Shown here: piece after piece, positions 1 to 64,000 of the stretch
Position numbering within the stretch: position 1 is the stretch's first letter
Layout of the letters: every line of letters starts with the position of its first letter
Source of the DNA: a virus
Taxonomy: Duplodnaviria; Caudoviricetes
IMG/VR virus record: IMGVR_UViG_2645728093_000001
Coordinates: 1 to 64,000 of that record
Direction: 5' to 3' (one strand)
DNA: 64,000 nt
The notes under the pieces: generated by a model
What the model was told of the DNA's origin: nothing
Database searches by the model: none
What the model saw: the letters and a program-made list of their open reading frames with translations, nothing else
Translations under genes and position numbers: made by a program

Positions 1-49
1 CATCCCGACCTTGAATCACGACTCACGTTCCAAGAAAAGTGGGTACTAG
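1..49 (-). mobile_element. Probable end of an insertion sequence inserted at CTAG in the ATPase gene; continues beyond the window edge
   Basis: The ATPase frame ends 7 codons after a CTAG at 46-49. The sequence beyond is AT-richer (TAGTACCCACTTTTCTTGGAACGTGAGTCGTGATTCAAGGTCGGGATG on minus) and ends in an ATG at 3-1. Family not determinable. Confidence 0.5.
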
Positions 50-355
50 GATCGTTGATGCCAGCGTCACGGCATTGTTCGTCGTCGCAGCGCAATCACC
101 ATTCTCGCCGCCGGCGATGAGGTAGTCGAACTTCTCGCGCAGGGTATAGAACTCGTCCTCGGTGTCGATGACGATGTGCTGGACGCGACCATGGGTCGCC
201 TCGAGGAGTTTTCGGATGGCTCCGGACTTGCCGGCACCGCTATTCGCCTGGACGCAGAGATGCGATCCGATCAGTTTGTCGATGTCGAGGAGTGTGGCGC
301 AGCCGTCGGCATCCTGCCCAATCTCGACCATCTCGCTCAACCGCGTCTGCTTCAT
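23..355 (-). pseudogene. Truncated HerA/DUF853-like P-loop ATPase (N-terminal 110 aa only)
   Basis: Walker A (QANSGAGKS) and IVIDTEDEF motif. Start overlaps the previous stop (ATGA). Far shorter than usual for the family. Confidence 0.65.
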
Positions 356-927
356 GCCGGCACCCCCTTGAATTCGATGAGCTTGGTATCGCCGGCGAGG
401 CGCGCCGGATGTTTCGGGCTGCCGCCGGCGTTCAAGCCGAGGCAGTAGAGCCTGTGACCGTCGGCGCGCAGCGCGCTCTCTACGTCGACCGCGTGGTGCA
501 CGAGATCGCGATGCAGGTTGCCCCATGCGCAGACGATGCGCTGTGCTTCCTTGGCGGTGTTCCGGATGAGGGGCAGGTTGCCCTTGCTGCAGGGGACGAC
601 GCCTTCCTTCAGCAGATCCTCGGGATAGGTCGCGCGGTAATCGCAGCAGTTCATCAGGACCATGCCGTCGAAGTCCCATCCCATCGAGAAGTCGATGATG
701 CGATTGACGGTCGGGTCGTCGACATTGGCGTCCGCAATCGACGGGTTCATGCAGATCCAGAGCACGAAGTTGTTCGGCAGCTTGGTGTGCGGGTTGAACA
801 GGTTGATCCACTTCCGAGACAGGAACAGCCGGTATTCTCCGTTCGGGCCGGCGAACATGGCGTCGCCGGTGACGCCGTCGGCCAGGCGGAGGTGGGTCTT
901 GCCGCCGGGGTTGTGGGGCGCGTTCAT
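352..927 (-). CDS. DUF1643 family protein
   Basis: YRLFLSRKW...WICMNPSIADANVDDPT...CAWG...PKHP motifs. Confidence 0.8.
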   Translation of the reverse strand: MNAPHNPGGKTHLRLADGVTGDAMFAGPNGEYRLFLSRKWINLFNPHTKLPNNFVLWICMNPSIADANVDDPTVNRIIDFSMGWDFDGMVLMNCCDYRATYPEDLLKEGVVPCSKGNLPLIRNTAKEAQRIVCAWGNLHRDLVHHAVDVESALRADGHRLYCLGLNAGGSPKHPARLAGDTKLIEFKGVPA

Positions 928-1844
928 GTCGGGGCCTCGCTGAGATCAAACACCGGGCCCGGCATCGCCAGGAGCATCGCCTTCCGGGATGCTGCCTCGC
1001 GGACAAGCAAGTCGTACTCGTCGCTGCCCGGGATGATCCGTTCCGCGGCGAAGGCCTCGGCCTCGCCGAACCACCAGTTCTCGAGATCCTTGACCGTTGC
1101 CGCGGCACGGACGCCGTCGACCCACTTCTTGATGCGGGCGTCACGCTTGGCGGCGGCGCGCCGCTCGAGCTCGCGCCTGACGTTCCATTTCCAATCTTCG
1201 CTGAAGTCCCTGTCCAGCATCCAAGTCAGGAAGCCATCGTCAGCGGCCGACAGCGGCTTGCCGTCGAACTTGCCAAAATCGAACCTGGAGAAGATCGCCG
1301 GCTCGCTGCTCCAGCGTAACAGGGTCTCGACGGTCTGATACTCCAGCAGTTTGAGCAGGACCAACCCGCAGACGTAGGAGTCGGGCGCCGCGCGGTGTGG
1401 TGGAGACGCGCGCTCAGGATCGGCGGGCAGTTTCAAGGCGTAGCGAAGGGCCTGCAGCTTATGGCTCTCAAGCTCGGGCCACTGGCGAAGGCTGCACTTC
1501 CAGGTACAGATCCAATCGGCCCGGATGAGGGGATCGAGATATTGCCGCTCGTAGTGAGCCGCATGCGCGGCGAAGATGATCTTGCCGTCGTCGCCGGGCA
1601 CCTCGACCAGCATTCGCCAACGGTCAGCCCATGGCGGAGCATCCTTCACGTCCTCATCCGTGATGTGGTGGATGCCAGACGACTCCGGCGGGATCGGCCG
1701 CGCCGGCCGGACGAACGACTGTTTACTGACCGAGGACAGTCCCCAGATTTCGCTGATATTTCGGAGATCGGTGAAGCCGATCTCGATGACCTCGTCGGAG
1801 GCGTCAAGTCCGGTCGTCTCGAGATCGCAGGGGCGAATGATCAT
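924..1844 (-). CDS. DEDDh 3'-5' exonuclease (exodeoxyribonuclease X-like)
   Basis: DLETTG, IHHIT, AH-A-YE and HRAAPD motifs, plus C-terminal FGKFDGKPL. Confidence 0.8.
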   Translation of the reverse strand: MIIRPCDLETTGLDASDEVIEIGFTDLRNISEIWGLSSVSKQSFVRPARPIPPESSGIHHITDEDVKDAPPWADRWRMLVEVPGDDGKIIFAAHAAHYERQYLDPLIRADWICTWKCSLRQWPELESHKLQALRYALKLPADPERASPPHRAAPDSYVCGLVLLKLLEYQTVETLLRWSSEPAIFSRFDFGKFDGKPLSAADDGFLTWMLDRDFSEDWKWNVRRELERRAAAKRDARIKKWVDGVRAAATVKDLENWWFGEAEAFAAERIIPGSDEYDLLVREAASRKAMLLAMPGPVFDLSEAPT

Positions 1845-2284
1845 GGTCGGTAATACCCTTCTTGGCAGCCGCAGGTGTCGTGGACGAGCGCGCGGCCGCA
1901 GCTATCGCAAACCTCTCGCGACGGCTCGTCGAGCCTCACGAGATCTTTGGTGTAGGCCGTGACGAACTCGGTCTCGACCTCATCGGCGAACATGATCTTC
2001 GCATCCAAGATCATCAGAACCTTGTCGCGCTTCTTCGTCGACTGACCGACCACGGTGGCCGGAACGTCCTTGCGCGGCGGGGAAATTTCGGAGCCGAAAA
2101 AATCTCGCCAATCCCAGACGCCGACCTGCACCCGCGTCCCAGGCGGGAAGTGCTTCGTGAACGGAAGCTTGCACTTCAGGCGCACAGATGAGACCGGCTG
2201 CTTCTTCAGCGCCGTCAGGACGCCGGCTTTGATCTCGCAGCCGACGCGTTCGGAGCATCCAAGGCAGGGACGGAAGGACGTCAT
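1841..2284 (-). CDS. Hypothetical phage protein (Cys-rich ends)
   Basis: Translationally coupled ORF in the operon. Confidence 0.6.
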   Translation of the reverse strand: MTSFRPCLGCSERVGCEIKAGVLTALKKQPVSSVRLKCKLPFTKHFPPGTRVQVGVWDWRDFFGSEISPPRKDVPATVVGQSTKKRDKVLMILDAKIMFADEVETEFVTAYTKDLVRLDEPSREVCDSCGRALVHDTCGCQEGYYRP

Positions 2285-2679
2285 GACCGCGCCGGCTCCT
2301 GCATGAGCTCTTCCATGATGTAGACCATGGCGGCCAAGACGCTCCGAAACTTCAGCGTCTCGCGCGGGTGAGGTCGGTGCGGATCCCAGCGCTCGTCGAA
2401 GACGATGACCTTGCCTAGCTCGCCGCGGATTCGGAAAGCGCGCTCGCGGTCGCGGTCAGTCGCGCTCGTTGACCCCTCGGGATGAGCCGCCTGCCATGCC
2501 GAGGCCTTGCCGGGGCACATCTGCGCAAAGACGTCCCAGTGACCGTGATTGCGGTTGCCGACCGAGAAGCCGAGCGGAAAGAACGGCTGTGCGGCATCAA
2601 AGAAGTGCTTCTCGGCAGTCGCTTCGCGGGCACGCATCTCGGCAAAGTTGAATTTCTCGTCCAGAGTGAAATCGCTCAT
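2281..2679 (-). CDS. Hypothetical phage protein
   Basis: Starts MSDFTLDEKF; ATGA overlaps on both sides. Confidence 0.6.
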   Translation of the reverse strand: MSDFTLDEKFNFAEMRAREATAEKHFFDAAQPFFPLGFSVGNRNHGHWDVFAQMCPGKASAWQAAHPEGSTSATDRDRERAFRIRGELGKVIVFDERWDPHRPHPRETLKFRSVLAAMVYIMEELMQEPARS

Positions 2680-3440
2680 GCTGCGCTCCATTGTCCGCGG
2701 CTGACCCTGACGCCGGCGCCTTCCTGGAGCACCTGCCGGATCTTGGCCTGGTAGTTGGGGTTGCCGGCCGTCTTGGGATGGCCGGCGAAGGCCCGGTAGA
2801 TATCGGCGAGCGCGACGGGGCCGCGCTGGCGCCGCAGCCAAGCGGCGATCGCCTCGCGCCAGGTCGGCGTCAGAGCGAGGGCCACGACGCTCCGCGGCAG
2901 CCGAAGCGGCACGAACTGGCCGCGCTCCGGGCCGATGCCGGCAAGGATCTCTGCGGCCCGGTCGCCATAGGCGCACAGAACCGAGGGCGCGCCGGAGTTC
3001 GCCGGCTTGCCGTCGTCGCGCTGAACCGGAGTCCCGTCGGGCTTGAGGAAGTCGAGACGGCCGCGCCAGAACAGCAGGGCCGTGGCGCGGTCCCAGACGC
3101 GGCGGAAGAAGGTCGCCGTCTCAGTGCGGGCAAATATCAACGCGATGCCGCGGCCATGCTCGGCCATCCTGGCCATGAACCGGCTCAGCAGCGCCCGGGA
3201 ATAGGGCGGGTTGCACCAGACCTCCCCGAACCATGGCAGCAGCAGCCCGTTCTCCTGGGCGGTGTAGTGCTGGCGAGCCGTCCGCCATGGCTGGCTGATC
3301 GCCGCGCATGGATCGAGATCGAAGGCCTGCCAGCCTCCCAGGAGTTCGAGCAGCCAAGGCGGCGTCAGCCAGACGTCGGTCCGGCTGCGGCGCGGCGTCT
3401 GGTGGCCGCCGATGCGGGCGAAGAGCGGGGCCGTGTTCAC
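2676..3440 (-). CDS. Phage DNA N6-adenine methyltransferase (Dam-phage type)
   Basis: WLTPP, FDLDPCA, VWCNPPY and ARTET motifs; GTG start coupled to the upstream stop. Confidence 0.85.
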   Translation of the reverse strand: MNTAPLFARIGGHQTPRRSRTDVWLTPPWLLELLGGWQAFDLDPCAAISQPWRTARQHYTAQENGLLLPWFGEVWCNPPYSRALLSRFMARMAEHGRGIALIFARTETATFFRRVWDRATALLFWRGRLDFLKPDGTPVQRDDGKPANSGAPSVLCAYGDRAAEILAGIGPERGQFVPLRLPRSVVALALTPTWREAIAAWLRRQRGPVALADIYRAFAGHPKTAGNPNYQAKIRQVLQEGAGVRVSRGQWSAA

Positions 3441-3634
3441 GTGGTTTGCCTCGCCTGCTTTGCCCGTTTCTTCGCCCGTTTCACGATTTCCTTCCTCTTG
3501 TCCTTGAATTTCTTGTTCCACTCCGTCTGGGCTCCGGATATCCGGCGCGCCGCCGCATCCGATAGGCTGATGAAGTCAGACTCCGCCGGCGTGAGATGCG
3601 CGCGCCAATCGACTTTGAGGTCGGTCTGGTTCAT
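3437..3634 (-). CDS. Small basic hypothetical protein
   Basis: Coupled ORF starting MNQTDLKVDW. Confidence 0.55.
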   Translation of the reverse strand: MNQTDLKVDWRAHLTPAESDFISLSDAAARRISGAQTEWNKKFKDKRKEIVKRAKKRAKQARQTT

Positions 3635-3740
3635 GGCGCCATCCTCAACTGCCAAACGGCACCGTCGACCACGTAGACGATGCGATCGCCCCAACGAGCC
3701 AGCTTCATTGCCGTGCTGACGCCGGTGTCGCGGACTTTGT

Positions 3741-4178
3741 TCACGTTGCCGTTGGTCGGCACGAATAATCGAAGTCGTAGTCGTCGTCGTCCGGGGGATC
3801 GTCGAGAGTGTCCTCGTGCTCCGCCATCTCGGCGGCGAGTTCTTCGTTCTCGCGTTTCACGCAGGCGCCACAGACACGATAGATCCGGCCCGACATGCCT
3901 TCTTCGAAGTCGCGGCGGTCGCGCAGATCGTCGGCGGGGTTCTTGCACCACTCGCAGGTGCCCTTGCGATGCTCGGCGGCCTCGGGCGAGTTTTTCCACG
4001 CGATGTGTTGATCCAGGCATTCCTGGCACATGTCGTTCATCTCGCTGCCCATGGAGTCCGTTTCTCCCTGGATGCGGGCGATAGCAGGCCGATCGCCGTG
4101 CTGATCGCACATCTGGCCCTTCGGGACAGAGTGTCTGGCACCAGGCAGGGTCGAGATCGGGCCGGTAACGTCAGCCAT
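3741..4178 (-). CDS. Cys-rich hypothetical phage protein
   Basis: Starts MADVTGPIST; several CxxC/CxxH motifs; GGAGG ribosome site. Confidence 0.65.
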   Translation of the reverse strand: MADVTGPISTLPGARHSVPKGQMCDQHGDRPAIARIQGETDSMGSEMNDMCQECLDQHIAWKNSPEAAEHRKGTCEWCKNPADDLRDRRDFEEGMSGRIYRVCGACVKRENEELAAEMAEHEDTLDDPPDDDDYDFDYSCRPTAT

Positions 4179-4509
4179 TGGCGCCTCCACGGATGGCCGC
4201 GATGGTGTCCTTCGCCGCGCCGGCAACAGCGCGTGCGAGGCGATCGGTTTCAGCCTTGCCGACGAGATTGAGGACATCGACCAGCGCGTCGTGGGCCTCT
4301 TTCGCCAACTCCGTGACCACCGACGCTTGCCGGCCGGCCCTCAGGATCTCGGAGAGATAGCCGTTGGAGTCGTTCGCCCGGAGCAATCGCGCCACTTCCT
4401 CCGCGTTGCGCGAAGCGATCCGAGCGGCCGCCTCGAAATCCGTCATCTTCAAATGAGCGGCCATCACGGCGGCCAAAACCTGCTGCTCCTGCGCCTTCAA
4501 CATGCTCAT
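4171..4509 (-). CDS. Hypothetical protein
   Basis: Coupled helical ORF. Confidence 0.55.
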   Translation of the reverse strand: MSMLKAQEQQVLAAVMAAHLKMTDFEAAARIASRNAEEVARLLRANDSNGYLSEILRAGRQASVVTELAKEAHDALVDVLNLVGKAETDRLARAVAGAAKDTIAAIRGGANG

Positions 4510-4991
4510 GCTGCCTGCTCCCGCTGTTGCTTCCGAGCCTGGTGCCAGGTCTGCACCATCGGATAGGTCACGCCGCGCAGCGCCTCGGTGGCCTGCCGGC
4601 ATTGCTCCACGGTGAACATCCCGGTGTGGCAGTCCTTCCGGTCGAGGCCCATCTTCTCGGCCAAATAGTCGTAGAGCCGGCTTCGCGCCGCCTTGCGTAT
4701 CTTGCTGGCGGATCTACCGTCGTCGGGATTGGCGTAGCCGCCGGTCTTGTCGGCGGTCTTCCATATCGGGTCGAACACGTGGTCATGGAATTGCGAGCGC
4801 GCGCGCCGGGTCGCGGCGTTGGCCGGCACACCCAAGCTCTTCGTCGTGTTCGGATGGCAACCGCAGTAGGACTCGCAGCGGTCGCATTTGTAGATCGGCT
4901 TCGTTCGGAGATCCGGGCGGCGGGGATAGATCTCGGCGCCGGAGGTGAGCCGGGCCGGGACGCCGCAGCAAAGGGGAGGAGCGTCGGTCAT
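4506..4991 (-). CDS. DUF3268-like zinc-finger protein
   Basis: CCG..A.LTSGAEIYP.RPDL, C..C.SYCGCH, LG..AN...R..R...H..FDP.W, CHTGMF. Confidence 0.75.
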   Translation of the reverse strand: MTDAPPLCCGVPARLTSGAEIYPRRPDLRTKPIYKCDRCESYCGCHPNTTKSLGVPANAATRRARSQFHDHVFDPIWKTADKTGGYANPDDGRSASKIRKAARSRLYDYLAEKMGLDRKDCHTGMFTVEQCRQATEALRGVTYPMVQTWHQARKQQREQAA

Positions 4992-5767
4992 GCTGCCAGC
5001 GCCTCCGGAGCGTCGATGTTGGCGTGGACGATGCTAAATCCCAGAGCGACGACTTCGGGGTTTGCATCCCAGGACTCCGTGCCGTGGAGATGCTTCCAGA
5101 GTTCGCCGAACGCCCAGGCGCCAAGGCCGCATTCGTTTGGCTGTAGCGGGTTATGAAAGATGCGGCCGTCTGGATCGCGCTCACCGAAAGGCTCCAAACC
5201 CTCGGCAAAGCAGTCGTCGTCGCTGATGGATTGCAAGCGTTCGATCTTCGTCGAGTTAACGAGGAGCGTGATGCGAGACCCCCAGCGCGGTAGGTGCATG
5301 GAGGCGCGTCTGCGCCCAGACCAGAATGGAAAGGTATTGGGCTTGCACGACGGGTAATTCGGATCTGGCGTCCAGCCTCCAGTGGCGTTTCCCATCGATC
5401 CGCCGGCGGTGAACATGATGGTGCACTTGCGTTCCGGCAGATCCTTAGGGCTTTTGGCGTCATGGGTCTTGCCGACCCTCCATTCCTCGCGCACCCAAAG
5501 GCGATCGCCTGCTTTCACTTTCTGCCACGGCGATGGCGGCCATGCGATGCGGTGGTCCACATCGTAGCGATCGCTCACATTCCAGCCGCGGCGCTGAAGT
5601 TTCGACGCCAGAGCGTCTCCGCCATCAGGAGGGTCGTGAAAGATGACTGGGCCCTTCCACGCTAGCCTACGTGTCATCAGCTTGCGACCGGCGAGCAAGG
5701 CCAGGATCATAGGAGTAGAGAACATGATCGGAATATCGGTCACCGCGGCCACCTCGATATTTGCCAC
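4988..5767 (-). CDS. ASCH/PUA-like phage protein
   Basis: PIMFS.PMI.A.L.GRK..TRR, GDRLWVRE, SMHLPRW.SRITL, WDANP.V motifs. Confidence 0.7.
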   Translation of the reverse strand: MANIEVAAVTDIPIMFSTPMILALLAGRKLMTRRLAWKGPVIFHDPPDGGDALASKLQRRGWNVSDRYDVDHRIAWPPSPWQKVKAGDRLWVREEWRVGKTHDAKSPKDLPERKCTIMFTAGGSMGNATGGWTPDPNYPSCKPNTFPFWSGRRRASMHLPRWGSRITLLVNSTKIERLQSISDDDCFAEGLEPFGERDPDGRIFHNPLQPNECGLGAWAFGELWKHLHGTESWDANPEVVALGFSIVHANIDAPEALAA

Positions 5768-5855
5768 GGCGCCGGCGGCTGGTTGCCGCTGGTCCGCGCG
5801 GCCTGGAACGCGGCCTCGTAGACCAAGAAGGTGATGATGAGGGCGGCCAGGAATC

Positions 5856-6215
5856 TCATTGGCGAGACTCCGTCGGCGGCTCGTCTTCGATCTTGTCTAG
5901 CTTCGGCCCTTCGACTGCCTGCTTCTCTATGAAGGCCTTCAGCACTGCGATCATGTCAGGTCGCGCAGCCGTCGAGATGTAATTGAAGCGCGGCAGCCGG
6001 TCGCTGCCGTCCGAGGGCAACCGCTCGGCAACGAAAAGCGTCACGTCGAAATTGGAACCGAGACGCTCCCTAAGCACCTCCACCGCGGCTTGCATCGTGC
6101 CGGCCAGCGTGGCTTGAATCGGCCCGTGGCGCTCGGGGAAGATCTCGCCAGGCTTCGCATCCCTGGCCGACTTCCGTTCTGCGCTCTTCTGCGCTCTGCG
6201 TTCGCGGCGGCTCAT
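5856..6215 (-). CDS. Hypothetical protein
   Basis: Coupled ORF starting MSRRERRAQK. Confidence 0.6.
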   Translation of the reverse strand: MSRRERRAQKSAERKSARDAKPGEIFPERHGPIQATLAGTMQAAVEVLRERLGSNFDVTLFVAERLPSDGSDRLPRFNYISTAARPDMIAVLKAFIEKQAVEGPKLDKIEDEPPTESRQ

Positions 6216-6859
6216 GTACTCGCTCCAAACACCGCCTCGCAGACGGCGCGGCACTTCCCGATGTCGAACCGGTCATTGGTCCGGACTCCGCTCTCCATGT
6301 CGATCCAGTAGCGGCCGGTCGTCTGCTCGAGCACCGACATGACGCCGTGGATGTTCTCGGGCGAGATGCCGCCGGCATAGCCGACGAGCCTGTCGCCGCC
6401 GGGGTGCGCCGGCCAGGCCGTCGGGGTCTCGCCGCGGCCGCCGGAGCGATCGAAGAGCCAGTCGACCGAGGTGTCGGCCGGGAATTGGTTGGCGCGGGTC
6501 TGCGCAATGCCGCGCGCCTTTCCCCAACCGTTGCGGAAGTGAATTATGCGGTCCGGCTTCGGCTCAGCATGGTTGACCTGGATGCGCCTGAAATAGAAGA
6601 AATCGACCGGCGGCTTTTCGAGATCGCGTCCCTCCATGATCGCGTCGCTATAAGCGCCGCAAAGATGCGCGGAGAGCCGCAGGTTGCTCCACATGAAGCG
6701 GGACAGCGCGTCTCCGTCGGGATAGCGCGGATCGCTGCCTTGGCGCTTCGGGCTGAACAGAATCCCCCATTCGATCGGGTACTTCAGCGACAGCGCGTGG
6801 ATGTCGTAGAGCTCGGTCCAGTTGTCGATCCCGGTGAAAGTTATGAACTCGGGCTTCAT
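6212..6859 (-). CDS. TrpF/phosphoribosylanthranilate isomerase-like TIM-barrel phage protein
   Basis: LFDRSGGRG, GYAGGISPEN and IDMESGVR resemble TrpF C-terminal phosphate-binding motifs. Confidence 0.65.
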   Translation of the reverse strand: MKPEFITFTGIDNWTELYDIHALSLKYPIEWGILFSPKRQGSDPRYPDGDALSRFMWSNLRLSAHLCGAYSDAIMEGRDLEKPPVDFFYFRRIQVNHAEPKPDRIIHFRNGWGKARGIAQTRANQFPADTSVDWLFDRSGGRGETPTAWPAHPGGDRLVGYAGGISPENIHGVMSVLEQTTGRYWIDMESGVRTNDRFDIGKCRAVCEAVFGAST

Positions 6860-7689
6860 GCGAGCGTTCCCCTATGCTGCGGTATGCGCAGCGGGTTGTG
6901 ATAGCCAGGCGGGAGAAATTGCTGGAGGTCGAGCTTGACGTAGTGCTGCTTGCGCAGCGCGCGGCAGGTCGCCGTCACCCGCTCAACGTAGTCACGCCAG
7001 TCGATCGCATCGGAGACCTTTTTGACGTAGTTGGCCTTGCCGATCTTGTAGAGATCGACGAACTCGTGGGTCTCCTTGACGATGTCGATCGAGGCTTGCG
7101 CATCGAGTGTCGGCTCGAGGGACACCCAGGTGAAGATGCCAGCCTCGTAGAACCGGCGCAGTGTCTCGATCCGCTCCCATGGCATCGCGGCATCAGGCTC
7201 CCACATTCGGGAGAAGGCGCCGTCCAGGCCCGTCAGCGAGGCGGCATATGCATCTCGGCTTGGCCGGTAGAGCCCCATGAACGGCAGCGCGCGGGCGCCA
7301 CCCTTGGACAGCGTGCAGAACGCCATGCCTCCGTTCTTGAGCGTGATGATCGTCTCCTCGGTGTGTCCGAGGTCGCCAGGATGGAAAGGATCGCTTGAGA
7401 ACGTGATAAAGACTTGGTCGGCCGGGTGGCCGTCGCAGACGCCGGCGCGTCGGTACCGGCCAATGTCGGTGCGCAGCCTAGGCAGGAAGTCCGCGCGCGG
7501 TACCGCGCCATCATTGAAGAGATTGCGGTCGATGTGGGTGGCGTTCGGGACGTAGCAGTATTTGCAGCCGTGACCGCAGCCCCGGTAGGGGTTGGTCGCC
7601 AGCGGCGCGTACTCGCCGGCGTTGCCCTTCGGCCGATAGATGACGTCGGCGCCAGGCACGATCGGTTGGTCTGGGAAATATCCGCTCAC
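6856..7689 (-). CDS. Radical SAM protein (SPL-like family)
   Basis: NPYRGCGHGCKYCY (CxxxCxxC), SDPF, and WEP.A....RIETL...WVSLEP. Confidence 0.85.
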   Translation of the reverse strand: MSGYFPDQPIVPGADVIYRPKGNAGEYAPLATNPYRGCGHGCKYCYVPNATHIDRNLFNDGAVPRADFLPRLRTDIGRYRRAGVCDGHPADQVFITFSSDPFHPGDLGHTEETIITLKNGGMAFCTLSKGGARALPFMGLYRPSRDAYAASLTGLDGAFSRMWEPDAAMPWERIETLRRFYEAGIFTWVSLEPTLDAQASIDIVKETHEFVDLYKIGKANYVKKVSDAIDWRDYVERVTATCRALRKQHYVKLDLQQFLPPGYHNPLRIPQHRGTLA

Positions 7690-7691
7690 GC

Positions 7692-7877
7692 CTATGCTCC
7701 GTGCTTCGGGCAGCCGTGGGTGTAGTCCCGGCCGCCGCTCACCGGCTTTGCAGTCCAACCGGCCTTCTTGCGGCGATCGGTGAAGTCATCGAAAGACTCG
7801 CCCTGATTGCTCTCAATCGTGTCGTCGCAGGTGTCGCATTCGATGAATGCAAGACCGCGCCTCCATTTCAGTGCCAT
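7692..7877 (-). CDS. Small Zn-ribbon-like protein
   Basis: IECDTC...GW...HGCPKH. Confidence 0.55.
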   Translation of the reverse strand: MALKWRRGLAFIECDTCDDTIESNQGESFDDFTDRRKKAGWTAKPVSGGRDYTHGCPKHGA

Positions 7878-8542
7878 GGGCGAACCTCGCAGCTCGCGCC
7901 GTCGTATATCTCGGCCAGGAGGTCGAGCAGCGCCGGGCGCAGCTTCTTGAAGGCGTGGTGAGCCGTGGTGTGATCGCGGCCACCAAACGCTCGGCCGACC
8001 TGTCCCAGGCTTGCGTCGGTCAGGGTGCGCGCCATGCACATTGCAAACTGGCGGCCCTGCTGGAGCGCCTTCTGGCGGCCGGCCGATATCAGCACGTTGG
8101 AGTCGATCTTGAAGGCGATCGCCGCGGCATGGCGGATCATGGTCAGCCGAGGACCGCCCGGGTTCGCTTTCACCGCGGCGAGGTAGGCGATGACGGTCCG
8201 TCGGCGGGCGTATTGGAGCGCGTCATCTGCGAGAGCGCGGCCTTTGAACTCGACACAGCCATGACGTCGCGGGACGATGTCGCGCACGGTATGGCTGTCG
8301 ACCGTCAGCAAGTGTGTCGGGCGCACCTGCAGCGCGGCCGATGTGCGCGGCGAGACCGTGGGCGCCAATCGGTCGATCACATCAAGCGGCACCCACGCCT
8401 CTGCAAGGATGAGCTCCCGCCTGGCCGGCGGCAGCGCCGGCACCGTCTCCGGCGCGCCCAGACGGGCTCGAACCGCCCGGTAGTGCGTCGACAACTCCTG
8501 TGCGAACGATCGCTCGCGAACCGGTACAAGCGCTGTGCTCAT
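7868..8542 (-). CDS. Protein with DnaA C-terminal (domain IV) HTH
   Basis: RQFAMCMARTLTDASLGQVGRAFGGRDHTTAHHA matches the DnaA-C signature. Confidence 0.8.
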   Translation of the reverse strand: MSTALVPVRERSFAQELSTHYRAVRARLGAPETVPALPPARRELILAEAWVPLDVIDRLAPTVSPRTSAALQVRPTHLLTVDSHTVRDIVPRRHGCVEFKGRALADDALQYARRRTVIAYLAAVKANPGGPRLTMIRHAAAIAFKIDSNVLISAGRQKALQQGRQFAMCMARTLTDASLGQVGRAFGGRDHTTAHHAFKKLRPALLDLLAEIYDGASCEVRPWH

Positions 8543-9021
8543 GCCTGCCTCCGTGATTCAAATTTGCGGCCGGAAGGAAACGACGACCGGCTGCGGATCT
8601 TCTGCTTCGGTTTGGTCGGCTTCGGCCGAGGGCGGCCGGTCGCCTTCGCCTCCATGACGGCCTGGTGCTCGTCGTGGCTGCGGCGGATGTTGCGGGTGCG
8701 GGAGCGCTCTCCGGTGTCGGATCCCCGCGTCGTGATGCGCGTCGTCCCGCCAGGACCGTTCGTCAGCTTGTCGTGTTGCTCCACGGTAATGGCCTGGATG
8801 TGGGTCGGGTCGTTCGCCGCCGGGACGGTGTCCCATTTCGCAGTATCGAACTTGCGCGCCTCGAGCGGAGGCCGGTGGTCGAAATGGGTGTTATCAACCG
8901 TGCCGAGACGCTCTTTGTCGATCTTGCTACGGCCATGCTGATTGATCAGCACCTGTAGCTTGACCTTGCAGGGGATCGGCGGCCGCTTCCAATCCGGGGG
9001 GGCGCGATCGAGGATGGCCAT
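8539..9021 (-). CDS. HNH-like phage protein
   Basis: HFDHRPPL...NDP..I.AI...HDKLT. Confidence 0.55.
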   Translation of the reverse strand: MAILDRAPPDWKRPPIPCKVKLQVLINQHGRSKIDKERLGTVDNTHFDHRPPLEARKFDTAKWDTVPAANDPTHIQAITVEQHDKLTNGPGGTTRITTRGSDTGERSRTRNIRRSHDEHQAVMEAKATGRPRPKPTKPKQKIRSRSSFPSGRKFESRRQA

Positions 9022-10481
9022 CAGCCGATGATCTCCCCGACACGCTTGAGGCAGGCCGCCATATCGATTTCGCCGGCCACGCGTTGTGTGTGGATGGAGA
9101 GGATCTTGCCTGCGACCTCGTTGCCGGCGGCATCGAAGTCACCGTTGCGCGTGATCCACGCCGTGCTTTGCTTGCCGAGCTTGGCCGGGCCCCCGTTCTC
9201 GATCGTGGCGAGCGCCTTGCTGTAAGATTGCAAGCGCTCCGGGCTCGCGGGGTGGCGGGTAGGGGCGGTCGTTGTCCCGCCACGGGAGTCGACCGCCCCC
9301 TCAGCCTGCCGGTCGGCTGGCTGGCCGCTGCCGTCACGGGTGGTCGCTCCGGACAGCAGATCAGGTTGGGGCGAGCCCTCGGGGTGGGAGGTGCTCGCCC
9401 CGGCATCGGCGGGGGCTGGAGGAGCCGATGCCTGTCGGGTTGTTTCGTTGGCCGGCGCTGCCCCGGCCTGGCTGTCCTGCTGCACAGCTGCAGATCGATT
9501 CTCGGTCGACGAGGTGCCATCCGCACGCGGATCTCCCTTGTCGGTATTGCCGTTTACTTCATTCGATTGACCTCCGGTGCTGATGGAATCGTTGGCGCCG
9601 GCGCCGCCATTCTTCACGAGGGGATTGCGGTCGGGATCAGCCTCTGTAGGCTTCTCCTTCGCAAACATCTCCTCAACGGTGGCTTCGCCATTCTTGATTG
9701 AAGCAAACATACCGCGAAGGGTAGCGATATGGTCGACTTTGATATCGCCTTCGCCGTCGACGTCGAGTACGTCGAAGATCTGTTCAGCGGTAACGCCGAA
9801 TGCGGCGAACGCCGCGATCGCCTTCTCGCGGTTTTGTGCGAGCGTCGCTGTGGTGCCGGCGACGATAGCGCGTGCTTCCTGATAGGCCTTGCGATAGACG
9901 CCACGTGGAATGCCGGCAAGAATCGCGTTACGTTTTGCAATCGCGGCTGCGGCATTGCCGGTCACCGTGATCATGTCGTTGGAAAAGACGCGTCCGGTCG
10001 AGGTCAAGATGTTGCGACGGATCGTAGCTTCCGACGCCATGTTGGTTTCAAGGTCATGGAAGACGCCCAGCGCCTCAACCCATCCTTCCTTGCGATTGAC
10101 GGTGATGACGCGCGCCTTGATGCGATTGTTGCCCCAACACTGTGCCGCGATCTCGGCGAGCCGGATGCTCGGGCCTTCTATCGGCTTATTCTCGGTTTCC
10201 GCTTCGGCTTCGTTCTGTGGACCGCCTCTGCGCTGCTGCTTCTTTCTGCGCACCAAGGCGTAAAGGCACTCCGCCGCGGTTTCTTCATCCAACGTGGCCA
10301 GCGTAACGATGCTGTCGATCGCTTTGTGGATGCTCCGCGGGAACGCTTTGGCCGTCGCGATCTGGCTATCGATCTCGGCTTTGAGGATGGTCGGCAGCGT
10401 TGTGTCGACAAGATTTGCCGGCACCATCTCGCGCTTGTCGAGTTGCTCGGCTTCCGACGGTGGGATGACTTGCTGGTTCAT
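9021..10481 (-). CDS. Putative phage recombination / single-strand annealing protein
   Basis: AEIDSQIATAKAFPRS and IEGPSIRLAE..A..WGN motifs; low-complexity tail; adjacent to the RecE-like nuclease. Confidence 0.55.
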   Translation of the reverse strand: MNQQVIPPSEAEQLDKREMVPANLVDTTLPTILKAEIDSQIATAKAFPRSIHKAIDSIVTLATLDEETAAECLYALVRRKKQQRRGGPQNEAEAETENKPIEGPSIRLAEIAAQCWGNNRIKARVITVNRKEGWVEALGVFHDLETNMASEATIRRNILTSTGRVFSNDMITVTGNAAAAIAKRNAILAGIPRGVYRKAYQEARAIVAGTTATLAQNREKAIAAFAAFGVTAEQIFDVLDVDGEGDIKVDHIATLRGMFASIKNGEATVEEMFAKEKPTEADPDRNPLVKNGGAGANDSISTGGQSNEVNGNTDKGDPRADGTSSTENRSAAVQQDSQAGAAPANETTRQASAPPAPADAGASTSHPEGSPQPDLLSGATTRDGSGQPADRQAEGAVDSRGGTTTAPTRHPASPERLQSYSKALATIENGGPAKLGKQSTAWITRNGDFDAAGNEVAGKILSIHTQRVAGEIDMAACLKRVGEIIG

Positions 10482-10495
10482 TTGCGGTCCTCAGT

Positions 10496-11605
10496 TCAAA
10501 GGAAGGCGTAAGGGCTGAAGTCGGTATCGCCCCAGAGCTGGGCCGGGACTTCGCGCACCCATTCGGCATCGGGCCCGAAGGTCTCCATGAACTGGCGGTA
10601 CTCGCCGATGGCGCGCTCGACATCGACGACTGCCTGGCGAAAGATCATGCTGGTGAGATCAAACTCGCCGACGACGGATTGCGGGGCGCCGTTGGCCTTG
10701 ATCATGACCCAGACCCATTTCATCGCGTCGTCGGAGCCTGGCTGCTTCTCCGCTAGTGCCAGTGCCTTGAAGACCTCCTCGAGGAATTCAGGCCGATAGG
10801 TGCAATTGAAGACCTTGCCCTCGGCAAAAAGCCTCGCTGCGGCGCGCAGCGCCTTGATGTAGGCGCCTGCCTGAAGGTCGTACCGCATGCGGCTGACCGC
10901 CTTCTTAGCGGCCTCGATCAGATTCTCGCGGTAGAAAGGCCGGAACGATTTCAAGTCGACGACGGCGTGGGAAAGCAAATGGTCGATGCGCGCCTTCAGG
11001 CGGACGCCGTTCTCGGTATAGAAGATGCTGACTTCGCTGGCGCCGGCAACAAACGTGCCGTCCTTCATTACCGGGGCGATCTTTTTCGACCGCTGCATCC
11101 AGCGGACCGCCTTCTCAATTTGGTTGAGCGCGGTCCGCGGCAGAATTTCTTTACCAACATTGTCGGCCGCAAACTTCGCCACGATCTCGTCCCAGATCAC
11201 GGCTTCCTTGTCGACCGCGCGAATGTTGGCGATCGCCTCTTCCTTCTTAGTGCCGGGCTTGATGCCGATCGTTTTGCAATGGCGCTGCAAGTCGGACATC
11301 GTGACCAAGGCCCCCTTGTAGTCGGCCACTTCGGGCGCGATCGCGAACCGCTCCGCGAGCGAGAGCCGCCCTTCTAAGGCGCGGCAATGGATTGCATGGC
11401 CCCATTTGAGCGCCATGCTTTCCTTCTCTTCGCCCGGGTTGAGCTGGTCGTCCTGGTACTCGACAGGATCGAGCACGAGTTCCTTCAGCGAGCTCGACCC
11501 CAGCGCTTTATCGGCGTGGTAGGCCACCTCGGAGAGGCCAAAATAGATGCCATCCTCATGACGGACGGTGTCGTTGCTGCGCGGGGCTGAGACGAGGGCA
11601 TTCAT
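10496..11605 (-). CDS. PD-(D/E)XK exonuclease VIII/RecE-like (DUF3799)
   Basis: YHAD.ALGSS.LK, G.AIH, SEVSIF...KARID...DLKS, Y.LQA.AY. Confidence 0.8.
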   Translation of the reverse strand: MNALVSAPRSNDTVRHEDGIYFGLSEVAYHADKALGSSSLKELVLDPVEYQDDQLNPGEEKESMALKWGHAIHCRALEGRLSLAERFAIAPEVADYKGALVTMSDLQRHCKTIGIKPGTKKEEAIANIRAVDKEAVIWDEIVAKFAADNVGKEILPRTALNQIEKAVRWMQRSKKIAPVMKDGTFVAGASEVSIFYTENGVRLKARIDHLLSHAVVDLKSFRPFYRENLIEAAKKAVSRMRYDLQAGAYIKALRAAARLFAEGKVFNCTYRPEFLEEVFKALALAEKQPGSDDAMKWVWVMIKANGAPQSVVGEFDLTSMIFRQAVVDVERAIGEYRQFMETFGPDAEWVREVPAQLWGDTDFSPYAFL

Positions 11606-11676
11606 TTCGGCGTTCCAGATTGAAGGGGGAATTGGCGTGCGAGCGCTAAACCCGCACGGCGGTGTCGGTCGAACGA

Positions 11677-12126
11677 TCAGGAGGTCGGCGGAGTCGCGTC
11701 GGGTGCAGTGATCGTCGGGGCGTCGATCGACGGCAGGGTGGCGTCCGGCTGGGCATCGACAACCGGCGTGACGGGGCCCGGAGCCGGAACGGTGGTCGCA
11801 CCCGGGACCGCGGCGGTCAGAGCGGCGGCATCCGATGCCATCTTGCCGGTGATGGCCTGAATGTTCGCGATCGCGGTTGCGATGGTCGGATTGCCGCTGG
11901 AGTTGTCGGCGATGATCTGGAGAGCGGGCTGGATCGCGGCGTCGAGCGCAGCAAAGCCAATGGTCAGCGCCTGGACGGCACTGTCGAGATCTTGGGCCTG
12001 GGACATCAGTTCCTCTTCGTTACCAAGGGCTCGCTTCATCATGTTGCGCAACTCCAGCGCCCAGGGAGGAGCCCGATCCCAGGGTGTTGAAGGTCGTGGT
12101 CGGAAGGCGGCGAAGAAATCGAACAT
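11677..12126 (-). CDS. Hypothetical Ala/Pro-rich protein
   Basis: ORF with phage-like codon use. Confidence 0.55.
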   Translation of the reverse strand: MFDFFAAFRPRPSTPWDRAPPWALELRNMMKRALGNEEELMSQAQDLDSAVQALTIGFAALDAAIQPALQIIADNSSGNPTIATAIANIQAITGKMASDAAALTAAVPGATTVPAPGPVTPVVDAQPDATLPSIDAPTITAPDATPPTS

Positions 12127-12144
12127 GCCGGTTCACTCCGCTGC

Positions 12145-13485
12145 TTACGCGACTGGCTTCGCGACGCGACCGTCTTCGATGACAACCGCGGTCGGTCGAT
12201 CTGACTGGACCGTTTCGGCGATGATCATCAGGTTCTGTTGTTCCGCGAGGTCGACGAGCGCCTTCCAGGAATCCTTGTCGAGGAGCGCGGCATTCTTCGT
12301 CGTGATGAAGCGGAGCCGCGGCTGTAGCGCGACCGCGATCGCGATGGCGAGATTGAGCTTCTGCGCCTGGCTGGCTTGGGCGAGGGGGTGCCCGTCGAGC
12401 AGGATGGCGCCGTCGCCGAACGAGATGCCAGCAACCGGCATCTTGGCCTCGGCAACCGCCTTCTCCTTGGCCGCAGTGCGGTCTGCCATCACCTTGGTCA
12501 ACTCGTCGGCCCGCTTCTCCAGGGTCGCGGCTTCGGAGTCCAGACGGGTCCGGTCCGCACGGGCGCGCTCCGCGACATCGAAGCGAGCATTGGCATCGCG
12601 GGCGGCATTGATGCGGGCCGTAAGATCAGCGGTGTCGACCGGGACCGGGCAGTCGCCGGCTTCGGCGATCTCGAGCCTAAGATCCGCGGCCTCCGCATCC
12701 GTCTGATCAGCGAGCACTTCGAGAGTAGCAATCTCTTTCCGGAGCTCTTCGATCCGCTTTCGGTTAGCCTCCGCCGCGGCGTCGGCAGCCTCAGCGCGCA
12801 CCTTCTTGGCGGCGAGGCCCGAGCGAAAACGCTCCGCGGCGGCGTTCGCCTCGCCGGCGGCGGCGAGCTCGGCAACAAGCTTGCCCTCGTCTTGGCGCTC
12901 GGTCGGCGCGTCGGGATCGATCCGAATCCCGTCGGCTTGCACCCGCTTGGCCTTGGCGTCGCGGTTGACGTCGGTCCGGGTCTTGAAATCGTCGTCGTTA
13001 GCCTTGGCGATTTTGTCGAAGTCGACGCCGGCGACGAATTGCTTGAGCAGGTCGAACTGCTCTTGCGGTTTCATCGCGATGAAGTCGAGTGGGTCACAGC
13101 TCAGGGCACCGATGAAGCCGTTGAGGATCTTCTGCGGGTTCGTGAACCGCTTCCCGTCGGCTCCCTCGATCGTCAGGCTGGTGGCGAAGCCCTTTTCGTT
13201 GTCGGCCCGCACGATTTTACGGGCAACGCGATACTGCGTGCCGGCATCATCGCCGAGGTCGAGCACGATGCGGCCGACCTCGGCGCCGTCGTGGATCGGA
13301 TCGGTTGGGATCAGCCTCTCGCCGCCGAGAGCCATCCAGATGGCTTCGATGACTGAGCTCTTCCCCTGACGATTCCGCCCAGTGAGTTCGACCACCTTGC
13401 CGTCGGGGCGGACGCGGACGGCGACCACTCGAAGGATGTTCTCGACGTCGAGGCTGAGGATGCGGAGCGGCTGGTCGTCGGTCAT
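12145..13485 (-). CDS. SMC/Rad50-like coiled-coil ATPase
   Basis: Walker A GRNRQGKSS, long coiled coil, degenerate signature ASQAQ and LLD loop. Confidence 0.8.
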   Translation of the reverse strand: MTDDQPLRILSLDVENILRVVAVRVRPDGKVVELTGRNRQGKSSVIEAIWMALGGERLIPTDPIHDGAEVGRIVLDLGDDAGTQYRVARKIVRADNEKGFATSLTIEGADGKRFTNPQKILNGFIGALSCDPLDFIAMKPQEQFDLLKQFVAGVDFDKIAKANDDDFKTRTDVNRDAKAKRVQADGIRIDPDAPTERQDEGKLVAELAAAGEANAAAERFRSGLAAKKVRAEAADAAAEANRKRIEELRKEIATLEVLADQTDAEAADLRLEIAEAGDCPVPVDTADLTARINAARDANARFDVAERARADRTRLDSEAATLEKRADELTKVMADRTAAKEKAVAEAKMPVAGISFGDGAILLDGHPLAQASQAQKLNLAIAIAVALQPRLRFITTKNAALLDKDSWKALVDLAEQQNLMIIAETVQSDRPTAVVIEDGRVAKPVA

Positions 13486-13494
13486 TTTGCGGTC

Positions 13495-14091
13495 CTACTG
13501 CGCGGCTTGGCGGATGAAGTCGTTTGACGGCGGCATCGTGCGATGCGCGATTGGCGGCGGATCCTGCGGAAGGTCTGTGCCGTCGGGCTTGTCGGCATCG
13601 AGTTCGCGGACTTGGCGCGGCGCCGCCGGCGCGACCGGGCGGATTGCCTCCAGTTCCCGCGCGAGGCCGGCCAGGCGCTCGCTCGTCGAACCTGGCTCCG
13701 CCGCGAGTTTCAGAGCCGCCGGCTGCGCCGCGGAGGCGCGTTCGCGCACAGTGCCGTCGCCGCGCACCGTGGCGTCGACGCGCTGGCGGACTGCAGCCAT
13801 GCCGTTCTCGGCATCCTGGGCGCGGTCGGCGATCAGTTGGATCTGCGCCTCGAGAAAGGCATTCCGATCCAGGAGAAGCTTGTTGTCCGCGAGCGCGGAA
13901 TTGAGATCACCCTGAAGGTCGTCACGACGCATATTCGAGGTGTCGAGCAGGGACGTCGTGGTGGCGAGCTCGTTCTCGGCCGCGCGCAACGCCTCAACGT
14001 CCGCGGCCCATGCGGTCGCAAATTCCGTCATGGCGCCGGCGAGCCGGGTCAGCGTCTCGGGACTCATTACGGGCCGGTGCTGGTCAGCCAT
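13495..14091 (-). CDS. Coiled-coil hypothetical protein
   Basis: ORF in the operon with heptad pattern. Confidence 0.6.
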   Translation of the reverse strand: MADQHRPVMSPETLTRLAGAMTEFATAWAADVEALRAAENELATTTSLLDTSNMRRDDLQGDLNSALADNKLLLDRNAFLEAQIQLIADRAQDAENGMAAVRQRVDATVRGDGTVRERASAAQPAALKLAAEPGSTSERLAGLARELEAIRPVAPAAPRQVRELDADKPDGTDLPQDPPPIAHRTMPPSNDFIRQAAQ

Positions 14092-14187
14092 CGAGCGAAC
14101 CTCAAAGGTGCTGGGCCGTGGCCGTGACCACGGTGAAGATGAAGGCGACCGTCACGAAGAAGGTCGCGGTTTCGCGGAGGAGGGACG

Positions 14188-14349
14188 TCATGTCGGCTGG
14201 CGCTCCCGGAACATGAAGGCGGCGCCGACAAGCGCACCCCACACCAAGCCGAGGACGAGCCCCATGCCGAAGCCTTCAAGGCTGTCGCCGCGCAGAAGCA
14301 GCCCCGCGATCACGGCAGTTTGGACAACGATGATCGCGGTGCGCTTCAT
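14188..14349 (-). CDS. Small membrane protein
   Basis: MKRTAIIVVQTAVIAGLLL...GLVLGLVWGALVGAAFMF; two hydrophobic segments. Confidence 0.45.
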   Translation of the reverse strand: MKRTAIIVVQTAVIAGLLLRGDSLEGFGMGLVLGLVWGALVGAAFMFRERQPT

Positions 14350-14542
14350 GGCGGGCTACTTGCGCTTGGTCTTGGTGTGGCGAGCGATGACCTTCTTCGC
14401 CTCGGCCAGACCGATGTGAAGGATCGCGTCCTCGACACATCCAACGAAGTGCCGCTGCAATGCGGACGGCGCGACCGTCTGTGCGGCCGGTGGTTTCCTA
14501 CGCACGCTCATGTTTCACCTCCTCGGTTGTGACCAGGCCCGC

Positions 14543-14773
14543 TCAGCGCGAAACCCAGTCGTTGTTGATGCCGGCAAGCTTTGCGTCGAGCGCGGACTCG
14601 CGCGCGAGGTCGTCGTCGTTCTCGCGGCGCATATCGCAGGATGCGGGATCCGCCAGGATCGCTTCGACGATGCGGAGATAGGCCTCGCGCTCCGCCGCCG
14701 GCGCAGCCTCGATCTCGGTGCGCGATGCGAACATCAGGCTGACGCCAAGCGGGCGCACGTATGGTTCGGACAT
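14543..14773 (-). CDS. Hypothetical protein
   Basis: MSEPYVRPLG preceded by AAGGA. Confidence 0.5.
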   Translation of the reverse strand: MSEPYVRPLGVSLMFASRTEIEAAPAAEREAYLRIVEAILADPASCDMRRENDDDLARESALDAKLAGINNDWVSR

Positions 14774-14779
14774 GCGAGA

Positions 14780-15285
14780 TCCTTGGAAGGGGAGGCGGCA
14801 GGAGCCGGGAGCCGCAGCCACCCCGCTGGTCCCCGCTGTCCAGGCGCGGCGGCCGAAGCCCCGCGTGCAGACCGAGGAGCTCGCTGCCTGTCCGCGGCGA
14901 GCGCGCGCCGGCCGCAGCATCTGCACCGCAAGGCGGGCAGTATTCGAAATCCGGGCGACCGACCGGTCCTTTCTTGCACCACCAACGGCGGCCTGAGCAC
15001 GTGTCTCAGATCGCGGTCGGCCCGCTCGTGTCACAGGTGGGTGTTGAACGCTGCCGTTCGGCTGCGAACCACTTTCCTCTCTGGCAGGGACGTCACGAGT
15101 GCGCGCGGGATTGCTCCCACTGCCGGTCGCCACGCGAGGGGTTGCACCTCGCGCAATCGAGTGGGGTCGGGTGACGGCGGGGCACATAGCGGCTTCAGCC
15201 GCCCTTCCCGACGGAGCAGGCGTCGCGATGCGACCGCCCCGTGTCTTTGACCCGGGCTCATGGATGCCAAGGCCATCACCCGAAC
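14780..15285 (-). ncRNA. Candidate structured non-coding RNA block downstream of the tRNA
   Basis: About 500 nt without a credible ORF. Nested helices include TCGGGTGATGGC/GCCGTCACCCGA, CGCGAGG-TGCAACC-CCTCGCG, GGGA-GCAA-TCCC and GTGCAGA/TCTGCAC. Confidence 0.4.
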
Positions 15286-15291
15286 TGAAAT

Positions 15292-15368
<77 letters not shown>

Positions 15369-15387
15369 TCGAAATTGGTCTTAGAAG

Positions 15388-15657
15388 TCAGCGCTTCGGC
15401 GGTTCCTTGTCGAACCCCGGCGTCTTCGTGTTGTCGAGCACGATCTGCTCCGTGCCGACGCGCTCCAGCCGCTGCACGTCGAACCAGTGCGATTCCGGAA
15501 GCTTGCCGTCGGCATTCATCTGCGGCACCACCAGGACCTGGTTGCAGCCGCTGATGTACTGGACGTAGCCCGTTGCCACACCGACGTACCCGGTAAGACG
15601 ATCCTTCTGAGTGGTGCCGAGAATTCCGGGACCATCCTGCATAGTCTTGCTCCTCAT
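15388..15657 (-). CDS. Conserved hypothetical phage protein
   Basis: D..TG..GV.TG..QYISGCNQ.LV.P...WFD.QRL. Confidence 0.65.
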   Translation of the reverse strand: MRSKTMQDGPGILGTTQKDRLTGYVGVATGYVQYISGCNQVLVVPQMNADGKLPESHWFDVQRLERVGTEQIVLDNTKTPGFDKEPPKR

Positions 15658-15672
15658 GTTGAGCGACGCCGA

Positions 15673-15960
15673 TCATGACGTCACCAATTCTGGACGCGGC
15701 TGTGCCTTGGCGGCCGGCCGCAAAGCAATGACGACAGCTGGCTCCGCATTGAACACGCGGGCGCGATCTGCCGCGCAGACCTGGAGCTCGCCGAAGCTCT
15801 TGATGGTGTCCTCGAGCAGGTCCCTGGCGTCGGACGGACCGTTACCAGCCCTGGCTGCCATCGCTTGCAACCGCTCGATGTTCATTTTGACGGTCTTCTC
15901 GAGCCAGGCGGCGCGGAAGCTGAGATCGTCGATGATCTTCTGGGTGTCGAGCGCGATCAT
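15673..15960 (-). CDS. Hypothetical protein
   Basis: Coupled ORF. Confidence 0.55.
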   Translation of the reverse strand: MIALDTQKIIDDLSFRAAWLEKTVKMNIERLQAMAARAGNGPSDARDLLEDTIKSFGELQVCAADRARVFNAEPAVVIALRPAAKAQPRPELVTS

Positions 15961-16232
15961 GCTGCCACAGCCTCGCCGACAACCGCGGTGGCCGGTTGAA
16001 CCTCTTCGATCTCAAACGTGACGCCCTCGGTCTTGTGGAGGTGCGATGTCGAGATCGCCATCGCCTTTCGCGCGTTGATCTCGCCGGTCCTTGAGAAGCC
16101 CGACATCGACCACGCTTTGCCGCTCGCCAGCCGGCCGCGCGCGAGCCAACCGTGCGTGCGTGCCGCATTGCATCGGCTCGGTGACGTAATGGTCTCGCCG
16201 TTGCTGAAGGTCGCGACGTAACGCGTCAACAT
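15957..16232 (-). CDS. Hypothetical protein
   Basis: MLTRYVATFS preceded by GGAGG. Confidence 0.55.
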   Translation of the reverse strand: MLTRYVATFSNGETITSPSRCNAARTHGWLARGRLASGKAWSMSGFSRTGEINARKAMAISTSHLHKTEGVTFEIEEVQPATAVVGEAVAA

Positions 16233-16459
16233 TCGGCGTCCTCCAAAACGGGACGGCCGAGGGCCTTCATCGCCTGCTGGGCGGCATGGCGGAAGCCATG
16301 GCAGAGGAGCGTGCGCCCGGCGTCGTCTAGGGCGTTCTCGAGCTCCCCGCACCGCTCGCGAAGGTATTCTTTCTCGCTCCCATTGATCAGGGAGCAAACG
16401 ACGTAGCCGATGCTGCCGGCGATAATCGCACAGGAGGGGTAGAGGATAGCCTCGATCAT
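16226..16459 (-). CDS. Small membrane-anchored protein
   Basis: N-terminal hydrophobic helix; coupled ORF. Confidence 0.5.
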   Translation of the reverse strand: MIEAILYPSCAIIAGSIGYVVCSLINGSEKEYLRERCGELENALDDAGRTLLCHGFRHAAQQAMKALGRPVLEDAEC

Positions 16460-16713
16460 GCCGACACCCGGTCGGTCGAGATCTTGAGGGCGGCGATCGC
16501 GGCGGCGTCGGAGTTGAGGGCCCAGACTTGGTCCTTCGTCCGCCAGGCCTTGAAGCCGGCGGCGCGGATCTCGGCAACGACCCGCAGGGTGATCTCGTCG
16601 ACAAACCCATCGATCCAGATGATGCGGTCGCCACCGGCCCGGTACTGATCGGACGAATACTTCACGCCGGCTGAGTTCCGGCGGTTCGTCGCGATGGTCG
16701 GGGTGGTGGTCAT
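16456..16713 (-). CDS. First gene of the leftward early operon, hypothetical
   Basis: GGGAGA ribosome site just downstream of the PL-like promoter. Confidence 0.6.
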   Translation of the reverse strand: MTTTPTIATNRRNSAGVKYSSDQYRAGGDRIIWIDGFVDEITLRVVAEIRAAGFKAWRTKDQVWALNSDAAAIAALKISTDRVSA

Positions 16714-16741
16714 TGTCGTCAGATCTCCCGTGGCAGAAAAA

Positions 16742-16809
16742 TCGATACATGGTGTAGCGATTACTGTCAACACACCTTGTAGCGATTTTTTAGACGGGGT
16801 ATGTAGCGA
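16742..16809 (-). promoter_or_regulatory. OL/PL: three repressor operators overlapping a leftward promoter
   Basis: TCGATAC-N5-GTAGCGA (16742), TCAACAC-N5-GTAGCGA (16767) and a half site (16791); TTGACA on minus at 16765-16770. Confidence 0.8.
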
Positions 16810-16865
16810 CATAACGTGGCGCTGCCGGATCGGGCGCCGGACGCTTTCTCAGGGAATCATCGCCG

Positions 16866-17735
16866 TTGGCAGGTCGCGGCTACATCAAGCTCTACCGCTC
16901 GCTCTTCAGGCACGAGTTCTTCCGGCCTGCGGCTTTCTCGGAGCGAGAAGCGTTTACCTGGATGATCGCGGAGGCGGCGTGGAAACCGCGCCAGCGCCGG
17001 TTCGGCCAATTCTTCGTTGATCTCGAGCGCGGGGAGCTCGCGGCTTCCCTTCGTTTTCTGGCCGAAACTTGGGACTGGAGCGTAGGAGCGGTGAGGGGTT
17101 ACTTGGGTCGGTGCGAGAAAGAGGGAATGATCAGCACACGGTCCGACAAGGGGGTGACCGTAATAACCATCTGTAATTATGATATTTATCAGGGAGACGA
17201 CCAGCCGGACGACACAGTCGACGACAACGTCTCAGCACAGTCCCAGCACAGTCCCAGCACAGCGTCAGCACACGACCAGCACAAAACAGAAGAAATAAAA
17301 CATTCAAGAAAGGAAGAAGGGGAAGAGGGAAAGGGAGCGCTCGGCCAAGCGGCCGAGCCTCCCACCCAAGGCTCCCTCGTCCCGAAGGGGCCGACGGCGG
17401 TAAGACGGCAACGACAGCCGCGGATCCCGATCCCGCCCGATTGGTCTGCAGTTGGAGAGGACTGGCAATACGCGCTCGAGCGTGGCTTTACGGCGCAGAC
17501 GATCCCGATCGAGGAGCAGAAATTCAGGCTGCACTTCCTCAAAACCGGTGAGAAGCGACCCGGCTGGAGCCACTCCTGGAAAACCTGGATTTTGAAGGCG
17601 CTCGAGATCAGGGCCGAAAGGGCTGCCCGCAATGGCTCGACGGGTCCGGCGCCGCGGCCTAGCCGCGCGGACTCGGCGGTTGAAGGTCTATTTTCCGATC
17701 TAACGCAGGAGGATTTCGGTGGGCGATCTCGTTGA
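16866..17735 (+). CDS. Phage replication initiator (lambda O-like)
   Basis: GYIKLYRS, LERGEL..S.R.LA..W.WS, GVTVITICNYD.YQ; internal iterons; C-terminal IPPDW...KF..HF...W...W..W domain. Confidence 0.8.
   Translation: MAGRGYIKLYRSLFRHEFFRPAAFSEREAFTWMIAEAAWKPRQRRFGQFFVDLERGELAASLRFLAETWDWSVGAVRGYLGRCEKEGMISTRSDKGVTVITICNYDIYQGDDQPDDTVDDNVSAQSQHSPSTASAHDQHKTEEIKHSRKEEGEEGKGALGQAAEPPTQGSLVPKGPTAVRRQRQPRIPIPPDWSAVGEDWQYALERGFTAQTIPIEEQKFRLHFLKTGEKRPGWSHSWKTWILKALEIRAERAARNGSTGPAPRPSRADSAVEGLFSDLTQEDFGGRSR
17233..17283 (+). repeat. Five CAGCACA iterons at exact 11-bp period (probable replication origin)
   Basis: Copies at 17233, 17244, 17255, 17266 and 17277, followed by an A/purine-rich tract. 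Confidence 0.75.
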
Positions 17736-18231
17736 GACCGGGGGCGGAGCGCCCGCGCTGCCGCCAAATTTTGAGAAGTTGGACAAGGTCTGGGGACGGA
17801 TCGACGAGGCGAGGACCGCGTCTGCCACGGCTTTCTCGCCCTCGGCGCAATTACTTTCCGATCTCGATGCCGTCATCGACCTGGTGGGGCGCCACGCCGG
17901 GGATATTCAAGCCGCCGCGGCTCCAATTTCCAAGGGCGATTTAGCCATCCATCTGGGTTTGCTCTTCAAATCCTTTCCGAACGCTGGTGTTCAGGATGCG
18001 AGGATCTTTGGCAAAATGATGCGGGACGATGTCCTGTCGCTACAGCCAACGGTCGGCGCGATCGATCTCGGCTGCCGGCGTTGGCGGCGAAAGTCCAAGT
18101 TTTTGCCCGCAATCGCCGAGATGATGGAAGAGGTTCGGTCCGCGCAATCTCAAATCGAGGGTGCCGTTGATTTCGTGCGGCGACTGCCGGCTCTGCGCGC
18201 CGATATGGCGAGAAAACTCAGTTCGCTCTGA
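17719..18231 (+). CDS. Replication-associated protein (possible helicase loader/inhibitor-like)
   Basis: Overlaps the initiator stop; contains RRWRRKSKFLPAIAEM motif. Confidence 0.5.
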   Translation: MGDLVETGGGAPALPPNFEKLDKVWGRIDEARTASATAFSPSAQLLSDLDAVIDLVGRHAGDIQAAAAPISKGDLAIHLGLLFKSFPNAGVQDARIFGKMMRDDVLSLQPTVGAIDLGCRRWRRKSKFLPAIAEMMEEVRSAQSQIEGAVDFVRRLPALRADMARKLSSL

Positions 18232-18432
18232 TTGGTAACGGCAGCGCACCGAAGGTGCCGTAGTTCGGCAGCAGCGTGCACATCCATCCGCCGGCGTCGA
18301 GCTGCAGGCAGGATGCCAGGATCTGGAGCGTCGGGTTTGGATCCGGGACGCGGATGTAGAACAGCTTGCGATCGCCGCGGCGAGGGCGGGGGTCGACCAA
18401 AACGCCAGGAAGACCAGCGCCGTGAGCCTCAT
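18218..18432 (-). pseudogene. Small exported protein downstream of cI, apparently frameshifted
   Basis: Signal peptide MRLTALVFLAFWSTPALAA and plausible mature part GDRKLFYIRV... lie in different frames, joining near 18375. Confidence 0.35.
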
Positions 18433-19169
18433 TCGACCGGTCTCGTCAGAAGTTTTGGCTGATGCTTCCGGCCGGCCTTTCGCCGCTCCGCGCGCTTAAC
18501 CTGGTGCGCCGGGAAGCGGCAGAAGATTTCACCGATCCACTCGAGCCGAACGTCCTCTATCGGATTGGAACCGTCCGAGCTGTGAAGATCGACCGTACGG
18601 CGGCTGCGACCTCGCATGATCTTCTTCAGAAGTCGGCGCCCATCGCTGGTCCGGACGACCGCGTCCTCACCGTAGAACGTGTCGAGGGGGCGGGTTGGCT
18701 CGGCGTAGACGACGACGATCTCGCCGGGTGCGAAGGCCGGCCGCATGGATTCGCCTCTCACCTCGAACGCCAGCATCTCGGCGGGCGGAGCGAAGGGAAT
18801 TTCGATCTGAAAGAGCCCATCCGGAGGGACCTGCTCGTAGTCGGGGTCGATAACGGCGCCCGCGCCGACGTAACCGACGCCCCGGATCGAGTGGACCTCC
18901 TCGAAGGTTGCCTCGATCGCATCATCGCCATCGCCGTAGTGAATCTCCCGAGCCGTCACCTTGACGCCAAGTGATCGGAAGCGACTGACGTACCTCTGGG
19001 CATCGTCGTAGCCGATCGTGCGTGTTCCAGCCTCGTGAGCTCGATAGGTGCTCTCCGGCCAGCCGAACTCAATCGCCGCGGCGCGCGCCGAGCGAAAGCC
19101 GGCCTCAAGCCTGGCGGCAGCCAGACGCCGGCCCTGTTCCTTGGCGGCGCGATCGTTTTTCTGTGCCAT
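18429..19169 (-). CDS. CI-like repressor (HTH + S24 peptidase)
   Basis: N-terminal HTH (RLAAARLEAGF...WPESTYRAHEAGTR); VRGESM serine and LLKK lysine. Confidence 0.9.
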   Translation of the reverse strand: MAQKNDRAAKEQGRRLAAARLEAGFRSARAAAIEFGWPESTYRAHEAGTRTIGYDDAQRYVSRFRSLGVKVTAREIHYGDGDDAIEATFEEVHSIRGVGYVGAGAVIDPDYEQVPPDGLFQIEIPFAPPAEMLAFEVRGESMRPAFAPGEIVVVYAEPTRPLDTFYGEDAVVRTSDGRRLLKKIMRGRSRRTVDLHSSDGSNPIEDVRLEWIGEIFCRFPAHQVKRAERRKAGRKHQPKLLTRPVE

Positions 19170-19235
19170 AGCACACAGTGTAGCGACAGGAACGCTACAT
19201 GCCGTGTTGACTATCATCGCTACCTCATGTAGCGA
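19168..19235. promoter_or_regulatory. OR: three operators between cI and cro
   Basis: Perfect TCGCTAC-N5-GTAGCGA at 19217, ACGCTAC-N5-GTGTTGA at 19192, partial site at 19168; TTGACT at 19207. Confidence 0.85.
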
Positions 19236-19245
19236 TTTGGGCATC

Positions 19246-19524
19246 ATGACCGATGCTCCGCAGACTGAACCCCTCGTCCCGCAAAGCCACTCGGACGTCA
19301 TCGACGCCTTCGGCGGCCCCGTGAAGTTCGGGACCGCGGTCGGCATCAAGGACAGCCATGCCCGCACGATGAAGGCCCGGGACTCGATCCCGAGTGTCCG
19401 CTGGACGGATGTTGTCGCGGCGGCGGAGCGCGAGGGCATCGCGCTCATCACGCTGCAACTCTTGGCCGACCTGGATGCCGCGAAGCTGAAGACGAAGGCT
19501 GCCGAGAGCGAGGGTGCGTCCTAA
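19246..19524 (+). CDS. Cro-like protein
   Basis: Divergent from cI; DVIDAFGGP...MKARDSIP..RW. Confidence 0.8.
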   Translation: MTDAPQTEPLVPQSHSDVIDAFGGPVKFGTAVGIKDSHARTMKARDSIPSVRWTDVVAAAEREGIALITLQLLADLDAAKLKTKAAESEGAS

Positions 19525-19811
19525 TGGCCTGTGCGACGCTTCATCTCGGTGAGCGTATCCGGCGATGGATGCCAGGGGGCAGCATTCGCTGTAATTCCGC
19601 GCAGAGCGAACTGAAGCGTGTCGGGCACCTTGTCGATCGGCATGACGAGCTTCGAGACGACGAGATGTTCCGAACCCACGCCGCCGAGCGAGTCCTGGGC
19701 AGCGTAGAACCAAAACCGCACACAAGATCCGAGAATCTCTACCTTCCCGATCCCAGTTGCAAAAATGTCGGCGTGCGCGGTCAGTTCCACAAGTTGAATC
19801 TCGTCGCCCAT
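19521..19811 (-). CDS. Hypothetical accessory protein
   Basis: Starts MGDEIQLVEL; preceded by an AT-richer leader; opposite to the operon. Confidence 0.55.
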   Translation of the reverse strand: MGDEIQLVELTAHADIFATGIGKVEILGSCVRFWFYAAQDSLGGVGSEHLVVSKLVMPIDKVPDTLQFALRGITANAAPWHPSPDTLTEMKRRTGH

Positions 19812-19977
19812 TGTACTTCCCCAAGTGTTTTTGTTCTGTGGGTGCACAAGAGTACAGATACACGCAGACGTGGACCCCTATTTTCGTTGGTAGGTATTTG
19901 CACTTACGGACATTTCCCAAGACGACTCGCTGTTCGTCTTTACGGAAAATTCTCATCTCGACTTGAGCGGGTGACAT

Positions 19978-20328
19978 CTACGTGTGCAACCGAGGTGTTG
20001 CGCGTAGTGCGGATGCCTTCGCAGACAGCCGGCCGGCCTGGTCGAGCAACTCGGGCGCACGGATCGCCCAATGCGTATCGGTCCTGCCGCTCGCATGCAT
20101 CAGCAACTTTTCGGAAAGGCGGTCGAGCATGACCGCCGCGCATCCTCTCGGCACCAATCCGCTGTCGATCAGCATCTGCACGATCGCGTCGAAGGACTCC
20201 TCCGCGATCAGCATGCGCGTTCCCGCCAGGGCGGCGCGCGCCCAGTCGTCGTCTTTTGTCGTCGTCGTCGTCGGCGCCGTCGTGGCGTCGGCAAAATTTT
20301 TCAGTGCAGCGTAGGGAGGTTTCAGCAT
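19978..20328 (-). CDS. Hypothetical protein
   Basis: Plausible helical ORF; start uncertain. Confidence 0.4.
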   Translation of the reverse strand: MLKPPYAALKNFADATTAPTTTTTKDDDWARAALAGTRMLIAEESFDAIVQMLIDSGLVPRGCAAVMLDRLSEKLLMHASGRTDTHWAIRAPELLDQAGRLSAKASALRATPRLHT

Positions 20329-20746
20329 GGGAACATTGTCACTCGACCTTTTGCAGCGTGCAAACAGAAGCGCTGAACAGTCGTTCGGTACACCGCGAAC
20401 GAACGTGCGATGCGCGAAAATGACGTCTGAAATCATGCGGTTGGCATACAAGCTGATCGCCGGGACGCGCAAAAACCTCGCCGAGCAGGCGAAGGTTTCT
20501 ATTCGGACGATCGACAATTGGAAAAGCGGGGACCGCACCGTTCGTCTCGAGGAACTGTTTCATCTTCTCGATGGCCCCGAGGGTGTCGCGTTCTTCCAGG
20601 CGTTCTGGGACCAAGTCCCAGAGTCGACCCGCGAGCGCTGGATCAAAGGCGAAATACTTCGCCGGCGCCTGGCCGAACGCGCGCTCGAGCGCGACCGCGA
20701 GGATCGCGAGATTGAACAACTTCGCATGGAATTGAGTGGGCGCTGA
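20327..20746 (+). CDS. HTH regulator (CII position)
   Basis: KNLAEQAKVSIRTIDNWKSG HTH; start could be 20420. Confidence 0.65.
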   Translation: MGTLSLDLLQRANRSAEQSFGTPRTNVRCAKMTSEIMRLAYKLIAGTRKNLAEQAKVSIRTIDNWKSGDRTVRLEELFHLLDGPEGVAFFQAFWDQVPESTRERWIKGEILRRRLAERALERDREDREIEQLRMELSGR

Positions 20747-20797
20747 CGGCGTGCGTGCCGCGCGTCACGCGGCGACTTCTGCATCACAGGCTTCGAC

Positions 20798-20995
20798 GTG
20801 TTCAATCTTCTAGCCGATTTTGCCAATGGTCTTGGGTATCTCTGCGCCGATTGGGCTGACTATCAGTCGGCGGCTTCCAAGCGCTGGGTTCGTCGCGGCC
20901 AGTATTGCCGCGACGTCGAGCTGTGGTTCCGGCTGCGCTGCTCGAAGCCGTTCGCCGAGATCCGCGCGGAAAGGTCATCGCGATGCCAGCCCTGA
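20798..20995 (+). CDS. Hypothetical protein
   Basis: Short ORF overlapping the gcrA start. Confidence 0.4.
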   Translation: MFNLLADFANGLGYLCADWADYQSAASKRWVRRGQYCRDVELWFRLRCSKPFAEIRAERSSRCQP

Positions 20996-21588
20996 CCTGG
21001 TCCGACGATCGCGTCGAGCAGTTGAAGAAGTTGTGGGAGGCGGGACTATCGGCCAGCCAGATGGCGGCCGAGATCGGCAACGTCACCCGCAACGCCGTGA
21101 TCGGAAAGATCCATCGCCTTGGGCTCAGTGGCCGCACGAAGGGACACGAGACGAAGCCAAGGAAATCACGGACGCCGCGCCCGTCGTCGCCGGCGCCTTC
21201 CCGCCGCGTCCTTGCGCTCCGCCAGGCTATCGACGCAGCTTCCGATGACACGCATGCCGCCAACCTCGAGGCTGCCGCCGAGTTCGATCCGGCGGCCATC
21301 TCGGTTTCCGATGCAGAGATCCCAGCCGAGGTGCGGGTGAAGTCGATCCTCGACCTCGGGGATGGGGACTGCCGCTTTCCAATCGGAGAGGTCGGCACCG
21401 AGGCGTTCTACTTCTGCGGCCGCGGCGGCAGGAAGCTTGATGGCCTGCCGTACTGCGCCCGGCATGCCCGTATCGCTTACACGAGCCCCGCGGAGCGTCG
21501 CGCCAGCATCTCGGACGCCGAGCTCGAGCGCCGCGCCGCCCTCGGCCGTCGCATGGCCGCGCGTGGTCGAAGCGGGAGGGCGGCATGA
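20983..21588 (+). CDS. gcrA: GcrA-family cell-cycle regulator homologue
   Basis: WSDDRVEQLKKLWEAGLSASQMAAEIGNVTRNAVIGKIHRLGLSGR and CRFPIG...FCG...PYCARHARIAY. Confidence 0.9.
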   Translation: MPALTWSDDRVEQLKKLWEAGLSASQMAAEIGNVTRNAVIGKIHRLGLSGRTKGHETKPRKSRTPRPSSPAPSRRVLALRQAIDAASDDTHAANLEAAAEFDPAAISVSDAEIPAEVRVKSILDLGDGDCRFPIGEVGTEAFYFCGRGGRKLDGLPYCARHARIAYTSPAERRASISDAELERRAALGRRMAARGRSGRAA

Positions 21589-21815
21589 GCCAGGTCATGC
21601 TCGATTATGCCCGCAAGGAGATCATCTGCTCGCTCGCGATCGTCGAGGCTGCCGGCGGCAAGGACGTCGCGAACCTGATGGTCGAGGCGCACCTCCAGGC
21701 GCTGTCAACCTATCTCCGCGGCTCGATCGGCTCGGAGGCTGCGTTCGAGGTCTTCTCGCGCTACGCGGACGAGATCATCAGGCCGACGGTTGATGCCAGG
21801 GCGGTGCGGTCGTGA
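21585..21815 (+). CDS. Hypothetical protein
   Basis: Coupled ORF. Confidence 0.55.
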   Translation: MSQVMLDYARKEIICSLAIVEAAGGKDVANLMVEAHLQALSTYLRGSIGSEAAFEVFSRYADEIIRPTVDARAVRS

Positions 21816-22156
21816 CGCACGGTCTCACACCCAAACAGGCGGAGGTGTTTGGCTTCATCCGAACCCGGATCATGGAGACCGGGGTTTCACCGACCTATGC
21901 CGAGATCATGTCCGCGACAGGGTTGATGGCGAAAAGCCACGTCAACCGCATCGTGGTTGGGCTTGAGCAGCGCGGCGCAATTGTTCGCCTCGCAAGGAAG
22001 ACGCGATCGATAGGGCTCGTCGACGGCATCACGGTTAATCCCCATCCCGAGGTGCGCCGCGCGATCGACACTTATGCGGCTGAGCACAACATCAGTGTCG
22101 AGACCGCGTGCCATGAGGCGCTGCGCGCCTATTTCGTGGAGGCGGCGGCGCAATGA
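21812..22156 (+). CDS. LexA N-terminal-like DNA-binding protein
   Basis: LTPKQAEVFGFI...GVSPTYAEI...LEQRGAI; no peptidase domain. Confidence 0.8.
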   Translation: MTHGLTPKQAEVFGFIRTRIMETGVSPTYAEIMSATGLMAKSHVNRIVVGLEQRGAIVRLARKTRSIGLVDGITVNPHPEVRRAIDTYAAEHNISVETACHEALRAYFVEAAAQ

Positions 22157-22770
22157 GCGGCTGGTTCTTCGATCCTCTGCTTCCGTTCTGCGCTGACGTC
22201 GTCGACCCCCCGACGGAGTTCAAGTTGCGGTCTGAGAACGGCAACAAGAAATCCGCGTCGGCGCAATATGACATCATGTCGTGGGATGACCTTGCCAAGC
22301 TACCGGTGGGGCATCTCGTTCGAGGCAACGGCATCATCACGCTCTGGGCCTGCCCGCCAACCCTCGACCAATCAATGTGGTTGTTGAAGCAGTGGGGAGC
22401 GCGTTTCAAGACCGAGTTGGTGTGGCCGAAGGGGCGCATGGGTACCGGGTACCGCTCGCGCGCGATGCACGAGTCGGTTTTGCTCGGCGTATTCGGCGAC
22501 GAACATCAGATCCACGACGCACTGTATGGCGTGATCAAGGGCAAGGCGCGCGGGCATAGCCAGAAGCCGCGTGAGTGGTACGCGCACCTCCGCAAGAAAA
22601 CGCCGGGCCTCGACCGGTTGTGCCTGTTCTCGCGCGAGAGCCACGAGGGCTTCACGCATTGGGGCAACGAGGTCGGCACCGTCGCAGTCGGCGCGAGCGT
22701 GCCTCCACGCCGAAAGAAGGAGAAGCCGACCGCGGCGGCCCCGCTCTTCGATGAAGGAGCGGCGGCGTAA
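22153..22770 (+). CDS. MT-A70 family adenine methyltransferase
   Basis: DPP, Y..MS...LAKLPV, LW, WG..FKT..VW.K, MGTGY..R...E, HSQKP, LFSRE...WGNE. Confidence 0.8.
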   Translation: MSGWFFDPLLPFCADVVDPPTEFKLRSENGNKKSASAQYDIMSWDDLAKLPVGHLVRGNGIITLWACPPTLDQSMWLLKQWGARFKTELVWPKGRMGTGYRSRAMHESVLLGVFGDEHQIHDALYGVIKGKARGHSQKPREWYAHLRKKTPGLDRLCLFSRESHEGFTHWGNEVGTVAVGASVPPRRKKEKPTAAAPLFDEGAAA

Positions 22771-22819
22771 TCGACACCAATTCCCCCTCAGCAAGTGACT
22801 ATCAGAACCGGAGAAGGAC

Positions 22820-23386
22820 ATGACGACAGCCCAGCAGAACGAGCCGACCCAACAAGCCCTCGATGCCTTCAATCTCGCCCGCATCCGTGCGGCACAGAAG
22901 GAAGCCGAATCCGTCAACGAGACCAACAACAGCGCGAAGAACAAGCTCCGCGGTGTTTTCGCGATCACGCAGGGGCAGGGCCTGCACAACGATGCCGCTC
23001 GCGAGGCGCTGAAGCTGGTCGAGGGTGGCGAGGCCGACATCGACGCCTTTTGCGAGAAGGTCCGCAAGATTGGTGTGTATGTCGGATTCCTCGGCAAGAC
23101 CCTGACGCCGCGGCAGTACGAGCTCTTCGGCATGCCGGCGGCAGGTCCGGCGCCTGAGGACGAGCGCGCCGAGAACGAAGGCCGCGCCGCAGGCTTCCGG
23201 ATGGACGACGAGGCTGGCTCGAAGGAGCAGGACAATCCGTACGAGGTCGGCTCGCAGAAAGGCCAGGCCTGGATCAAGGGATTCCGGAAGGGGCGTCCGG
23301 AGCGCAACACGCTGCTGTCGATGCAGAAGACTGAGCCGGTGCCCGGTGCCACTGCAGGCGACGCGAGGAGCGGCGAGGCGTCATGA
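22820..23386 (+). CDS. Hypothetical protein (GapR-like N-terminus; NPY...AW..GF C-terminal motif)
   Basis: Good ribosome site; motif resemblance is weak. Confidence 0.55.
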   Translation: MTTAQQNEPTQQALDAFNLARIRAAQKEAESVNETNNSAKNKLRGVFAITQGQGLHNDAAREALKLVEGGEADIDAFCEKVRKIGVYVGFLGKTLTPRQYELFGMPAAGPAPEDERAENEGRAAGFRMDDEAGSKEQDNPYEVGSQKGQAWIKGFRKGRPERNTLLSMQKTEPVPGATAGDARSGEAS

Positions 23387-24030
23387 TCCTGGCGGGCCTC
23401 GATACCGGCACGACGTCGGGACTCGGATTGATCCGAGGTGATCGGCTGATCCATGCCGAGTCCCGCCATTTTGACGGCGAGGACCCCGAGGCCTTCTTCA
23501 AGTATTCGCGCTGGCTCGATGAGGTCTTCCAGCGGTTTGACATCGCCGAGCTCGCCTTCGAGTCGCCGTTGCGCACCAACTCAACAGTGAAAACCGAAGA
23601 GATCGTCGATGACGAGCTCGTCAAGACCGAGCGGCCGATCGGCAACATGCGCACCTTCTTGCGCCTGTATGGCATCCGCGGTTGCACGCTCCTCGCGCTC
23701 CAGCGACACAAGGTCCGTCGTGCAGAGGCGGGCAGCGATTTCAACTTCCGCGAGGTCAACGTTCGAACCTGGCGCTCGCGGGTCTTTGGAAAGATCAGCC
23801 CGCCGGACACGGCCATCAATCGCTCGGCTTGGTGGAAGGAACAGGCGCTCGGCCGCTGCAAGATCCTGCAGTGGCCCGTCACGCAGAAGGACGCGGCCGA
23901 GGGCGCGATGATCGCGGAGTGGCTTCGCATCGCCGTGAAGGAAGAGCGCCTCGGAATTAAGGAGCGGAACGGAGAGCCGGATCTCTTCGAACCGCGGCAA
24001 ACCGAAACACGAAAGGAGACTCCGTTTTGA
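23383..24030 (+). CDS. RuvC-like Holliday junction resolvase
   Basis: ILAGLDTGTTSG, LAFE.P, V..RTWR and DAAEG motifs. Confidence 0.65.
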   Translation: MILAGLDTGTTSGLGLIRGDRLIHAESRHFDGEDPEAFFKYSRWLDEVFQRFDIAELAFESPLRTNSTVKTEEIVDDELVKTERPIGNMRTFLRLYGIRGCTLLALQRHKVRRAEAGSDFNFREVNVRTWRSRVFGKISPPDTAINRSAWWKEQALGRCKILQWPVTQKDAAEGAMIAEWLRIAVKEERLGIKERNGEPDLFEPRQTETRKETPF

Positions 24031-25154
24031 GCCAAGCATTCAAGGCAATCGTAGAGCAGGCGTCCCTCGTCAAGGCTCTTGCCCGCATCAAGAGTGTTGT
24101 CGAAAAGCGCAACACGATCCCGATCCTCAGCAACGTCCTGATCGAGGTCGAGCAGGACAAGCTCCGCATGAAGGCGACGGACCTCGATCTCGAGGTGATC
24201 GACGTCGTGCCGGCTCAGGTTGCCGCGAAAGGCACCGCGACGGTCCCGGCTAGTCTCCTGAACGACATTGTCCGTAAGATGCCGACGGGATCGCAGATCA
24301 CGCTGGAGCAGAATGACGCCGCCAATACCGTGGCTGTGAAGTCTGGCCGGTTCCGCTCCACGCTCCAGACGCTGCCGCCTCAGGACTTCCCCGATCTCAG
24401 CGCTGGAGACCTGACCCACAGCTTCGCGCTTACGGGCGCGAATCTTCACCGGCTGATCCAGCGTGTCGAGTTCGCGATCTCGACCGAGGAGACGCGGTAC
24501 TATCTCAACGGCATCTATCTTCACACCCGCAAGGACGGTAACCGCCACACGCTCCGCGGTGTCGCGACCGACGGTCACCGCTTGGCCCGCCTGGATGTCG
24601 ATTTGCCGGAGGGTGCCACCGGCATGCCTGGCATCATCATCCCGCGGAAGACCGTCACGGAAGTCAAAAACCTGTTCAACGTCGGGGACCAGGAAGTCCA
24701 GATCGAACTCAGCCAGAATAAGATCCGGTTCATTGCCGGCGACCTTGTCCTGACGTCGAAGCTTATCGATGGGCAGTTCCCCGACTATGACCGCGTGATC
24801 CCGCAGAACAATGATCGCGTTCTGAAGGTGCCGCGGTCCGAGTTCTCGGCCGCAGCGGATCGTGTCGCGACCATTTCGAGCGAGCGCGGCCGGGCCGTGA
24901 AGGTCTCGCTGACCGGCGGAAAGATCACGTTGACGGTCAGCAACCCCGATGCCGGCAGCGCGGTAGACGAACTCGATGCGGAGTATTCCGCCGACAGCAT
25001 GGAAATCGGCTTCAATAGCCGGTACCTGCACGAGATCGTCACCCAGGTGCAGGGCGATAGCCTCGAGGTGAACCTCGCCGACCCTGGCTCGCCGACGCTG
25101 TTCAAGGGCAGCGACACGGATGCGCTCTACGTCCTCATGCCGATGAGGGTGTAG
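24027..25154 (+). CDS. dnaN: DNA polymerase III beta sliding clamp
   Basis: VEKRNTIPILSNVL, ATDLDL, STEETRYYLNGIY, VATDGHRLA, SKLIDGQFPDY, YVLMPMRV. Confidence 0.97.
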   Translation: MSQAFKAIVEQASLVKALARIKSVVEKRNTIPILSNVLIEVEQDKLRMKATDLDLEVIDVVPAQVAAKGTATVPASLLNDIVRKMPTGSQITLEQNDAANTVAVKSGRFRSTLQTLPPQDFPDLSAGDLTHSFALTGANLHRLIQRVEFAISTEETRYYLNGIYLHTRKDGNRHTLRGVATDGHRLARLDVDLPEGATGMPGIIIPRKTVTEVKNLFNVGDQEVQIELSQNKIRFIAGDLVLTSKLIDGQFPDYDRVIPQNNDRVLKVPRSEFSAAADRVATISSERGRAVKVSLTGGKITLTVSNPDAGSAVDELDAEYSADSMEIGFNSRYLHEIVTQVQGDSLEVNLADPGSPTLFKGSDTDALYVLMPMRV

Positions 25155-25159
25155 ACGAG

Positions 25160-25384
25160 ATGGCTGTTGATCATGATGCGCGCGCGCTGGAGCGGGAGCT
25201 TCAGCGCATCTTCGAAAGCCACGGTGTCCCGACCACGGAGATCGAGGGCGTCCATCACGTCGGGCTGTGCTCGACACGCCAGGTCGGTGACAAGGGTGGG
25301 CGCTACGTCCCGAGCATGCCGTCGAAGTCGGCCGCTGTCGCTCTGCCGACGCTGGCCAAGGACATTCTGGAGGCGCTTCGTTGA
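25160..25384 (+). CDS. Hypothetical protein
   Basis: Short coupled ORF. Confidence 0.45.
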   Translation: MAVDHDARALERELQRIFESHGVPTTEIEGVHHVGLCSTRQVGDKGGRYVPSMPSKSAAVALPTLAKDILEALR

Positions 25385-27315
25385 GAAAGCGCAAGATCCT
25401 TGTTGCCGATCTTCTATGCGGGGCGGGCGGAAGCTCGACGGGTTGCGAGCGCGCATTGCGTGAGCTCGGCCTCGAGATGGAGTTGGTTTGCGTAAACCAT
25501 TGGCAGACCGCGATCGACACCCACAAACTCAACCATCCGGCGGCGCGCCATGTGGTCCAGGACATCGCCTCGGTCCGCCCGCATATCCTGGTGCCTGAGG
25601 GCTATCTCGATCTGCTGATGGCGTCGCCGAGCTGCACGCATCACAGCGTTGCGCGTGGCGGCAAGCCTACATCGGATCAGCAGCGCTCCGATCCCTGGCA
25701 TATCATCACCTGGCTGACCGAGCTCCGCGTCAAGCGCCTCATCGTCGAGAACGTCTGGGAGTTCACATCCTGGGGGCCGGTCGATGCCCGCACCGGCAAG
25801 CCGATCAAGTCGCGCAAAGGCGAGTATTTTCGGGCTTGGATCAACACGATCCGGGCACTCGGTTTCGAGCCAGAGTGGCGCAAACTTAACGCCGCCGATT
25901 ACGGTGACGCCACGACGCGCCAGCGATTCATCCTGATGGCCAGGAATGATGGGCGCTCGGTCTCTTGGCCGATGCCAACGCACATCAAGGCCAGCCCCGA
26001 CAAGCTTCTTTTCCTCGGCATGAAGCCGTGGCGGCCGGCCCGCGACATCATCGACTGGGATCTCAAGGGACGATCTATCTTCGGTCGCAAGAAGCCGCTG
26101 GCACCAAAGACGCTCGCCCGCATCTATGCAGGTGCCGTCAAGTTCGGCTGGCCTGATCCATTCCTTGTCATCCTGCGCAACCACATGGACGGCAAGAGTG
26201 TGGATGGCCCGCTGCCGACTATCGCCGCCAACGGGACACATATCGGGATCGCCCAGCCGACCATCAACGGCGAGATCGTCCCCAGTTTCGAGGAATGGTT
26301 CGCGGACACTAAGACGCTCGGGGGATCTCGCGAGGAATATGATCGGCTCTATCCGGTGCCGTTCGTCATGGCGCCAGGCAGCAGCGGTGCACCGCGTGCA
26401 ACCCATGATCCGTTGCCCACCATCACGACCGGCGGCGCGGGAGTGGAGGAGCGGCCGGGCTGTGCGAGGCCCATGCTGGTCGAGCCTTTCATCCTTAACC
26501 GGCACGGTGACAACGGTGGCAACCGCGCCCATGGCATCGACGCGCCGGCGCCGACGGCCAATTGTGATGGTGGCGGCTATCTCGTTGAGCCGTTCATCCT
26601 CTCCAGGCACGCCGAGGGCGCGCCGCGCTCGGTCGACGAGCCGACGCCAACTCAGGTAGCGAAACAGAGCCACATCCTGATCTCGCCCTATTACGGTTCT
26701 GGATCCGGCGAGACCTGCCAATCGGCCGAGGAGCCGCTCCCGACTGTGACCTCCAAGGGCAGGTTTGGCATGGTGGTGCCGGTCACCCACACCCATGGCG
26801 GCAACGCCGCGCGCGATGTCGCCGACCCACTTCCAACGCTGACAACCGCGAAGGGTGGCGAGTTCGCGATGGTCATGCCGGTAACCCATGCCGATCGGTC
26901 GGACCGAGTCCGCGACCCTGCCGAGGATCCGCTGCCCACCGTCACCGGCGCCAACCGCGGCGAGCTCGCGTTCATCGCGGCGCAATTTGGTGAGCGGGAA
27001 GGGCAGGCCCCGCGTGTCCATGACGTCGAGCAGCCCACCCCGGCGATCTGCGCAACGGGCCACATCAACCTGGTCGAGGCGACGCCGCAGTTCGACATCC
27101 TGTTCCGGATGCTGGAGCCGCACGAGCTCGCCGCGGCGATGGGCTTCAACAGCGAGGAAGCTGATTACGAATTCGCCGGCACCAAGACCGAGAAGATCAA
27201 GCAGATTGGAAACGCGGTATCGGTTGCGAAGATGAGAGCCTGCGTGTCCGCCATCATGGGGGACGCTGCCGCCATTGAACAGACGAAGCCAAGCCAGCGA
27301 CGGGCCGTCGCGTAA
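25381..27315 (+). CDS. DNA cytosine-C5 methyltransferase with repeated variable region
   Basis: DLLCGAGG, ASPSC, ENV, RQRF, RML.P.EL..AMGF and KQIGNAV motifs. Confidence 0.92.
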   Translation: MRKRKILVADLLCGAGGSSTGCERALRELGLEMELVCVNHWQTAIDTHKLNHPAARHVVQDIASVRPHILVPEGYLDLLMASPSCTHHSVARGGKPTSDQQRSDPWHIITWLTELRVKRLIVENVWEFTSWGPVDARTGKPIKSRKGEYFRAWINTIRALGFEPEWRKLNAADYGDATTRQRFILMARNDGRSVSWPMPTHIKASPDKLLFLGMKPWRPARDIIDWDLKGRSIFGRKKPLAPKTLARIYAGAVKFGWPDPFLVILRNHMDGKSVDGPLPTIAANGTHIGIAQPTINGEIVPSFEEWFADTKTLGGSREEYDRLYPVPFVMAPGSSGAPRATHDPLPTITTGGAGVEERPGCARPMLVEPFILNRHGDNGGNRAHGIDAPAPTANCDGGGYLVEPFILSRHAEGAPRSVDEPTPTQVAKQSHILISPYYGSGSGETCQSAEEPLPTVTSKGRFGMVVPVTHTHGGNAARDVADPLPTLTTAKGGEFAMVMPVTHADRSDRVRDPAEDPLPTVTGANRGELAFIAAQFGEREGQAPRVHDVEQPTPAICATGHINLVEATPQFDILFRMLEPHELAAAMGFNSEEADYEFAGTKTEKIKQIGNAVSVAKMRACVSAIMGDAAAIEQTKPSQRRAVA

Positions 27316-27387
27316 TAGGCCAGGGAAAAGCACTTCAGGCGAGAGAACCTCGCCTGAAAAAATTTTGGGCGGACAACGAATTTCAAG

Positions 27388-28167
27388 ATGAAGAAGCCGA
27401 AGCCATTCGCCACAGAAGCTGACCTTTGCAAGCGGTTCATCGCTGCGCTGCCGGAGGGATGGACGCCTTATGCCGAGCACGCGGGGTGGGACATTTTACT
27501 TGTGCGCAATGCAGACGGCTTCCAGATCGGTATTGAGGCCAAGCTGCGGTTGAACAGCCACGTCATTACCCAGTCGCTCGAGGACTACGGCATCTGGTGT
27601 GCTGATCGAGCGGGCCCGGATTGCCGCGCTGTCCTGGTACCTTGGGGCGAGTTCGGCTTCGAGACGATCTGCAAGTATATCGGCATCACAATCATCCATG
27701 TGAAGCCTGCGTCCGACGACCGGCCGCGTTGGGCGCCGGCCTTCGATCCGTACTTGCCAGGCGAGAACCACGGCCGTGCCGAAGATTGGCCAGAGTGGGC
27801 ACCGGCGCAACGCCATGTTCTCCCGGACTACGTGCCGGATGTAGTTGCGGGTTCTCCTTCACCGGTCCAATTGACGGAATGGAAGATTGCCGCGATCAAG
27901 ATCGCTGTCATTTTGGAGAAGCGAGGCTTCCTAATTCGCGCCGACTTTAAACACGTCGGCATCGACCACCGCCGCTGGCTGCCGTCCGCCACTGGATGGT
28001 TGTCGTTGGACGCCGGACGCTACATTCAAGGGCCGCACTTTCCCCGATTCAAAAAGCAGCACCCTCGTGTCTATGACGAGATCGCCGCCGATTACGAGAG
28101 TTGGAAGCCAATCGACCCGATCGGTCCGTTACCTCTACCTGAGCCGAAACAGGAGTCCCTCCTGTGA
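27388..28167 (+). CDS. Putative PD-(D/E)XK nuclease-like phage protein
   Basis: E..GWDILLV....QIGIEAKL motif. Confidence 0.55.
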   Translation: MKKPKPFATEADLCKRFIAALPEGWTPYAEHAGWDILLVRNADGFQIGIEAKLRLNSHVITQSLEDYGIWCADRAGPDCRAVLVPWGEFGFETICKYIGITIIHVKPASDDRPRWAPAFDPYLPGENHGRAEDWPEWAPAQRHVLPDYVPDVVAGSPSPVQLTEWKIAAIKIAVILEKRGFLIRADFKHVGIDHRRWLPSATGWLSLDAGRYIQGPHFPRFKKQHPRVYDEIAADYESWKPIDPIGPLPLPEPKQESLL

Positions 28168-28463
28168 TGGAAACAACGAAATGCTGCGTGCCGTACTGCG
28201 GGCGTTCGACCAAGGAACGGTACAGCGAATGGATCTGCTCGGTGCATTGGCCGATGATCCCGAAGAGGACCCGTCAGCGGCGGTCGCAGGCCAAGAGGCT
28301 CTTGAAGCGCGCGCGGCAGCGGCTTGAGCGGCAGTACCAGCGACAGGGCTGTCAATTCACGTCGGCGCAGTGGGGGCGTGTCGAGGCGGCGCAGCGCCTC
28401 GTGGTCGCGTTGTGGGAGCGTTGCAAGCGCGAAGCGATTGAAGCCGCGGGAGGTCTGCGGTGA
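28167..28463 (+). CDS. Hypothetical Zn-binding protein
   Basis: CCVPYC...WICSVHW. Confidence 0.6.
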   Translation: METTKCCVPYCGRSTKERYSEWICSVHWPMIPKRTRQRRSQAKRLLKRARQRLERQYQRQGCQFTSAQWGRVEAAQRLVVALWERCKREAIEAAGGLR

Positions 28464-29554
28464 TCCGTGACGACGCCGACGAGATCAAGGCAAGGCTGAA
28501 CGAGCGGCTCGAGCAGGTGCTCGACAAGTTTTGGTCGGGTTGGAAGAAGCGCGGCAAGATTGCGTATTGCGCACCGGTCAACAACTCGGACCTCGGCTCG
28601 TTTCAGGTGTACCTCGGCAGGGTCAATGCCAAATATGATCGCGGCGTCTGGGTGCGCAGTTCCGCTAGCATCGGCGGGGACGAGCTCAACTTGTATGCCT
28701 ACGGCTTCACCGGGAGCCATCGGGCAACAGCGGAGGTCTTTCGCTCCGCGCGCGAGTTTGTCGGGCTCGACAACTCCCGGCCGGAAACTCCGGAAGAGGC
28801 GCGCCGCCGCGAGGATCTGGCGGCTGACCGGGCGGCAAAGCGCGAGGCGGACGAGCGCCGGGCGATCGAGCACGAGGCCGAGCGTCAGCGGAATGCCGTG
28901 GTGCTTTGGGGGGAGGTCACGCCGATCGCCGGCACGCATGCCGAAGCATACCTGCTCGATCGCGGAATCCCGGTCCCGCCTGGCGGCTGGGACGTCTGCC
29001 TCGGCTTCCATCCGCGGGTGATCTACGACCTCGACGAGAGATTGTCGTTCCCGACGCTGGTCTGCCGCGTCGATGATCAGTTCGGCGACATTACCGCGGT
29101 CTGGAAGATCCACCTCGACCCCAATAAGGCCAGCAAGGCTCCGGTGGAGAAAGCGAAGATCGGCGCCGGCGTCGCGGCCGGTGCGGCCGTCCAAATCGGC
29201 GGTATTGCTGCGCACATCGGTCTGGCCGAAGGGCTGGAGACCAGCCTCGCAGCCCGCGCGCTGATCAAATACCGCTATCCGGTCTGGGCCGCGCTCAGCA
29301 CCAGCGGCGTGAGCGGCTTCGAGCCGCCGCTCGGGGTCGAGCACATCACCAGCTTCCCCGACGGGGACCGGCCCTGGCGCAAGCACGAGGGCGACCTGGT
29401 GCTCGCCGAGCCGCCGGGGCGTGCCGCGGTGCGCAAGCTGCATGAACGCATGGCGGCGATCGGCATCGGCCACGACAGCCAGCCGGAGCCGGCAATCCGC
29501 AGGGACTATCTCGATATCTGGAATGCGCGGAAGCGCTTGGAGGAGCGCGCTTGA
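28460..29554 (+). CDS. Toprim-domain primase
   Basis: AEAYL..RGI, L.FHP, AEGLET.L, VWAALS, FPDGD. Confidence 0.85.
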   Translation: MIRDDADEIKARLNERLEQVLDKFWSGWKKRGKIAYCAPVNNSDLGSFQVYLGRVNAKYDRGVWVRSSASIGGDELNLYAYGFTGSHRATAEVFRSAREFVGLDNSRPETPEEARRREDLAADRAAKREADERRAIEHEAERQRNAVVLWGEVTPIAGTHAEAYLLDRGIPVPPGGWDVCLGFHPRVIYDLDERLSFPTLVCRVDDQFGDITAVWKIHLDPNKASKAPVEKAKIGAGVAAGAAVQIGGIAAHIGLAEGLETSLAARALIKYRYPVWAALSTSGVSGFEPPLGVEHITSFPDGDRPWRKHEGDLVLAEPPGRAAVRKLHERMAAIGIGHDSQPEPAIRRDYLDIWNARKRLEERA

Positions 29555-30975
29555 CGACGCAGGAGACCACACCGCGCGCGCTGCGCAACATCCGCGCCGA
29601 AGAGGCCATTATCGGCAAGATCATTGGGTCGGCCGATGCCTATTGGCAGGTGTCGGACTATCTGTCCGCCGAGCACTTCGTGGTGCCGCACCATCGCGCC
29701 ATCTTCGCCGCGGTCGCGGAATGCTGCGAGACCGCCGGCGGCCCGGCGCTCAGTCTGCTGGAGTCGAAGCTGCCTCAGGAATTCGAGGGCGTCGGCTCGG
29801 TCGAGGCGGTGCTCCAGATCCTGATCGAGAAGGCCACGGACGTCAGCAGCGCGCTGGACTTCGTCGACGACGTGGTCCTGGCATGGCGTGAGCGGGCAGG
29901 CGTCGAGCTCGGCCGTCGAGCCTCGGAGCAGGGGAAGGGCTATGAGGAGCGCCGCGCCGCCGTCGAGGATCTCTTCCGCCGCGTCGACGACCAGGACCGT
30001 GCCAAGCATCCCGTGAAGGTGGGCGAGGCCGCCAAGGCCGCGATGCATCGCGCCGCCGAAGCCTACGAGCATCAGGGCAAGAAGTCGGTCGGTGTTGTCA
30101 CCAAGATACCCGAGATCGACAAGGTGCTCGGACCGCAAATCGGCGGCACCGCGATCATTCTCGCCGCGCAGTCTGGTCACGGCAAGTCGGCGCTACTGTC
30201 CCAGATCCTGCGGGCCAACGCCGGTCCGTCTCTGGATCCGTCGAGCATATACCCCTCACTGCTGATCAGCCTGGAAATGTCCAAGGAACAGATCGGCCTC
30301 CGGGACATCGCCGCGATGACCGGCATCTCAGTCCGGAAGCAGATCACCGGCGATCTGAGCCAAAAGGAATTCCTCGAGATCCGACGCGCGCAGGCCACCC
30401 TCGAGGCGATGCCGATTTTCATCCAGGACCGATCGCCCATGACGACCACGCAGATCGTGAGAGAGGTGCGCATCGCCGTGCGGAGGTATGGCGTCAAGCA
30501 GATTGGCATTGACCACACGAAACTCGTCGAGCCGGAGAAGGAGCATTGGAACGAGATCCGGACTATCGGATACTTCACGTCCGCGATGAAGGCGCTGGCC
30601 AAAACAGAGGATATCGTGGTTTGGCAACTTGCCCAGCTGACGCGCGATGGCCAGAAGACTGGAAACTGGCGTTTCAAGAAAGGCGATATCTACGGCGGAG
30701 GTCTCATCGTCGAGAATGCCGACGTGGTGCTCGGTCTGGCTATCCCACGGGTTCATCTCAGCGAAAACAAGCCGGAACCGCCGTCCGACGATAAGCCGCA
30801 GAACCGCCCGATCTGGGACGGTTGGCTTAGGAGCATGGAAATTTGGAAGGGCAAGGCGGAGTTCGCCGCGCTGAAGGTGCGCAGCGGCGTCGGTGAGACC
30901 TGGAAGGAGATCGGCTTCGACGGGCCAAGCATGACGTTCGGCGACGCTGCTGAGCGCGACGAGATTCCGTTCTAA
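29551..30975 (+). CDS. dnaB: DnaB-like replicative helicase
   Basis: AEEAIIG, LAAQSGHGKSAL, SLEMS, IDH, LAQLTR, ADVVL. Confidence 0.85.
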   Translation: MTTQETTPRALRNIRAEEAIIGKIIGSADAYWQVSDYLSAEHFVVPHHRAIFAAVAECCETAGGPALSLLESKLPQEFEGVGSVEAVLQILIEKATDVSSALDFVDDVVLAWRERAGVELGRRASEQGKGYEERRAAVEDLFRRVDDQDRAKHPVKVGEAAKAAMHRAAEAYEHQGKKSVGVVTKIPEIDKVLGPQIGGTAIILAAQSGHGKSALLSQILRANAGPSLDPSSIYPSLLISLEMSKEQIGLRDIAAMTGISVRKQITGDLSQKEFLEIRRAQATLEAMPIFIQDRSPMTTTQIVREVRIAVRRYGVKQIGIDHTKLVEPEKEHWNEIRTIGYFTSAMKALAKTEDIVVWQLAQLTRDGQKTGNWRFKKGDIYGGGLIVENADVVLGLAIPRVHLSENKPEPPSDDKPQNRPIWDGWLRSMEIWKGKAEFAALKVRSGVGETWKEIGFDGPSMTFGDAAERDEIPF

Positions 30976-30976
30976 G

Positions 30977-31204
30977 GTGAAGGAAAAGGCGATGCTAAAG
31001 GAAGCCCATCTGGCCTTCGTTCTCACCGTATCGGGGCAACCCGGCGATGTCATCGCCTGCAAGCTGGTTGATGACGGCAAAACGGTTTCGATCGTCACGG
31101 CGATACTTGCGCCCGGAGTCACCGAGCAAACGCTTTATTTGTCGCCGCCACCAGGGCGAGATCCGTGGCGGATGGAGCTTTCGTGCGAGACGACCCGGGC
31201 TTGA
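30977..31204 (+). CDS. Hypothetical protein
   Basis: Short ORF after the helicase. Confidence 0.45.
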   Translation: MKEKAMLKEAHLAFVLTVSGQPGDVIACKLVDDGKTVSIVTAILAPGVTEQTLYLSPPPGRDPWRMELSCETTRA

Positions 31205-31325
31205 GCCGCAGTTTTGAAGCCCAATTAGCCGGTGACGACCGAACGATTTTGCTCTTGCAATCGTAGGCAAATCACCTCCTGAAGTCATAAGCGTGATTCG
31301 TCCTTTCCTGCTTCCCGAGGGGTGC

Positions 31326-32216
31326 ATGTTGGCTCGAGTCACGGACGTCGCACCGGTTTACGTCGACAAGGAGCGCGATCGCCGCGCGCGCGGCTTTGCC
31401 CGTGAGCTCCGCCGGGCGAGGGTGAAGGACGAGTACAGAGGCCGCTCGGTGGCGTCGCAACTCGCCTATGAAGCCGAGCGCGAGCACAAGCGCCAGATCC
31501 AGGAATGCATCGTCGACTGGATGATGGACTACAAGACCCCTCGCGCCGAGCGCGTTGCGGAGTGGTTGAAGCGTGAAAAGCTCTACCTCCAGGGGTTCCA
31601 GAAAGCTACGGCAAAGGCCGGCGACCCGCTCAATCTCCTCGGCAAGCCACTGACGAAGAAGCAACTGAAGGAGATCGCGGAGGAGGAGAGGCTCGCCAGC
31701 GGGAAGCGCAAGCACGTCATCCCGGATCCCGACCACCCGATGCAGAACGTCCTGGTCGACACAGCGGCGAGCGCTCACATCAACCTTGTCGACCGGAAGA
31801 AGCTGAACGATCCAGAGGAGAAGATGCGACGTTCCGCGGCGGATCGCTTCAGGCGGGATTTTGACCTTTGCAGCTTCCATGGCTCGAAGGGCTTCGCGCT
31901 TGGCGACAAAGTCGATGGCGGCGGTGGCGGCAGCGCCTCGCATACGATCGCGCTCGAGGCTCAGTCCAGGCTGAACGAGATCAAACGCAGGATCGGCGAG
32001 CGCCAGTTCGACATTCTGCGCGCCCGGATCGGTTGCGATGCTTCGGCCGAGGACATGCACAAGCATGGCGGCCCCGACCATCGGTCGAGCAACATCGAGC
32101 TCAGGGTCGCGCTGAATGCTTTGGTCCAGGTCTACGACCACGTCACGATCGAGGATCGGACTTGGAATGCGGCGCGGCGGATCTTGGAGGCTGCCGGCAT
32201 GGGGATGAAGCGCTGA
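31326..32216 (+). CDS. Putative late transcription regulator (DUF6456-like C-terminus)
   Basis: AADRFRRDF...VDGG...LRVALNAL; position before the late region. Confidence 0.5.
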   Translation: MLARVTDVAPVYVDKERDRRARGFARELRRARVKDEYRGRSVASQLAYEAEREHKRQIQECIVDWMMDYKTPRAERVAEWLKREKLYLQGFQKATAKAGDPLNLLGKPLTKKQLKEIAEEERLASGKRKHVIPDPDHPMQNVLVDTAASAHINLVDRKKLNDPEEKMRRSAADRFRRDFDLCSFHGSKGFALGDKVDGGGGGSASHTIALEAQSRLNEIKRRIGERQFDILRARIGCDASAEDMHKHGGPDHRSSNIELRVALNALVQVYDHVTIEDRTWNAARRILEAAGMGMKR

Positions 32217-32401
32217 TGTCCCTCGGTCGATTTGCTCCCAATACTCGAGAGACCGCACCCGAGACGAAGGCCCGTGTCTGGCGCGAATACGGCTTGCTCG
32301 TTGTCGACGTCGACAAGGACCAACTGTCCTGGGATCAGCGAGAGATGCTGCGAGTCATCGGTCGGAAGATGTTCGGGCCGCGTAGAGAGGAAAAGCGATG
32401 A
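32216..32401 (+). CDS. Hypothetical protein
   Basis: Coupled ORF starting MSLGRFAP. Confidence 0.5.
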   Translation: MSLGRFAPNTRETAPETKARVWREYGLLVVDVDKDQLSWDQREMLRVIGRKMFGPRREEKR

Positions 32402-32967
32402 GCAGCAATCTGGTCTGTTCGTCGTGTCGCGGCCCAAATGACAGATCAAGTCACCGGTATTGTCATGGATGCGCGGCGGCCTACATGCGCCGGCGTAGGC
32501 GCGGTGAATTGCCCGTGCGCGCTACGGTGTGCACGGTTGCTGGTTGCGGGGAAAAGCAAAAGGCGCGAGGTTTTTGCAGCAAGCACTATTTGCGTTTTAA
32601 GCGCCGCGGATCGACTGACGAGCGCACTAGGACCATAGCGTCGAAGCGGTATCGGTTGGTGGTTATACGTGGTCATCCGCTAGCACATGCCCGGACCGGC
32701 AGAGTATACGTTCATCGCGCCGCAATGTTCGATCAGATCGGCCTCGGGCCAGTACCCTGCTTCTGGTGCGGAAGACCACTCCGATGGTCGACAGAGCACC
32801 CGCAGCCCGATGATGCGCTGTTGGTCGATCACTTCGATCATGATCGTCACAACAACGATCCAACTAACCTTCGGCCTTCGTGCAATTCCTGCAACTGCGC
32901 TCGAAGCTATTGGCGCGCCAAGCCGTCTCTCGTTCCGGTGTATCAAGTGGCAGGTGTCGGCACATGA
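32398..32967 (+). CDS. HNH endonuclease (free-standing type)
   Basis: C.V.GC...ARGFC.KHY, YVHR, VDHFDHDRHNN...NL..SC.SCN. Confidence 0.8.
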   Translation: MSSNLVCSSCRGPNDRSSHRYCHGCAAAYMRRRRRGELPVRATVCTVAGCGEKQKARGFCSKHYLRFKRRGSTDERTRTIASKRYRLVVIRGHPLAHARTGRVYVHRAAMFDQIGLGPVPCFWCGRPLRWSTEHPQPDDALLVDHFDHDRHNNDPTNLRPSCNSCNCARSYWRAKPSLVPVYQVAGVGT

Positions 32968-33242
32968 CAACCTCTCAATCGCCGCTCCGCGTCCTCAAGG
33001 CCCAGGCCAACAACATGGCCAGGATAATGAAGGCCATCGAGCGCGGCGAGAAGGTGACCGAAGATGTCGGCGGCAAGCTTGCGGCGTCGCTGGCCGTCGG
33101 CGTCGCCAAAGTGGCGATCGCGATGGACGACAAGGTGATCATCCTCGACATCGCATGGTCAACGGTAAAGACCTCAAGCGAGGTCGCGCTCGCCGAGTAT
33201 GTCCTCGGACTCATGCGCGGCTCGCGCGAGACGAAGCACTAA
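32964..33242 (+). CDS. Hypothetical protein
   Basis: Coupled ORF starting MTTSQSPL. Confidence 0.55.
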   Translation: MTTSQSPLRVLKAQANNMARIMKAIERGEKVTEDVGGKLAASLAVGVAKVAIAMDDKVIILDIAWSTVKTSSEVALAEYVLGLMRGSRETKH

Positions 33243-33244
33243 CG

Positions 33245-33589
33245 ATGGCTCGAAATCGCATCCCGACACTGGGCTCCCGTATCGCGACGCTGGATACCCG
33301 CAAGGCCAAGCCGCTGCCGAAGAAGGCCGACCCGCACTATCAGACCGCCGAGCACGAGGAGTGGGCAGAGTTTGTTAAGCGGCGCGCCGGCTATCGCTGC
33401 GAGCACGTCGACGACGGCAAGCGGTGCTGGCGCAGTGCCGAAAAGGGGTACCGGATGTACGCCGACCACATCAAGGACATCAAAGACCGGCCAGATCTCG
33501 CGCTCGATCGCGACAATGGCCGCTGCGCCTGCAGCTCGCACAACGTCCGTGCAGGCATCCAGGCGCGAGCAAACCGCATGAAATCGTAG
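33245..33589 (+). CDS. Packaging-associated HNH nuclease (HK97 gp74-like)
   Basis: HY...EH..W...V..RAGYRC, ADHI..IKDRPDLALD..NG...C.SH. Confidence 0.8.
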   Translation: MARNRIPTLGSRIATLDTRKAKPLPKKADPHYQTAEHEEWAEFVKRRAGYRCEHVDDGKRCWRSAEKGYRMYADHIKDIKDRPDLALDRDNGRCACSSHNVRAGIQARANRMKS

Positions 33590-33595
33590 GGGAGG

Positions 33596-33838
33596 GTGAG
33601 CATGAAGCTGAACGCGCGCGAACTCGAGCTTCAGGCGCTAAGAGTGCGCAGGTACGAGGCGGCGCAGGCCCTCAAGCGCGAGCTCGACGCCAAGGATGCC
33701 GCGGCGGTCGCGCAGGACGCGGCAGCCAAGCCCCCGGCGTCGGCGGCGAAGCCGGCCAAAAAGGCGGCTGCGAAAAGTAGGCGCAGCCGGGCCTCGAGCA
33801 AAATCGGCCGTAGCCGGGGATCTCGCAAGAAGTCGTAG
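33596..33838 (+). CDS. Small basic hypothetical protein
   Basis: GGAGG ribosome site; 3' end runs into the first island repeats. Confidence 0.45.
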   Translation: MSMKLNARELELQALRVRRYEAAQALKRELDAKDAAAVAQDAAAKPPASAAKPAKKAAAKSRRSRASSKIGRSRGSRKKS

Positions 33839-33846
33839 CCGGGGGA

Positions 33847-34056
33847 CTAACGGAGTCGCAGTTCGCGCTCGATCGCCGGTTGACGGTTCATGAGTTCCTG
33901 GACGCAGGGAGGGACGGGATCCTTCCGGCCCAGCGCGGCGCCGGTCGCCACCGCATCTGAGGCGCGGCGCGCAAGCTGCAGCCAACCGAATAGTGCAGCG
34001 GTCGGCATTGCCCGGATTTGGTCGAGATTAGGTGGCGTTGTCGTTGCAGTGAGCAT
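33847..34056 (-). CDS. Hypothetical protein, last gene of the island
   Basis: Stop codon abuts repeat B. Confidence 0.5.
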   Translation of the reverse strand: MLTATTTPPNLDQIRAMPTAALFGWLQLARRASDAVATGAALGRKDPVPPCVQELMNRQPAIERELRLR

Positions 34057-34104
34057 GCGCCGCTGGTGGCAGCAGGACTAGTCCGACAATCAGAGCCAGG
34101 CGCC

Positions 34105-34446
34105 TCATGCCTCTTCCTCGTCGATGTCGGCCGGCATCTGCCGAAGCTTCTGATATGGGAAGGCTCCGAGCTCGGGATGTAGCCGGTCCTCCTCGATCAT
34201 CGCCGCGGCAGCCATTCGCGCCGTTCCCTTCGCCTCCGGGAGCGTCATCAACGTCAGCGCGATCGGCACCCAGGTCGGAATGTCCTGAAGCTTCCCGTCC
34301 GCTCCGCTCCGGCCCCATCGGTTCACGGTGACAAGATTCTGGCACCATATCCTGGCGAAGGCTTTCCGTGTCAGGCCCTGCCGCTCAAGCTCGCGATCGA
34401 AATCCTCGCAGGCGATCTTCTTGTGTCTGAAGCGTGGCGGGGCCAT
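34105..34446 (-). CDS. HTH protein (Aca-like small regulator)
   Basis: EDFDRELERQGLTRKAFARIWCQNLVTVNRWG...IPTWV..AL; strong ribosome site preceded by hairpin A. Confidence 0.7.
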   Translation of the reverse strand: MAPPRFRHKKIACEDFDRELERQGLTRKAFARIWCQNLVTVNRWGRSGADGKLQDIPTWVPIALTLMTLPEAKGTARMAAAAMIEEDRLHPELGAFPYQKLRQMPADIDEEEA

Positions 34447-34568
34447 CACGGTCCTCCTTTTCGGTTGGGCACAGTCGCCCGAAATCGGCCGTAGCCGAGG
34501 GTATGGCGGATAGGTGGAGCGGAGTCGAGTCCGCGCCGGGCCGGCAAAATCGGCCGTAGCCGAGGGGG

Positions 34569-34934
34569 TCAAAGCCCCTTGAGCGGTGACACGAAGGACT
34601 TACCGTCCATCGCGATGGTCGAGATCTCGCCGGGCCCTTCGATCATGCGCAGCCATTCCCCCTCGGATCCGGTGAAGCCTGGCCCGGCCTCGACGTGGTG
34701 CGCGGCCAGCCACTTCGCGAGATCGCGCGCCGAGGCGCAGGGCGGGGAAAGCGGCGTGCCGGCGGTCGTCGTCTCGTAAAGCTGCCAGTGCGTGCAGGCC
34801 TCCGCCGGCCAGGCGGGCATCCGCTGATCGGTTGCCCGCGCCAGCGCGTCGTCCGCCTTGCGCAAGGGGATGTAACGCCGGCCGTTCTTGGGGTGCTGCC
34901 AGTCTGCCGGCACTCGCCTAACCTGCCTGCCCAT
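34569..34934 (-). CDS. Conserved hypothetical phage protein
   Basis: MGRQVRRVPADWQHP...WQLYETTTAGTPLSP...LAKWL. Confidence 0.7.
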   Translation of the reverse strand: MGRQVRRVPADWQHPKNGRRYIPLRKADDALARATDQRMPAWPAEACTHWQLYETTTAGTPLSPPCASARDLAKWLAAHHVEAGPGFTGSEGEWLRMIEGPGEISTIAMDGKSFVSPLKGL

Positions 34935-35212
34935 CAGAATAACGCCCCCTGGGCGGGTGGCGGCTCTGCAGCGGCAGCCAGGCGGCCGAGATGCTCGACC
35001 GTCTCGGCGATGATCCGCTCGCGGTCGTCGTCGACCAGCAGCCAACCATCATCACTGCCGGCGGGATCGTAAACCACGAAGTTGCCGCCCCATTTCGCAT
35101 GCACGCCTTCGGCAACCCGGCGGACGAATGGCGGGACGTCTGTAACCGCTTTGAAGTCGGCCCAAGACGCGATTTTGTAGCCGGCCGTGGCGATGATCTC
35201 CTCGGCGGTCAT
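34934..35212 (-). CDS. Hypothetical protein
   Basis: Coupled ORF. Confidence 0.65.
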   Translation of the reverse strand: MTAEEIIATAGYKIASWADFKAVTDVPPFVRRVAEGVHAKWGGNFVVYDPAGSDDGWLLVDDDRERIIAETVEHLGRLAAAAEPPPAQGALF

Positions 35213-35397
35213 GATCCGCCTCCCTCTGCGCGTTCGAGATTGGCCTGAAGGTCCCAGGCCTCATAGATAGCCCGTCGTGCCTCCGTGAGTTTCGCTCGCA
35301 CCTCCGGCAACAGCCGCTTGTCTTCGGCATCGACGACGCGCGCGACGGCGTCCAAAAGTCTATTGTAGACGTCCCAGTGGAATGGATGCTTCCGCAT
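35209..35397 (-). CDS. Hypothetical protein
   Basis: GAGGAG ribosome site; starts MRKHPFHW. Confidence 0.6.
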   Translation of the reverse strand: MRKHPFHWDVYNRLLDAVARVVDAEDKRLLPEVRAKLTEARRAIYEAWDLQANLERAEGGGS

Positions 35398-35460
35398 GCG
35401 GGATACTCCTCTCAAAAATCAGTCGTAGGGAAGGGGTGACGAAGTAGGCGCAGCCGGGGC

Positions 35461-35838
35461 TCAAATAAACCTGCCGCAATCGATGCACCGGCCGCGTCCG
35501 TCGTCGCGGTGCCGGCACGGCTTGAACGCTTCCGCCTCTGTGTCCGACCAAGCCCGCTCGGTTTCCGTGGCGATGTCCCAGCGCCCGCAGAACGAGGCGA
35601 GGTAAGCGCGCTGCTCTTCCGTCAGTTTTTCGTCGTGCAAGTGCTCGTCGGCGCTCCCCAGGTTGAGGCCTTGCTCCTGATTCCAGCGTGCATATTCCCG
35701 GATGAGCAGATTAATCGGGCCGTCGTCATTGCCTGGCAATTGCTCCGGTGCCGGCTTGGCATTGGCGCCGCCGAGCGCTTCGATGATGCCGGCGCGCGCG
35801 CCTTCGATTGGTCCGGAAAGCTTCTTGTTGTCGGTCAT
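35461..35838 (-). CDS. Hypothetical protein (C-terminal Cys motif)
   Basis: AAGGAGGA ribosome site; flanked by B repeats. Confidence 0.65.
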   Translation of the reverse strand: MTDNKKLSGPIEGARAGIIEALGGANAKPAPEQLPGNDDGPINLLIREYARWNQEQGLNLGSADEHLHDEKLTEEQRAYLASFCGRWDIATETERAWSDTEAEAFKPCRHRDDGRGRCIDCGRFI

Positions 35839-35897
35839 GGTCGGAATCCTCCTTTTGCAAAATTGGCCGTAGGCGAGGGGAAGGCGCAGCCGGGGGA

Positions 35898-37844
35898 TTA
35901 TCCCGGCGGCCCCTCGATCACGAGCAAGGCGGTATTCACGGAGGTCCCAGCATGCTTAAACGATCCCGCCGGGAGGTCGCGCCACTCCGAGGCAATCGGC
36001 ATCAGCTTGTCCCGCTGGCGCGGACCGTTGGCGCAGATCGCGACGAGCCGGCCGCCAGGTTTCAAAAATTTGCGGGCGTGCTCGATATGCTGGATGTCCG
36101 CGCCGCGCTCGAACGGCGGGTTCATGATGATGCGGTCGAACTTATCGACCGCGCCGGCCATGTCCATGAAATCAGCATTGATGATGGTCACGCCCTGCTG
36201 TGATCGGCCGAGAGTTTGCGCAACCTGGTGATTGATCTCAATCGCCACGATGTCGAGCGACCCGGCGCCATGGACGCGCGCGGCCTCGATGAGCGCACCC
36301 GTTCCCGCGCTTGGCTCCAAGATGCGATGGCCAGGCCTGATGTCGGCCAACTCTGCAACCTCGGCCGCGAGTTCGGGCGAAGTCGGGAAGAGTTGCGGCG
36401 CAACCACGACTTGCACGCCGCCGCCTTTCAGCATGGCCCGCATTGCCTCAAAATCAGCCGTAGGCGAGGCCGCCGGCAAATCGGCCGTAGCCGGGAGGGA
36501 GTCGAGCGCATCGACCAAGACGGGGCGCGGTGCAGGCGCAACCGGGGCCAGGGTAGCAGCTGGCTCGGCCGTTTCCTGCGGCTCGCCCATGATCTCCGAA
36601 ACCAGCGAAAGCGCGGCATCGAGATCGGCGTCCGGCGTCGCGACGTTCTCGCGGACGAATTCCGCCGGGCTTTGCGGTTGGCCGTGATCCTTGCTGTCAG
36701 TCAGATAGACCGCGACCAAAGAATGCTTGACCATAGCTGTGCGGAAGCGGTGCGACTTGTCCGCGCTCCACCGCGCGCCCTTATAGTCTTTGTTGATGCG
36801 CGCATATTCAGCCTTGGTCATATCGACTTGCGGATAGGTGGTGGTCCGGCCGCGGTCGTACATATTCGTTGTCGTGATTTCTCCGCCAGGGGCGCGATAA
36901 TTCAACAACGGCGGGAGTTCGCGACGCGGTTTCGGTGCCAGCAAGCCGGACGCGCCGGCCTCATCCAACATTGCGCGTTCATAGGCCAAGCGGTTTTCAA
37001 AATGCTCAATCCAGCGATCTTGATGAGGAATCGCGCGCTCATAACCCGGGATGGCGATGGCGGCGGCTTGCGCGGCGGTTATGACGTTACCGTCAATCGC
37101 TGACCAAAGCCCCATGGGGCCTTCATACTGCGAAGCGGGCGGGTCGCGCGGATAGTCGGCGAGCGGGAATGACATTGACCAATAGCCGCCCGCATTTGCA
37201 ACGGTTAGCCCGACCGCGCGCTGCTTCTCAGCATCATTGATGCCGGCCACGATTTGCCATGCCTTGATTTGCTTTTCGGCATTAGCCTTGCTGCGCTCGA
37301 CCTTGCGCTTTTCCGCCTCAATGGTCTTGATGCGACGCGCGCGCACTTCGGGGAGTTCTTTGTATTTCGCATGTGCCAGAGCGCCGGCGGCGCGCCCGGT
37401 CCAATATTGCGACGTCCGCCACATCTGCACGGCTTTGCGCATGCCGGCGTCAATCTTCTCCTTGTCGCGGCGTGCATGCTTCTCCGAATGGTGCCCGACG
37501 AGGATCGGCCGACCAAACGGGATATTGTCCGCGATCTCGGCAACGGCTTTGCGCGCGCGTTCCGCGTCGGCCATGCGCTTTTCGCTGTAGTCCTCAAAGC
37601 GCTCGGCGCGCTGCTCGGCGCGATCGACCAGGCTTGTATCCTCGTCACCGATCTCGCCGCAGAGCTCAATCAGCAAATCCTCGGCGGCCGGCGACCAGGA
37701 CGGCTTGACGAAGAGTTCCTGTTTCGGTGCCCATTTGAAGCCGAGCGCCTCGACGCGTGCATAGGTCTCGGCGTCCAAGCGCTGCGAGGCGTACAGGCGC
37801 AGCTTGTTGTCATCGGGCGAGTAAGTGGCGGAATAGGTGGTCAT
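35898..37844 (-). CDS. DUF3560 domain protein fused to an adenine methyltransferase domain
   Basis: ATYSPDDNKLRLY, IPFGRPILVGHHSEKHARRD; C-terminal FPTS, ILEPSAGTG, MNPPF. Confidence 0.88.
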   Translation of the reverse strand: MTTYSATYSPDDNKLRLYASQRLDAETYARVEALGFKWAPKQELFVKPSWSPAAEDLLIELCGEIGDEDTSLVDRAEQRAERFEDYSEKRMADAERARKAVAEIADNIPFGRPILVGHHSEKHARRDKEKIDAGMRKAVQMWRTSQYWTGRAAGALAHAKYKELPEVRARRIKTIEAEKRKVERSKANAEKQIKAWQIVAGINDAEKQRAVGLTVANAGGYWSMSFPLADYPRDPPASQYEGPMGLWSAIDGNVITAAQAAAIAIPGYERAIPHQDRWIEHFENRLAYERAMLDEAGASGLLAPKPRRELPPLLNYRAPGGEITTTNMYDRGRTTTYPQVDMTKAEYARINKDYKGARWSADKSHRFRTAMVKHSLVAVYLTDSKDHGQPQSPAEFVRENVATPDADLDAALSLVSEIMGEPQETAEPAATLAPVAPAPRPVLVDALDSLPATADLPAASPTADFEAMRAMLKGGGVQVVVAPQLFPTSPELAAEVAELADIRPGHRILEPSAGTGALIEAARVHGAGSLDIVAIEINHQVAQTLGRSQQGVTIINADFMDMAGAVDKFDRIIMNPPFERGADIQHIEHARKFLKPGGRLVAICANGPRQRDKLMPIASEWRDLPAGSFKHAGTSVNTALLVIEGPPG

Positions 37845-37948
37845 GCTCGAAAGCTCCTTTCAGATTGCGCACAATCGCGCGGGGATGCGGTTCATAGGGG
37901 GCCCGCTGAATCTCGTCAACGGGAAAATCAGTCGTAGCCGAGGGGAAA

Positions 37949-38131
37949 TCAATCGTAGCCGGGAGGGCGCAACTCCGGGTGCACTCGGTAGAGCATCGCA
38001 TAGGCGGCATCGCGCGACCGGTGCGCGGAAGTACCGAGCTTGGTGATACTGAGCCAGTCGCCGGCCCATCGCCCGGGGACTTCACTGGCGAGACAGACGC
38101 GCGGTTTGTTGGCCTTGCTTTTCTTTGCCAT
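37949..38131 (-). CDS. Small hypothetical protein
   Basis: Starts MAKKSKANK; 3' end overlaps repeat B. Confidence 0.45.
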   Translation of the reverse strand: MAKKSKANKPRVCLASEVPGRWAGDWLSITKLGTSAHRSRDAAYAMLYRVHPELRPPGYD

Positions 38132-38250
38132 GTGATCAGGCCTGGATTTCGTGGCTTTCGATGATGCAGGCACCATCGAAGGATTCTTCCCAAAGGGCGG
38201 AGATAGCCTCAGCGCCCAACGTGTCGAGATTGTCGGGCATCGGCTTAGCC

Positions 38251-38964
38251 TTATAGCCAGTCCGCAGCCTCGCGCGCGGCGGCGAGCGCTTTGGCTTCCG
38301 TCGCAAAGGCCTCCGTGCCAATCCCCATGTTGTCGCCGTCGGTTGTCAGCGTCCAAACCGTCACGCCGGAAGGCGCAACCGAGGGGGCCGCGGCGCCAGG
38401 CGGGAGCAAAGCGGCATACGCCTTGATCGCGCTCGCGACGGCATCCGCGGCGCGCGCCAATGCCTCGTTTTGCGTGCCGTCGTCGGTCGTCATTTCCGCC
38501 CGCATGGCGTCGCGGTGCGTCTCGGCGATGGATTCCCATGAAGGCGCAGCCGGGGGAGTGTGCGCCTTGAGACGATCCGCGAGCGCTTCCCAGCGCGGAA
38601 TCCATGCGCCGTCTGCAGCCGCGCGCGCGTGGCGGAGGCTGGATTCTACCGCCATCAACAAATGCTGACGTTCCGGCTCGGTGAGCGGCGAAGCGGCATC
38701 GGGCGCCGGCATGGGCCGCAGTGCCTCGCCTTCAAGGCTGATAGAGTCCTCCGGCCATTCCGTGCCGTCATGAGCGACGAAAAGCGATTTCCCGCGCGCG
38801 TCCGTCGTTGTGTGCTGGCCGTCCCAGCACACTTTGGTTTCGTCCATGTGGTTGAATTCGAGCGACCCGTCAGGATTTCGGCCTGTGATCTCGCACCAGG
38901 CGTTGCCGGGGATGAGATCGGCGGTTGCAACGATCTCGCTGCCGGTCGGTGAAAATGCTTTCAT
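38251..38964 (-). CDS. Hypothetical protein
   Basis: Hairpin A and ribosome site precede MKAFSPTG. Confidence 0.7.
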   Translation of the reverse strand: MKAFSPTGSEIVATADLIPGNAWCEITGRNPDGSLEFNHMDETKVCWDGQHTTTDARGKSLFVAHDGTEWPEDSISLEGEALRPMPAPDAASPLTEPERQHLLMAVESSLRHARAAADGAWIPRWEALADRLKAHTPPAAPSWESIAETHRDAMRAEMTTDDGTQNEALARAADAVASAIKAYAALLPPGAAAPSVAPSGVTVWTLTTDGDNMGIGTEAFATEAKALAAAREAADWL

Positions 38965-39066
38965 GATGTTTCGTCCTTTCGCTTTGCGCACTATCGCGCG
39001 TCGGGAAATCAGCTGCAGCCGGGGCTGCGGGTCATCAACGGGAAATCGGCCGTAGCCGAGGGGCGG

Positions 39067-39345
39067 CTAGAGATTCACCTCGTGAAAGCCGGACGCGCCA
39101 GGAAGCTTTTTGAAACCAGGCGGGGAGCGATCGCGGCGGCCGATCCGCATTGACACAACGGCCGGCTTTCCGGTTGCCGCGACGTCGGCGCGGTAAGTCT
39201 CGAATTCGCGCGCGGCGTCCGCGGCGCGCTGTATTTCGACGGTGCGGCCGGGGAACGGCAGCGCGTCGCCGGACAAGCAAAGATGAACCGAAACGAAAGC
39301 GCCGTTACGCTCGGCCGGATAGCTGCTCAGGATCAATTTAGCCAT
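39067..39345 (-). CDS. Hypothetical protein
   Basis: Hairpin A and ribosome site upstream; stop abuts repeat B. Confidence 0.7.
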   Translation of the reverse strand: MAKLILSSYPAERNGAFVSVHLCLSGDALPFPGRTVEIQRAADAAREFETYRADVAATGKPAVVSMRIGRRDRSPPGFKKLPGASGFHEVNL

Positions 39346-39429
39346 TGGGTTAGCTCCTTTCATGGTGCGCACGATTGCGCGTGAAATCGGCCGTAGCCGA
39401 GGGGTTGAGGAAATCAGACGTAGCCGGGA

Positions 39430-39843
39430 CTAGGCCGCCGCGGCGCGCTCCGCCGGCAACTCTTTGGTTTGCGCGACGTCGAAAACCGGGACCATGACGA
39501 AACGGACGGTTGGCGCCTCGGCCGCCTCCGCCGCGCCGGCTTCATTGCTCGGCGCCGAGGCCTCGGCCTTCCGCGCGCCAGTCGGCGCAAAGATGTAAAG
39601 CGCGCTTTGACCTTCCTGGACAACGCGACCGGCCGCAATCCATTGCTGGAAGCCGCCGACCATGGTTGCGGTCTGGCATTGCAGCGCGGCCAAAAGTTGA
39701 TTGTTGCCGGACAACGCGCTGCCGTCGATTGTCAGGATCGGGACGCGCGCCAGCCATTGCGCCTTTTGTTCATCCGTCATGTTGGCAATCTGTTGCGCCA
39801 ACTGGCGCGCCTTTTCTTTGTTCGGGTTCTCTTTCTTCCGCAT
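39430..39843 (-). CDS. ArdC N-terminal-like ssDNA-binding protein (anti-restriction associated)
   Basis: S.NNQLL...Q...AT.VGGFQQWIAAGRVVQEGQSALYIFAP...F..VPVFDVAQT. Confidence 0.75.
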   Translation of the reverse strand: MRKKENPNKEKARQLAQQIANMTDEQKAQWLARVPILTIDGSALSGNNQLLAALQCQTATMVGGFQQWIAAGRVVQEGQSALYIFAPTGARKAEASAPSNEAGAAEAAEAPTVRFVMVPVFDVAQTKELPAERAAAA

Positions 39844-39898
39844 GTCGTTTGCTCCTTTCGATTTGCGCACAATCGCGCGATGGAAACGGCCGCGCCGA

Positions 39899-40096
39899 TT
39901 ACTTCCAGGCCTTTGCGATGCGAAGTCCGCCGCCGTCGATAACGTCGCGGGGTTCAAGGCTGGCCAATCCCTCGGCCTCGAATTCGCGCGCCGCGGTTTC
40001 AAACCTATGGCCAGGGTAAAGCAAGACTCCGCCCGGCGCGGCTTGCTTCAATGCGCCAAACAACGCGTTACGTTCTTTAATCGAGGCCTTCCGCAT
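39899..40096 (-). CDS. Small hypothetical protein
   Basis: AAGGA ribosome site following repeat B. Confidence 0.55.
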   Translation of the reverse strand: MRKASIKERNALFGALKQAAPGGVLLYPGHRFETAAREFEAEGLASLEPRDVIDGGGLRIAKAWK

Positions 40097-40158
40097 TTCT
40101 TATCCTTCCGAAATTGGCCGTAGCCGAGGGGGACGCAAAATCAGCCGTAGCCGAGGGG

Positions 40159-41220
40159 TTAGGCCGAGGCGCCAAATCGAGGCGCAACCGGGAGGCGCGC
40201 GATCGGCGCGCCGAGCGATGTTGACGCGAGAAAGCGCGCGGCCAGGCGAGGCGCCGCGGAACGCGCGGCCGGCGCGACGTCCGCCGCGGCCGGTTGCTCG
40301 GCCCGCGCCTCGGCCGCCGTTACCAGCCGGAGGCGCGGCGCCTCGGCCTCGGCCGCCGCAATCCGCGCGCGGCGCCTTTCGAGATAGGCCGCGACCCGCG
40401 CGGCCTTTGCCTCGGCCTTTGCGGCCGCCTCGGCTTGCCGGCGCGCCTCGGCCTCGGCTTTATCGATGGCACGGCGCCGCGCGCCAATCTCAAAATTGCA
40501 CATGCCGGAAAGCCGGAGGCGGCAATCCTCAACCGTTGCCGCCAGCTCGGCCGCGGGGGTTTCATCTGCGCCGGATTGCTCGGCCTCGGCCATCGCGATT
40601 CGGTAATGAACCCGCCAGAATTCGGCGCGCGTTACGGCACCGTCCGGCGCCTTCTCAGGTATTGCCTCGGCCTCGGCCGCAAGCGCGGTTGCGTCGAATG
40701 TGCCGCGGCGCGCCTCGGCCGTCCGTTCGCTGCAATCGGTAGCGTCGAATTCGGCGCCGTTGTCGCACGCGATGGAAGCGATTGCAGGGATTGTGACGAT
40801 ATCGGAATCAGCGGAAAAGGCGCCGGCCGTCCGAGCAATGCGCGCGCGGTAATAAGCGAAAGCAATCCGGAGGCCTCGGCCAATGTTTAGCGGCTTGCCA
40901 GGCAATGAAACGGCCGGCGCGCGGACAACGGCGCCGCATGCGAACGTGACAGTAAGCACGGGCGATTTACCAAGCCGCCGGCCGTTCGCGGATTGCGGAA
41001 TGGCATAATCGGCCCATGGTGCGAAACGGCTTTCCGGCGCCTCGGCCGAGGCTTTGGGCGCGGCTTTGGTGGCAGGGATAGCCAATCGCAGCAAATCCGC
41101 AACGGCGCGCCAGTTAGCCGCGCCAGGATCCTGACAAGCATTGTCATAGGCGAGAATGGCCAGGCCTTTACGTTCGGAGGCTTTCGCCGCGCGCGCGGCC
41201 GTCAAATCAATCTGATGCAT
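40159..41220 (-). CDS. Ala-rich hypothetical protein (353 aa)
   Basis: Hairpin A and ribosome site precede MHQIDL; stop abuts repeat B. Confidence 0.7.
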   Translation of the reverse strand: MHQIDLTAARAAKASERKGLAILAYDNACQDPGAANWRAVADLLRLAIPATKAAPKASAEAPESRFAPWADYAIPQSANGRRLGKSPVLTVTFACGAVVRAPAVSLPGKPLNIGRGLRIAFAYYRARIARTAGAFSADSDIVTIPAIASIACDNGAEFDATDCSERTAEARRGTFDATALAAEAEAIPEKAPDGAVTRAEFWRVHYRIAMAEAEQSGADETPAAELAATVEDCRLRLSGMCNFEIGARRRAIDKAEAEARRQAEAAAKAEAKAARVAAYLERRRARIAAAEAEAPRLRLVTAAEARAEQPAAADVAPAARSAAPRLAARFLASTSLGAPIARLPVAPRFGASA

Positions 41221-41287
41221 GGGAAACGTTCCTTTCGAGTTGCGCACAATCGCGCCGGTTGGATTGCTCGGCCGAGGCCGAGGCGGA

Positions 41288-41587
41288 TTAGCTCTGTAGT
41301 TTGGCCAGGCGCCGCGCGTCGATTGCGGCGCGAATCTCTTTCTTGAACCGGCCGGCATATTGGCCATGAAACGTGCGGGACGTTGCTACCGCGCGATCTA
41401 GCGCAAGCTTTGCGGTCCGGTAGCGCGGCGCGAATTTGATAGCATCGGGGGTCAATCCCATTGCACCGCGCGCGGGAATTCCGAGCTCGGCCGCCAATGT
41501 GTCCCGGATTGCGTCATGGCATGCCGTTGCGTCGCGCAAGGCTTGCTCTAGTGTGGCCGAGGCGGCTTGATACTCTGCAAACGTCAT
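41288..41587 (-). CDS. Hypothetical protein
   Basis: GAGGGG ribosome site; G.MGLTPDAIK motif. Confidence 0.65.
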   Translation of the reverse strand: MTFAEYQAASATLEQALRDATACHDAIRDTLAAELGIPARGAMGLTPDAIKFAPRYRTAKLALDRAVATSRTFHGQYAGRFKKEIRAAIDARRLAKLQS

Positions 41588-41601
41588 TGCCTGGTTTCCC
41601 C

Positions 41602-41940
41602 TCAATAGCCGGCCGCCTCGGCCGCATAATCCCGCTGGCCAGTTTCGCCCGGTTGCCAATCGGGAAACCGCGCGCCGTTTTCCGTATCGTCATAACCGGC
41701 CGCCAATCGGTCCGCGGGACAATGGCAGCTGCCATGCTGGGTTAGCCGGCCGTCACAATCGGCGCCGTCTTTGCACCAATCGTTGACAACGGTCCGCCCG
41801 TCGAATGAAAACGCATTGCTTTCGCGGTGCCATCCTTCGTCCGTGCGGCCGCCGTGCGAATGGTGCAAGGTCTGGCCGGACCGAATCTTGATCTTGACCA
41901 ATCCAGACTTGTGATAATGCCAGAAGCGCGCGGTTTGCAT
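41602..41940 (-). CDS. Hypothetical protein
   Basis: GAAAGGA ribosome site; TDEGW...DCDG...QRDYAAEAAGY. Confidence 0.7.
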   Translation of the reverse strand: MQTARFWHYHKSGLVKIKIRSGQTLHHSHGGRTDEGWHRESNAFSFDGRTVVNDWCKDGADCDGRLTQHGSCHCPADRLAAGYDDTENGARFPDWQPGETGQRDYAAEAAGY

Positions 41941-41954
41941 GCGGCGGTATCCTT

Positions 41955-42296
41955 TCAAGGTAATGCGTTGAAATTGGTCCGATAGGTCGCGGCTTCCAAG
42001 ACGCAACGTCGCGCGGCTTCCAGATTGATAACGCGCCCCATGGGATAGCGTTGCGCGGTCCGCCTATATTCCGCCGCCCATGCCAAAGCGTCCACCGCCA
42101 ACGCGCGCCTAGGCCGCTCAGAAAGGCGAGATGTACGGAGGTAGTAGCGCGGCATGCGGCCGGGCGGACGTTCTGCCGTAATGATAAAGCGGACTCCGCC
42201 CGCAACGAAGTCGCGGCCGATTCCGTACTGTTGAACGGCCGCGCGGGTTTCCGCTCGCAAGCCTTGCATCAGTTTCCGATAAGCCGCGCGATTCAT
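41955..42296 (-). CDS. Hypothetical protein
   Basis: ATGA-coupled to the upstream gene. Confidence 0.6.
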   Translation of the reverse strand: MNRAAYRKLMQGLRAETRAAVQQYGIGRDFVAGGVRFIITAERPPGRMPRYYLRTSRLSERPRRALAVDALAWAAEYRRTAQRYPMGRVINLEAARRCVLEAATYRTNFNALP

Positions 42297-42691
42297 GCCG
42301 CTTGCTCCATTTCGCAAACCGGAGTCCAACCCGTGGCCACGTCATAAGAGGCCGCGCGCGCGATCATGGGCGGCCGGCGCAATTCATCGTCCGCCGCAAT
42401 TATGCCGTAGCGTTCCGGCGCCGCGTCAAGTTTGGCCATTTGCGCCATGTGCTCGGCCGCGCGCCAGGCATTGAAGGCCGCGACGATATCAGCCGGCAAT
42501 GGATCAATGCTGCGCACAAGCATTCCGATTCCCGTCCGCATGGCGCGGCGGACGTCGTCACCGTTCGCAATCGACAGCTCATAATCCGAGACGCTGTGAC
42601 GGATTGAGGCCTCAAAGGTTTCGGTCGCGGTTGTGACGCGATAGTAAACCGTTCCCATGAATGAGCATTGCCATTTGAAACGTGGAGTCAT
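42293..42691 (-). CDS. Hypothetical protein
   Basis: Hairpin A and ribosome site upstream. Confidence 0.7.
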   Translation of the reverse strand: MTPRFKWQCSFMGTVYYRVTTATETFEASIRHSVSDYELSIANGDDVRRAMRTGIGMLVRSIDPLPADIVAAFNAWRAAEHMAQMAKLDAAPERYGIIAADDELRRPPMIARAASYDVATGWTPVCEMEQAA

Positions 42692-42728
42692 GGTCTAGCC
42701 TTTCGAGTTGCGCACAATCGCGCGGGTT

Positions 42729-42971
42729 CTATTCGGAAAAATACGGTTTGCGGTCCCCAGCCTTGCGCGCCTCGGCCTTCGTTCTATTGTCAAGCCTTCC
42801 TTCGCACGCGCAAAGATGCATTAGGCAAGCGCCGAGTTCCGACGCGGCGTCACCGTAGTTAAGCCCGCGCTTTATTTGCTTTCCATACTGGACCGTGAAT
42901 TGGTCGAATCCGGTTTGGATCAATCGAACGGGGAAGCCGGAGGAAAGCTCTTCAAAGCAAACATTTCGCAT
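42729..42971 (-). CDS. Hypothetical protein
   Basis: GGAGG ribosome site; FTVQYGKQ...L.Y..AA.ELG.C.MH motif. Confidence 0.7.
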   Translation of the reverse strand: MRNVCFEELSSGFPVRLIQTGFDQFTVQYGKQIKRGLNYGDAASELGACLMHLCACEGRLDNRTKAEARKAGDRKPYFSE

Positions 42972-42974
42972 GCT

Positions 42975-43172
42975 TTAGCCTCCCGTTGCTTCGTCAAAGC
43001 GCGCGGCTTCAAAATCGCGGCTAGCTTGCTCGGCCTCGGCGCCGGTCAACATGGCGCGGGAGGTAGGATAGTAGAAAACGCGCGTTCCCTTTGGGATGAA
43101 AACCCCTTTCCTATCACTGCCGGGATATTTGGTAATGATCCATCGCGGATCGCCGCCGACATGCTTTCGCAT
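42975..43172 (-). CDS. Hypothetical protein
   Basis: Hairpin A and ribosome site upstream; DPRWI.TKYPG motif. Confidence 0.7.
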   Translation of the reverse strand: MRKHVGGDPRWIITKYPGSDRKGVFIPKGTRVFYYPTSRAMLTGAEAEQASRDFEAARFDEATGG

Positions 43173-43263
43173 TAGGTTTCCTTTCGAGTTGCGCACAATC
43201 GCGCGTTTGGTCCGCCGTGGCGTTCCGTTGTACGGCGCAACGCGGCGCCCCACCGTCGGAACG

Positions 43264-43368
43264 TCAAAGGCAAGAATTCAGAAATGCACGCTTGCCGCTA
43301 CGTGCGACCAATCGGCGAGTCCGCTTATCGTTCGGCTTGCGGTCAGTCTCATGACGGGCATAACGCAT
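43264..43368 (-). CDS. 34-aa basic peptide
   Basis: Hairpin A and ribosome site upstream. Confidence 0.55.
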   Translation of the reverse strand: MRYARHETDRKPNDKRTRRLVARSGKRAFLNSCL

Positions 43369-43461
43369 AGTCGTTTCCTTTCGTGGTTGCGCACAATTGC
43401 GCGGTTTCGGCGGTTTGCCGGCTAAGCCGAGGCGCTGCGGCCTCGGCTTAAACTGCAAACC

Positions 43462-43698
43462 TTAGCTGATACGCTCGCAAGCGCCGTTTTTGGGATTCCA
43501 GCTAATCAACATATCGCCAACCCGGACCGAATAGCCGCGCGACATACGAACGGCGCGCGGTGCGGTCCGGCCGGTTTGCTGCAGCCAACGGCCGCAATCC
43601 CAAGCAATGCCCGATGCACTCGAATGATAGAAAGGATTCCGCGCCTCGGCCGGCGCCTCGAAACCCTGTTTTACCTCGGCCGTCAAATCGGTTGCCAT
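43462..43698 (-). CDS. Hypothetical protein
   Basis: GAGG ribosome site; starts MATDLTAEV. Confidence 0.6.
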   Translation of the reverse strand: MATDLTAEVKQGFEAPAEARNPFYHSSASGIAWDCGRWLQQTGRTAPRAVRMSRGYSVRVGDMLISWNPKNGACERIS

Positions 43699-43708
43699 GG
43701 TCGCGGCC

Positions 43709-43894
43709 TCAAATCGCGATTGCAACGGCAAGGCGCGCGGTGCGGATAGCGTCAATGCGGCGCGCCGGAATGGTGCGATCCGCCGCGGCGATCCGTTCGG
43801 CCAGGCTGATAAGACGGTGCGCGAGGCCGAGGCGGCCGAGCTCGATTGCGTTTGCAGCGTCTAGCAAAAGGCCTTTAACGGTATTGTTTCGCAT
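43709..43894 (-). CDS. Hypothetical protein
   Basis: Hairpin A and ribosome site upstream. Confidence 0.65.
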   Translation of the reverse strand: MRNNTVKGLLLDAANAIELGRLGLAHRLISLAERIAAADRTIPARRIDAIRTARLAVAIAI

Positions 43895-43938
43895 GGTCGT
43901 TTTCCTTCTGAGTTGCGCACAATCGCGCGGGTTGAAAC

Positions 43939-44097
43939 TTAGTAGCGGTTGCGGCGCCGATAGCTCGGCCGGCGCCTCCGGACCGGCGCGCCATATTCGA
44001 CGGCCGCAAGCGCGAGCCAACCGACAACGGCCAGGCCGAAAAGAAACGTTGCCGGCAACATCGGGTTGGCGATGCAAAAGGCGATAAAGGCTTGCAC
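43939..44097 (-). CDS. Small membrane peptide with basic tail
   Basis: GTG start with AAGGG ribosome site; one transmembrane segment. Confidence 0.5.
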   Translation of the reverse strand: MQAFIAFCIANPMLPATFLFGLAVVGWLALAAVEYGAPVRRRRPSYRRRNRY

Positions 44098-44107
44098 GGT
44101 GCGCCCC

Positions 44108-44332
44108 TTAAGCAATCGGCCGCGATTGATCGGCAGAGACTTCGCACAAAACAACGCGATAGAAGGCGCGGGAATTGCGCGGGCGATCTCCGCCGCGAAC
44201 GGCGGAGAAGGCAAGGCGCCGATACATTGCCTCGAAAGCATCAGCCGACGATTTGAGGAAAAGGCGCGCGGTCCAATCGCAACCGGTCAAGGTGCAGCGA
44301 AAGCGGATGTCAAAGGCTTGGCGGCGGGACAT
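44108..44332 (-). CDS. Hypothetical protein, first hairpin-led gene of the island
   Basis: Hairpin A and ribosome site upstream. Confidence 0.6.
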   Translation of the reverse strand: MSRRQAFDIRFRCTLTGCDWTARLFLKSSADAFEAMYRRLAFSAVRGGDRPRNSRAFYRVVLCEVSADQSRPIA

Positions 44333-44379
44333 GTTCGGGCCTTTTCGGTTGCGCACAATCGCGCGTTTCGTGTCCCGCA

Positions 44380-44482
44380 CATGCCTATATCAGCGGCCGG
44401 CCGTCAAGAGGGAAAATGCAATTCAGTGAAAAGAATTTGCGAAAAGCCGGCAACGGCGCCGTTTATGTCACTATCTAGTGAC
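44380..44482 (-). promoter_or_regulatory. Putative island promoter and palindromic operator
   Basis: CTTGACG on minus (44402-44408) with an AT-rich upstream tract, but the -10 match is weak; perfect inverted repeat GTCACTA-TC-TAGTGAC at 44467-44482. Confidence 0.45.
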
Positions 44483-44516
44483 GGCCGAGGCCTCTAGTAG
44501 TTCGGCCGCGGCTGGA

Positions 44517-44828
44517 TCATTCGCGCATTGCCTTATGCACTCGGCCGAGGCGCCGGACGTCCGCCCATGCATCCGCCGCGCCGATACCGGCAAGCACGGC
44601 GCGACATTTAAGGCCTAGCTCGGCCGTCCCGCCGTTCTGCCGTGCAGCTGTGACGGTATTCGGCGAGATGAATAGAACGGCCGCGGCCTCCCCATTGGAA
44701 AGGTCTAACTCGGCTTGCCATGCCTGGAATTCGGCCGCCGTGATTCGCAGTGCGGTGGCGGCCGAGGCATAGGCGCGGGACCGCGCCAGGGTTTTGCCGG
44801 TTGCGTGCTTTCGAGGCTTAGACGTCAT
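44517..44828 (-). CDS. HTH protein (Aca-like small regulator)
   Basis: ITAAEFQAWQAELDLSNGEAAAVLFISPNTV...LKCRAVLAG. Confidence 0.7.
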   Translation of the reverse strand: MTSKPRKHATGKTLARSRAYASAATALRITAAEFQAWQAELDLSNGEAAAVLFISPNTVTAARQNGGTAELGLKCRAVLAGIGAADAWADVRRLGRVHKAMRE

Positions 44829-45057
44829 TGCTTTTCACTCCGCCGTGACTCTTCCCAGGTATCTCAGCCGGCAACTATCACAAATCAGGGAATGGCCGAG
44901 GCCTCGGCTTGCAATCGTCCCCGGGTTTTGCGCGGAACCCGATTTGACAACCGACTCCGCAACTGATTCAGAATAGGCACGGTGATGGATTGTCACTGAA
45001 GCAAGCCCGCCAGGCACAAGCCGCGGCGGGCTTTGTGTTTGGCGGAGGCGCCAGCCC

Positions 45058-45324
45058 ATGGCAGAGCACGACAAGCCCGCCATTCTAACCCGCTATTGGC
45101 AGCCAACAGGCCGAACGCGTATGCGCACCGGATGGTTTGGCTTGCTCGTTATCGAGGTGCTGCAGGAACGCGTTGCCATGGTGGGAAAGCGTTGCGAACA
45201 TCAGGCACGCTGGCGCCGTGCATCGCGTGGCCAGGTCGTAACGTTCGGGCAGGGTAGCACGGTGCGCCCCCATGTCCTCGATACCGTCAACCCGCACCGT
45301 TACGACTTCGTCCGCCGTGGGTGA
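45058..45324 (+). CDS. Hypothetical protein
   Basis: GGAGG ribosome site; TGRTRMRTGWFGLLVIEV motif. Confidence 0.55.
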   Translation: MAEHDKPAILTRYWQPTGRTRMRTGWFGLLVIEVLQERVAMVGKRCEHQARWRRASRGQVVTFGQGSTVRPHVLDTVNPHRYDFVRRG

Positions 45325-45719
45325 TATCGTCGGCTTTAGGCCGGCAGCTGGCCGGCCACATGATCGGCCGGCCTTAGAGCGCGGCGCCGTCGGTAGCGTT
45401 GTGGCACTGCCCGTTATCAGGATTGAGCGGGACGCAACGGCCGACGCATGGGACGGCTTGCCAAGTGACAGCGCCCCGCACCATGCGGCGCTATGGCCAG
45501 AGCAGAGCTAGGCGCCGAGGCCTCGGCGCTTGCCTGCCACGTCAACCCGTCACTACCAGACAACGCTAGCCGTAGAGGCGAGGGATTGCCGCGCGGCGCG
45601 GCGCGCCGGCTTGCCAGGTACCACCATAGCCGCCTCGGCCAGGCCTTAGCATCGCATCAATCGGGCGAAACGAGGCAAAACAGCCCCAAACCCGGCCGTT
45701 TCGCCAGCAAAAGCCGCCC

Positions 45720-45840
45720 ACCACCCCGGGGGGGGTGAATTCCCGGGCAAACCGCGGGGGGCCGACCGCCAGGGGTCTCATTTGGAGATTTTTTTGGGGC
45801 GGCCGAAATTTTGGGCTCTGGCGTCATTTTTGACGATTTC
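45720..45840 (+). other. Probable cos/packaging initiation region
   Basis: G-run...GACCGCC...CTCA...AGATTTTTT pattern resembles non-coding cos regions before HK97-type terminases; lies just upstream of terS. Confidence 0.55.
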
Positions 45841-45858
45841 GAGAAAAACGGGAAATCC

Positions 45859-46167
45859 ATGCGCAGCACCGGTCAGACGAAAGCGATGGTCGAAAAGCTG
45901 CCTGAGACCGGCTCGGTCGTCGTGGTGCATACCGACCCGCTGCGATCGCATGTCCGCGACATGATCCTGACCCTGCGCGGATCCGAGGTGCTTGGACGCA
46001 CTCGGATCGAGGTGATCAAGAACCGCGAGGCTGCGGATCGGTTGGTCGGCCTGCGCGTGCCCGTGTTCGTTGACCACGCCTTCGCCGACCATGTCAGCCG
46101 TGAGACCGCATCTGCGGTTCGGGCTTTGGCCGACGGGACGAACTCGATGTTCCGGAAGGCCGGCTAA
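45859..46167 (+). CDS. Hypothetical protein
   Basis: Starts MRSTGQTKAM; immediately before terS. Confidence 0.55.
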   Translation: MRSTGQTKAMVEKLPETGSVVVVHTDPLRSHVRDMILTLRGSEVLGRTRIEVIKNREAADRLVGLRVPVFVDHAFADHVSRETASAVRALADGTNSMFRKAG

Positions 46168-46178
46168 GGAATTCCAGG

Positions 46179-46691
46179 ATGGTTGAGCGTAAGGCCCGCG
46201 GCAAAGCTGCGAAGGCGAAGTCGCGCGGCAAGGCGGCCAAAAAGGGAAAGCGCAAAAGCGCCGGCCGGCCCGAGATCAAGGTCACCGCGTCTGATCGGGA
46301 AAAGGTCGAGATCCTGATCGGCGGCGGAATGGCGGTCGAGGAAATTGCGGCCGCAATGGATATGGCCGTGAACTCGCTGAAGAAGCACTTCGGCGCCGAG
46401 CTCAAGCGGGGGCGCTCAAGGAAGCAGGCCGCGATGCTCGAGGCGATGTTCAAGGCCGGCGTCGGCGGCAACGTTTCGGCGCAGAAGGCCTACATGCAGC
46501 ACAGCCTGCTGGCGGCCGCCGACGACAAAGTCCAGGGAGCGGCCGAGCCGGCTCCGGCACCGCGCGCGCCGCGAGCCTACCAGGGCAAGAAGGACGCCGC
46601 CCAGGAAGAAGCCATGACGGCCGGCGCCGGAACGGAGTGGGGCAGCGACCTCGATCCGTTGGCGCCGCAGCCCGGCGTGAAGCCGAACTAG
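46179..46691 (+). CDS. Terminase small subunit
   Basis: GRP, HTH, L.KHF..EL..GR, GNVSAQK, GKK...W..DL; directly upstream of terL. Confidence 0.8.
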   Translation: MVERKARGKAAKAKSRGKAAKKGKRKSAGRPEIKVTASDREKVEILIGGGMAVEEIAAAMDMAVNSLKKHFGAELKRGRSRKQAAMLEAMFKAGVGGNVSAQKAYMQHSLLAAADDKVQGAAEPAPAPRAPRAYQGKKDAAQEEAMTAGAGTEWGSDLDPLAPQPGVKPN

Positions 46692-46694
46692 CCC

Positions 46695-48407
46695 ATGGGG
46701 TTGGTCGTCCGCGATTGGCGGACCGCGCTTCCCGACTGGGAGAGCCGGATACTCGAGCGGAAGTCGCTTATTCCGCCGAACCTGAGGCTATTCGACGCCG
46801 AGGCCGAGAAGGCACTCCGGATCTTCAAGCGGCTGAAGGTCCCCGACATCGAGCCGCACGCGAACGGCGAATATTGGACGCACGGAGAGGCGTGCGACGA
46901 GTGGGTGTTCGACCTGGTTCGGGTCGTCTTCGGTTCATACGACGCCTCGATCAGGCGGCGCATGATCCAGGAGTATTTCCTCCTGGTGCCGAAGAAGAAC
47001 GGCAAGTCCTCCGTGGCGGCCGCGATCATGGTCACCGCGGCGATCATGAACCGGCGGCCGGAAGCCGAATTGCTGCTGATCGCGCCGACGAAGAAGATTG
47101 CCGACATCGCCTTCAAGCAGGCGCACGGCATCATCAAGCTGGACACCGAGCTCAAGAAGCTCTTCCACCCGCAGGTGCACCAGCGGACCCTGACACACCG
47201 CCGCACCGGTGCGGTGATCATGATCAAGGCGGCCGACAAGGACGTCATTACCGGGTCGAAGGCGACCTTCATTCTGGTCGACGAGACGCACGAATTTGCC
47301 GCAAAAGCGAAGGCGGCAGACATCTTCACGGAAATCCGCGGTTCGCTGGCGTCACGGCCCGACGGGTTCATGATCCAGATCACGACCCAGTCCAAGGATC
47401 CGCCCGTCGGCGTGTTCAAGGACGAGTTGCAGACCGCGCGCGATGTTCGCGACGGCAAGGTAGTGCTGCCGCTGCTGCCGATCCTGTACGAGCTCCCGTA
47501 CAAGATCCAGGACAGCGAGGAATGGCAGGACGAGAAGTTCTGGCCGATGATCAACCCGAACTACGGGCGATCGGTCGACCCGGTGTTCCTGACCACACAA
47601 TTGATCAAGGCGAAGCGTACCGGCGCTGCGGCGCTGGCTCTTCTCGCCTCGCAGCACTTCAACATCGAGGTCGGCCTGCGGCTTCGCTCCGATCGCTGGG
47701 CTGGCGCCGACTTCTGGGAGAAGACCCCGGAGAAGGTTTCCTCATTCGAGGAATTGCTCCGGCGGTCTGAAGTGGTTGTCGTCGGCATCGACGGCGGCGG
47801 GCTCGACGACTTGCTCGGTCTCGCCGTTCTCGGCCGTGAGCGAAAGACGGGCAGGTGGCTGCTGTGGTGTCGGGCCTGGGCGCACAAGATCGTCCTGGTC
47901 CGGCGCATGGAGATCGCGAACGCGCTCCTGGATTTCGTCAAGGAAGGCACGCTGACCATCGTCGAGAAGCCGGGCGAGGATGTGGTCGCCGTGGCCGACA
48001 TCGTCATGACGATCGAGGAAGCCGGTAAGCTCGCGGAAGGCCCCGCGATCGCGGTCGACGCCGCCGGCATCGGCTCCATCGTCGATGAGCTCACCAGCGA
48101 GGAGCGAGGCTTCGAAAAGGACCGCATCGTCGGTATCGCCCAGGGTTGGAAGCTCAACGGTGCCATCAAGGACACTGAACGCAAGGTCGCCGGCGGTGAA
48201 CTGATCCACGACGGCTCGAAGCTGATGGCCTGGTGCATCGGGAACGCGAAGGCAGAGCAGCGGGGCAACGCCGTGGTGATCAACAAGCAGGCGAGCGGGA
48301 CCGGCAAGATCGATCCGCTGATGGCCCTGTTCGATGCGGTCTCGCTGATGTCGATGAATCCGGAAGCCGCCGGCTCTGCCTACGAAGAAGAAGACGTTCT
48401 GGTGTGA
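46695..48407 (+). CDS. Terminase large subunit
   Basis: VPKKNGKS Walker A, LVDETH Walker B, ITTQ, GIDGGGLDDL, KIDPLMA. Confidence 0.95.
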   Translation: MGLVVRDWRTALPDWESRILERKSLIPPNLRLFDAEAEKALRIFKRLKVPDIEPHANGEYWTHGEACDEWVFDLVRVVFGSYDASIRRRMIQEYFLLVPKKNGKSSVAAAIMVTAAIMNRRPEAELLLIAPTKKIADIAFKQAHGIIKLDTELKKLFHPQVHQRTLTHRRTGAVIMIKAADKDVITGSKATFILVDETHEFAAKAKAADIFTEIRGSLASRPDGFMIQITTQSKDPPVGVFKDELQTARDVRDGKVVLPLLPILYELPYKIQDSEEWQDEKFWPMINPNYGRSVDPVFLTTQLIKAKRTGAAALALLASQHFNIEVGLRLRSDRWAGADFWEKTPEKVSSFEELLRRSEVVVVGIDGGGLDDLLGLAVLGRERKTGRWLLWCRAWAHKIVLVRRMEIANALLDFVKEGTLTIVEKPGEDVVAVADIVMTIEEAGKLAEGPAIAVDAAGIGSIVDELTSEERGFEKDRIVGIAQGWKLNGAIKDTERKVAGGELIHDGSKLMAWCIGNAKAEQRGNAVVINKQASGTGKIDPLMALFDAVSLMSMNPEAAGSAYEEEDVLV

Positions 48408-48466
48408 TGCTGGCTGCCTCGGGCGCCGCGCGCCGGTAACCCGCAACTCATCAGGACAGATCGCCC

Positions 48467-50089
48467 ATGGGTTGGAGAGACACGCTCGCGGGCGCATTCG
48501 CTCCGCGATCACAACTCGATCGCTGGGCGGCCGACGTCACCGACGCGATTGAGCGCGATGATGACGACTTTTGGTACTCCGAGCTCGGCCGGAAATCGAA
48601 GGCCGGCATCCGCGTCACCGCTGATATCGCCCTGCGCGCCTCCGCGGTTTATTCGTGCGTCAAGGTGCTCGCCGAAACGATGGCATCGCTCCCGATGTCA
48701 GTCTATCGGGTGCAGCCCAACGGAGACCGCGAGGAGTTCAACTCGCACCCGATCGGCGAACTGATCCGGTATCAACCGAACGGCATCCAGACCGCGGTCG
48801 AGTTCTGGGAAACGACCATTTTGCATGCCGCACTGCGCGGCGTCGGTTTCGCCGAGATCAAGCCTGGCGCGCGCGGTGCCGTCGACCAGTTGGTCTCACT
48901 GCACACCGACCGGGTGACGACCGAGGTCATCCGCGACGGCACGCTACGGTTCAAGATCACGGATCCGTTCACCGGCGCCACGCGGACGCTGTTGCAGGAG
49001 GAGATGTTCCGGATCCCGGGACTGTCCAGCGACGGCGTCAACGGTTTGCGTGCGGTCGATATCGCCGCCGACGCAATCGGTCTCGGCATCGCCGCCGACA
49101 ATTATGCTTCGAGGATCTTCTCGAACAATCTCAACATGGGCGGCTTCCTGTCGTCCCAGAAGAAGATGTCGCCGGAGGCACAGCGCCGGCTGATCACGAA
49201 ACTGGTCGAGATGTTTGCCGGCGGCAACAACGTCGGCCGACCGATGATCCTGCAGGACGGGATCAAATACGAAAAGGCTTCGATGCTGGCCTCCGAGGCC
49301 CAGCTGCTCGAAGCCCGGAAGTGGCAACTGCTTGAGGTCGCGCGGTTCTGGCGCATCCCGCCGCACATGCTCGGCATCGACGACACCACGAACCGGTCAA
49401 CGGTCGAGGAGCAGTCGCTCAACTTTGTCCGCTACACCATCCGGCCCTGGGCCCGCCGCATCGTCCAGGCGATCCGGCGCGATCTCATCCTCGCCAAGGG
49501 CGTCTACGAAGTCGCGTACGATTTCGACGATCTCGAGAAGGGCAATCTGCAGGCTCGTGCCGATTACATCTCGAAGGCGCTCGGCGCCGGCGGCACACCG
49601 GCCTGGCTGACGCAGAACGAAGCCCGGCAGTGGGAAGGCTGGAATCGGCGATCGGAGCCATGGGCCGACGTTCTGCCCCAGGGCACGAACCCCGGCGGCG
49701 GCGCAGCAGGTGCTAAGCAGCCAGCCGCACTACCGGCCGAGACACCCGCGATCGAGGACAATTCGCCCGACGCCCGCGCGCGGCGTCTCGCCGACAAGGA
49801 AAATAAGGCCTTCGGCAAGGCGCTCGTCCGCCATGCCGGCGATGCGGACGGCATGCGGGATTGGATCAAGGCCTTCTACGGCGGGCACGTCAGCAGCGTC
49901 ATGAAGATGCTCGACATCCGTCGGGATGGAGCCCGCGCCTACTGCGAATTCCAGAAGCGCGAAGCGCTCGGAGCAAACGATTGGCACGCTCTCCTCGAGA
50001 CGCGTGAAGAGAAACTCGCGGCAACGATCGCCGCCGTTCTGAAACAGCACGAGGTCGAACATGGGAACGATGCGCCGATTCAAGCGTGA
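48467..50089 (+). CDS. HK97-family portal protein
   Basis: AVYSCVKVLAETMASLP, PN..QT..EFW, AQLLEARK...EVARFWRIPPHMLG, NEAR. Confidence 0.95.
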   Translation: MGWRDTLAGAFAPRSQLDRWAADVTDAIERDDDDFWYSELGRKSKAGIRVTADIALRASAVYSCVKVLAETMASLPMSVYRVQPNGDREEFNSHPIGELIRYQPNGIQTAVEFWETTILHAALRGVGFAEIKPGARGAVDQLVSLHTDRVTTEVIRDGTLRFKITDPFTGATRTLLQEEMFRIPGLSSDGVNGLRAVDIAADAIGLGIAADNYASRIFSNNLNMGGFLSSQKKMSPEAQRRLITKLVEMFAGGNNVGRPMILQDGIKYEKASMLASEAQLLEARKWQLLEVARFWRIPPHMLGIDDTTNRSTVEEQSLNFVRYTIRPWARRIVQAIRRDLILAKGVYEVAYDFDDLEKGNLQARADYISKALGAGGTPAWLTQNEARQWEGWNRRSEPWADVLPQGTNPGGGAAGAKQPAALPAETPAIEDNSPDARARRLADKENKAFGKALVRHAGDADGMRDWIKAFYGGHVSSVMKMLDIRRDGARAYCEFQKREALGANDWHALLETREEKLAATIAAVLKQHEVEHGNDAPIQA

Positions 50090-51494
50090 GATCCGCTCAG
50101 TCAACGGCCGGGTGCTTGCGTTTGACATGCGAAACGGTATTGGCGCCGCCATGACGCCGCTGCTGGAGCGGATTGTCCGCGGCAGCGTCGATGATGCCGA
50201 GCTGCGTGAGATGTTCCTGGACCGCACCGAGTCCGCGCGCAGCTTCTGTGTCGAGGACGAGGGGACCGACATCGAGGCGGCCCGGCAGCGCGCCGAGAAG
50301 ATGGCTGCGCCGGTGATCGTGCCGGGCACCAAGACCGGTCGCTTTACCGCGCTGGTGTCGTGTCACGGCATCGCGATGTACGACGTCGAGTACCAGCCCT
50401 ATGCCTTTTCGACCCTGCGCCTCTCGCAGGTCATCGGCCGCCTGGCGGCGGATCCAAGCATCGAGACGATCTTCATCGATTGCGACAGTCCGGGCGGCTA
50501 CGTCACCGGCACGCAGGAGGCTGCCGATGCGGTCTTCGCGGCCCGCAAGAAAAAGCAGGTCGTTGCGCTGATCAATCCGCTGGCGGCATCCGCGATGTAT
50601 TGGATTGCGAGCCAGGCCGAAACGATCATCGGCGTCCCGTCGGCTGACGTCGGCTCGATCGGCGTCTTCATGTGCCACTACGACTGTTCCGCGATGCTGG
50701 CCGACATGGGGATCAAGCCGACGTACATCTACGCCGGCGAGTACAAGACCGAGGGCAATTCGTCGGAGCCGCTGAGCGCCGAGGGCAAGGCTTTCTTCCA
50801 ATCGCAGGTCGACGGCACGTATTCTGACTTCGTGAATGCCGTGGCGCGCGGCCGCGGCGTCACCGCACAGGTCGTCATGGACAAGTTCGGCAAGGGCCGC
50901 GTCTACGACGCCCAGATGGCGAAGAAACTGGGCATGATCGACGACATCTCCACCATCCAGGGCGCGCTGGCGAGCTGGGGGATCCCCGACATGTCACAGG
51001 AGGCCAATCGTCGGCGCGCCTCCGGCGACCAGACTGCGGAGCTGGAGCAGGCCGAGCCTGCGGCGGAAGAGGCCGCGTACGATCCCAAGGCGCCGCTCAA
51101 GGTCGACATGGACGTGCTGCTCACAGAAGGATGTGAAAGCCTGGTCTTCCGCCAGGTCAGTGCGCCCGGCGTCATCACTACCTATGCCGACGGCCCCTGG
51201 CCAGCGAAGGTGCGGATCGATCCCGAGGTCATCAAGGGCGGGGCCGACCGATGCCTCCTCGAGGCCAACGGCACCATCACGATCGCTGTCGCCAATGGTG
51301 CCGCGGTCTACACCAAGATCCACGAGACGGCGTCTGGTGTGTGGATCTGCAAGCTGGAGGAAAACAGTTCCTTCACGCCGCCGCCTGGCGCTGAGCCGGA
51401 AGCCACGACGGAGCCCGAGGCGCCGGCGGAAACGCCGGACAACAAGGCTGAAGCCGAGCGCGTTCGCGTCCGTCTCGCGATCCTCGCGGCCTGA
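50061..51494 (+). CDS. S49 family head maturation protease with C-terminal extension
   Basis: DSPGG, AASAMYWIAS, VGSIGV, AGEYK; start uncertain. Confidence 0.9.
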   Translation: MGTMRRFKREIRSVNGRVLAFDMRNGIGAAMTPLLERIVRGSVDDAELREMFLDRTESARSFCVEDEGTDIEAARQRAEKMAAPVIVPGTKTGRFTALVSCHGIAMYDVEYQPYAFSTLRLSQVIGRLAADPSIETIFIDCDSPGGYVTGTQEAADAVFAARKKKQVVALINPLAASAMYWIASQAETIIGVPSADVGSIGVFMCHYDCSAMLADMGIKPTYIYAGEYKTEGNSSEPLSAEGKAFFQSQVDGTYSDFVNAVARGRGVTAQVVMDKFGKGRVYDAQMAKKLGMIDDISTIQGALASWGIPDMSQEANRRRASGDQTAELEQAEPAAEEAAYDPKAPLKVDMDVLLTEGCESLVFRQVSAPGVITTYADGPWPAKVRIDPEVIKGGADRCLLEANGTITIAVANGAAVYTKIHETASGVWICKLEENSSFTPPPGAEPEATTEPEAPAETPDNKAEAERVRVRLAILAA

Positions 51495-51532
51495 TCGCCA
51501 AGCCCCATCACTCGCAGAAAACGGCGGTCATC

Positions 51533-52558
51533 ATGAACGCACCCATCCGGCATGCCGATCTCGAGGCGCTGGTTACCGCGCTGATCGCGTACGGCAACGG
51601 TCATCGCAACATCGAAGGGCTCGTACCGCAGGCGACTGCGACCGGCATCGGCGAGGGGCAAGCCTCGATCGGCGGCTTCCTCGTGCCGGAAACCGTAGCA
51701 TCCGAGATCTGGATGCGGATCTATGCGACTGGCCGTATCATTAGGCACTGCGCGCCGCAGCCGATCACCCGCAGGGCCGGTGTGAAGGTTCCGGCAATCA
51801 GCGAGACCAGCCGAGTCGACGGATCGCGGTTTGGTGGCGTCCGGAGTTGGTGGGTCGATGAAGGCCAAGCCCCGACGGCTTCGAAGCCGAAGTTCGATCA
51901 GGTCGGGCTTCTGTTGAAGAAGCTTCTGACCATCATCTATGCGACGGATGAGCTCACCGAGGATGTACCGGCGCTGAGCGCGTTCCTGGAGCGCGTTATG
52001 TCGCTCGAGATGCAGTTCACGATCGAGGACAAGATCATCAACGGTACCGGCGCCGGTGTGCCGCTGGGCGTTCTCAATTCAAGGGCGCTGATCGTTGTCC
52101 CGGCAGAGGGTGCCCAAGCCTCGCAATCCGTGTTGTATGCGAACCTCGCCAAGATGGTCGGCCGTCTGTGGCCCGCATCCTTTGCGACCGCCGTGTGGGT
52201 GATGAACAGCGACGTGTTCAATCTTCTGCTCCAGATGACCGATGCGGCTGGCGCTCCCGTTGTGGTCGCGGACGCCGCCGGCGTCATGCGACTTCTGACG
52301 ATCCCGGTTGAGGTTTGCGAATACAACCCGACCATCGGCAACATCGGCGACATCATGCTGTGCGATTTCGGCCAGTATCTGCTGTCGCAAGCCTCCGACC
52401 CGATCGAGCGCAGCATCCACGTCCAGTACGTGACCGACGAGACAGCATTCAAGCTGCGCTACCGCGTCGACGGCAGCCCGGCCTGGATGACCCCGGTCAC
52501 CCCAAGAAACGCGACGCTGACGCAGTCGCCCTTCATCGCGCTCGGCGCGCGCCCCTGA
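51533..52558 (+). CDS. Major capsid protein paralogue 1 (HK97 fold, no long N-terminal scaffold)
   Basis: GGFLVPE, WVDEG, ATDEL, INGTGAGVPLGVLN, ETAF...RVDG.P, SPFIAL. Confidence 0.88.
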   Translation: MNAPIRHADLEALVTALIAYGNGHRNIEGLVPQATATGIGEGQASIGGFLVPETVASEIWMRIYATGRIIRHCAPQPITRRAGVKVPAISETSRVDGSRFGGVRSWWVDEGQAPTASKPKFDQVGLLLKKLLTIIYATDELTEDVPALSAFLERVMSLEMQFTIEDKIINGTGAGVPLGVLNSRALIVVPAEGAQASQSVLYANLAKMVGRLWPASFATAVWVMNSDVFNLLLQMTDAAGAPVVVADAAGVMRLLTIPVEVCEYNPTIGNIGDIMLCDFGQYLLSQASDPIERSIHVQYVTDETAFKLRYRVDGSPAWMTPVTPRNATLTQSPFIALGARP

Positions 52559-52663
52559 TCTGACATCCGAATTCGCGGAGTAGGGGCGCTGTAGCGACCC
52601 CGATCTTCGCGTGCAAACGCGGGCTCTGTCGAGACCGCAACTTCCGACGAGTCCATCCCAACC

Positions 52664-52692
52664 AAGGCGCCCCGAACACGGGCGCCTTTTTT
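52664..52692 (+). terminator. Intrinsic terminator-like hairpin just before the capsid 2 ribosome site
   Basis: AAGGCGCCC-7nt-GGGCGCCTT followed by a T run. Confidence 0.65.
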
Positions 52693-52706
52693 ATTGGAGA
52701 CGCGAA

Positions 52707-54089
52707 ATGCGTATCAAAGTTCTTCGCCAGAAGAAGGCAGACCTCCTCGTCGAGGCCGGCGCTCTGGCAGCGAAGCTCGATGCCAACACCATCACGCCGG
52801 ATGAGATGTCGCGGCTGAACCGCATCACCTCGACGACCCCGGCCACCGCCACCTCCGCCGAGATCCCGAGCGAACTCGCGACGGTCAACGCCGAGATCGC
52901 CCGCGAGGAGTTGCTCATGGAAGAGCGTCGCGGCATGGAGTCGGCGAGCCATCTCAGCGCCGATACCCCGGCCGAGCGCGCCGCGCGCGTCCCGGCCGAG
53001 CCGAAGCAGCAGCCCGAGAAGTTCGGCTCCTTCGGCGAGCAGATGATGGCGATCGCGCGCGCCGGCATCCCCAACTCCACGCCCGATCGCCGCCTCGTCA
53101 TGGTGCAGTCGGCAGGCCCGACCGGCGTCAACGAGAGCGTGGGCTCGGAGGGCGGTTTCCTGGTGCAGAGCGATTTCCAGGATCAGTTGCTGGATGACCT
53201 CTACGCCGGCGGCGACATCCTGTCGCTGATCAACCCGGGCAAGATCGGCCTCTCGGCCAACTCGAACGGCATCCGCCTCAACGGTGTCGACGAGACCAGC
53301 CGCGCCAACGGCTCCCGCGCCGGCGGCATCCAGGCGTTCTGGACCGGTGAGGCCCAGCAGAAGACCGCCACCCAGCCGAAGTTCCGTCAGATCTCGATGG
53401 AGCTCGATAAGCTGACCGGCCTCTGCTACGCGACCGACGAGTCCCTCCAGGATGCGGCGGTCCTCGAGCCTTGGCTCAAGGAGGCGTTCAACACCGAGTT
53501 CACGTTCAAACTCGAAGACGCCATCGTGAACGGCACCGGTGTCGGTATGCCGCTCGGCATCCTGAACAGCGGCGCGCTGGTCACGGTCTCGAAGGAGGCC
53601 AACCAGGCGGCCAACACGCTGCTGTCGATGAACATCCTCAAGATGTGGTCGCGCCTGCCGATGCGCAGCCGCAAGAACGCTGTGTGGTTGATCAACCCGG
53701 ACGTCGAGCCGATGTTCGGCCAGCTCAGCATGCCGGTGTTCAACGTCGACAACTCGCAGATCGTCGGCGGTCTCCCGGCCTATGTGAGCTACACGCCGCC
53801 GACCGACAGCGCTTACGCCAAACTGCAGGGGCGTCCGGTCATCCCGACCGAGTACAACAACACCCTCAGCGGTCTCGGCGACATCATCCTGTTCGACCCG
53901 ACCGCGTATCTCGCGATCGACAAGGGGCAGATGCAGCAGGCGTCCTCGATCCACGTCCGCTTCATCTACGACGAGACCTGCTTCCGCTTCGTCTACCGCT
54001 TCAACGGTCAGCCGAAGTGGCGCACGGCGCGCACCCCGTACAAGGGGTCGAACTCGCAGTCGCCGTTCGTCACCCTCCAGGCCCGCTGA
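52707..54089 (+). CDS. Major capsid protein paralogue 2 (with N-terminal coiled-coil scaffold)
   Basis: EGGFLVQ, WTGE, ATDE.L.D, VNGTGVGMPLGILN, ETCFRF..R..GQP, SPFVTL; strongly biased codons. Confidence 0.93.
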   Translation: MRIKVLRQKKADLLVEAGALAAKLDANTITPDEMSRLNRITSTTPATATSAEIPSELATVNAEIAREELLMEERRGMESASHLSADTPAERAARVPAEPKQQPEKFGSFGEQMMAIARAGIPNSTPDRRLVMVQSAGPTGVNESVGSEGGFLVQSDFQDQLLDDLYAGGDILSLINPGKIGLSANSNGIRLNGVDETSRANGSRAGGIQAFWTGEAQQKTATQPKFRQISMELDKLTGLCYATDESLQDAAVLEPWLKEAFNTEFTFKLEDAIVNGTGVGMPLGILNSGALVTVSKEANQAANTLLSMNILKMWSRLPMRSRKNAVWLINPDVEPMFGQLSMPVFNVDNSQIVGGLPAYVSYTPPTDSAYAKLQGRPVIPTEYNNTLSGLGDIILFDPTAYLAIDKGQMQQASSIHVRFIYDETCFRFVYRFNGQPKWRTARTPYKGSNSQSPFVTLQAR

Positions 54090-54172
54090 TCGCGGCGGAA
54101 GGTCACTGATAGTCGGGGTCGCCGCGATCGGCGGCGGCCCTTCACCCCATCCCGAAATCTGGAGCCAAAAAC

Positions 54173-54667
54173 ATGGCGAAATTCACCTTCCCGGAGCAGT
54201 TTCAGATCGTCGAGGCGCTTGCCCCGGCGGCGGACGCTGCCGGTCGCGCGCAGGCCAACGCTGTCAGCCTCAAGAACTATTCGAAGGCCTGGCTCGTGGT
54301 CCACATCACTCAGGGCAACGCTGCCACCATCTTGCTGTCGATCCTTCAGGCGCAGACCGTCGCGAAGGCGGGTGGCAAGGCGATCACCAACCCCGTCCGC
54401 ATCTGGACGAACCTGGACACGTCGCTTGGCGACACCAAGACGCGCCAGGCCGATGCGGTCAACTTCACCACCGATGCGGCGGTCAAGAACAAGATGGTGA
54501 TCTTCGAGGTCGATCCGGCCTACCTCGATATCAACGCGGCGATCCCGTTCGACTGCGTCTATATGTCGACGGGCGCCTCCAACGCGGCCAACATCACCCA
54601 GGCGTATTGGATCCTCAGCGGGCCGCGCTTCGCTTCCGCAACGCCGCCGTCGGCGCTCACCGACTAA
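54173..54667 (+). CDS. Putative capsid decoration/cement protein
   Basis: Follows the capsid gene; beta-rich. Confidence 0.55.
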   Translation: MAKFTFPEQFQIVEALAPAADAAGRAQANAVSLKNYSKAWLVVHITQGNAATILLSILQAQTVAKAGGKAITNPVRIWTNLDTSLGDTKTRQADAVNFTTDAAVKNKMVIFEVDPAYLDINAAIPFDCVYMSTGASNAANITQAYWILSGPRFASATPPSALTD

Positions 54668-54744
54668 GCGCGCAACGAACGAGTCGGGACCGCGTTATCG
54701 CGGTCTCGGCTGTTCGAGGGTGTAGCAGAACGGAGAAGTGAACC

Positions 54745-55416
54745 ATGTACGTGCTTCAACTCGCCGGCCGTCAGGACGGCCAGATTGTGGAAATGGATGC
54801 GGTCACAGCCAAGGCTGCGATCGCGCAGGAGACGGCCAGGGTGCCGACGGACGAAGAGATCCAAGAGGCAGGTTTCTTGGCAAAGAACCGCGACGTTGAA
54901 GTGCCGCCGCGGCAGGTGCTGATTGGCTACCGCGTCGAGCCCAGCCTCGAAGGTCCCGGCTGGGATCTGTTCGATGCCGGCGGCGTCAAGCTGAACAAGG
55001 ACGAGCCGTTCCACAACAAGCAGGAAGCGATGGACGCCGCCGAGAATTTTGGCCGGCGTGCCCGCGGACTGCCTGAAAAGGCGGACGTCTGGTCCAATCA
55101 GGGTGGCCAGGGCGACGGACAGGGGGGCGGCGAGCAGCAGCCCTACGACAAGATGAACGTCGAGCAGCTGCGCGCCGAATCCGACCGCCGCGGTCTCGAC
55201 AGCAGCAAGGCCACCAAGAAGGCCGACTGGATCGCGCTTCTGAAGCATGACGACGAGGTCAAGGCGGCGATCGCGGCCGGCAATTACGATGCCCTGACGG
55301 TCGACGAGCTCAAGGCCTTGGCCGATGCGCGCAAGGTCGACATCTCCGGCAAGTCTGCGAAAGCCGATCTCGTCGCCGCTCTCAAGGCGGCCGATGGACC
55401 GGTTGTCTCCGGCTAA
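54745..55416 (+). CDS. Protein with two HeH/Rho-N-like helical repeats
   Basis: YDKMNVEQLRAE...KKADWIALL and YDALTVDELKALA...KADLVAAL. Confidence 0.7.
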   Translation: MYVLQLAGRQDGQIVEMDAVTAKAAIAQETARVPTDEEIQEAGFLAKNRDVEVPPRQVLIGYRVEPSLEGPGWDLFDAGGVKLNKDEPFHNKQEAMDAAENFGRRARGLPEKADVWSNQGGQGDGQGGGEQQPYDKMNVEQLRAESDRRGLDSSKATKKADWIALLKHDDEVKAAIAAGNYDALTVDELKALADARKVDISGKSAKADLVAALKAADGPVVSG

Positions 55417-55480
55417 GCCGGCTCAGAACTCGCGAAGATCCCGGGGGCCGCGTGCCCCCGGACTGCTTTGAGAGGGCCGC

Positions 55481-56158
55481 ATGTTCACCGTAATCACGCC
55501 GGCGGCCAACAAGGACATCACGACCCTCGCCAATCTGAAGGCGGATCTCGGCATCTCCGACGCCGACCATTCCGAGGACCCGTATCTCCAGCGGGCGATC
55601 AAGCAGATGACGTCGCGGATCTGCTCCTACATGAACGTGCCGTACGCCCAGGACGGGACGCGGACGATCGGCTTCGAGACGCTCGAGCAGAAGTTTGCCC
55701 GGAGCCCTTGGATGCGGTCGCAGGGATGCGAGCTTGTCCTGGCGCGGAAGCCGGTGGCTGAAATCGCCTCGGTGATGGTTGGAGATACCGCCATCGCCGA
55801 TACCGGCTATGAACTCGATGGACCGGCCGGCATGCTCCGCCGCGTCTGGGACGGCAATTTGACCTCGCTATCATTCCAGCCGACGGATCGGACCGTCATC
55901 CGGTTCGATGCCGGCTGGAAGCTTCCTGGGGACGCCAACCCGACGCTGCCGGAAGACATCGAGGCTTGCGTGATCTCGCTGATCAAGGCCACGCGCGCGG
56001 CGCGCACCCGCGACCCATTGGTCAAATCGCAGTGGGTGACCGATATCGAGCGCCTCGACTTCTGGGTCGGCGCAGTTTCCGGCGGCGGTGGTGATACCAG
56101 TGGGTTGCCGCCGGAATTGACCGGGCTGCTCGATCCCTACTGTTACGAGCCGATGTGA
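55481..56158 (+). CDS. Head-tail connector/adaptor
   Basis: TLANLKADLGI, AGW.LP, LP.DIE.ACV; position. Confidence 0.75.
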   Translation: MFTVITPAANKDITTLANLKADLGISDADHSEDPYLQRAIKQMTSRICSYMNVPYAQDGTRTIGFETLEQKFARSPWMRSQGCELVLARKPVAEIASVMVGDTAIADTGYELDGPAGMLRRVWDGNLTSLSFQPTDRTVIRFDAGWKLPGDANPTLPEDIEACVISLIKATRAARTRDPLVKSQWVTDIERLDFWVGAVSGGGGDTSGLPPELTGLLDPYCYEPM

Positions 56159-56511
56159 TGGACCAGGCCGCCGCAGATCGCGCCCGCGAGGCTATCAACC
56201 GGCGTGGCCAGGTGATCAGCATCCGTCGGATGACGAAGACCACGCCTCAGACTGTGGCGAGCCGCGCTGACCTTAAGGCGACGGTCAGGAACTACACGCC
56301 GGACGAGTTGGTCAAAGGCATCACGGCCGGGATGCGTCTGATCACGGTCTCGAAACTTGAGTTGGCGGCGAAGGGCTTCCCGATCCCGCCGGTCAAGGGT
56401 GATCGAATTTATCTCGGTGACGCGTTCGTCACTCCGACCACGATCGACACCGTGGATCCTGATCATCGCGAGTACCAGGGCTGCTACGAGCTCCGGACGA
56501 CCGGCAGCTGA
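56158..56511 (+). CDS. Head closure/stopper protein
   Basis: Position, size and P.KGD motif. Confidence 0.65.
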   Translation: MDQAAADRAREAINRRGQVISIRRMTKTTPQTVASRADLKATVRNYTPDELVKGITAGMRLITVSKLELAAKGFPIPPVKGDRIYLGDAFVTPTTIDTVDPDHREYQGCYELRTTGS

Positions 56512-57165
56512 ATGCCGCGGATATCGACCTTCGCCAAGGATCTGCAATTGGCCACGGCCGGCATCGCGCCGGAGAACATCGGCAAGGAGTTGGCCGCCTT
56601 CGCTCGATCCGAGCTCGCCAACGCGATCCAAGAAGGCGAGGGGTCGGAACGGTACGAGAGGTACGTCAACGGTCGCCTCGGCGCACAGGAAGAGACCGTC
56701 GTGCCGCCGGGCCCGATCCTGTACGTCTTCCATTGGTGGCGCGAGATCGTAGAATTCGCGCTCCAGACCGCGGTGGAGCGATCGCCCGAGAAGTCCGGCG
56801 ATTACAAGAAATCGTGGTTCATCATGACGCCCGGCGGCGTCGTGAAAAGCTTCGACGATATCCCGATCAACTCGACGGTGGTCCTGACCAACAATCGCCC
56901 GTATGCCCGTAAGATCGACGTCGGCCACATGCGGATGACGGTGCCGCCGGGCATCGTCGAGGACGTCCGCAAGGCGGTGATGGCGCGCTTCGGCAACTTC
57001 GTCATCGCGAAACGCACCATGATCCCGTTGCCGGGCGGCTATGTCCTGAAGGGGCGCTTCCGCCGCGGCTACCGGCCATTCGCGCGGACAAAGCTGCGGT
57101 CCGACACCATGGCCGGAGCTCAGATGACATATCCGGCTCTGGTGTTGTCGATGAAGGTGCTCTGA
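56512..57165 (+). CDS. Tail completion/neck protein (HK97 gp10-like)
   Basis: SP.KSG.YKKSW and NNRPYARKI motifs. Confidence 0.65.
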   Translation: MPRISTFAKDLQLATAGIAPENIGKELAAFARSELANAIQEGEGSERYERYVNGRLGAQEETVVPPGPILYVFHWWREIVEFALQTAVERSPEKSGDYKKSWFIMTPGGVVKSFDDIPINSTVVLTNNRPYARKIDVGHMRMTVPPGIVEDVRKAVMARFGNFVIAKRTMIPLPGGYVLKGRFRRGYRPFARTKLRSDTMAGAQMTYPALVLSMKVL

Positions 57166-57638
57166 TGGCGTTCCCCGACGATCCGGTGTTCGCCGCCGTC
57201 CAGGCCTATCTCGGCTACACGGACCTGATCAGCGGGGCTTGGGTGCCGGGCGCATGGGATCCGGCCGACGGCACGCTGGTCTACGAGAACGAAAGTGATG
57301 GACCGCCGGCGGGTGATGTCTCGACCTGGGTTCTCGTCATGCTCAACAGCGAGCTTTACGGCCAAGAGTCGATCGGCGCCGGCGACCAAGGCTCGAACCG
57401 GTGGGATGAAGGCGGGACGCTCTGGCTTCATGTCTTCACGCCGCGCGGTACCGGCTCGAAAGAGGCACGCCGGCTCGCGAAGGGTCTTGCCAATCTCTTC
57501 CGCGGCAACAACACGCTGATGAGCGGACTCCTCGAGTTCATGGACGCCGATCTCGGCGCCGGCGACCCGGGGAAGGAAAATGCCAACTACTACCTGATGT
57601 CCGTCAGCATCGAATGGCGCGTCATCGACGCGCACTAG
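57165..57638 (+). CDS. Tail terminator (DUF4128-like)
   Basis: G.LWLHVFTP.GTG...A..LA..LA.LFR. Confidence 0.7.
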   Translation: MAFPDDPVFAAVQAYLGYTDLISGAWVPGAWDPADGTLVYENESDGPPAGDVSTWVLVMLNSELYGQESIGAGDQGSNRWDEGGTLWLHVFTPRGTGSKEARRLAKGLANLFRGNNTLMSGLLEFMDADLGAGDPGKENANYYLMSVSIEWRVIDAH

Positions 57639-57648
57639 GAGCCCGCCA

Positions 57649-57870
57649 ATGAAATACGACGTTCTGAAGCCTTTCAACTCGACCAACCGCCGCTTCAAGC
57701 CGGACGTCGAGGGAGCCAACACCGTCGAGGAGACCGACGACGTGTCGCCGCACACCATCGAGACGCTCGAGCGGGGCGAATTCATCAAGGCGCAAACTTC
57801 GAAGCCTCCGGTCGCGCCTCCCGAGAACAAGATGGTCGCGGCGCCGGCGGTTGCGGGCTCCGAGAAGTAG
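57649..57870 (+). CDS. Small virion-region hypothetical protein
   Basis: AGGAG ribosome site; Y.VLKPF...RRF motif. Confidence 0.65.
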   Translation: MKYDVLKPFNSTNRRFKPDVEGANTVEETDDVSPHTIETLERGEFIKAQTSKPPVAPPENKMVAAPAVAGSEK

Positions 57871-57897
57871 CCAGCCTCACAATTTCTGATCTCACGC

Positions 57898-57920
57898 AAG
57901 GCGCCTTCGGGCGCCTTTTT
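57898..57920 (+). terminator. Intrinsic terminator-like hairpin just before the tail tube ribosome site
   Basis: AAGGCGCC-TTCG-GGCGCCTT followed by TTT. Confidence 0.65.
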
Positions 57921-57937
57921 CTTTGGGAGAGCGATCG

Positions 57938-59419
57938 ATGACGTCGGCCAATAGAACCCAGGTTGTCTGCGTGAGGGAGTCGACGCTGGGCGTGACGCCC
58001 AACACCCCGCGCATGCGCAAGATGCGCATTACCGGCGAGTCGTTGAGCTTCGCGCCGACGTACGTGGATTCGGAAGAGCTCCGCGATGACCGCATGCTCG
58101 GTGATCCGATCAAGACCAACCAGGTCTCGCAGGGCGGCATCAACTTCGAGCTCTCTTACCCCGATGATCTCTCGCCGATGTCCGAGATCATCATGTCGGC
58201 ATTCGAGAATGCCTGGGTGAACACGCCGCAGTTTTTCAACGACGGCACCGCGGACAGCATCATCACCGATGCCGGCACCGTGGCGAGCACGTATGCGGTG
58301 AACGCCGGCGGTACCGCGGTGAAGGTCGGCCATCTCGTCCAGGCCAAGGGCTTTGGCCAGGCCGCCAACAACCAGATCTTCAGGGCGAGCGCATCGACGG
58401 CAACGACGGTTGTCGGTGCCACCGGCTTGGTCGCCGAGATGGCGCCTCCCGGCACGGCATCGCTTAAGGTCGTCGGTTTTGCTGGTGCGTCCGGTGACCT
58501 CACGGCGCTGGCCGACGGTCTGGGCTCGACCGCTCTCGACTTCACGACGCTTGGATTGGCAGTCGGGCAGGCAGTGAAGGTCGGCGGCAGTGCGGCTGGC
58601 ACTCAGTTCGCTTTCCTGATCTCGGCCGGCACCAAGGCGCGCGCGGCCGCGTACGCCCGCGTCACCGGCATCGCGGCCAACAAGCTGACGCTGGATAACC
58701 TCCCGTCGGGTTGGACGACTGACGCCGGTACCGGCAAGACGATTTGGGTGTTCTTCGGCGACCAGATCAAGAACGGCGTAACGAAAAACTCCCTCTCGAT
58801 CGAGAAGGGGTTCCTGGCGCAGCCGGTGCCCTCCTACATCACCAACCTCGGCATGTGCGCGAACACCTTCAGCGTCGATATGACGAGCGGCGACAAGATC
58901 AAGGGCTCGGTCGCCTTTACCGGCATGGGTGGCGGCATCAGCACCACGACGCTGGATGCCGCGCCTGACGCCGTTACGACCGGCGTCGTGATGGCGGCGA
59001 ATGCGAACGTCGGTCGCCTCGGCGTGAACCAGGTCCAGCTTGGCGCGCCGAATTGGGCGAAGGGGTTCACGCTCCAGATCAACAACAACCTTCGGTCCCG
59101 CGACGCCGTCGACTCCGATGCGCCGGTTGATATCGCGGACGGCGAGTGCACCGTTACGGGTAAGCTGACGACGTACTTCGGCAGCAAGGACGAGGTCGAG
59201 GCCTTCTACAACGGCACGCCGCGGCAGATCAATTCTCGCGTCACGAAGAACGGCCAGACCCTGTTCTTCCAGATCCCGCGGGCGATCTACCGCGGCGGCG
59301 GCAACCCGCAAGCCACGGCGAAGAACACCGACGTGATGGCGGATTTCGACTGGCAGGCGGCCCAGGACGTGGCGACAAACGCCCACATCATCCTCGACCG
59401 TCTCCCCTACGTCGAGTGA
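57938..59419 (+). CDS. Phage tail tube (major tail) protein
   Basis: E.T.GVTP, R.TGESL, SEELR.DR, GGINFEL, VTGKLT.YF. Confidence 0.85.
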   Translation: MTSANRTQVVCVRESTLGVTPNTPRMRKMRITGESLSFAPTYVDSEELRDDRMLGDPIKTNQVSQGGINFELSYPDDLSPMSEIIMSAFENAWVNTPQFFNDGTADSIITDAGTVASTYAVNAGGTAVKVGHLVQAKGFGQAANNQIFRASASTATTVVGATGLVAEMAPPGTASLKVVGFAGASGDLTALADGLGSTALDFTTLGLAVGQAVKVGGSAAGTQFAFLISAGTKARAAAYARVTGIAANKLTLDNLPSGWTTDAGTGKTIWVFFGDQIKNGVTKNSLSIEKGFLAQPVPSYITNLGMCANTFSVDMTSGDKIKGSVAFTGMGGGISTTTLDAAPDAVTTGVVMAANANVGRLGVNQVQLGAPNWAKGFTLQINNNLRSRDAVDSDAPVDIADGECTVTGKLTTYFGSKDEVEAFYNGTPRQINSRVTKNGQTLFFQIPRAIYRGGGNPQATAKNTDVMADFDWQAAQDVATNAHIILDRLPYVE

Positions 59420-59453
59420 TGCGATCTCAACGAGACTTGCCTTTCGGAGGTAG

Positions 59454-59876
59454 ATGATGGCGCTGAATATCCCGCAATATCTGCGAACGGCGCTTGGCTT
59501 TGCTCCGTCGAGCAAGACCGAGGGGGCAATTCCTGTCGAGGACATCGGCCTCTATGCTGGCGCAAAAATCGTCTCCATAGCCGGCACGGCGGTGACGCTC
59601 GACAATGATGCGCACCACGCGAGGATATTGGACTTTACGGCCGGATCTGCGGTTACGGTTTCAGTCCCTAACTCGCTACGACCCGACTTTTTCTGTGGCA
59701 TCAGCCAAGGCGGAGCCGGGCAGGTGACTGTTGCGGTGGCCGCGGGGGCCGCAGGAGTCGGCGTCACACTCAACGAACCTAGCAACCAACTGAAGACGTC
59801 GGCCCAGTTCGTGATGCTTTCGCTCATCGCGTTCTCGCGCAACACATTCCGTCTCTTTGGTAGCACGGCCGCCTGA
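59454..59876 (+). CDS. Small beta-rich protein (fibre/accessory-like)
   Basis: AVTVSVP.SL...F.C.I.Q.GAGQVTV motif. Confidence 0.6.
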   Translation: MMALNIPQYLRTALGFAPSSKTEGAIPVEDIGLYAGAKIVSIAGTAVTLDNDAHHARILDFTAGSAVTVSVPNSLRPDFFCGISQGGAGQVTVAVAAGAAGVGVTLNEPSNQLKTSAQFVMLSLIAFSRNTFRLFGSTAA

Positions 59877-59877
59877 A

Positions 59878-62580
59878 ATGCAGATCGGCGTTCCATCTCT
59901 TCTTCAGCCAGGCGCTTCCCTTGGGGGAGGGGTGCCAGCCAAGATCGCGCTGCTGCGGGCGAATGGGCTCGCGGCAAAGCCTCTTGTCGCGATGGTGTCG
60001 CCTCCGACCATCACGATGAACGCGACGGCGAACGCCAATAGCTCGGTTGTCCCCGGCAACTACGACTCGAAGTACACCGCGACCGATCCGCTGTTCACCT
60101 ATGTCGGTGGCGTGGTCGCCACGCAGGCGTCCTCCGGCCCTCCGGGAGCGTTCTGGGCAAAGGGCGCGGGCTCTAACTACGGCACGGGCAACGGCTATCA
60201 AGGCACAAGCTCGGTCTATTTTCAGACATCGGATGCGGACGTTGATATCTCGTTCGTGGCGCAGCTCGGTACTCAATGCGCCTACCGCATCTCGATTGAC
60301 GTTCTCGACGGCAACGGCTTCAAGGCAACTGCCTTGCAGCCGCGCACCGACATCCAGGCGCTGGCCGATTTCAGCGGCCATCGCGTCAAGATCGCCAACG
60401 GATCGGTGGCGCCGCGCCGGTACCGCATCGAGTTCGAGAACTTCCTGTTTTTTGCCGGCGTCGACGTCGCTGGCACCATCACGAAGTACGATCCGGGCGG
60501 GCCCAAGATCCTCGTGATTGGCGACAGTCATGTGGCAGGAACGGGCGCGACGTCGAACCTGCTCGGCATGGCGCACAGGCTCAAGGAAGCGCTGGGCGTG
60601 CACAACGTTCTGGCGCAGGGGCAGGGCGGCACGGGCTATCTGACGACGAACATCGCCGGGACCGAGACGATGCGGGCGCGCATCCCGAACGAGATCACGC
60701 CGCGCAATCCCGACCTGATCATCGGTCTACCAGGGTACAACGATCAATCCCCGACGCCAGCAGCGCTGCAAGCTGAGGTAACGGCGTTTCTCAACGCTTT
60801 AGCCACGGCGCTCCCGGGGGTGCCTTACATTCAAGTAGGGCCGCCCCGCCGCGGCGTCTCGGGGGCCTTCACTCCGACGCAAGCCCGAGCCGACGCGATC
60901 AAGGCCGCCGTTCAAGCCGATAGCCGGTACGGTCGCTTGGTTTTCTTCGTCGATAGTTGGGCCGCCGACTGGGAACATGGCACGGGCCGCGTCGGCGCCA
61001 CGACTGGCGACGGCAATGCCGACACCTGGGTCGGTACCGACAACGTGCATCGAACCGACACCGGCCATAACGGCTGGCAAATGCAGATGGGGCCTGCAAT
61101 CCGCTCGGCGCTGGGCATACCGGAGGCGCCCGCGATCTCGATCCCGGCGACCAACCTTAAGGCGGTCTACTCCACCACTCGCCTTTCGACGTGGACGGGA
61201 AGTTGCATCCGGGTGCAGCGCGCGTCCGATAGCGCACAGATGGATATCGGCTTCGCCGGGAATATCGTTGACAAGGCGACGGCGGATAGCTTTGCGGCTG
61301 GGTCCGCCTTGACCATCGCCAAGGTCTACGACCAGTCAGGCAATGGTCTGGATCTTGTCCAGGCGACCGACGCCAACCGTCCAATCTTCTCTCCGCTGAA
61401 TGAGTGGGCGGGTATCCGGCCGATCACCTTCGACACGTGGCCGCAGAGCGCGGTCGCGAAGTGGCTCGATACGCCGGTGTTGGCCGGCCTCAACCGGCAG
61501 GCCATCAGCGTCTACATGATGATGGTTGACCACTGCCCCAACCAGCAGAACCTCATCTGGGAGGGTTTTTCCGACACGGGATTCGCCACCTCGAATTCGT
61601 TCCTGCTCGGCTCTGGTGGCGGTCTAGGTGCGAATTTCGGGAGTCTGATCTTCAACACGTATTTCCCGCGCAGCCATTTGCAGACGATCACGACCGTGTG
61701 CGGTGGATCCAACGTCCGTGCGCGGTTCGACGGTGTCGAGCGGACGTTCGCGACGGGCGCGATCTCGTCCTCTGCGATCCAAGGGATGCGCTTCGGCAAG
61801 AGCTCGCTCAACAACCAGTACAATTCGCAGAACGACGTGTTCTGCATTGCTATCTATGCGCAAGCTGACGCCGCGGCGGCGAACCTGGTCGTCGAGAACG
61901 CGCTCAATGCTTCGTTCAATCCGGATCGCGCCGGCAACACCACCTGGACTTACCGACTTGTCGAGGACGGCAATTCTCTGATGAGCGGCGTCGGCGCAGC
62001 TTCGCTGCAGAGTGCGGGCTGGCAGGGCGGCTTTGGCCGTGGCCCGCAAGGCGACGTCCGCGCATGGGAATACTACAACATGGGGCTGGCCGGCCAGACT
62101 CTCGCGACAGCCTATACCAACCGCGCGCGTGTGCTCGGCCTGTTCGACGCGACCAAGTCCAAGAACGTCATCCACATCATCGATCCGACCAACGATATCG
62201 GTGTCATCACCTACACCAGCACGGCCGATGCCCAGACTGGCAACGCGATCTCTGCGCAGAACCTCTACAACAACTATTTCCTGCCATACGTGCAGGCTGC
62301 GCAGGCGGCAGGATTCACCAAGATCGTCACCTCGACAGTTCTCTCGCGGACCAACTTTGGCGTTGGGACTGGAAATTTCAGGGGTGATTGCCGCAACTAT
62401 TATAACTCTCTGCTGATCGCGGGTGCAGCGGCAAATGGCTACGTCGTTGCCGACGTCGGGGCCATCTCGCAGCTCCAGAACACCGCCGATCTGACCTATT
62501 TCCTCTCTGACGGCATTCATCTAACCACAGCGGGGTATGCGCTGGTCGAGGCGGTTCGCAAGCCGCTGGAAATCGCTTAG
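59878..62580 (+). CDS. Tandem SGNH/GDSL hydrolase with central ConA/arabinofuranosidase-B-like domain
   Basis: VIGDSH...G.GGTGY...GYND...DNVH; YS.TRL..W.G..IRV.RASD....DIGF; DGNSL...TND...DGIH. Confidence 0.8.
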   Translation: MQIGVPSLLQPGASLGGGVPAKIALLRANGLAAKPLVAMVSPPTITMNATANANSSVVPGNYDSKYTATDPLFTYVGGVVATQASSGPPGAFWAKGAGSNYGTGNGYQGTSSVYFQTSDADVDISFVAQLGTQCAYRISIDVLDGNGFKATALQPRTDIQALADFSGHRVKIANGSVAPRRYRIEFENFLFFAGVDVAGTITKYDPGGPKILVIGDSHVAGTGATSNLLGMAHRLKEALGVHNVLAQGQGGTGYLTTNIAGTETMRARIPNEITPRNPDLIIGLPGYNDQSPTPAALQAEVTAFLNALATALPGVPYIQVGPPRRGVSGAFTPTQARADAIKAAVQADSRYGRLVFFVDSWAADWEHGTGRVGATTGDGNADTWVGTDNVHRTDTGHNGWQMQMGPAIRSALGIPEAPAISIPATNLKAVYSTTRLSTWTGSCIRVQRASDSAQMDIGFAGNIVDKATADSFAAGSALTIAKVYDQSGNGLDLVQATDANRPIFSPLNEWAGIRPITFDTWPQSAVAKWLDTPVLAGLNRQAISVYMMMVDHCPNQQNLIWEGFSDTGFATSNSFLLGSGGGLGANFGSLIFNTYFPRSHLQTITTVCGGSNVRARFDGVERTFATGAISSSAIQGMRFGKSSLNNQYNSQNDVFCIAIYAQADAAAANLVVENALNASFNPDRAGNTTWTYRLVEDGNSLMSGVGAASLQSAGWQGGFGRGPQGDVRAWEYYNMGLAGQTLATAYTNRARVLGLFDATKSKNVIHIIDPTNDIGVITYTSTADAQTGNAISAQNLYNNYFLPYVQAAQAAGFTKIVTSTVLSRTNFGVGTGNFRGDCRNYYNSLLIAGAAANGYVVADVGAISQLQNTADLTYFLSDGIHLTTAGYALVEAVRKPLEIA

Positions 62581-62753
62581 TACAATCGGTCCGCCTTTCT
62601 CGCGGAGCCTCATCTCGTCACTGCAACGTGCAACATCTACCCGCGATCTGGACCGGTTGGTGCCGGTAGAGGATTGGTGTCCTCAAGATCGCCGGCTTCA
62701 TCGCCTGGCACCCTGGCCGGGCTTCCCTTGACCCTCAAGGTGACACCAAGCCC

Positions 62754-63185
62754 ATGGAAACCTCCCCGGAAACTGCCTCTACCAAGAAAATCGTTCGTCT
62801 CGAGTCCCTCAAAGCCGACCTGCAAAAGGAGCGGGAAGGCGACTGGATCAAGGCGGTCGATCTCGATCCCAACATCCGCTGGTTCGTCCGGTCGACGAAT
62901 TTCCCCGACTTCCGAACTTCCCGCGACGCGGCGATGAAGAAGCTTGGGGAGAAATACGGATCCGATCCCATCCCCGACGACGTCAACGCCGAGGTCATGG
63001 GCAAGCTCGCCGTCGAGCATCTGCTTCTCGGCTGGGAAGGCCTCGACGCCGAATACACCCCGGAAGCTGCGGCCGAGATCCTGACCGACGAGGCCTATCG
63101 GAAGGTCAGGTACTCGATCTACATCGCGGCCAGCCGTGTCGGCACCTCCGAGGTCCAGTACGTCGGCAACACCGCAAAAAACTGA
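62754..63185 (+). CDS. Tail assembly chaperone (G-like)
   Basis: LKAD...EREGDW, HLLLGWEGLD..Y..E.A; ends in a slippery sequence. Confidence 0.75.
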   Translation: METSPETASTKKIVRLESLKADLQKEREGDWIKAVDLDPNIRWFVRSTNFPDFRTSRDAAMKKLGEKYGSDPIPDDVNAEVMGKLAVEHLLLGWEGLDAEYTPEAAAEILTDEAYRKVRYSIYIAASRVGTSEVQYVGNTAKN

Positions 63186-63604
63186 GGGCCGCCCTTCGCT
63201 ATGAGCTCGAGCAGAAGGGTAAGGACGAATGGCTCGCAGAGCTCGCTGAGGAAGATCCCGACGCCGCGGAGTTCTCCGGGGCGGCGGGTCGACCACAAGA
63301 TGCCTTCGTGCCGCCAGGTGCGGAAATCTGCTGGCGGGCCTGGCACGCGCTGAGGTTCGATCGGCAGTACGGCGCCATGGGCGGCGAGTCGCCCATCATG
63401 TTCCTTTCGATCGATGCATATGCGCGACGGTACCGCATCCGCGGCGCCGCCTTCGAGACGTTCCACGCCTTGGTCGGTGCCTTGGACGAGGAATACCTCG
63501 AGCATGTCCAGCGTAAGTCGGACGACGCCCGACAGGCCGATGAAGAGCGCCGGCGGGTAGCCGCCCGCGGTCCCGCACCAAATCCCAATGAGGCCACATA
63601 CTGA
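63176..63604 (+). CDS. Tail chaperone T-segment read through a -1 frameshift
   Basis: A AAA AAC at 63176-63182; the -1 frame is open (KLRAALRYELE...WRAWHALRFDRQYGAMGG) to 63604. Confidence 0.75.
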   Translation, partial: KKLRAALRYELEQKGKDEWLAELAEEDPDAAEFSGAAGRPQDAFVPPGAEICWRAWHALRFDRQYGAMGGESPIMFLSIDAYARRYRIRGAAFETFHALVGALDEEYLEHVQRKSDDARQADEERRRVAARGPAPNPNEATY

Positions 63605-64000
63605 TGCCTGGCGTCGCTCTCTCATCGCTGAGGGTTACCTCTGATTTTGACGCCACGGCTTACACCCGTGGCGCTCAACAGAAGGTCGACGCCGACGCTC
63701 GCATGATCGCCAGCGACAAGGCGCTCAATGCGGCACTGGCGCAGTCCGACGCCGCGCTGGCGAAGATCCCCGGCGGCATGGCGTCGGTCAGCAAGTCGCT
63801 GCTCGATGGCTACGGAGCCGGCCAGCAGTTCGAGGCCTTGATCCGCCGCATCAACAACGCGGCCGATCGCGGTATGGGGCTGGACCGGGTCAACCTGCTT
63901 CTGGATGCGGCCTACCGGAAGTTTGGGCTGACGGCGGATGCGGCAAATCTCGCCGCAACCGGCTACGTCTCGATCACGGCCGCGGTGAAGGAACTCAACG
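63604..64000 (+). CDS. Tape measure protein, N-terminus (runs off the window)
   Basis: MPGVALSSLRVTSDFDATAYTRGA..., Ala-rich; follows the chaperones. Confidence 0.75.
   Translation, partial: MPGVALSSLRVTSDFDATAYTRGAQQKVDADARMIASDKALNAALAQSDAALAKIPGGMASVSKSLLDGYGAGQQFEALIRRINNAADRGMGLDRVNLLLDAAYRKFGLTADAANLAATGYVSITAAVKELN

What the first reader, a model, noticed from the sequence alone, without database searches (positions are those of the whole stretch)
34467..44365. Eleven start-associated hairpins with covariation, fixed 18-22 nt before ATG
Seen: sense-strand GCGC(G/A)-ANNG-TGCGC followed by AA-N3-GAAAGGA at 34467, 37867, 38986, 39367, 39865, 41242, 42710, 43191, 43389, 43915 and 44351. 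Variation preserves the pairing: the closing pair is G-U in most copies and A-U at 39367 and 43389; the 34467 copy has a double compensatory change (GGGCG-ACTG-TGCCC); loops vary (AUUG, AUAG, AUCG, ACUG). The G-U pair works only on the coding strand, which points to an RNA or ssDNA structure rather than a dsDNA operator. I did not notice the motif elsewhere in the window. Inference: a translational operator/enhancer or processing signal that makes these genes a regulon. Known analogues are mycobacteriophage start-associated sequences and Aca2 binding to 5'-UTR stem-loops.
Basis: partly seen in the sequence, partly recalled or inferred. Interest (0 to 1): 0.88.

Follow-up and report, generated by a model that had tools for sequence, protein, structure and literature searches.

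The report
Repeated start-linked RNA hairpin in prophage
A Bradyrhizobium-type temperate phage puts the same 14-base hairpin just before the ribosome-binding site of eleven accessory genes, which looks like an undescribed shared control signal that also marks where gene cassettes are swapped.

Summary
Ten exact copies of GCGCR-ANNG-TGCGC (0.22 expected) plus the GGGC/GCCC variant lie on the minus strand. Each is followed by AA, an extended Shine-Dalgarno sequence and an ATG 18-22 nt on. A covariance model finds these 11 and nothing else in the window.

The window is part of an 80-kb viral record. The copies head the separately initiated cistrons of an 11-kb leftward accessory block (ArdC-N-like, DUF3560-methyltransferase, many unknowns) between the replication and packaging modules.

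Relatives (Bradyrhizobium proviruses and two 54-55% GC uncultured phages) carry 9-13 model matches (E <= 1) each in one block. Stem changes there keep pairing. This favours a sense-strand RNA hairpin over a dsDNA operator. Unpaired bases are nearly invariant and the helix is weak (-5 to -6 kcal/mol), which suggests recognition by a factor. My best guess (0.4) is the conserved HTH protein at the end of the block, as with Aca proteins.

Homology breakpoints fall exactly at the hairpin, as with T4 PeSLs. There is no Rfam match, and it is not a host repeat. Function is untested.

The parts
44330..44364 (-). Head 1: hairpin 44351-44364 (GCGCG-ATTG-TGCGC), AACC, GAAAAGG, ATG 44332. A 74-aa ORF of unknown function follows.
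   Evidence: 42.8 bits
43892..43928 (-). Head 2: hairpin 43915-43928, AACTC, AGAAGGA, ATG 43894. A 61-aa ORF follows.
   Evidence: 45.6 bits
43366..43402 (-). Head 3: hairpin 43389-43402 (A-U closing pair), ATG 43368. A 34-aa Arg/Lys-rich peptide follows, found in all five relatives compared (G001-G005).
43170..43204 (-). Head 4: hairpin 43191-43204, AACTC, GAAAGGA, ATG 43172. A 65-aa ORF follows.
   Evidence: 46.6 bits
42689..42723 (-). Head 5: hairpin 42710-42723, ATG 42691. A 132-aa ORF follows. The upstream stop codon lies 5 nt before the hairpin.
41218..41255 (-). Head 6: hairpin 41242-41255, ATG 41220. A 353-aa Ala-rich ORF follows.
39841..39878 (-). Head 7: hairpin 39865-39878, ATG 39843. 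A 137-aa ArdC N-terminal-domain-like protein follows.
   Evidence: (PF08401, E 1e-5, 26.2 bits against cut-off 22.6)
39343..39380 (-). Head 8: hairpin 39367-39380 (GCGCA-ATCG-TGCGC), ATG 39345. A 92-aa ORF follows. Two motif-B copies lie just upstream.
38962..38999 (-). Head 9: hairpin 38986-38999 (loop ATAG), ATG 38964. A 237-aa ORF follows.
37842..37880 (-). Head 10: hairpin 37867-37880, ATG 37844. A 648-aa DUF3560 + methyltransferase fusion follows. By eye, a TTGACG-17-TATGAA site (37891-37919) ends 10 nt upstream of the hairpin.
   Evidence: (PF12083, E 2e-35). The promoter-like site was read and was not found by the scan.
34444..34480 (-). Head 11: variant hairpin 34467-34480 (GGGCG-ACTG-TGCCC, pair 2 swapped to G-C), ATG 34446.
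   Evidence: 35.6 bits. The same swap stands before the orthologue in 8 proviruses and in G002. G001 and L232 have GGCA/UGCC there.
34105..34446 (-). Gene 'F5': a 113-aa helix-turn-helix-like protein, last conserved gene of the block. It is my candidate trans factor.
   Evidence: Detected in 10 of 10 related blocks. It has 50 homologue clusters; the named ones are mostly Bradyrhizobium 'hypothetical protein' and none has a Pfam domain. The AF2 model has pLDDT 86.7. Foldseek matches are weak: HigA2, Aca1, Aca2, MqsA (E 0.3-1.9).
44517..44828 (-). Gene 'F3': a 103-aa Xre-like HTH candidate directly upstream of the block's first promoter-like site.
   Evidence: Pfam PF20432 matches only below its cut-off (E 0.0095, 16.7 bits against 25.8). 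Orthologues were found in 6 of 10 relatives' fetched stretches.
44379..44407 (-). Promoter-like site before head 1: TTGACG (44402-44407), 17 nt, GCATGT (44379-44384). It ends 14 nt upstream of the hairpin.
   Evidence: Read by eye. TTGACR and the hexamer are conserved before the first head in relatives. The strict sigma-70 scan did not call it.

Best explanation
The 14-mer is transcribed as part of the leftward accessory-gene mRNA. There it folds into a small stem-loop: a 4-5 bp stem GCGC(R)/(U)GCGC with a loop of 4-6 nt. This forms the 5' edge of a portable translation-start module (hairpin, AA, 3-5 nt, GAAAGGA, 5-9 nt, ATG). The module heads every cistron in the block that is not translationally coupled to its neighbour.

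I think the hairpin is most likely an operator. A factor encoded by the block binds all heads and so sets the translation, and perhaps the stability, of the whole cassette array together, as Aca2 and Aca1 do on acr operons. The best candidate is the conserved HTH protein F5 at the distal end, whose own head carries a variant stem. Where the hairpin lies just downstream of a promoter-like site (heads 1 and 10), the same protein could also act on the DNA.

Because every cassette carries the same head, the head also serves as the homologous joint at which cassettes are exchanged.

Shown: the repeat, its placement, conserved pairing with compensatory changes, its restriction to this phage family, and breakpoints at the hairpin. 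Inferred: folding in mRNA, the trans factor and its identity, and the direction of the effect.
For: (1) Placement. 11 of 11 copies lie 18-22 nt before ATG. Across relatives, 74 of 80 distinct copies have a start codon (ATG 71, GTG 3) with an ORF of at least 29 aa 15-25 nt downstream; the other 6 precede shorter ORFs. By my reading of the gene list, every intergenic gap of 37 nt or more in the block holds hairpin A and/or motif B, and gaps of 14 nt or less hold neither.

(2) Pairing. 400 of 400 stem cells pair in 80 copies, with C-G/G-C swaps and G-U/U-G. On the model-fitted alignment that includes G001 and G002, 98.6% of cells pair, against 3-93% when the 3' partner is slid. G001 and G002 show UCGCA...UGCGA, UGGCA...UGCCG, GGCU...GGCC, GGCA...UGCC and GCGA...UCGC at the same place.

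(3) Recognition rather than mere structure. The unpaired A6, G9 and A15 are invariant and A16 is at least 90% conserved in 80 copies. The proteins of the same blocks are only 37-85% identical. The helix is worth only -5.3 to -6.1 kcal/mol and forms with probability 0.31-0.97 in context.

(4) Phage-specific. In two Bradyrhizobium genomes the strong hits cluster in one prophage block of about 10 kb each.

(5) Candidate factor. F5 is the only block protein detected in 10 of 10 relatives, is the last conserved gene, and has an XRE-type HTH fold with weak matches to HigA2, Aca1 and Aca2.

(6) Precedent. Aca2 and Aca1 bind 5'-UTR stem-loops, and RNA motifs are predicted between genes inside anti-defence operons (PMC13551039, passages read).
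Against: No binding, expression or 5'-end data exist. The F5 structural matches are weak (Foldseek E 0.3-0.8, none at or below 0.001). F5 has no Pfam or PDB sequence match. The co-occurrence of F5 with the arrays is confounded by shared ancestry, since all arrays belong to one syntenic phage family.

In G001 and G002 the stems and loops differ within one genome (loops UAC, AUACG, AUCA, AUUC, AUUU, CUUAA; position-5 mismatches C or U). A strict sequence reader should not tolerate that, and it fits a purely structural role better. In G001 the F5 frame is open for only 53 aa in my ORF call.

Some heads carry motif B instead of the hairpin, so the hairpin is not indispensable for a head. The compensatory events are few: I count about 5-7 independent ones, and the five G-C cells at pair 2 are one inherited event.
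Confidence: 0.4

Rival explanations
1. Purely cis-acting RNA element. The hairpin needs no dedicated partner. It marks off the translation-initiation region, keeping the strong SD free of upstream sequence, and/or protects the 5' end of each cistron after processing of the polycistronic mRNA. Its sequence is uniform because the copies descend from one another and are homogenised by recombination.
For: The position relative to the SD is fixed and the hairpin is present only at uncoupled cistrons. In G001 and G002 the structure is kept while stem and loop sequences drift within one genome. The SD is partly accessible in predicted ensembles (mean unpaired probability 0.18-0.75). Breakpoints at the hairpin show that copies do recombine.
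Against: The helix is weak (-5.3 to -6.1 kcal/mol; predicted to form with probability as low as 0.31-0.44 in 3 of 11 contexts), which is poor for a nuclease barrier or insulator. The unpaired loop and flank bases are invariant over 80 copies. Where a promoter-like site is seen, some 5-8 unpaired nt would precede the hairpin (inference), so it would not be a 5'-terminal protector there.
Confidence: 0.3
2. Double-stranded DNA operator. The near-palindrome GCGCR-N4-YGCGC is bound by a dimeric repressor that blocks transcription through the block, in the manner of mycobacteriophage L5 stoperators.
For: The site is a 14-bp near-palindrome. Two HTH genes bracket the block. At heads 1 and 10 it lies 10-14 nt downstream of a promoter-like -10 hexamer. 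Aca1 is solved on 14-bp palindromic DNA (title of entry 7c0g).
Against: Symmetric double changes in both half-sites (G-C for C-G, U-A for G-C) weaken a DNA site twice over but keep a hairpin. Wobble pairs occur only in the sense orientation: pair 5 is G-U 48 / A-U 32, and there are single G-U or U-G pairs at pairs 1 and 4. On the other strand all of these would be A-C mismatches. The centre (A6...G9) and the flanks (C before, AA after) are asymmetric and conserved. A roadblock has no need of a fixed spacing to the SD.
Confidence: 0.12
3. Recombination linker only. The conserved head has no expression role. It persists because it provides the short homology at which accessory cassettes are shuffled between related phages, like linker sequences or PeSLs.
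For: 15 of 85 blastn segment starts against 8 relatives fall within 7 nt of a hairpin start, where my estimate for chance is about 1. They involve 5 of the 11 heads. One cassette has changed place relative to its neighbours. Cassette content is highly variable between relatives. The phage encodes an exonuclease VIII-like protein.
Against: This does not explain why pairing is kept by compensatory change, why the element always lies at a set distance from the SD and ATG, or why it occurs only on the sense strand. In part, segments start at the hairpin simply because it is the first conserved base before a conserved gene.
Confidence: 0.08
4. Promoter element. Each hairpin is part of a phage-specific promoter, for example an N4-type DNA-hairpin promoter, so that every cassette is its own transcription unit starting just before the SD.
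For: A short conserved element lies about 15-25 nt before each start codon with no conserved sequence further upstream. Hairpin promoters tolerate stem changes (recalled from the N4 literature, not read here).
Against: I found no RNA polymerase gene. The two largest ORFs are the tape measure and a central tail fibre J-type tail protein, though one 907-aa ORF has no match. On the template strand, 48 of 80 copies would have an A-C mismatch at pair 5. No sigma-70-type promoters were found in the block (0 found, 2.5 expected) and terminator-like sites are not enriched (15 against 14.7), which fits one long operon.
Confidence: 0.04

Closest known systems
Start-associated sequences (SAS) and extended SAS of Cluster K mycobacteriophages (Pope et al. 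2011, PMC3203893; passages read)
   Same: There are many copies per genome, in one orientation, confined to non-structural genes and immediately upstream of start codons. ATG is strongly preferred (here 71 of 74). The element is conserved across relatives in front of different genes, and its function is unknown.
   Different: SAS is a 13-bp box that contains the SD and ends 3-7 bp from the start codon. ESAS are 17-bp imperfect inverted repeats whose departures do not support RNA pairing, so the authors favoured DNA binding. Here the element is a 14-nt hairpin 15-25 nt before the start, outside the SD, and its variants do keep pairing. The host phylum and the sequence differ.
Aca2 / Aca1 RNA operators in the 5' UTRs of anti-CRISPR operons (PMC13551039, passages read)
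   Same: Small conserved stem-loops lie in the 5' UTR and between genes of phage counter-defence operons. Variable small genes are followed by a conserved HTH gene. That HTH can read the same sequence as DNA and as RNA.
   Different: No acr or aca homology is shown. F5 resembles Aca1 and Aca2 only weakly by fold. There are eleven copies in one 11-kb array rather than one or two. No separate DNA repeat in a promoter was found. Binding is untested.
PeSL (promoter-early stem-loop) cassettes of T4-type phages (PMC4122927, abstract read; PMC2839356, search listing only)
   Same: A short conserved regulatory motif with a stem-loop flanks small variable ORFs in a plastic region and serves as the point of genetic exchange. 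Here breakpoints coincide with the hairpin.
   Different: PeSLs are composite terminator/promoter motifs. Here there is no promoter consensus and no U-tract, and the hairpin is tied to the ribosome-binding site.
Stoperators of mycobacteriophage L5 and Cluster A (mentioned in PMC3203893; details recalled)
   Same: Many asymmetric copies lie in intergenic spaces, in one orientation relative to transcription.
   Different: Stoperators are 13-bp dsDNA sites without dyad symmetry or pairing constraint, and they are not tied to the SD.
RNase III processing hairpins between T7 early genes; boxB hairpins of lambdoid N antitermination (both recalled, not read here)
   Same: These are intercistronic RNA hairpins ahead of early genes, including an anti-restriction gene. 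boxB is a GC-stem hairpin of similar size that is read by a phage protein.
   Different: RNase III sites are far longer helices. nut sites occur twice per genome, carry boxA, and are not linked to the SD.

Membership tests
Cluster K SAS/ESAS | 13-bp asymmetric consensus that contains the SD core and ends 3-7 bp from the start codon | tested here: not met
   The hairpin ends 15-25 nt before the start codon and lies outside the SD. The SAS consensus was taken from the paper's passages.
Cluster K SAS/ESAS | Many co-oriented copies upstream of start codons of non-structural genes | tested here: met
   11 of 11 copies are on the sense strand in the accessory block.
Cluster K SAS/ESAS | ESAS: 17-bp imperfect inverted repeats with a variable spacer, whose departures do not support RNA pairing | tested here: not met
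   The arms are 5 nt, the loop is 4 nt, and 400 of 400 cells pair, with compensatory changes.
Aca-type RNA operator | Conserved stem-loop in the 5' UTR or between genes of a phage counter-defence operon | tested here: inconclusive
   The stem-loop and its placement are met. The 'counter-defence' content rests on an ArdC-N-like domain and a DUF3560-methyltransferase only.
Aca-type RNA operator | The operon encodes a member of a known Aca family | tested here: inconclusive
   F5 has no Pfam, PHROG or PDB sequence match. Foldseek to Aca1 and Aca2 gives E 0.56-0.84.
Aca-type RNA operator | The HTH protein binds the RNA motif and represses translation | not testable with these tools
   This needs EMSA and reporter assays.
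T4-type PeSL | Early promoter consensus joined to a terminator-like stem-loop | tested here: not met
   There are 0 sigma-70-type sites in the block, no conserved sequence upstream of the hairpin, and no U-tract after it.
T4-type PeSL | Flanks variable small ORFs and coincides with recombination breakpoints | tested here: met
   (15 of 85 segment starts within 7 nt of a hairpin start).
Any Rfam family | Match to a curated covariance model | tested here: not met
   Only a tRNA passes at gathering threshold in the window. At E <= 10 in 33.5-45 kb there are five unrelated weak matches, none on a hairpin.
Intrinsic terminator | GC-rich stem followed by a U-tract on the transcribed strand | tested here: not met
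   The hairpin is followed by AA in 78 of 80 copies.
N4-type hairpin promoter | A phage-encoded RNA polymerase that reads a template-strand DNA hairpin | tested here: not met
   The two largest ORFs are the tape measure and a central tail fibre J-type tail protein. On the template strand, 48 of 80 copies would have an A-C at pair 5. Not every ORF was scanned.
Host interspersed repeat | Copies scattered through the host chromosome | tested here: not met
   Strong model hits in two Bradyrhizobium genomes lie in one prophage block each. The scattered weak hits are a different repeat. In all 10 places read, the exact 16-mers in other Bradyrhizobium genomes lie inside open reading frames (peptides AIVRN, AIVRK, AMVRN, AMVRK); four of these carry the ABC-ATPase signature LSGGQRQR.

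The most novel reading that the evidence does not exclude
Every cassette of an 11-kb phage accessory (probably counter-defence) array carries the same plug-in 'head': a 14-nt RNA hairpin read by the array's own HTH protein. Any gene that recombines in at the hairpin then comes at once under the array's shared translational control. One small element would thus serve as both the recombination joint and the regulon-wide RNA operator, a combination not described for SAS, PeSL or Aca systems.
Probability: 0.3. Interest if true: 0.8.

Novelty: new variant of a known kind. Interest (0 to 1): 0.6.

Why it matters
Start-associated repeats in phage accessory regions have stood unexplained since 2011, and for the best-known case the authors could find no support for RNA pairing. 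Here the pairing signal is clear, and the element is small enough for direct tests. Two named cultured hosts carry a prophage with the array (Bradyrhizobium sp. C9 and B. embrapense SEMIA 6208).

If the hairpin is an operator for the block's HTH protein, RNA control of the Aca type would extend from single acr operons to a whole array of eleven or more cistrons. It would also give a simple sequence tag for finding accessory and counter-defence cassettes in uncultured phages. If it is purely cis-acting, it is a compact natural translation-start module that phages use to make newly acquired genes express.

Tried and rejected
1. Wider host-factor idea. The same 14-mer plus an SD-like AAGG stands in a lineage of viral contigs with 48-58% GC (five representatives, L009, L011, L013, L020 and L033, examined here). 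I first took this as a sign of a general host factor. In those five it is the 3' end of an ORF of about 150 codons ending ...SAIVRIS*, and its variable bases are third codon positions. It is a coding coincidence and I dropped it.

2. Exact 16-mers in Bradyrhizobium genomes. 55 of 121 genomes have a match, against 3 of 121 for the reversed control. The tally includes the unpublished G174; without it the count is 54 of 120. All 10 places read lie inside open reading frames (peptides AIVRN, AIVRK, AMVRN, AMVRK; four carry the ABC-ATPase signature LSGGQRQR). Only G006 has an array.

3. Weak model hits (24-27 bits) scattered in G006 and G007 are another host repeat, with no SD or ATG after it.

4. 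A sample of 150 other genomes of the order gave no match at E <= 1e-4. Only 45 candidates per genome were scored, so this is 'not found in those searched'.

5. Deposited phages and plasmids. There is no megablast match of the block. A 43-nt head found only chance pieces. The Rhizobium plasmid hit is an unrelated sequence before a glycosyltransferase gene.

6. Six of the twelve single-copy viral contigs outside the family have no ORF behind the motif. The others (L026, L028, L030, L034, L035, L036) remain ambiguous.

7. Sequencing runs: no RNA holder was listed.

8. Antisense terminator reading: two copies score as terminator-like on the + strand, but the total is not above the shuffles.

9. 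A reading frame through the hairpin is excluded by the variable spacing (15-25 nt) and by the differing open frames.

10. Rows dropped before alignment A1: L042:2396-2431 (inside a coding region, no SD, non-pairing ends) and L096:6550-6585 (a single copy in a Mesorhizobium MAG). This left 80 of 82 regex matches.

11. Literature. Searches found no description of this element. Two papers on Bradyrhizobium temperate phages hold none of the words hairpin, stem-loop or intergenic. Supplements were not seen.

Full report
WHAT IS THERE. The window is the first 64 kb of an 80,032-bp viral record, linear and 89% complete by CheckV, with 63% G+C.

On the minus strand between 44.4 and 34.4 kb lie ten exact copies of GCGC(G/A)A(T)N GTGCGC and one variant, GGGCGACTGTGCCC, at the coordinates given. 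The exact pattern is expected 0.22 times in shuffles, and 0 of 100 shuffles reach 10. At two mismatches the pattern is not enriched (56 found, 65.8 expected). The whole record has no further copy (10 reverse, 0 forward, controls 0).

Each copy is followed by AA (AC once), 3-5 bases, a purine run of the GAAAGGA type and an ATG 18-22 nt after the hairpin. The ATGs open ORFs of 34 to 648 aa.

CONTEXT. The record is a temperate siphovirus-type genome with these parts:
- a CI-like repressor gene, a rightward replication module (sliding clamp, methyltransferase, primase, DnaB) and an exonuclease VIII-like gene;
- rightward packaging and structural genes from 45 kb on: TerL, 60% identical to that of a Labrenzia phage, then portal, major head, tape measure and tail J.

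The hairpins lie in a leftward block of some 23 genes between these two modules. Only three of the gene products have a family:
- an ArdC N-terminal-like protein (PF08401, E 1e-5);
- a DUF3560 + methyltransferase fusion (PF12083, E 2e-35);
- an Xre-like HTH candidate upstream of the block, below its Pfam cut-off.

By my reading of the ORF tables, cistrons separated from their neighbour by 14 nt or less have no hairpin. Every gap of 37 nt or more holds the hairpin, a second repeat (motif B, CCC..CTACGNCNGATT), or both.

The strict promoter scan finds none in the block, and terminator-like sites are not enriched. By eye, heads 1 and 10 lie 14 and 10 nt downstream of TTGACG-17-hexamer sites that recur before the orthologous heads in relatives.

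RELATIVES. A pattern scan of viral contigs found 48 loci. The reversed pattern found none. The multi-copy loci belong to eight provirus records of 43-132 kb and two uncultured phages, G001 (94 kb, terminal repeats) and G002 (105 kb), both at 54-55% G+C.

In genome contigs the multi-copy locus is Bradyrhizobium sp. C9. B. embrapense SEMIA 6208 proved to hold an array too.

A covariance model built from 80 distinct copies finds 9-13 matches at E <= 1 in each of G001-G005, and the significant ones lie in one block. It finds 9 and 11 strong matches in one prophage block of each of the two Bradyrhizobium genomes. In the window it finds exactly the 11 copies.

Across the 80 copies a start codon with an ORF of at least 29 aa follows at 15-25 nt in 74 (ATG 71, GTG 3). 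The other six precede shorter ORFs.

IS IT A HAIRPIN? The selecting pattern allowed non-pairing combinations, yet all 400 stem cells pair in the 80 copies. The pair counts are:
- pair 1: G-C 78, G-U 1, U-G 1;
- pair 2: C-G 75, G-C 5;
- pair 5: G-U 48, A-U 32.
The covariation score exceeds all 500 shuffles.

The five G-C cells are one inherited event. They stand before the orthologues of the 113-aa gene F5.

G001 and G002 add more variants, always directly before AA + SD: UCGCA-AUUC-UGCGA (U-A first pair), UCGCA...UGCGG, UGGCA...UGCCG, GGCA...UGCC, GGCU-GAUUUU-GGCC, GCGA-AUUU-UCGC, GCGCA-UAC-UGCGC, GCGC-AUACG-GCGC and GGGCG-CUUAA-UGCCC. They also show copies with a C or U mismatch at position 5.

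On the model-fitted alignment of 58 distinct matches, 98.6% of cells pair, against 3-93% when the partner is slid. That alignment leans towards the structure.

All wobble pairs work on the sense strand only. I count roughly five to seven independent double or wobble events. That is enough to prefer a folded single strand over a duplex operator, but it is not a large sample.

Because the element is tied to the SD and start codon, the folded strand is most simply the mRNA. This last step is an inference.

WHAT KIND OF HAIRPIN? It is weak: -5.3 to -6.1 kcal/mol alone, and the GCGC stem forms with probability 0.31-0.97 in 90-nt contexts. Yet the unpaired A6, G9 and A15 are invariant and A16 is at least 90% conserved over the 80 copies, while proteins of the same blocks are 37-85% identical. 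That pattern suggests recognition by a factor, or else homogenisation by recombination.

The factor is unlikely to be a general host one:
- strong matches in host genomes are confined to the prophage;
- the scattered weak matches are a different repeat;
- in all ten places read, the exact 16-mers found in 55 of 121 Bradyrhizobium genomes lie inside open reading frames, four of them at the ABC-ATPase signature;
- a look-alike in a lower-GC (48-58%) viral lineage is the coding 3' end of an ORF.

CANDIDATE FACTOR. F5 (34105-34446) is the only block protein detected in 10 of 10 related blocks. It is the last conserved gene of the array, and its own head carries the variant stem. It has 50 homologue clusters; the named ones are mostly Bradyrhizobium 'hypothetical protein', and none has a Pfam domain. 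Its AlphaFold model is confident (pLDDT 86.7). It resembles XRE-type HTH proteins, with HigA2, Aca1, Aca2 and MqsA among the top matches, but only weakly (E 0.3-1.9, none at or below 0.001).

Variable small genes followed by a conserved HTH is the layout of acr-aca operons. Aca2 and Aca1 are reported to bind stem-loops in their 5' UTRs, and RNA motifs are predicted between genes inside such operons (PMC13551039, passages). This is the basis of my preferred reading. It is an analogy, not a test.

CASSETTE EXCHANGE. Gene content between heads differs greatly among relatives. In blastn of the block against eight relatives, 15 of 85 segment starts fall within 7 nt of a hairpin start. My estimate for chance is about 1. 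The 15 starts involve 5 of the 11 heads, and the relatives are not independent. The 65-aa-gene cassette also lies on the other side of its neighbour in L225, L226 and L228. This parallels the PeSL cassettes of T4-type phages (PMC4122927, abstract).

COMPARISON WITH THE KNOWN. The nearest described thing is the SAS/ESAS system of Cluster K mycobacteriophages (PMC3203893, passages). Placement logic, orientation and ATG preference are the same. The defining sequence and distance are not met, and there the authors found that departures did not support RNA pairing.

The element is not a PeSL (no promoter, no U-tract). It matches no Rfam family. It is not a terminator and not a host repeat. No megablast match of the block, and only chance pieces for a 43-nt head, were found in deposited phage genomes or plasmids.

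My literature searches found no description of it. Supplements were closed.

An earlier follow-up in this scan (e1-5897228) reports a covarying mini-hairpin before about 15 non-structural genes of a 77-kb prophage of a root-nodule-type bacterium. It is probably the same kind of element, but I could not compare sequences.

VERDICT. The RNA-hairpin reading is supported by conserved pairing. The function is open. My odds are:
- operator of a block-encoded regulator: 0.4;
- purely cis-acting start module: 0.3;
- dsDNA operator: 0.12;
- recombination linker only: 0.08;
- promoter: 0.04.
I class it as a new variant of a known kind (start-associated phage repeats), with interest 0.6.

Noticed in passing
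window 33796-40163, minus strand: Motif B (sense CCC..CTACGGCCGATTT and variants) occurs about 15 times, often as direct pairs 21-27 nt apart. It lies just after stop codons, and either upstream of hairpin A or directly before an SD in its place. It is also conserved in the 54% GC relatives, where it does not look like a hairpin.
   Followed up: partly
window 36451-36498: A motif-B pair lies in frame inside the DUF3560-methyltransferase gene, in the linker between the two domains (...PATADL...PTADF...). This would fit two cassettes having fused across a former junction.
   Followed up: partly
window 43264-43368, minus strand: A 34-aa Arg/Lys-rich peptide (MRYARHETDRKP...GKRAFLNSCL) is conserved in all five relatives compared (G001-G005; 30-34 aa), each with its own hairpin head. 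It could be a small nucleic-acid-binding peptide.
   Followed up: partly
L218-L222 (B. embrapense and Bradyrhizobium sp. C9 chromosomes): A host interspersed repeat of more than 100 nt contains GCGCGACCTGCGCAA and gives weak model hits. It is unrelated to the phage element.
   Followed up: partly
L244-L253 (Bradyrhizobium genomes): In all ten places read, the 16-mer GCGCGATSGTGCGCAA lies inside an open reading frame (peptides AIVRN, AIVRK, AMVRN, AMVRK). Four of them carry the ABC-ATPase signature LSGGQRQR...GRAIVRN/K. This probably explains most single genome-wide matches to the motif in GC-rich bacteria.
   Followed up: yes
L009, L011, L013, L020, L033: In a viral lineage with 48-58% GC, an ORF of about 150 codons ends ...DANSAIVRIS* with the same 14-mer, overlapping the SD of a phrog_8123 gene. 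It is a coding look-alike of the hairpin.
   Followed up: yes
window 59857-62580, plus strand: A 907-aa ORF between the minor tail and tape-measure genes has no PHROG match.
   Followed up: no
window 15295-15368, minus strand: A tRNA gene (59.4 bits) lies in the leftward early region of the phage.
   Followed up: no
window 43875-44241, minus strand: Gene calls between heads 1 and 2 are ambiguous, with overlapping open frames of 52, 90 and 100 aa. One of these frames runs through hairpin 2.
   Followed up: no
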